From the NCBI GenBank assembly GCA_032718475.1, contig JAUCBJ010000017.1:1-33252 (forward strand): DNA of 33,252 nucleotides, in the 5' to 3' direction. Source of the stretch: Nemertoderma westbladi (taxonomy: Eukaryota > Animalia > Xenacoelomorpha). Position numbers and translations under genes: made by a program. Each line of letters begins with the position of its first letter. Position 1 is the first letter of the stretch. The notes below the pieces were generated by a model that worked only from the letters and a program-made list of their open reading frames with translations, made no database searches and had not been told where the DNA came from. Shown in pieces: positions 1 to 33,252 of the stretch.

Positions 1-2531
1 TGTCAGCGGGATAAAGCTACTCCTAGAGGCTACAGGATAGATAACTTTCTTTGTTCCAATGAGCTACTGCTTGCTGATACATCGGCTAAATTTTCAGGTC
101 CTCCAATAACCTTCAGAGGACATGGACAGTCATACATCGACCATGTTATAACTAAGAACTACGGTATGGAAAACTTAGTGAACGGTGAAGTTCTGGCTGA
201 GGATCTCTGTAACAATTTATCAGATCATGTCCAAGTTCTGGCAAATTTCAGATTTAGGTTAGAGATTGAGACAAATAGAGTACGCCAAACATCAATACCC
301 ATAACTAAATTTGCATGGTTCCGAGCAACAAAATCACAGACTGAAGAATACAATAGGATTGTCAATGAGGGTATCAACAGTTTAAAATCTAGCATAACGT
401 TACATTACATGGAATGGACCTACTTGGACCTAGAAACATTCTCATCAGATCTACAGAACATTGTACTTGATGCTGCAACCAAAACACTCCCGAAGGTAAA
501 AAAGATAAAACTATCCAAGAATATTAGAATACGCTCTTCTGTTCTAAAGGCGAGGTGTAAGACAACAAAACAGCTATACCACTGTTGGTGTAAACAGGGG
601 AAACCTCCAGATAGCCCAGTAAAAGACTCGAAGCGGTCAGTAAAGAGACTAAGGAATTGGTTGGCTAAAATTACAGTCTCTCACAGAGTTAATTGCAATA
701 GCAAATTATTGAGAACCAATCCTAAGATGTTCTGGAATAAATTAAACCCAAAGGAAACAACAAATCCACCCGATAAGGTAATTGAAACAATAAGAACCCA
801 ACTGTCTGCTAACCACCAAAAAGCGAATGGCTATGATGATGCAATAGATCAACTCAAAAGGGATATTCTAAACGACTGCGATGCCAGAGACGACATCCCA
901 ACAATTACAGCTGCGGGTGTGAAAAGGGCTATTATGGCCATTTCAAAAGGAAAGGCGCCAGACATAGGATCGCTGACCATTGAACACATTCTGTCACTAG
1001 ACTCGGATATAAATGTGCAGAGCTCTCAAAGATTTACAATGCATGCATTGTTTTAGGTGAAACACCCTTACATTTTGGTCAGACAATAATAACTAGCCTA
1101 CACAAAGGCAAGGGCAGAAAAATAAATTTAGCAACTTCATATCGTCCGATCTCCACTGTCCGTCTTCTAGCAAAAATATTTGAATCCCTTCTGCTTCAAG
1201 AGTACTTATCGGCACCAAGTTTTATACATCCGTCACAGCTGGCATATCAACCTAAAATCGGGACTGATCTCATTCTCGGCGCTGTGCTGGAATGTCTGGA
1301 GTACCAGAGGCGATGTGGGAATACCATCTACTTATGCCAGCTGGATATTAAATCAGCTTTCGATAACGTTGACTACGTAATCTTGTTCAAGAAAATGAGA
1401 TTTCACATAAACCCATATATCTGCCGCATCATCCTGTCATATTATCTCCGCACTACCGCATTTTTAAAATTTGGAGGTGTGGTTGATGCCCGACCCATCA
1501 AGCTTACAAAGGGAGTGAAACAGGGTTCACTCCTCTCCCCAGCGTTGTTCATCCTGCATACGAGTGATGTCTTCAATGATGCGAGTTACAGTGGTCTTAG
1601 TTGCAATCTCAAGAACGTATGGCTCGGCGCTATTGCATATGCAGACGACATACTCATGTTTGGTAGATCCGCCACAGAATTAGAAAGATTAGTTGGTGTA
1701 ATCTCAGTAAAACTAAAGGATATCAATCTAGAAGTGGAAAGCTCTAAAACTAAATGGGTAGTCAGATCTGGAAAGGGATGCAATGAACACATTCCAAGTT
1801 TCATAAATATCAATAGCACTCTAGTGGCATCAAGTACATCGCTGCGATTTTTGGGCTTTAAGCTAAACTCTAGCATTGTAAAGAGCTACAATACATTATC
1901 CGATTGCAATCAGCTGATTACTATAATTGCGGAATCATTCCACAGGAGTTGGACAACCAGATGGATGGATACTTCAACATTGAGTCACATTTGGAGCAGC
2001 ATTGCAGTTCCAAAACTGGTTTACAGCATGAAATTCCTTGTTGAGTCACTCACCTCGGATGAATTACGTAGTCTAGACGCTCACTATAGGAAAGCGTTAC
2101 GTGGTCTTCTAGGTTTGGGAACCTATGCTAGCAACCAGATTGTATACGAGCTGATGAAATGCAAACCAATTACTAGCGAGTGTTATGGTGCCTGCATTGG
2201 ATCAATACTTAGGAGTGCATCTGTCCCCAACTGTGCCCTACAAGGCATTCTACGAATATCGCTGCAGCTAAATAGTAAGGATGAGACAAAATATTGTGGT
2301 ATTGGTGGTTCATACATAAACTGCAAAAAAACGTATAACGCGCCACACATTCATTCCATGTTAACATATGCATACAACACACGGCACTTGATTGAACGGT
2401 TGGGCTGTGGATCACTTACATTTTCGGAGATTATCCAAAGTAAATTTATATATGACTGTTATAAAATTAGATCAATTGACTCTTTTGCATCCAAACATAA
2501 GCGTATATTGAACTTTTTCAATGTTGTGTAA
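1..2531 (+). pseudogene. LINE ORF2 (APE-RT) with a single frameshift at ~990-1014
   Basis: The frame 1 ORF (1-1056) and frame 3 ORF (984-2531) join into one continuous EN-linker-RT protein: ...EHILSLDS / CAELSKIYNACIVLGETP...YRPIS. No other stop or shift was seen. Confidence 0.85.
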
Positions 2532-2876
2532 TAATGGTTCTCAATATAATAATGACTCTCTATTGCTCAACATGCGCATTTTATGTTTCCCTACAAATAT
2601 GACTTTATATATATTTACTATTTGCCGCAACGAATATGATTTTACCTATATTTACGATTGTTTTATATACTGGGTTTTAATCGGGCTCCGACTGTTTTAC
2701 CTATCACTATAATACTAGACCTTATGGTTTTATGTGTTAATAATTAATATGAACGTAATTTTACTTAGATGTCGTGATCGGTACTACGATTGTGCATTTA
2801 TGGTTCATCTATGGTTTTTATGTATACTTTATTGCCGGCATGACCGGACCTAATATAAATTGAAATTGAAATTGAA
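1..2876 (+). mobile_element. Non-LTR retrotransposon (LINE), APE endonuclease + reverse transcriptase ORF2, probably RTEX/L2-group; 5' part lies outside the window
   Basis: Frame 1 is open from base 1 and carries APE C-terminal motifs (TFRGHGQSYIDH, NNLSDHVQV) and GKAPD. Frame 3, open from 984, carries RT motifs (SYRPIS, LDIKSAFDNV, GVKQGSLLSPALF, YADD, LRFLG). A ~325-bp AT-rich 3' UTR ends in a (AAATTG)n tail at 2857-2876. The clade is inferred from motif resemblance only. Confidence 0.92.
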
Positions 2877-3512
2877 TTAGTGCCCGCGGGCAATAATGTC
2901 TCGCGGTCACTAACGTCCCCCATCCTGTAAAGGATTGTGGGACGTTAGCCACTAACCAGTGATGGTCTGATGGATGAGACTTTCTTTTCATAACGCCACC
3001 TTGCGGTTTATTTATTTATTTTCTCCCCCCGAGCAGATATTCAAGTTACTCCATAAATTATATTGGGTTCAATGTTTTACAATAATATATTATATATTTC
3101 GCGTATTTTGGGAAGTTAACTAAAATCGATTCACCAACTACCTTTTAATTGATTATTCTCTATTATTTCTAACTTGCATGTTACACAGATAAATAAATGT
3201 GCCGAGTTACAGATTTCACCCAAACCAACTTCCACCTCTAATATACATGTACAGTCGGCTACAGTACCTTAATTTTATATCGCCACTAATTGAATTCCAC
3301 CACAAATTAGATGATTTCACACCAAAAAAATTATTTAGCACCAAATATATTTTTTTGTAGCACCAATTTACATCCCCCAATTTTGAATATCTCTCTCACC
3401 AAAAACAATAAATCATTCACCCCCCAAAATAATAATTCATCCCCAAAAACAATTATTCACCGCCCCCCCCCCCCCCCCAAAAAAAAAATTATCCATCCCC
3501 CAAATAACTATT

Positions 3513-3625
3513 TAAGTGGTGGCATAAAAGTACGCTTTTTTTGTCGAGCGTTATTATTTTGGCGAGCTTAGCGAGACAAATAAGAAAGCAAGACAAAAAA
3601 ATGTTACTTTTTTTGCCACCACTTA
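3513..3625. repeat. ~113-bp imperfect palindrome (small foldback) directly flanking the 44-bp satellite
   Basis: TAAGTGGTGGCA (3513-3524) is the reverse complement of TGCCACCACTTA (3614-3625). Pairing continues inward with mismatches (AAAAGTA/TACTTTT, TTTTTTTGTC/GACAAAAAAA, TTATTT/AAATAA). Confidence 0.85.
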
Positions 3626-3630
3626 CGTCG

Positions 3631-6600
3631 TTGAGTAACTCAGAGCCTTAACTGCACTAACAATATATGTCTTAGTGAGTAACTCAGAGCCCTAACTGCA
3701 CTAACAATATATGTCTTAGTGAGTAACTCAGAGCCTTAACTGCACTAACAATATATGTCTTAGTGAGTAACTCAGAGCCCTAACTGCACTAACAATATAT
3801 GTCTTAGTGAGTAACTCAGAGCCCTAACTGCACTAACAATATATGTCTTAGTGAGTAACTCAAAGCCCTAACTGCACTAACAATATATGTCTTAGTGAGT
3901 AACTCAGAGCCCTAACTGCACTAACAATATATGTCTTAGTGAGTAACTCAGAGCCTTAACTGCACTAACAATATATGTCTTACTGAGTAACTCAGAGCCT
4001 TAACTGCACTAACAATATATGTCTTAGTGAGTAACTCAGAGCCTTAGCTGCACTAACAAAATATGTCTTAGTGAGTAACTCAGAGCCCTAACTGCACTAA
4101 CAATATATGTCTTAGTGAGTAACTCAGAGCCTTAACTGCACTAACAATATATGTCTTAGTGAGTAACTCAGAGCCTTAGCTGCACTAACAAAATATGTCT
4201 TAGTGAGTAACTCAGAGCCTTAACTGCACTAACAATATATGTCTTAGTGAGTAACTCAGAGCCTTAACTGCACTAACAATATATGTCTTAGTGAGTAACT
4301 CAGAGCCCTAACTGCACTAACAATATATGTCTTAGTGAGTAACTCAGAGCCATAACGGCACTAACAATATATGTCTTAGTGAGTAACTCAGAGCCTTAAC
4401 TGCACTAACAATATATGTCTTAGTGAGTAACTCAGAGCCTTAACTGCACTGTCTTAGTGAGTAACTCAGAGCCTTAACTGCACTAACAATATATGTCTTA
4501 GTGAGTAACTCAGAGCCTTAACTGCACTAACAATATATGTCTTAGTGAGTAACTCAGAGCCTTAACTGCACTAACAATATATGTCTTAGTGAGTAACTCA
4601 GAGCCTTAGCTGCACTAACAAAATATGTCTTAGTGAGTAACTCAGAGCCTTAACTGCACTAACAATATATGTCTTATTGAGTAACTCAGAGCCTTAGCTG
4701 CACTAACAAAATATGTCTTAGTGAGTAACTCAGAGCCTTAACTGCACTAACAATATATGTCTTAGTGAGTAACTCAGAGCCCTAACTGCACTAACAATAT
4801 ATGTCTTAGTGAGTAACTCAGAGCCCTAACTGCACTAACAATATATGTCTTAGTGAGTAACTCAGAGCCCTAACTGCACTAACAATATATGTCTTAGTGA
4901 GTAACTCAGAGCCCTAACTGCACTAACAATATATGTCTTAGTGAGTAACTCAGAGCCCTAACTGCACTAACAATATATGTCTTAGTGAGTAACTCAGAGC
5001 CTTAACTGCACTAACAATATATGTCTTAGTGAGTAACTCAGAGCCTTAGCTGCACTAACAATATGTCTTAGTGAGTAACTCAGAGCCTTAACTGCACTAA
5101 CAATATATGTCTTAGTGAGTAACTCAGAGCCCTAACTGCACTAACAATATATGTCTTAGCGAGTAACTCAGAGCCTTAACTGCACTAACAATATATGTCT
5201 TAGTGAGTAACTCAGAGCCTTAGCTGCACTAACAATATGTCTTAGTGAGTAACTCAGAGCCTTAACTGCACTAACAATATATGTCTTAGTGAGTAACTCA
5301 GAGCCCTAACTGCACTAACAATATATGTCTTAGTGAGTAACTCAGAGCCTTAACTGCACTAACAATATATGTCTTAGTGAGTAACTCAGAGCCTTAACTG
5401 CACTAACAATATATGTCTTAGTGAGTAACTCAGAGCCCTAACTGCACTAACAATATATGTCTTAGTGAGTAACTCAGAGCCTTAACTGCACTAACAATAT
5501 ATGTCTTAGTGAGTAACTCAGAGCCTTAACTGCACTAACAATATATGTCTTAGTGAGTAACTCAGAGCCTTAACTGCACTGTCTTAGTGAGTAACTCAGA
5601 GCCTTAACTGCACTAACAATATATGTCTTAGTGAGTAACTCAGAGCCTTAACTGCACTAACAATATATGTCTTAGTGAGTAACTCAGAGCCTTAACTGCA
5701 CTAACAATATATGTCTTAGTGAGTAACTCAGAGCCTTAACTGCACTAACAATATATGTCTTAGTGAGTAACTCAGAGCCCTAACTGCACTAACAATATAT
5801 GTCTTAGTGAGTAACTCAGAGCCTTAACTGCACTAACAATATATGTCTTAGTGAGTAACTCAGAGCCTTAACTGCACTAACAATATATGTCTTAGTGAGT
5901 AACTCAGAGCCCTAACTGCACTAACAATATATGTCTTAGTGAGTAACTCAGAGCCCTAACTGCACTAACAATATATGTCTTAGTGAGTAACTCAGAGCCT
6001 TAACTGCACTAACAATATATGTCTTAGTGAGTAACTCAGAGCCTTAACTGCACTAACAATATATGTCTTAGTGAGTAACTCAGAGCCCTAACTGCACTAA
6101 CAATATATGTCTTAGTGAGTAACTCAGAGCCTTAACTGCACTAACAATATATGTCTTAGTGAGTAACTCAGAGCCCTAACTGCACTAACAATATATGTCT
6201 TAGTGAGTAACTCAGAGCCCTAACTGCACTAACAATATATGTCTTAGTGAGTAACTCAGAGCCCTAACTGCACTAACAATATATGTCTTAGTGAGTAACT
6301 CAGAGCCCTAACTGCACTAACAATATATGTCTTAGTGAGTAACTCAGAGCCTTAACTGCACTAACAATATATGTCTTAGTGAGTAACTCAGAGCCTTAAC
6401 TGCACTAACAATATATGTCTTAGTGAGTAACTCAGAGCCTTAGCTGCACTAACAAAATATGTCTTAGTGAGTAACTCAGAGCCCTAACTGCACTAACAAT
6501 ATATGTCTTAGTGAGTAACTCAGAGCCTTAACTGCACTAACAATATATGTCTTAGTGAGTAACTCAGAGCCTTAGCTGCACTAACAAAATATGTCTTAGT

Positions 6601-9600
6601 GAGTAACTCAGAGCCTTAACTGCACTAACAATATATGTCTTAGTGAGTAACTCAGAGCCTTAACTGCACTAACAATATATGTCTTAGTGAGTAACTCAGA
6701 GCCCTAACTGCACTAACAATATATGTCTTAGTGAGTAACTCAGAGCCATAACGGCACTAACAATATATGTCTTAGTGAGTAACTCAGAGCCTTAACTGCA
6801 CTAACAATATATGTCTTAGTGAGTAACTCAGAGCCTTAACTGCACTGTCTTAGTGAGTAACTCAGAGCCTTAACTGCACTAACAATATATGTCTTAGTGA
6901 GTAACTCAGAGCCTTAACTGCACTAACAATATATGTCTTAGTGAGTAACTCAGAGCCTTAACTGCACTAACAATATATGTCTTAGTGAGTAACTCAGAGC
7001 CTTAGCTGCACTAACAAAATATGTCTTAGTGAGTAACTCAGAGCCTTAACTGCACTAACAATATATGTCTTATTGAGTAACTCAGAGCCTTAGCTGCACT
7101 AACAAAATATGTCTTAGTGAGTAACTCAGAGCCTTAACTGCACTAACAATATATGTCTTAGTGAGTAACTCAGAGCCTTAACTGCACTAACAATATATGT
7201 CTTAGTGAGTAACTCAGAGCCTTAACTGCACTAACAATATATGTCTTAGTGAGTAACTCAGAGCCCTAACTGCACTAACAATATATGTCTTAGTGAGTAA
7301 CTCAGAGCCCTAACTGCACTAACAATATATGTCTTAGTGAGTAACTCAGAGCCTTAGCTGCACTAACAAAATATGTCTTAGTGAGTAACTCAGAGCCTTA
7401 ACTGCACTAACAATATATGTCTTAGTGAGTAACTCAGAGCCCTAACTGCACTAACAATATATGTCTTAGTGAGTAACTCAGAGCCTTAACTGCACTAACA
7501 ATATATGTCTTATTGAGTAACTCAGAGCCTTAGCTGCACTAACAAAATATGTCTTAGTGAGTAACTCAGAGCCTTAACTGCACTAACAATATATGTCTTA
7601 GTGAGTAACTCAGAGCCTTAACTGCACTAACAATATATGTCTTAGTGAGTAACTCAGAGCCTTAACTGCACTAACAAAATATGTCTTAGTGAGTAACTCA
7701 GAGCCTTAGCTGCACTAACAAAATATGTCTTAGTGAGTAACTCAGAGCTATAACTGCACTAACAATATATGTCTTAGTGAGTAACTCAGAGCCTTAACTG
7801 CACTAACAATATATGTCTTAGTGAGTAACTCAGAGCCTTAACTGCACTAACAATATATGTCTTATTGAGTAACTCAGAGCCTTAGCTGCACTAACAAAAT
7901 ATGTCTTAGTGAGTAACTCAGAGCCTTAACTGCACTAACAATATATGTCTTAGTGAGTAACTCAGAGCCTTAACTGCACTAACAAAATATGTCTTAGTGA
8001 GTAACTCAGAGCCTTAACTGCACTAACAATATATGTCTTAGTGAGTAACTCAGAGCCTTAACTGCACTAACAATATATGTCTTAGTGAGTAACTCAGAGC
8101 CTTAACTGCACTAACAAAATATGTCTTAGTGAGTAACTCAGAGCCTTAGCTGCACTAACAAAATATGTCTTAGTGAGTAACTCAGAGCTATAACTGCACT
8201 AACAATATATGTCTTAGTGAGTAACTCAGAGCCTTAACTGCACTAACAATATATGTCTTAGTGAGTAACTCAGAGCCTTAACTGCACTAACAATATATGT
8301 CTTATTGAGTAACTCAGAGCCTTAGCTGCACTAACAAAATATGTCTTAGTGAGTAACTCAGAGCCTTAGCTGCACTAACAAAATATGTCTTAGTGAGTAA
8401 CTCAGAGCCTTAGCTGCACTAACAAAATATGTCTTAGTGAGTAACTCAGAGCTATAACTGCACTAACAATATATGTCTTAGTGAGTAACTCAGAGCCTTA
8501 ACTGCACTAACAATATATGTCTTAGTGAGTAACTCAGAGCCTTAACTGCACTAACAATATATGTCTTAGTGAGTAACTCAGAGCCTTAACTGCACTAACA
8601 ATATATGTCTTAGTGAGTAACTCAGAGCCTTAACTGCACTAACAATATATGTCTTAGTGAGTAACTCAGAGCCTTAACTGCACTAACAATATATGTCTTA
8701 GTGAGTAACTCAGAGCCTTAACTGCACTAACAATATATGTCTTAGTGAGTAACTCAGAGCCCTAACTGCACTAACAATATATGTCTTAGTGAGTAACTCA
8801 GAGCCTTAACTGCACTAACAATATATGTCTTAGTGAGTAACTCAGAGCCTTAGCTGCACTAACAAAATATGTCTTAGTGAGTAACTCAGAGCCTTAACTG
8901 CACTAACAATATATGTCTTCGTGAGTAACTCAGAGCCTTAACTGCACTGTCTTAGTGAGTAACTCAGAGCCCTAACTGCACTAACAATATATGTCTTAGT
9001 GAGTAACTCAGAGCCTTAACTGCACTAACAATATATGTCTTAGTGAGTAACTCAGAGCCTTAGCTGCACTAACAAAATATGTCTTAGTGAGTAACTCAGA
9101 GCCTTAACTGCACTAACAAAATATGTTTTCGTGAGTAACTCAGAGCCTTAACTGCACTAACAATATATGTCTTATTGAGTAACTCAGAGCCCTAACTGCA
9201 CTAACAATATATGTCTTAGTGAGTAACTCAGAGCCCTAACTGCACTAACAATATATGTCTTAGTGAGTAACTCAGAGCCTTAACTGCACTAACAATATAT
9301 GTCTTATTGAGTAACTCAGAGCCTTAACTGCACTAACAATATATGTCTTAGTGAGTAACTCAGAGCCTTAACTGCACTAACAATATATGTCTTAGTGAGT
9401 AACTCAGAGCCTTAACTGCACTAACAATATATGTCTTAGTGAGTAACTCAGAGCCTTAACTGCACTGTCTTATTGAGTAACTCAGAGCCTTAACTGCACT
9501 AACAATATATGTCTTAGTGAGTAACTCAGAGCCTTAACTGCACTAACAATATATGTCTTAGTGAGTAACTCAGAGCCTTAACTGCACTAACAATATATGT

Positions 9601-12600
9601 CTTAGTGAGTAACTCAGAGCCTTAACTGCACTAACAATATATGTCTTAGTGAGTAACTCAGAGCCTTAACTGCACTAACAATATATGTCTTATTGAGTAA
9701 CTCAGAGCCTTAACTGCACTAACAATATATGTCTTAGTGAGTAACTCAGAGCCTTAACTGCACTAACAATATATGTCTTAGTGAGTAACTCAGAGCCTTA
9801 ACTGCACTAACAATATATGTCTTAGTGAGTAACTCAGAGCCTTAACTGCACTAACAATATATGTCTTAGTGAGTAACTCAGAGCCTTAACTGCACTAACA
9901 ATATATGTCTTAGTGAGTAACTCAGAGCCTTAACTGCACTAACAATATATGTCTTAGTGAGTAACTCAGAGCCTTAACTGCACTAACAATATATGTCTTA
10001 GTGAGTAACTCAGAGCCTTAACTGCACTAACAATATATGTCTTAGTGAGTAACTCAGAGCCTTAACTGCACTAACAATATATGTCTTAGTGAGTAACTCA
10101 GAGCCTTAACTGCACTAACAATATATGTCTTAGTGAGTAACTCAGAGCCTTAACTGCACTAACAATATATGTCTTAGTGAGTAACTCAGAGCCTTAACTG
10201 CACTAACAATATATGTCTTAGTGAGTAACTCAGAGCCTTAACTGCAACTGTCTTATTGAGTAACTCAGAGCCTTAACTGCACTAACAATATATGTCTTAG
10301 TGAGTAACTCAGAGCCTTAACTGCACTAACAATATATGTCTTAGTGAGTAACTCAGAGCCTTAACTGCACTAACAATATATGTCTTAGTGAGTAACTCAG
10401 AGCCTTAACTGCACTAACAATATATGTCTTAGTGAGTAACTCAGAGCCTTAACTGCACTAACAATATATGTCTTAGTGAGTAACTCAGAGCCTTAACTGC
10501 ACTAACAATATATGTCTTAGTGAGTAACTCAGAGCCTTAACTGCACTAACAATATATGTCTTAGTGAGTAACTCAGAGCCTTAACTGCACTAACAATATA
10601 TGTCTTAGTGAGTAACTCAGAGCCTTAACTGCACTAACAATATATGTCTTAGTGAGTAACTCAGAGCCTTAACTGCACTAACAATATATGTCTTAGTGAG
10701 TAACTCAGAGCCTTAACTGCACTAACAATATATGTCTTAGTGAGTAACTCAGAGCCTTAACTGCACTAACAATATATGTCTTAGTGAGTAACTCAGAGCC
10801 TTAGCTGCACTAACAAAATATGTCTTAGTGAGTAACTCAGAGCCTTAACTGCACTAACAATATATGTCTTAGTGAGTAACTCAGAGCCTTAACTGCACTA
10901 ACAATATATGTCTTAGTGAGTAACTCAGAGCCTTAACTGCACTAACAATATATGTCTTAGTGAGTAACTCAGAGCCTTAACTGCACTAACAATATATGTC
11001 TTAGTGAGTAACTCAGAGCCTTAACTGCACTAACAATATATGTCTTAGTGAGTAACTCAGAGCCTTAACTGCACTAACAATATATGTCTTAGTGAGTAAC
11101 TCAGAGCCCTAACTGCACTAACAATATATGTCTTAGTGAGTAACTCAGAGCCTTAACTGCACTAACAATATATGTCTTAGTGAGTAACTCAGAGCCTTAA
11201 CTGCACTAACAATATATGTCTTAGTGAGTAACTCAGAGCCTTAACTGCACTAACAATATATGTCTTAGTGAGTAACTCAGAGCCTTAACTGCACTAACAA
11301 TATATGTCTTAGTGAGTAACTCAGAGCCTTAACTGCACTAACAATATATGTCTTATTGAGTAACTCAGAGCCTTAGCTGCACTAACAATATATGTCTTAT
11401 TGAGTAACTCAGAGCCTTAGCTGCACTAACAATATATGTCTTATTGAGTAACTCAGAGCCTTAGCTGCACTAACAATATATGTCTTATTGAGTAACTCAG
11501 AGCCTTAGCTGCACTAACAATATATGTCTTATTGAGTAACTCAGAGCCTTAGCTGCACTAACAATATATGTCTTATTGAGTAACTCAGAGCCTTAACTGC
11601 ACTAACAATATATGTCTTAGTGAGTAACTCAGAGCCTTAGCTGCACTAACAATATATGTCTTATTGAGTAACTCAGAGCCTTAACTGCACTAACAATATA
11701 TGTCTTATTGAGTAACTCAGAGCCTTAGCTGCACTAACAATATATGTCTTATTGAGTAACTCAGAGCCTTAACTGCACTAACAATATATGTCTTATTGAG
11801 TAACTCAGAGCCTTAACTGCACTAACAATATATGTCTTATTGAGTAACTCAGAGCCTTAACTGCACTAACAATATATGTGTTAGTGAGTAACTCAGAGCC
11901 TTAGCTGCACTAACAATATATGTCTTATTGAGTAACTCAGAGCCTTAACTGCACTAACAATATATGTCTTATTGAGTAACTCAGAGCCTTAGCTGCACTA
12001 ACAATATATGTCTTATTGAGTAACTCAGAGCCTTAACTGCACTAACAATATATGTGTTAGTGAGTAACTCAGAGCCTTAACTGCACTAACAATATATGTC
12101 TTATTGAGTAACTCAGAGCCTTAGCTGCACTAACAATATATGTCTTATTGAGTAACTCAGAGCCTTAGCTGCACTAACAATATATGTCTTATTGAGTAAC
12201 TCAGAGCCTTAACTGCACTAACAATATATGTCTTAGTGAGTAACTCAGAGCCTTAACTGCACTAACAATATATGTCTTAGTGAGTAACTCAGAGCCTTAA
12301 CTGCACTAACAATATATGTCTTAGTGAGTAACTCAGAGCCTTAACTGCACTAACAATATATGTCTTAGTGAGTAACTCAGAGCCTTAACTGCACTAACAA
12401 TATATGTCTTAGTGAGTAACTCAGAGCCTTAACTGCACTAACAATATATGTCTTATTGAGTAACTCAGAGCCTTAACTGCACTAACAATATATGTCTTAG
12501 TGAGTAACTCAGAGCCTTAGCTGCACTAACAATATATGTCTTAGTGAGTAACTCAGAGCCTTAACTGCACTGTCTTAGTGAGTAACTCAGAGCCTTAACT

Positions 12601-15600
12601 GCACTAACAATATATGTCTTATTGAGTAACTCAGAGCCTTAACTGCACTAACAATATATGTCTTAGTGAGTAACTCAGAGCCTTAACTGCACTAACAATA
12701 TATGTCTTAGTGAGTAACTCAGAGCCTTAACTGCACTAACAATATATGTCTTAGTGAGTAACTCAGAGCCTTAACTGCACTAACAATATATGTCTTAGTG
12801 AGTAACTCAGAGCCTTAACTGCACTAACAATATATGTCTTAGTGAGTAACTCAGAGCCTTAACTGCACTGTCTTAGTGAGTAACTCAGAGCCTTAACTGC
12901 ACTAACAATATATGTCTTAGTGAGTAACTCAGAGCCTTAACTGCACTAACAATATATGTCTTAGTGAGTAACTCAGAGCCCTAACTGCACTAACAATATA
13001 TGTCTTAGTGAGTAACTCAGAGCCTTAACTGCACTAACAATATATGTCTTAGTGAGTAACTCAGAGCCTTAACTGCACTAACAATATATGTCTTAGTGAG
13101 TAACTCAGAGCCTTAACTGCACTGTCTTAGTGAGTAACTCAGAGCCTTAACTGCACTAACAATATATGTCTTAGTGAGTAACTCAGAGCCTTAACTGCAC
13201 TAACAATATATGTCTTAGTGAGTAACTCAGAGCCTTAACTGCACTAACAATATATGTCTTAGTGAGTAACTCAGAGCCTTAACTGCACTAACAATATATG
13301 TCTTAGTGAGTAACTCAGAGCCTTAACTGCACTAACAATATATGTCTTAGTGAGTAACTCAGAGCCTTAACTGCACTAACAATATATGTCTTAGTGAGTA
13401 ACTCAGAGCCTTAACTGCACTAACAATATATGTCTTAGTGAGTAACTCAGAGCCTTAACGGCACTAACAATATATGTCTTAGTGAGTAACTCAGAGCCTT
13501 AACTGCACTAACAATATATGTCTTAGTGAGTAACTCAGAGCCCTAACTGCACTAACAATATATGTCTTAGTGAGTAACTCAGAGCCTTAACTGCACTAAC
13601 AATATATGTCTTAGTGAGTAACTCAGAGCCTTAACTGCACTAACAATATATGTCTTAGTGAGTAACTCAGAGCCTTAACTGCACTAACAATATATGTCTT
13701 AGTGAGTAACACAGAGCCTTAACTGCACTAACAATATATGTCTTAGTGAGTAACTCAGAGCCTTAACTGCACTAACAATATATGTCTTATTGAGTAACTC
13801 AGAGCCCTAACTGCAGTAACAATATATGTCTTATTGAGTAACTCAGAGCCCTAACTGCACTAACAATATATGTCTTAGTGAGTAACTCAGAGCCTTAACT
13901 GCACTAACAATATATGTCTTAGTGAGTAACTCAGAGCCTTAACTGCACTAACAATATATGTCTTAGTGAGTAACACAGAGCCTTAACTGCACTAACAATA
14001 TATGTCTTAGTGAGTAACTCAGAGCCTTAACTGCACTAACAATATATGTCTTATTGAGTAACTCAGAGCCCTAACTGCAGTAACAATATATGTCTTATTG
14101 AGTAACTCAGAGCCTTAACTGCACTAACAATATATGTCTTAGTGAGTAACTCAGAGCCTTAACTGCACTAACAATATATGTCTTAGTGAGTAACTCAGAG
14201 CCCTAACTGCACTAACAATATATGTCTTAGTGAGTAACTCAGAGCCTTAACTGCACTAACAATATATGTCTTAGTGAGTAACTCAGAGCCTTAGCTGCAC
14301 TAACAATATATGTCTTAGTGAGTAACTCAGAGCCTTAACTGCACTAACAATATATGTCTTAGTGAGTAACTCAGAGCCCTAACTGCACTAACAATATATG
14401 TCTTAGTGAGTAACTCAGAGCCTTAACTGCACTAACAATATATGTCTTAGTGAGTAACTCAGAGCCCTAACTGCACTAACAATATATGTCTTAGTGAGTA
14501 ACTCAGAGCCTTAACTGCACTAACAATATATGTCTTATTGAGTAACTCAGAGCCCTAACTGCAGTAACAATATATGTCTTATTGAGTAACTCAGAGCCTT
14601 AACTGCACTAACAATATATGTCTTAGTGAGTAACTCAGAGCCTTAACTGCACTAACAATATATGTCTTATTGAGTAACTCAGAGCCCTAACTGCACTAAC
14701 AATATATGTCTTAGTGAGTAACTCAGAGCCTTAACTGCACTAACAATATATGTCTTAGTGAGTAACTCAGAGCCTTAACTGCACTAACAATATATGTCTT
14801 AGTGAGTAACTCAGAGCCTTAACTGCACTAACAATATATGTCTTAGTGAGTAACTCAGAGCCTTAACTGCACTAACAATATATGTCTTAGTGAGTAACTC
14901 AGAGCCTTAACTGCACTAACAATATATGTCTTATTGAGTAACTCAGAGCCTTAACTGCACTAACAATATATGTCTTAGTGAGTAACTCAGAGCCTTAACT
15001 GCACTAACAATATATGTCTTAGTGAGTAACTCAGAGCCTTAACTGCACTAACAATATATGTCTTAGTGAGTAACTCAGAGCCCTAACTGCACTAACAATA
15101 TATGTCTTAGTGAGTAACTCAGAGCCCTAACTGCACTAACAATATATGTCTTAGTGAGTAACTCAGAGCCTTAACTGCACTAACAATATATGTCTTATTG
15201 AGTAACTCAGAGCCCTAACTGCACTAACAATATATGTCTTAGTGAGTAACTCAGAGCCTTAACTGCACTAACAATATATGTCTTAGTGAGTAACTCAGAG
15301 CCCTAACTGCACTAACAATATATGTCTTAGTGAGTAACTCAGAGCCTTAACTGCACTAACAATATATGTCTTAGTGAGTAACTCAGAGCCTTAACTGCAC
15401 TAACAATATATGTCTTAGTGAGTAACTCAGAGCCTTAACTGCACTAACAATATATGTCTTAGTGAGTAACTCAGAGCCCTAACTGCACTAACAATATATG
15501 TCTTAGTGAGTAACTCAGAGCCTTAACTGCACTAACAATATATGTCTTAGTGAGTAACTCAGAGCCTTAACTGCACTAACAATATATGTCTTAGTGAGTA

Positions 15601-16022
15601 ACTCAGAGCCTTAACTGCACTAACAATATATGTCTTAGTGAGTAACTCAGAGCCTTAACTGCACTAACAATATATGTCTTAGTGAGTAACTCAGAGCCCT
15701 AACTGCACTAACAATATATGTCTTAATGAGTAACTCAGAGCCTTAACTGCACTAACAATATATGTCTTAGTGAGTAACTCAGAGCCTTAACTGCACTAAC
15801 AATATATGTCTTAGTGAGTAACTCAGAGCCTTAACTGCACTAACAATATATGTCTTAGTGAGTAACTCAGAGCCTTAACTGCACTAACAATATATGTCTT
15901 AGTGAGTAACTCAGAGCCTTAACTGCACTAACAATATATGTCTTAGTGAGTAACTCAGAGCCCTAACTGCACTAACAATATATGTCTTAGTGAGTAACTC
16001 AGAGCCTTAACTGCACTAACAA
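3631..16022. repeat. 44-bp tandem satellite, ~280 copies (12.4 kb)
   Basis: Consensus GTGAGTAACTCAGAGCCTTAACTGCACTAACAATATATGTCTTA, repeated head to tail with few substitutions and occasional 10-bp or 2-bp deletions. Confidence 0.99.
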
Positions 16023-16306
16023 AGTAACAAATAGAATATAAAACACGGGTTTATATTTAAATGATATTTTATTTTTTTGACTATTTGCATCAAGAACTCC
16101 CTTACCAGAAACTTTTCTCCAAAAACTACAATATTATTCACAGAATATAGTTAATTTATAAAGTTACACAGCCCCGAGAAGGAAGACGGATCAGTAAACA
16201 TCCTGGCAATAAAAATATCTCAGCTATTCGTCAATAAAGTAAAACTGTTTGTTCTCGATTTTGAGTTATTGAAGTCCGCATTCTATCTGTACTATCTAAT
16301 CACGAA

Positions 16307-19177
16307 AGTACAGACAATGTCTGCGGTGTGTCTAGTTATATAATACTGACAATGTCTACGGTGCTTCTGGTGATTGATATAGTACTGCCAATGTCTGCGG
16401 TGCGTCTGGTGATCGATAAAGTACTGCTAATGTCTGTGGTGCGTCTGGTGATTGATATAGTACTGCCAATGTCAGCGGTGCGTCTGGTGATTGATATAGT
16501 ACTGCCAATGTCTGCGGTGCTTCTGGTGATTGATATAGTACTGCCAATGTCTGCGGTGCGTCTAGTTATATAATACTGACAATGTCTGCGGTGTGTCTAG
16601 TTATATAATACTGACAATGTCTACGGTGCTTCTGGTGATTGATATAGTACTGCCAATGTCTGCGGTGCGTCTGGTGATCGATAAAGTACTGCCAATGTCT
16701 GTGGTGCGTCTGGTGATTGATATAGTACTGCCAATGTCTGCAGTGCGTCTGGTGATTGATATAGTACTGACAATGTCTGCGGTGGTTCTGGTGATTGATA
16801 AAGTACTGCCAATGTCTGCGGTGCGTCTGGTGATTGATATAGTACTGCCAATGTCTGTGGTGCGTCTGGTGATTGATATAGTACTGCCAATGTCTGCGGT
16901 GCGTCTGGTGATTGATATAGTACTGCCAATGTCTGCGGTGCGCCTGGTAATTGATATAGTACTGACAATGTCTGCGGTGCGTCTAGTTATATAATACTGA
17001 CAATGTCTGCGGTGCTTCTGGTGATTGATATAGTACTGCCAATGTCTGCGGTGCGCCTGGTGATTGATATAGTACTGCCAATGTCTGCGGTGAGTCTGGT
17101 GATTGATGATATAGTACTGCCAATGTCTGCGGCGCGTCTGGTGATCGATATAGTACTGACAGTGTCTGCGGTGCTTCTGGTGATCGATATAGTACTGACA
17201 GTGTCTGCGGTGCATCTGGTGATTGATATAGTACTGCCAATGTCTGCGGTGCGTCTGGTGATTGATATAGTACTGCCAATGTCTGCGGTGCGTCTGGTTA
17301 TTGATATAGTACTGACAATGTCTGCGGTGCTTCTGGTGATTGATATAGTACTGACAGTGTCTGCGGTTCATCTGCTAATTGATATAGTACTGACAATGTC
17401 TGCGGTGCTTCTGGTGATTGATATAGTACTGACAATGTCTGCGGTGCGTCTAGTTATATAATACTGACAATGTCTGCGGTGCGTCTAGTTATATAATACT
17501 GACAATGTCTGCGGTGCTTCTGGTGATTAATATAGTACTAACAATGTCTGCGGTGCGTCTGGCGATTGATATAGTACTGACAATGTCTGCGGTGCTTCTG
17601 GTGATTGATATAGTACTGACAATGGTTGCGGTGCGTCTAGTTATATAATACTGAGAATGTCTACGGTGCTTCTGGTGATTGATATAGTACTGACAATGGT
17701 TGCGGTGCGTCTAGTTATATAATACTGACAATGTCTGCGGTGCGTCTAGTTATATAATACTGACAATGTCTGCGGTGCTTCTGGTGATTGATATAGTACT
17801 GACAATGGTTGCGGTGCGTCTAGTTATATAATACTGACAATGTCTGCGGTGCTTCTGGTGATTGATATAGTACTGGCAATGTCTGCGGTGCGTCTGGTGA
17901 TTGATATAGTACTGACAATGTCTGCGGTGCTTCTGGTGATTGATATAGTACTGACAATGTCTGCGGTGCGTCTAGTTATATAATACTGACAATGTCTGCG
18001 GTGCTTCTGGTGATTGATATAGTACTGCCAATGTCTGCGGTGCGTCTGGTGATTGATATAGTACTGACAATGTCTGCGGTGCTTCTGGTCATTGATAATG
18101 ATTAGTACTGACAATGTCTGCGGTGCGTCTAGTTATATAATACTGACAATGTCTGCGGTGCGTCTAGTTATATAATACTGACAATGTCTGCGGTGCGTCT
18201 GGTGATTGATATAGTACTGACAATGTCTGCGGTGCTTCTGGTGATTGATATAGTACTGACAATGTCTGCGGTGCGTCTAGTTATATAATACCGACAATGT
18301 CTGCGGTGCTTCTGGTGATTGATATAGTACTGAAAATGTCTGCGATGCGTCTGGTTATATAACACTGACAATGTCTGCGGTGCTCCTGGTGATTGATATA
18401 GTACTGACAATGTCTGCGGTGCATCTGATAATTGATACAGTACTGACAATGTCTGCGATGCGTCTGGTTATATAACACTGACAATGTCTGCGGTGCTTCT
18501 GGTGATTGATATAGTACTGACAATGTCTGCGGTGCATCTGGTAATTGATATAGTACTGACAATGTCTGCGGTGCGTCTAGTTATATAATACTGACAATGT
18601 CTGCGGTGCTTCTGGTGATTGATATAATACTGACAATGTCTGCGATGCGTCTGGTTATATAACACTGACAATGTCTGCGGTGCGTCTAGTTATATAATAC
18701 TGACAATGTCTGCGGTGCTTCTGGTAATTGATATAGTACTGACAATGTCTGCGGTGCATCTGGTAATTGATATAGTATTGACAATGTCTGCGGTGCGTCT
18801 ATTTATATAATACTGACAATGTCTGCGGTGCTTCTGGTGATTGATATAGTAGTGACAATGTCTGCGGTGCGTCTATTTATATAATACTGACAATGGTTGC
18901 GGGGCGTCTAGTTATATAATGCTGACAATGTCTGCGGTGCGTCTAGTTATTTAATACTGACAATGTCTGCGGTGCTTCTGGTGATTGATATAGTACTGAC
19001 AATGTCTGCGGTGCGTCTAGTTATATAATACTGACAATGTCTGCCGGGTGTCTGGTGATTGATATAGTACTGACAATGTCTGCGGTGCTTCTGGTGATTG
19101 ATATAATACTGGCAATGTCTGCCGTGCGTCTGGTGATATAGTACTGACAGTGTCTGTGGTGCGTTTGGTGATATAGT
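16307..19177. repeat. 39/35-bp minisatellite, ~75 copies
   Basis: Two interspersed monomers: GTACTG(A/C)CAATGTCTGCGGTGC(G/T)TCTGGTGATTGATATA (39 bp) and ATACTGACAATGTCTGCGGTGCGTCTAGTTATATA (35 bp). Confidence 0.98.
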
Positions 19178-19311
19178 CTGTCATATTGACACAAATTTTA
19201 TTTTATATCGATCGAGACACTTTTTTCTCAAATCTTATGCGGCTGTAAACAAACAACAAATGTAATTTCCGAAACAAAGGGTTGGTTTAGTCACAGAAGG
19301 GCCCTTTATAG

Positions 19312-19590
19312 AAAGACAGTAGACAGACACACAGTAGGCCGACAAAGAGTAGACAGACAAACAATAGATAGACACACAGTATACAGACACACAGTAGACA
19401 GACACACAGTAGACAGACACACAGTAGACAGACACACACCGCAGACTTTACACAGAGTAATCAGACACAGAGAAGAAAGACAAACACCGTAGACAGACAC
19501 AGAGTAGACAGACACACAGTAGTCAGTCACACAGTAGGCAGACACACAGTAGATAGACACACAGTAGACATACACACAGTAAACAGACTC
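19312..19590. repeat. 15-bp minisatellite, left segment (~18 degenerate copies)
   Basis: ACAGTAGACAGACAC units; same family as 20046-22782. Confidence 0.95.
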
Positions 19591-19650
19591 CAAACAGATT
19601 CCAAATTTAGGAATCGCGTAATTTTTCTTAAAATTAATATCTCATATCTC

Positions 19651-19704
19651 TCCAAACCACGTACGCGTTTCGACCTTACTGAGTCTCATCAGCGTGGTGT
19701 CGGA
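19651..19704 (-). ncRNA. Minimal type I hammerhead ribozyme
   Basis: Minus strand reads UCCGA-C-ACCACG CUGAUGA GACU CAGUAA GGUC GAAA CGCG UA^CGUGGU-UUGGA. The core CUGAUGA/GAAA/UA is intact. Helix I is 6 bp plus a 5-bp extension, helix II is 4 bp with a 6-nt loop, and helix III is reduced to the palindrome ACGCGU. Predicted cleavage is between 19662 and 19661. Confidence 0.9.
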
Positions 19705-19753
19705 TTCGAACCTGGGACCTCGAGGTGAAGCCGAGACTACAACCACTAGGCCA
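19702..19753 (-). promoter_or_regulatory. RNA polymerase III type 2 internal promoter (A box + B box) in a degenerate tRNA-like head
   Basis: TGGCCTAGTGG and GGTTCGAATCC match the consensus and have tRNA-like spacing. A residual anticodon-like stem (CTCG/CGAG) remains, but the D and T stems do not pair, so this is not a functional tRNA. Confidence 0.82.
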
Positions 19754-19833
19754 CAGGTTCTTGAGATATGGAGTATTAATTTCAAAGCCAGGTGCCAATT
19801 TATTAGCCCCTGATTTTTATTTATTTTTTATTA

Positions 19834-20041
19834 TTGATAGTAACAATGTGTTGGCCTTGGCATGCTGTATCTTTCGAGGTGTTTGTTATTATACATTTAT
19901 TATAGGAAGGGATCTAGGGGTCTTAAACTCGAATTATAAGTTTATTTTACCGAAAATAACTTATCTTATCCCTTCCTATAATAAATGTATAATAACAAAC
20001 ACCTCGAAAAATACAGCATGCCAACACATTGTTACTATCAA
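19834..20041. mobile_element. Foldback/MITE-like element with ~74-80-bp inverted arms
   Basis: 19834-19913 is the reverse complement of 19968-20041 except for one substitution and a 6-bp duplication in the left arm. The 54-bp spacer has its own small hairpin (19936-19964). Confidence 0.8.
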
Positions 20042-20045
20042 CAGG

Positions 20046-22782
20046 CACAGGGTAGACAGACACAGAGTAGACAGACAGACAGTAGACAAACACACAGTAG
20101 ACAGACACACAGTAAATAGACACACAGTAGACAGACCCACAGTAGACAGACACACAGTAGACAATACAGACAGTAGACATACACACAGTAGACAGACAGA
20201 CAGTAGACAAACACACAGTAGACAGACACACAGTAAATCGACACACAGTAGACAGACACACAGTAGACAGACACACAGTAGACAGACACACAGTAGACAG
20301 ACACATAGTAGACAGATACAGATTAGACAGACACAGAGTAGACAGACACAGAGTAGACAGACACAGAGTAGACAGACAGACAGTAGACAAACACAGAGTA
20401 GACAGACACACAGTAAATAGACACACAGTAGACATACACACAGTAGACATACACACAGTAGACAGACAGACCGTAGACAAACACACAGTAGACAGACACA
20501 CAGTAAATAGACACACAGTAGACAGACACACAGTAGACAGACACACAGTAGACAAGACAGACACACAGTAGACAAGACAGACACACAGTAGACAAGACAG
20601 ACACACAGTAGACAGACACATAGTAGACAGACACAGATTAGACAGACACAGAGTAGACAGACCAGAAAAGACAGACACACAGTAAACAGACACAGAGTAG
20701 ACAGACTCACAGTAGACATACACACAGTAGACAGACAGAGAGTAGACAGACAGAGATTAGACAGACACAGAGTAGACAGACACACATTAGACATACACAC
20801 AGTAGACAGACAGACAGTAGACAAACACACAGTAGACAGATACACAGTAAATAGACACACAGTAGACAGACACACAGTAGACAGACACATAGTAGACAGC
20901 CACAGATTAGACAGACTCAGAGTAGACATACACACAGTAGACAGACACACAGTAGACAAACACACAGCAGACAGACACACAGTAGACATACACACAGTAG
21001 ACATAGACACAGTAGACATACACACAGTAGACAGACACACAGTAGACATATACACAGTAGACATACACACAGTAGACATACACATAGTAGACATACACAC
21101 AGTAGACATACACACAGTAGACATACACACAGTAGACAGACACACAGTAGACATATACACAGTAGATATACACACAGTAGAAATACACACAGTAGACATA
21201 CATACAGTAGACATACACACAGTAGACATACACACAGTAGACAGACAGACAGTAGACATATACACAGTAGATATACACACAGTAGACATACACACAGTAG
21301 ACACACACACAGTAGACATACACACAGTAGACATACACACAGTAGACATACACACAGTAGACATACATACAGTAGACATACACAGTAGACATACACACAG
21401 TAGACAGACAGACAGTAGACATACACACAGTAGACATACACACAGTAGACATACACACAGTAGACATACACACAGTAGACATACACACAGTAGACAGACA
21501 CACAGTAGACATATACACAGTAGATATACACACAGTAGACATACACACAGTAGACAGACAGACAGTAGACATACATACAGTAGACATACACACAGTAGAC
21601 ATACACACAGTAGACAGACAGACAGTAGATAGACACACAGTAGACATACACACACTAGACAGACACACAGTAGACATATACACAGTAGATAGACACACAG
21701 TAGACATACACACAGTAGACATACACAGAGTAGACATATACACAGTAGACATACACACAGTAGACATACACACAGTAGACATACATACAGTAGACATACA
21801 CACAGTAGACAGACAGACAGTAGATAGACACACAGTAGACATACACACAGTAGACATACACACAGTAGACATACACACAGTAGACATACACACAGTAGAC
21901 ATACATACAGTAGACATACACACAGTAGACATACACACAGTAGACAGACAGACAGTAGATAGACACACAATAGACATACACACACTAGACAGACACACAG
22001 TAGACATATACACAGTAGATAGACACACAGTAGACATACACACAGTATATATACACACAGTAGACATACACACACTAGACAGACACACAGTAGACATATA
22101 CACAGTAGATAGACACACAGTAGACATACACACAGTAGACAGACACACAGTAGACATATACACAGTAGATATACACACAGTAGACATACATACAGTAGAC
22201 ATACACACAGTAGACATACACACAGTAGACAGACAGACAGTAGATAGACACACAGTAGACATACACACACTAGACAGACACACAGTAGACATATACACAG
22301 TAGATAGACACACAGTAGACATACACACAGTAGACATACACACAGTAGACATACACACAGTAGACATACACACAGTAGACATACATACAGTAGACATACA
22401 CACAGTAGACATACACACAGTAGACAGACAGACAGTAGATAGACACACAGTAGACATACACACAGTAGACATACACACAGTAGACATACACACAGTAGAC
22501 ATACACACAGTAGACATACATACAGTAGACATACACACAGTAGACATACACACAGTAGACAGACAGACAGTAGATAGACACACAATAGACATACACACAC
22601 TAGACAGACACACAGTAGACATATACACAGTAGATAGACACACAGTAGACATACACACAGTATATATACACACAGTAGACAGACAAACAGTATACATACA
22701 CAGTAGACATACACACAGTAGACAGACACACAGTAGACATATACACAACACAGTAGATATACACACAGTAGACAGACACACA
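20046..22782. repeat. 15-bp minisatellite, main segment (~180 copies)
   Basis: Consensus ACAGTAGACA(G/T)ACAC. The G form dominates before ~20930 and the T form after. Confidence 0.99.
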
Positions 22783-22903
22783 TTGTGGTTTATAACTAAA
22801 CTAAATCAAACTCAATTCTGTACTGCTTGCGAGAACTTAAAGCACAACGTTCATTATATGCAATAAAATTAACAAAATTTACATCAATTTGTAAAATTCT
22901 AGG

Positions 22904-24801
22904 CAGAAACTCCAATAAAACCTTGTCGATTTCTGGGTACCGGACACCGGTACTGGTACCGGTATTCAGAAACTCCAATAAAACCTTGTCGCTATCTGGG
23001 TACCGGTACTGGTACCGGTATTCCGAAAAAACAATAAAACCTTGTCGATTTATGGGTACTGGTACCGGTATTCAGAAACTCCAATAAAACCGTGTCGATT
23101 TCTGGGTACCGGTACTGGTACCGGTATTCAGAAACTCCAATAAAACCTTGTCGATCTCTGGGTACCGGTACTAGTACCGGTATTCAGAAACTCCAATAAG
23201 ACCTTGTCGATCTCTAGGTACCGGTACTGGTACCGGTATTCAGAAACTCCAATAAAACCTTGTCGATTTCTGGGTACCGGTATTCAGAAACTCCAATAAA
23301 ACCTTGTCGATCTCTGGGTACCGGTACTGGTACCGGTATCAAGAAACTCCAATAAAACCTTGTCGATTTCTGGGTACCGGTACTGGTACCGGTATTCAGA
23401 AACTCCAATAAAACCTTGTCGATCTCTGGGTACCGGTACTGGTACCGGTATTCAGAAACTCCAATAAAACCTTGTCGATTTCTGGGTACCGGACACCGGT
23501 ACTGGTACCGGTATTCAGAAACTCCAATAAAACCTTGTCGCTATCTGGGTACCGGTACTGGTACCGGTATTCCGAAAAAACAATAAAACCTTGTCGATTT
23601 ATGGGTACTGGTACCGGTATTCCGAAAAAACAATAAAACCGTGTCGATTTCTGGGTACCGGTACTGGTACCGGTATTCAGAAACTCCAATAAAACCTTGT
23701 CGATCTCTGGGTACCGGTACTGGTACCGGTATAAAGAAACTCCAATAAAACCTTGTCGATTTCTGGGTACCGGTACTGGTACCGGTATTCAGAAACTCCA
23801 ATAAAACCTTGTCGATTTCTGGGTACCGGTACCGGTATTCAGAAACTCCAATAAAACCTTGTCGCTATCTGGGTACCGGTACTGGTACCGGTATTCCGAA
23901 AAAACAATAAAACCGTGTCGATTTCTGGGTACCGGTACTGGTACCGGTATTCAGAAACTCCAATAAAACCTTGTCGATCTCTGGGTACCGGTACTGGTAC
24001 CGGTATCAAGAAACTCCAATAAAACCTTGTCGATTTCTGGGTACCGGTACCGGTATTCAGAAACTCCAATAAAACCTTGTCGATTTCTGGGTACCGGTAT
24101 TCAGAAACTCCAATAAAACCTTGTCGATTTCTGGGTACCGGTACTGGTACCGGTATTCAGAAACTCCAATAAAACCTTGTCGATCTCTGGTTACTAGTAC
24201 CGGTATTCAGAAACTCCAATAAAACCTTGTCGATTTCTGGGTACCGGTACTGGTACCGGTATTCAGAAACTCCAATAAAACCTTGTCGATTTCTGGGTAC
24301 CGGTACTGGTACCGGTATTCAGAAACTCCAATAAAACCTTGTCGATTTCTGGGTACCGGTATTCAGAAACTCCAATAAAACCTTGTCGATCTCTGGGTAC
24401 CGGTACTGGTACCGGTATTCAGAAACTCCAATAAAACCTTGTCAATTTCTGGGTACCGGTACTGGTACCGGTATTCAGCAACTCTAATAAAACCTTGTCG
24501 ATCTCTGGGTACCGGTACTGGTACCGGTATTCAGAAACTCCAATAAAACCTTGTCGATCTCTGGTTACTAGTACCGGTATTCAGAAACTCCAATAAAACC
24601 TTGTCGATCTTTGGGTACCGGTACTGGTACCGGTATTCATAAACTCCAATAAAACCTTGTCGATCTCTGGTTACTAGTACCGGCATTCAGAAACTCCAAT
24701 AAAACCTTGTCGATCTCTGGGTACCGGTACTGGTACCGGTATTCAGAAACTCCAATAAAACCTTGTCGATCTTTGGTTACTGGTACTGGTACCGGTATTC
24801 A
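22904..24801. repeat. ~56-bp minisatellite with a palindromic GGTACC/ACCGGT core, ~35 copies
   Basis: Consensus CAGAAACTCCAATAAAACCTTGTCGAT(T/C)TCTGGGTACCGGTACTGGTACCGGTATT. Length variants differ mostly by 6-bp GGTAC(C/T) subunits. Confidence 0.98.
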
Positions 24802-25202
24802 TTTTATTATAAAGTGGAACGATTGAGAATCTCAATAAATTCCTTGAAAAATAAATAAATATCTTTAATAAATTGGATAATTTATGCCAAATATTTAATA
24901 ACATTAATTTGCATTAATTCCGGAAGATAATATCTCAAATATTATCAATATATAATATAAATTATATTTAAATATTAATATACTATATCATTTTAACTTT
25001 AGGATAATATCGTCTGTTACTCTCTAGTACAGACAGGTAGAGATTTTCTAGAATTAATGTAAATAATGCCAATATTGGAAGTGAAGGGAATTGTCCAGTT
25101 GCAACAAGGAAACCATTACTGACGCATTTATCAAGGAATTTAATTCTATAAATATTACGAATAATTTAACCTTATCTACCCCCATTGAACACTAATACTA
25201 GA

Positions 25203-26291
25203 TCAGGGCAGCACGATAGTACTGCGTCTCTGTGCTACAGGCAGACCCCCGGTACCCCCGTCCATACTGGCACTGCGCACCAACCCGGCACCCTTAAACT
25301 GCTCCTCGCACACCCGGGAGGTCGCCTCCAACCTCTCGGCCCGCGCCCGATCCAACGGATGCATCGAGAACAGCAGGTTCTCGCGGTCCGCTAGCGAACG
25401 CAAGTCGAAGTAATACTTGGCGTAAACACTCCCGGGAACGTTTATGTTGAACTGCAGGAACTCGAGGAACTGCCGTTCCAAATCGTTCATATCCTCAACC
25501 GAAATCTCCTTGAGTATTTGGCAGAAGTCGACGTTCCAGACGGCCTGATCGTCCCAGACCTTGGAGGCCAACAGGACCGCCCCCAACACTATCCGCTTCC
25601 AGTTGGACGGCCCGATATCCGTCTCCGAGTAGTGCAGCAGTCGCTCCACGTAGACCAGCGTGATGATGGCGCACTCGGCGGTCAACTGGGCCTGTCCGAA
25701 CAAGGTCCGCACGAACCGGTAGATGTGTCGGTGTTCCGGCTCGTTGGTGGCGTAATCCGCGGGAACCGGGTCCCGGGACAACGGGTGGAGTTTCTCATCG
25801 AATATATCGATAGTCCGAGAGAGCCGGTCCCGTTTCTTTATGTGATAATAAACAGCCAACGCGACGCACTTCAACGTCGCCTTCAGGTTGGGTTGGCTGA
25901 CCGTGGAGTCATCTATATATATTGTGGAACAAGAGTTGCTGCGTTTTAGGCTGCGTTGCGAGACGGATATCGGCGGGTTTGAGTCCCGTCGACGCAGCTG
26001 GTCGCTGGCCGCCGCCATTAGGGTCACTGACCTGGTTATAAACATTGTGGATGCGGAGGGATGAACGGAGGGATCTCTCGAGGAATCCTCGGGCTCCCGG
26101 TCGCTGATGTGTTGCAGGTTGGCGGACTGCTCGCCGCCCCCGTCTGTCGGGATCAGAAGACTCGGGGTCCGTTGCTCCGCGACCTTGTACTGCTCCCCCT
26201 GACGGCGTTCGTGCGAACGACGACGGTTGCGTTCCGATTTGGTCCGCTCCGGCGGCGCCAGGGGGCAGCAGCAGCATTGTGCGTTACCCAT
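25203..26291 (-). CDS. CCNY: Cyclin Y, 362 aa, single coding exon
   Basis: Recognisable cyclin Y blocks: MGN..CC lipidation N-terminus, [112 protein letters not shown], and C-terminal RSAS. The ORF is uninterrupted from ATG to TGA. Confidence 0.97.
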
Positions 26292-26312
26292 CTATATCGG
26301 AGAAAGATATAA
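26292..26312 (-). promoter_or_regulatory. Putative 3' splice acceptor immediately before the cyclin Y ATG
   Basis: Minus strand reads TTATATCTTTCTCCGATATAG|ATGGGT: a pyrimidine tract plus TAG abutting the start codon. Confidence 0.5.
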
Positions 26313-27600
26313 ATGCCGACACCAAATTAATTCCAGATAAGTAATTAATTCGCAGGCAATCTCAATAGCAAACAATCTCTATCACGGAAACCTCATATAT
26401 TTCAACTCATTAAAAACTTTCAATAAATAAACTACCGGTATATCACTCAGTAATCAGTATATACCTGTAGACCTATACCAGTATAATGCTATACAGATAT
26501 ATGAGGCCTAGTCGGTCCATTTAGATTGCAGATTGTAGAGCAGGAGCAGAGCGCTAATTCAGTTTTTTAAACCGGATTCCGGTTTGCAATCACAAGAAAG
26601 AAATATCAGATATATTTCCAAAACATACGAAAGCGTAAGCTAATAGGGCACAGTCTGACAGTGACCTGGCTGCCTGGTGACAGTAGGGTTTACTGTCAGA
26701 CAGTACAGCAGTAATAGGGGAAAGTGGGGGAATTAGAAACACGTTTTGGATGTAAAAAAATTAAAAGTGCCATCATTTCTACACAAGCATTCATAGAGGA
26801 AATATAACTATAGATTTGGAATCATGCATCTATCTACTAACAAAACAATGGAACATCCTATCTCGTCTGCCTATCACTATCTGGTAGTGACATGCAGACG
26901 AGATTTTTTTAAAGTCGAGATTGTTTCCATTTACCCCACAATGGTGTAAATGGAAACAGGGTTTGTCTCCCTCCCACCCAATAATTAAATTAGCCAGAAA
27001 TTCACATGTGGTAATTGGAATATTTCTAATTACCACATGGGAATGTAGATTAAATTGCGCACAATTTGATATATAACATGTCTATGTTGCCAGTTGCCAT
27101 GTTTAATATTTAAAGTGTTTCACAAACCTTCAAAAATTAACAGAGATCTGGAGATAAGCATGTTTGTGAATAAATGACACCCAGCAACAATATGGATATA
27201 TGAAAACTAATTATAGCTCTTTATATAACTAAATCAAACTTAATTTATTTAAATTAAAATGAATTAGCTTAACTTAAATTAAAATTAGAATTTCTTGTTA
27301 GTTCAGCACTGCCCCATTCCCGCTTTTCCTATTACCACCAGATATTGGGTCAATGTTTCCTCGTTGGCTTTTCCGAGAAAACATCTACGCACATGACCTA
27401 TATATATAATTCAGTAATTAGGATCACTATATTTAAGTTTCTTCTTCCCAGAGGGTACCCCCAGGAATTCCAAAGGTATATGCATGCATCCTCCCGAACC
27501 GAATAGTGGCATGACCACAGGAAATGGTGCTTAAGGCAGCAGATAAGATTCCATAGAGTATGACGCCCAGGCAACGCAGGCAGCCATGAAGTTTGCGTAA

Positions 27601-27826
27601 AATTGAGGGGAAGGAGCAGGTTACAGAGGCTGGCTTTTCTAACCCAAACAATACAGCAATAAACGGCCACTTTCCAAAATGAGGGAAAGGAACAGATTAC
27701 AGAGGCAGGCTTTTCTAACCAAAACAATAAACGGCCACTTTACCAATTGAGGGAAAGCAGCAGGTTACAGAGGTGGGCTTTTCTAACCAAAACAATAAAC
27801 GATCACTTTACCAATTGAGGGAAACC
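27601..27826. repeat. ~68-76-bp tandem repeat, 3+ degenerate copies, inside the TA-flanked element
   Basis: Repeated AATTGAGGGAAAG...GTTACAGAGG..GGCTTTTCTAACC.AAACAATAAACG..CACTTT. Confidence 0.9.
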
Positions 27827-28185
27827 ATAGCCTATGGTCAGACTTCTACTGTTCTAGTAGTCACTTGTCACATGGTCAGACTGTCAGTCAGTAGTCACTT
27901 TATAACCAAAAAAATCAGGCAGTCAAGCAAAAGGCAGATAACCGGTACCTACCAGCCTACGCCTGTGCTGTCCGCAGCTGTATGACAATTAGAAACTGTT
28001 GAAACGGACGGTCCCCAAAGTAACAGGAAACAGGACCAGCTAAAAAAATTAATGTTTCAAATTACCCCATGGCACCAAAATTTGACCATTTTTTAAATTA
28101 TGTTGAACAAACAAATTTTTAATTATGCTACTGGTATCATTTAATTAGGTTGTCTACTGAATAGATTACATAATACAGTAATAAG

Positions 28186-29446
28186 AGGTAGAATAAAACG
28201 TCTGTCCTTATCTGATCTGATCTGATCTGACAGCATCTGATCCTACAACCAATCAGGAGAAAGAAATATAATATTTACCTAACTGTCTGATAGGTACATA
28301 GCCAATAGCTGAATAGGAGATCACGTTTCAGGTTGCCTGTTACGTATCAGTATCATCATATGAAGTAGCAGTACAGGCATACCGGTATGCATCTAATGCA
28401 CAAAGGCGTGTTATTATATATTAAAAATGCGATATACAGTAGGATGAAGGATGGCGGGTATGAAAGTTGTGTGATTGTCCCAGCAAACATGCATAGTTTC
28501 AGATGTAAACAACTTTCGTAGATTTAGTTGGTGTTGAAACAGTAAACTTGTTTACACCCACCTTCTTACAAACCGTCCGACTGACTGATCAATAGATCAT
28601 CCCCCTCAAAAAATAAAGGACATCGCGCACGCGCATAAAACACTTAATAAAGATAAATTTAATAAAAAATATCGACCAATAATAAATCGACCGCAAAATG
28701 AAATCCTGGTATTCTTCACATGGGCGAAGAATACCAGACTTTCTGCCGTTTATTTCACTTTGCAGTTACCCCCATGTGAAGAATACCAGGTTTTCACCAA
28801 AAACACAGGTTACAGAAGGGCTGAATATAACCAAAACAATAAACGAATTAGTATATGTGCAGGTTATAAGACATAAATAAGCTCTATAATACACTCAATA
28901 AAGATAAATTAAAAAAGTAAAATCTTCAAATATAAAATTCCAATAAAAGTCGACCGAAAGGTGAAATCCTGGTATTCTTCACACGGGCGGTATTCTTCAC
29001 ATGGACCAGCACCAAAATTTGTCACCAGCCGCTAAAAACAAATTTAAAATTTCTAGCTTATTTTATTTGAATTCCTTTTAGTTCGTTTCAGTTAGTATTT
29101 TAGTTAGTATCGTTAGTTTCAGAGTGGGAGGTATTATATTGACCCCCCCCCCCCCCCCGGGTTTAAGGGGAATACCGGGGAAACTTCACATGCTGACATA
29201 GGCAGAAAGTCCAGTACTCATTTAGCTACCATTTAAGGATGCAAGTCAGAGATGCCTCGCTAAACCCTTCAAAACATTCGTGCCGAAACGAAAACTACCT
29301 TGGCCCCATGCCGGGGTTGAACCCACAACCTCCGAGAGATGTGAATTCAATATAACCACTACACCAAGGTGCGCTCTGAACCAGGTGGAACAAGTGTCAG
29401 ATACCGTCAGATCAGATCAGATAAGGACAGACGTTTTAGCCATCCT
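28186..29446. mobile_element. Nested non-autonomous TIR element with an 11-bp target-site duplication (Mutator-like by TSD length)
   Basis: AGG.....TAAAACGTCTGTCCTTATCTGATCTGATCTGA on the left matches TCAGATCAGATCAGATAAGGACAGACGTTTTA.....CCT on the right. ACAGTAATAAG lies directly outside both ends (28175-28185 and 29447-29457). Confidence 0.85.
29058..29373 (-). mobile_element. tRNA-derived SINE (~300 bp); 3' boundary approximate
   Basis: Minus strand: A box TGGTGTAGTGG (29366-29356), B box GGTTCAACCCC (29323-29313), body motif AGCTAAATGAGTAC (29227-29214), and an ACTAACT/A-rich simple-repeat tail near 29122-29058. Confidence 0.75.
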
Positions 29447-30576
29447 ACAGTAATAAGCTTTAAATTAAACTATTGCATAAGATAATTGGAATATGACATC
29501 GCTCACAATCCATTTGTGAAGTTGCAAAAAAATTATCGAAAATTTGATTTTTTTTCCATCTTTTATACAATCAGTCATTTGACAATGAAGAAGTGAAAAT
29601 AAACGCCATATTCCTATTGGAAAAATAATCACCAATAATTTATCTCAATAAACATCAAAATTTCAAGTCTATACATACTGACATAGTACAAAAGCATGCA
29701 TGTAGTAGCCATTTGCTTCTAATTACCCCATGTTTCTAATTCCCCCACCTTCCCCTACTGTAACACAGTAATAACAGTTTAAAAGGGCCTAATACAAATA
29801 CTGTAATACAGTAATATAATAATAGGCCCTAGACTTTGCAATAATTTCAGAACTTTACACCACAATATCTGTAGGCTATCCTCACGGTCACGGATCATGT
29901 GGGTGCGTGCGCGTGGTTCAAAAAGACTCTTTCTCTTTGGTCCAGTGGTCTGTTGGTCAGTTGGTGTTTATATAACAATGCAAAATTAAAAAACAAGTTG
30001 TGAAGTTTATATGACGATCACGATTACACCTACAAACGATGTTTTTTACAAACAGTTAACCAACATGGCAACATGCAGACTGGCAGACATGGTGCCAATA
30101 CAATAGGCGTGGTGCCAATCAACTGCCTACCGGTAACCGGCAGGACCGGTACCACTCAGCAATTACGCTATTATGTACGGTATCTCATAACAGCATAACT
30201 GAGCCTCGTGCAGCGCGAAGGCAACACGGACATGTTCCAGCTGTTTGAGTAATATCGCAGAAACGATGTTTAAACTGTACAAACGTCTCCCTCAAGCAAC
30301 TCAACGCACAATATACCCCAGTTCTGCAGTTTACTGTCAGACTGTCGTACTGCAGTACTGTCGAATTATTTCGAAGCAGCATAACCACAATTAATCTTTA
30401 GGTTATGAGCTGCATCTTAATGGGGAAAACAGGAAAAACAGTACCGGATGCCGATGCCGGACCGGTATCGGTACCATACCTGCATACTGCAGTAGCCTAT
30501 CCTGCTATCACACTGCAGCACTGTCTGACAGTCACAGTTCACAGTACAGCAGTATCAAGGCTGCAAGGGGTAAAAC

Positions 30577-30751
30577 GAACTTAGATCCTGCAAGGCCAGA
30601 CTTTGATGAACTTAGATCTTTGCGAACTTAGATCCTAACTAGGTAAACTTAGATCCTAACTAGGTGAACTTAGATCCTAACTAGGTGAAATTCCTATCTG
30701 GGTGAACTTAGATCCTAACTAGGTGGACTTAGATTCTAACTAGGTGAACTT
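30577..30751. repeat. 21-bp tandem repeat, ~8 partly degenerate copies
   Basis: GGTGAACTTAGATCCTAACTA units; the core GAACTTAGATC recurs from 30577. Confidence 0.9.
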
Positions 30752-31520
30752 TGAGGTCTTTAAAATACCTGAGTGTTTAAAGCTCATCTATCCCATCATA
30801 GTAGACATGTACCGAACAACAAGAGTCCCACAAGAAATGAAAACAAATAAGTTGGTGCCAGTTCCCAAGAAGGGCAACCTAACATTCTATGGTTCTTTTC
30901 GGGGAATCTCATTGATCTCGATTGCTGCAAAGCTATACGTATACAATAGGATTCTATTAAATCGCATCAGGGTTCCCATTGAGAGACTGCTCCGTAGAAA
31001 TCAGAATGGGTTCCGTAAAGGTCGTGGGACCATGGAGCCCATTTTGGCACTTAGAAGGATAATTGAAGAATTATCAAAAAAGAAAGACAGGGCTGTTATC
31101 TTTGTTGACTTCTTCAAGGCCTTTGATTCAGTCTCTCGCTCATGTATGTTCAGCATACTATATGGGATTCCTGATGAAATTATTGCAGCAATCAGATCAG
31201 TATACGATGATTAGACAACATTTGTGTCTACTGTTGACGGTGACACAGAACCATTTCAAGTGTTATGGGGCGTCCTCCAAGGAGACACACTTGCACCATT
31301 CTTGTTCATTATTGTGGTTGACTATGTTCTACGCATGTCCTTAGATCATCATAATGAAGATGGGGTGATGATAACTCTACCTACTGGCTCCAGAAGTCGA
31401 GGAAATCCTGCCAAGTACCTAACTGATCTAGACTTTGCTGATGACTTAGGAGTACTCTCAGAATGATTAGAGGGAGCCCAACGGCTCCTCAGCTCATTAG
31501 AACATGCTGCTTCTACAGTC
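30752..31520 (+). pseudogene. Degraded RTE-clade LINE reverse transcriptase fragment, truncated at both ends
   Basis: Motifs PVPKKG, FRGISL, NQNGFRKGR, FVDFFKAFDSV, GVLQGDTLAPFLF and LDFADDL lie in one frame. In-frame stops occur at 31212 and 31464, and homology stops shortly after the FADD motif. Confidence 0.92.
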
Positions 31521-31539
31521 CCGCTCTCAAAAAGCATTC

Positions 31540-31600
31540 CTTTGATCAAACATTGATCAAACTTTGATCAAACATTGATCAAAGTTTGATCAAATATTGA
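31540..31600. repeat. 11-bp tandem repeat of the palindrome TTGATCAA (5+ copies)
   Basis: CTTTGATCAAA CATTGATCAAA CTTTGATCAAA CATTGATCAAA GTTTGATCAAA TATTGA. Confidence 0.9.
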
Positions 31601-31696
31601 AATGAACCAGGCTTATAAATCCTGCCATTGAGTTCTACCAAAGGCGCTGCACTTCAAAGTCTAGATTCCCACTGAGCTGTGTGTCAATCAAACAGC

Positions 31697-31731
31697 CCTC
31701 TCTCTCTCTCTCTCGCTCTCCCTGTGTGTGT
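31697..31731. repeat. Short compound (CT)n/(GT)n microsatellite
   Basis: CTCTCTCTCTCTCTCTCGCTCTCCCTGTGTGTGT read directly. Confidence 0.8.
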
Positions 31732-33252
31732 AATGCTCCATGTGCTCTGTAGGATGTCTGCAGAGCACACAGGACACCACGTCCATATCATACCATAGGT
31801 TTGTACGCTATAGCCGTTATTTAATCCGCACCGCCTAGGTTATAATAATTTACAGCGATTAGCAGAAAATAACAGCCGCAATTGAATCTCCACTTGGCGG
31901 TGTGGTGGTAATGAAAGCAAGGGCGCGGCGGGTATGGGCTGTGTGGAGTTTAATTCTGAGTTACGCAATGTGTTGGTTGGGTGGATGGCTACAATACATT
32001 ATAATGGGGGGGGGGGGGAGATACATGGGAGGATACAATAATTGTATCCTGGCTGGCCAATGGCTAGATCCTGGGGGGGGGGGGGGGGGGGGGTAATATG
32101 AGAATATCCCTTGGTATTATTATATCAGTTGACATTGTGGCCTTCTGGCTGGCCACAAGTGGGAAATACGTTGCTTTCTTGTAAGGATAAATAATTGATT
32201 CGAGTCACAACAAATTATGTCATAGGGAGTACAGGAGTCAGCGGTCTCCGTGCTATTTGCTGTATATTATTAGCTTGGGGTGCCGACAGCGACAGACCAC
32301 TAACAAAGTAAAGGCATAGCATGTGTAATGGCTCTTAGCTTATGCCGCCCCAGCATGTAAAACCATTTATCTGCTGTGGAATGGAATTCCCCGAAATTTA
32401 CTAAAGGCTTCCCAAGAAATTAGACAGCCAACTAACCCATACACAGGAGGCGGCCGCGAACCAAAGAGATTGGCCTCCTGGCACTGAGCCGGCCTGGTCG
32501 CAAAGGAACTATGCAGGTAGTAATTTGTACTAAACTAATTTATTACACTAAACTTTCTTACTAAAATTTCAACATGGAGGTCTTTTCTGTTTGCCCATAA
32601 ACAATTAAACAGACGTTGTATTTGTCTCGATATTAATTAAAATTTCCACCTTATCTCGCAAATAGTGGCGCCAGTTGGTCGCAAATAAAAAAGTTCTCAG
32701 CGCAAATCGATGAAATCTAGTTTGGTTTGTTGTTTTGGTTAGAAAACACAACCCCTTTAACCTGCTCCTTTCGATGTATTACATTAATTTTTTTGAAACA
32801 AATTGTAGCTGTACCAGTAATGGCCCTGTTCTCAGATACACTTGCGGTGACAGCACGGTGAAATCGCATACTGTGAATCACAGCATTTGGGTTGTTGTTG
32901 CAGAGATGCGAGTAAAGCAGTTACAGTCAACTGTATGTTCGGTTGGGTGATGACTTAGCCCGCAAAATGGGAATCGTTTACCCGCAAGCTTTCTTAGCCA
33001 GTGGGCAGGGCATCCTTAGCCCGAAAATAAATTGTATTAGCCCGCGGGAATTGATACTGGACGATTAAATTGACAGACTGGCTTTCTAGTGAATAATGTC
33101 TAAAGAAAATAATTTAATAATATTCCAGAGGCTTTATTTCAGAACGTAGCCCGGAGTTGTTAGTGGGGCCTATTACAAGACTCAGTCTGGTACTGGTACA
33201 CTACCACAACACTGTGTTGTCATTCTAATAATGATTATAATAATTCACAATT

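What the first reader, a model, noticed from the sequence alone, without database searches (positions are those of the whole stretch)
19628..19785. Pol III promoter fused to a hammerhead ribozyme: a ~130-nt self-cleaving SINE/retrozyme-like unit hidden in a satellite
Seen: on the minus strand, a tRNA-like head (A box TGGCCTAGTGG, B box GGTTCGAATCC) runs directly into a complete hammerhead (ACCACG CUGAUGA GACU-CAGUAA-GGUC GAAA CGCG UA^CGUGGU). About 25 nt later comes TTTT, a Pol III terminator. Known: Schistosoma Sm-alpha repeats combine tRNA-like Pol III boxes with a hammerhead, and minimal type I hammerheads typify Penelope-like elements and animal retrozymes. Inferred: this is a self-transcribing, self-processing non-autonomous retroelement or small RNA, possibly mobilised by a Penelope-like RT. 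The architecture has precedent, but this compact single-monomer version may be an undescribed family.
Basis: partly seen in the sequence, partly recalled or inferred. Interest (0 to 1): 0.9.

Follow-up and report, generated by a model that had tools for sequence, protein, structure and literature searches.

The report
tRNA-promoter hammerhead jumping repeat
This is one rearranged copy of a very abundant, roughly 410-base animal repeat in which a tRNA-type promoter sequence sits directly in front of a hammerhead ribozyme motif, a design already known from blood flukes; it likely cuts its own RNA and is likely spread by a Penelope-type enzyme, but neither step was shown.

Summary
The motifs are real. 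On the minus strand, A and B boxes (19753-19702) run into a canonical type I hammerhead (19698-19656). Neither motif appeared in 300 shuffles. Rfam Hammerhead_1 matches end to end but below its cut-off (22 bits against 34).

The '130-nt monomer' is wrong. Public DNA runs of the same species show hundreds to thousands of copies of a larger unit of about 411 nt that joins head to tail. The TTTT 'terminator' is private to this copy; over 99.8% of family depth reads TTTC.

The window holds a truncated partial tandem plus a 74-nt inverted piece, as in Penelope-type insertions. Helix III is one base pair with a palindromic loop, so cutting probably needs a dimer.

Best reading: a non-LTR retrozyme with its own Pol III promoter, like Schistosoma Sm-alpha, in an unplaced animal. 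Cleavage, expression, circles and the partner element were not shown. The scan found the same design before in another genome (e1-9924037). New member of a known kind.

The parts
19602..19813 (-). Head-bearing part of one unit (leader, tRNA-like head, hammerhead, downstream stem); stops 60 nt past the predicted cut
   Evidence: summed depth 2.6-7.2e5 in X1 and 1.1-4.8e5 in X3 over the bins 19622-19797; family contigs continue past 19602 into a 60-nt stretch that the window lacks; for the distance
19763..19785 (-). 5' arm of a 23-nt stem that closes the head plus hammerhead; lies upstream of the predicted Pol III start (about 19760, inferred from tRNA geometry)
   Evidence: I3, 83% complementary; z -5.28, 0 of 200 shuffles fold as well
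19702..19760 (-). tRNA-like head with A box (19753-19743) and B box (19712-19702); predicted to fold as one long hairpin, not a cloverleaf; isotype not assignable
   Evidence: an extra base in the anticodon loop in 54,576 of 168,508 depth (X1) and 52,210 of 71,405 (X3)
19656..19698 (-). Canonical type I hammerhead: helix I 6 bp, helix II 4 bp with a 6-nt loop, helix III 1 bp with a 2-nt palindromic loop; predicted cut GUA^ between 19662 and 19661
   Evidence: two copies co-fold with a 6-bp intermolecular helix III (-40.3 against 2 x -16.0 kcal/mol)
19628..19650 (-). 3' arm of the 23-nt closing stem; contains the TTTT (19633-19630) that is private to this copy
   Evidence: 19630 pairs with G19783; the family letter makes it a C-G pair
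19811..19967 (-). 3' part of the preceding unit, 5'-truncated, ending in an A-rich linker (19833-19811) that runs into the next unit's leader; holds a T4 run at 19956-19953
   Evidence: joint 19967 to 19602 with 60 letters between in X3 and X4; X4 record 17 spans 19602-19924
19968..20041 (+). 74-nt inverted copy of the unit's 3' portion (equivalent to 19913-19834), abutting the truncated 5' end of the partial tandem
   Evidence: I1 57 nt at 98%, I2 22 nt at 100%; loose ends behind 20038-20041 run into AT-rich, poorly agreeing flanks
19316..19588 (.). 15-bp satellite flanking the insert on the left
20052..22782 (.). 15-bp satellite flanking the insert on the right

Best explanation
This is one truncated and partly inverted copy of a high-copy, about 411-nt non-coding repeat that carries tRNA-type A and B boxes directly upstream of a canonical type I hammerhead motif, and it is likely a non-LTR retrozyme of the Sm-alpha type, likely transcribed by Pol III, predicted to self-cleave as a dimer and likely copied by a Penelope-type reverse transcriptase. 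Steps: (1, inferred) in head-to-tail copies the promoter of one unit drives a transcript through the next unit. (2, predicted) Paired hammerheads cut once per unit, using the palindromic helix III. (3, inferred from other retrozymes) A host ligase closes the cut-to-cut monomer into a circle, in which the weak helix III would limit re-cutting and the 23-nt stem can form. (4, inferred) A Penelope-type RT/endonuclease primes inside the circle or an uncut multimer and copies across the cut site, the promoter and the upstream leader. This would give partial tandems with inverted 5' pieces like the one in the window, and each new full copy would keep its promoter. Shown: motifs, unit length, head-to-tail junction, high copy number, the tandem-plus-inversion layout.
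For: Motifs and chance controls. High copy number: summed depth over the cassette is about 7,500-20,000 times (X1) and 4,700-21,500 times (X3) that over the cyclin Y gene of the same window (35.2 and 22.3). Summed depth over-counts overlapping short contigs; dividing by 31 still leaves 150-690 (the divisor is my assumption). Unit: X4 record 17 is a 441-nt contig whose ends overlap by 30 nt, a 411-nt cycle through head, hammerhead, 60-nt stretch, 3' part and A-rich linker; X3 has the same 60-letter joint; the window itself holds the tail-to-head junction. The leader upstream of the predicted start and both sides of the cut site are about as deep as the rest, as expected if the template is a circle or multimer. 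No change at 3% or more is listed in the boxes in 4 of 4 runs, or in the catalytic core in 3 of 4 runs. The family letters at 19682 and 19630 turn G-U pairs of helix II and of the closing stem into C-G. Size, 37% GC and lack of an ORF fit non-LTR retrozymes (PMC7229834). Partial tandem plus adjacent inverted 5'-truncated copy is the layout described for Penelope-like elements (PMC8557442). Promoter-then-hammerhead in tandem is the Sm-alpha model (PMC6765202).
Against: No cleavage, transcript or circle was seen. X4 also holds two other very high-depth repeats of the window at depth 7-11, so its cycle cannot be read as an RNA circle. Rfam scores are below cut-off. A T4 run at 19956-19953 has no listed variant and could stop Pol III about 235 nt after the start, before a full unit is made. 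The family is young and uniform, so invariance is weak evidence of selection, and no two-sided compensatory change was seen. Two other family letters (19792, 19798) break pairs of a hairpin predicted in this copy's leader. The internal loop of helix I is smaller than in the HH9 consensus, so the usual tertiary contact is uncertain. The long cis stem (-57.7 kcal/mol) could trap monomers and hinder dimer formation. No Penelope element was identified; the two RT fragments in the window only match the general RVT_1 family. The main copy's 3' end (19602) and the inverted piece's end (20041) are different positions of the unit, which does not fit a single fixed RT start. One X5 contig (depth 401) has three core changes.
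Confidence: 0.68

Rival explanations
1. A Penelope-mobilised, tRNA-headed repeat that is copied from uncut read-through RNA; the hammerhead is inherited from a Penelope pLTR and is weak or dispensable, and no circle is needed.
For: In vitro, hammerhead cleavage was not needed for insertion by an anole Penelope protein, and unprocessed RNA was the main substrate (PMC11167929). Helix III is only 1 bp. The long cis stem may block dimers. The window copy ends 60 nt past the cut, and loose ends of 16 X1 and 10 X3 contigs agree for only about 15 further bases; this is close to the anole element, where RT starts 111-118 nt into the ORF and the cut is at 26. Other windows of this scan report tRNA-headed Penelope-type repeats with no ribozyme (unchecked).
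Against: The core is intact in the family majority and helix II is fully Watson-Crick there. The ribozyme is canonical, not the minimal pLTR type. Canonical tandem hammerheads tested in coral, mussel and axolotl gave circles (PMC7229834).
Confidence: 0.18
2. A transcribed satellite-like tandem repeat that is amplified mainly at the DNA level; the window piece is a fragment rearranged inside another satellite, and retrotransposition is rare or past.
For: Head-to-tail junction and an even depth along the unit are also expected of tandem arrays. The window is rich in satellites. No clear target-site duplication. Only 283 of 2,470 X1 records and 258 of 1,056 X3 records lie partly on the stretch.
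Against: Contigs with long (median up to 255 nt), poorly agreeing flanks leave the unit near 19602 and 20040, which points to dispersed copies. The tandem-plus-inversion layout matches Penelope insertions. Sequence uniformity suggests recent spread.
Confidence: 0.1
3. A stand-alone 130-nt Pol III small RNA or classical SINE monomer that starts at the tRNA head, self-cleaves and stops at TTTT.
For: A and B boxes with tRNA spacing, a hammerhead and a TTTT are present in this copy.
Against: The TTTT is absent from over 99.8% of family depth. The leader and the downstream 3' part are as deep as the cassette. The unit is about 411 nt. A monomer has a 1-bp helix III with a 2-nt loop.
Confidence: 0.04

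Closest known systems
Sm-alpha / Sj-alpha SINE-like hammerhead retroposons of Schistosoma (PMC6765202 passages; PMC2770079 passages; PMC8490949 passages; the original paper by Ferbeyre et al. 1998 was not read)
   Same: Pol III-type promoter followed by a type I hammerhead; tRNA-derived head; high copy number; tandem copies in which the upstream promoter transcribes the next unit; similar size (335 bp for the Sm-alpha-like W36.2).
   Different: The host is not placed, and no flatworm is named among the 120 best cyclin Y hits listed (of 1,664). Unit about 411 nt. Head not assignable to tRNA-Gln and refolded into a hairpin inside a 23-nt closing stem. No sequence comparison with Sm-alpha was made, so common descent is untested.
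Metazoan non-LTR retrozymes of coral, mussel, axolotl and Xenopus (PMC7229834 passages; PMC7761336 passages; bioRxiv 10.64898/2026.07.22.740005 abstract, first part of Results and passages)
   Same: Canonical type I hammerhead in a 150-450-bp, low-GC, non-coding unit; head-to-tail copies; weak palindromic helix III; proposed Penelope partner.
   Different: The 2020 review says metazoan retrozymes do not seem to harbour promoters; this one has clear A and B boxes. Cleavage and circles were shown there, not here.
Penelope-like elements and their non-autonomous derivatives (PMC8557442 passages; PMC11167929 passages; PMC4209133 passages)
   Same: Partial tandem with an adjacent inverted 5'-truncated copy; hammerhead in the repeated unit; ends a short way downstream of the hammerhead and in AT-rich flanks (hint only).
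   Different: No ORF; canonical rather than minimal hammerhead; a tRNA-type promoter; no autonomous partner identified.

Membership tests
Non-LTR retrozyme | Canonical type I hammerhead (helix I 6 bp, helix II 4 bp, helix III 1-2 bp with a small palindromic loop) | tested here: met
   definition from PMC4209133; Rfam score below cut-off
Non-LTR retrozyme | Short (150-450 bp), low-GC, non-coding unit | tested here: met
   411-nt cycle; GC 0.37 and longest ATG-led frame 25 codons over the 366 nt held in the window
Non-LTR retrozyme | Multi-copy, head-to-tail repeats | tested here: met
   tail-to-head junction in the window, in X1 record 6 and in the X4 cycle; very high depth; the share of copies in tandem was not measured
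Non-LTR retrozyme | Self-cleavage | not testable with these tools
   only co-folding of a dimer
Non-LTR retrozyme | Accumulation of linear and circular unit-length RNA | not testable with these tools
   all runs laid were contigs and none is on record as RNA
Sm-alpha / Sj-alpha | Pol III promoter followed by a hammerhead | tested here: met
   A and B boxes 30 nt apart, 3 nt before helix I; met at motif level, Pol III transcription itself untested
Sm-alpha / Sj-alpha | Head derived from a defined tRNA (Gln-TTG for Sm-alpha-related SINEs, PMC2770079) | tested here: inconclusive
   no tRNA call at default; weak TCA call at relaxed threshold; anticodon loop varies in length
Sm-alpha / Sj-alpha | Sequence homology to Sm-alpha; schistosome host | not tested
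   no Sm-alpha sequence was available from the tools; host unplaced, and no flatworm is named among the 120 listed cyclin Y hits
Non-autonomous Penelope-like element | Partial tandem with an adjacent inverted 5'-truncated copy | tested here: met
   one copy only: 19968-20041 inverted, 19967-19811 and 19813-19602 in tandem (PMC8557442)
Non-autonomous Penelope-like element | Fixed 3' end(s) at AT-rich targets | tested here: inconclusive
   two candidate clusters of ends (about 15 nt beyond 19602; 20038-20041), tens of contigs each, biased sampling
Non-autonomous Penelope-like element | Homology to the pLTR of an autonomous Penelope-like element in the same genome | not testable with these tools
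   no genome is held for this window
Classical tRNA-derived SINE | Element begins at the tRNA 5' end | tested here: not met
   the leader 19766-19797 is about as deep as the head
Classical tRNA-derived SINE | Target-site duplication around a monomer | tested here: not met
   best match 5-6 nt made of satellite letters; this copy only

The most novel reading that the evidence does not exclude
An independently evolved, self-promoting circular retro-RNA. Its tRNA-derived promoter and its hammerhead are folded away inside a rod closed by a 23-bp stem that can form only in a read-through or circular RNA, and a Penelope-type enzyme copies the circle. With Sm-alpha and similar repeats noted elsewhere in this scan, it would mark a widespread, unnamed class of 'Penelope SINEs' that bridges SINEs and retrozymes and answers how animal retrozymes are transcribed.
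Probability: 0.3. Interest if true: 0.65.

Novelty: new member of a known kind. Interest (0 to 1): 0.4.

Why it matters
How animal retrozymes are transcribed is open: a 2020 review says they seem to lack promoters (PMC7761336), and Sm-alpha of blood flukes is the one promoter-bearing case named in the papers I read. A young, uniform, high-copy family with intact A/B boxes and an intact hammerhead in another animal offers a clean test. One construct can show whether Pol III read-through, dimer cleavage and circularisation supply the template for a Penelope-type enzyme. The design itself is not new, and nothing functional was shown.

Tried and rejected
Whole-genome search: no genome is held, so copy number, tandem share, covariation and the partner element could not be read from an assembly.

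Relatives elsewhere: the strict B-box-plus-hammerhead pattern found 0 stretches in metagenome, viral and prokaryote genome contigs. A looser pattern found 4 viral and 37 metagenome stretches. All 41 were checked: the only blastn match to the unit was 20 nt at E 0.046, and 5 of 41 were phage-like tRNA genes next to a hammerhead-like core, not SINE-like units. These collections hold little animal DNA, so the blanks say little.

Expression: no RNA holder listed. X4 and X7 are RNA only by guess. X4 had no contig on the cyclin Y gene and covered 5 of 30 bins, X7 1 of 30. I read X4 as probable trace DNA and do not use its cycle as evidence of a circular RNA.

The depth dip at 19814-19861 is not used: the tool skipped the A-rich repeat there, and contigs also fit the inverted arm.

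MITE reading of the 23-nt inverted repeat or of the 19834-20041 palindrome: rejected, because both lie inside or derive from the larger unit. The miRNA-family matches to the palindrome are far below cut-off.

tRNA-Sec or suppressor reading of the TCA loop: rejected (12 bits, broken T-arm, variable loop).

Host identity: the exact cyclin Y is not in the protein collection. A tree of 31 rows (the window plus 30 of the 120 hits, chosen by hand; no sponge, cnidarian, flatworm or non-animal row) left it on a long, unplaced branch.

Literature: six searches listed no paper describing a tRNA-promoter hammerhead repeat outside Schistosoma. The library lacks most subscription papers and Repbase/Dfam entries, so this is not proof of absence. 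PMC5785218 was not held. PMC5680766 and PMC3531059 were searched for terms and added nothing on promoters. Supplements were not read; those of the bioRxiv preprint are closed and list retrozyme consensus families that could include promoter-bearing ones.

Full report
OBSERVATION. A full type I hammerhead descriptor gives 1 hit in the window and 0 in 300 dinucleotide shuffles; an A/B-box pattern gives 2 hits and 0 in the same shuffles. Rfam Hammerhead_1 aligns over its whole length at 22.0 bits (E 7.8e-4, cut-off 34) and HH9 at 22.7 bits (cut-off 52). Nothing reaches a gathering score. The head is tRNA-like only in its boxes and spacing: ARAGORN calls nothing at default, Rfam's best is 12 bits, and the T-arm is broken.

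LOCAL ANATOMY. A 23-nt inverted repeat brackets head and ribozyme (19763-19785 with 19628-19650). The 158-nt stretch folds at -57.7 kcal/mol, z -5.28, better than all 200 shuffles, with the head as one long hairpin and helices I and II formed. The 366-nt stretch is less exceptional (z -2.75; 2 of 100 shuffles fold as well). The stem's 5' arm lies upstream of where Pol III should start (about 19760, inferred from tRNA geometry), so only a read-through or circular RNA could form it. Helix I has 6 bp and helix II 4 bp. Helix III is a single C-G pair beyond the core with a 2-nt loop inside the palindrome ACGCGU. That is the canonical metazoan form, which cleaves poorly alone and well as a dimer (PMC4209133 passages; PMC7229834 passages). 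Two copies co-fold with a 6-bp intermolecular helix III at -40.3 kcal/mol against 2 x -16.0. Next to the cassette is a palindrome, 19834-19913 against 19968-20041. The whole 440-nt insert sits between two blocks of a 15-bp satellite, with no clear target-site duplication.

THE FAMILY. No genome is held, so I used public runs. Six of 11 listed runs hold part of the stretch; four were laid. X1 and X3 are the window's species: their contigs match the cyclin Y region at 0-1 differences over 1,164 and 2,008 nt, at depth 35.2 and 22.3. Over the cassette the summed depth is 2.6-7.2e5 (X1) and 1.1-4.8e5 (X3). The tool warns that this is not a copy number. The raw ratios are 4,700-21,500, and 150-690 after allowing a 31-fold over-count for overlapping short contigs (my assumption). 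So there are hundreds to thousands of copies. Most laid records are at least 95% alike (1,792 of 2,470 in X1; 680 of 1,056 in X3), so the family is young.

THE UNIT IS ABOUT 411 NT. The palindrome's sequence is as deep as the cassette. A joint from 19967 back to 19602 with 60 letters between appears in X3 and X4 (one contig each), and X1 has shorter variants of it. X4 record 17 is 441 nt with a 30-nt overlap of its ends: a 411-nt cycle. In RNA sense the order is leader, head, hammerhead, stem arm, 60-nt stretch, 3' part, A-rich linker, next leader. The window therefore holds an inverted 74-nt piece, the 3' part of one unit, and the first 212 nt of the next. X4 also holds two other very deep repeats of the window at depth 7-11. 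I read its cycle as a sign that the tail-to-head junction is common in the DNA (inference), not as an RNA circle.

FAMILY LETTERS. At 19630 nearly all depth has the letter that turns TTTT into TTTC (476,370 of 476,715 in X1; 187,795 of 188,072 in X3). The terminator is thus private to this copy, and the family stem has C-G where this copy has U-G. At 19682 the family has C-G in helix II where this copy has U-G (598,242 of 599,338 in X1). No change at 3% or more is listed in the boxes in any of the four runs, or in the core in X1, X3 and X4; one X5 contig at depth 401 has three core changes. Against over-reading: these are one-sided changes in a young family; two other family letters (19792, 19798) break a hairpin predicted in this copy's leader; and a T4 at 19956-19953 shows no listed variant and could stop Pol III before a unit is complete. 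The anticodon loop has an extra base in about a third (X1) to three quarters (X3) of the depth, so no isotype can be assigned.

MECHANISM. The leader and both sides of the cut site are about as deep as the rest. A SINE copied from a primary Pol III transcript would lose the leader, and a cut linear monomer primed internally would lose the head. A circular or multimeric template keeps both (inference; DNA-level tandem amplification would too). A partial tandem with an adjacent inverted 5'-truncated copy is the described layout of Penelope-like insertions (PMC8557442 passages). An anole Penelope protein nicks AT-rich DNA and starts reverse transcription inside its RNA, downstream of the hammerhead, without needing cleavage (PMC11167929 passages). 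Here, contigs leave the unit into poorly agreeing AT-rich flanks about 15 nt beyond 19602 (16 contigs in X1, 10 in X3) and at 20038-20041 (30 in X1, 23 in X3, 3 in X5); this is a hint of preferred ends and no more. I commit to a Pol III-driven, dimer-cleaving, Penelope-mobilised retrozyme at about 0.68. Transcription, cleavage, circularisation and the partner are all inferred.

HOST. An intron-free cyclin Y gene at 25203-26291 (minus) has full-length identities of at most 60% among the 120 hits listed, and its named hits are animals, apart from one label that gives no species. A tree left it on a long, unplaced branch. No flatworm is named among those hits, so a schistosome is unlikely.

COMPARISON. 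It works like Sm-alpha: promoter then hammerhead, in tandem, the upstream unit transcribing the next (PMC6765202 passages; tRNA origin and more than 10,000 copies in PMC2770079 passages). It meets the testable features of non-LTR retrozymes, now argued to be non-autonomous partners of Penelope-like elements (bioRxiv 10.64898/2026.07.22.740005). It fails two classical SINE features. Homology to Sm-alpha was not tested. Pattern scans found no relative in the microbial collections, and the scan's own index has no look-alike sequence. An earlier, unchecked note reports the same design in another animal (e1-9924037), and its notes led me to two of the papers.

VERDICT. New member of a known kind, interest 0.4. 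What is worth a follow-up is the promoter in a non-schistosome retrozyme and the closing stem that needs a read-through or circular RNA.

Noticed in passing
L002:301-350, L003:301-349, L009:398-454, L011:601-650, L024:601-650: In 5 of 41 pattern hits a hammerhead-like core with a 4-8-bp helix II starts right after the 3' end of a tRNA or tRNA-like gene (Gln in three), in three cases inside a phage-like tRNA cluster. None of these five cores reached an Rfam cut-off, but a second hammerhead in L011 (384-430) did, at 40.4 bits. They may release tRNAs from a long transcript.
   Followed up: partly
window 29313-29366 (-): A second A/B-box tRNA-like head, with high depth in DNA runs; probably an ordinary SINE. 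No hammerhead follows it.
   Followed up: partly
window 25203-26291 (-): Intron-free cyclin Y gene of 362 codons on a long branch, used as the single-copy control.
   Followed up: partly
window 1-2531 (+) and 30744-31500 (+): Two broken reverse-transcriptase fragments (Pfam RVT_1); the first is split over two frames. Their clade was not tested.
   Followed up: partly
window 27600-27824 and 28635-28990: Two more very high-depth short repeats, about as deep as the hammerhead family; not characterised.
   Followed up: no
window 3632-16022, 16307-19172, 19316-22782, 22946-24801: Four different satellites (44, 39, 15 and 56 bp units) lie back to back over about 21 kb, between an RT fragment and the cyclin Y gene.
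   Followed up: no
window 19631-19727 and 19887-19945: Two longer X5 contigs at high depth carry pieces of the unit: 1,831 nt at depth 401 with a degenerate hammerhead core, and 818 nt at depth 1,106 sharing 59 nt of the 3' part. They may be derivatives or a partner element; their full sequences could not be retrieved.
   Followed up: no
window 26755-27362: A moderately repeated stretch (depth 240-470 against 22-35 for single copy) just upstream of cyclin Y.
   Followed up: no
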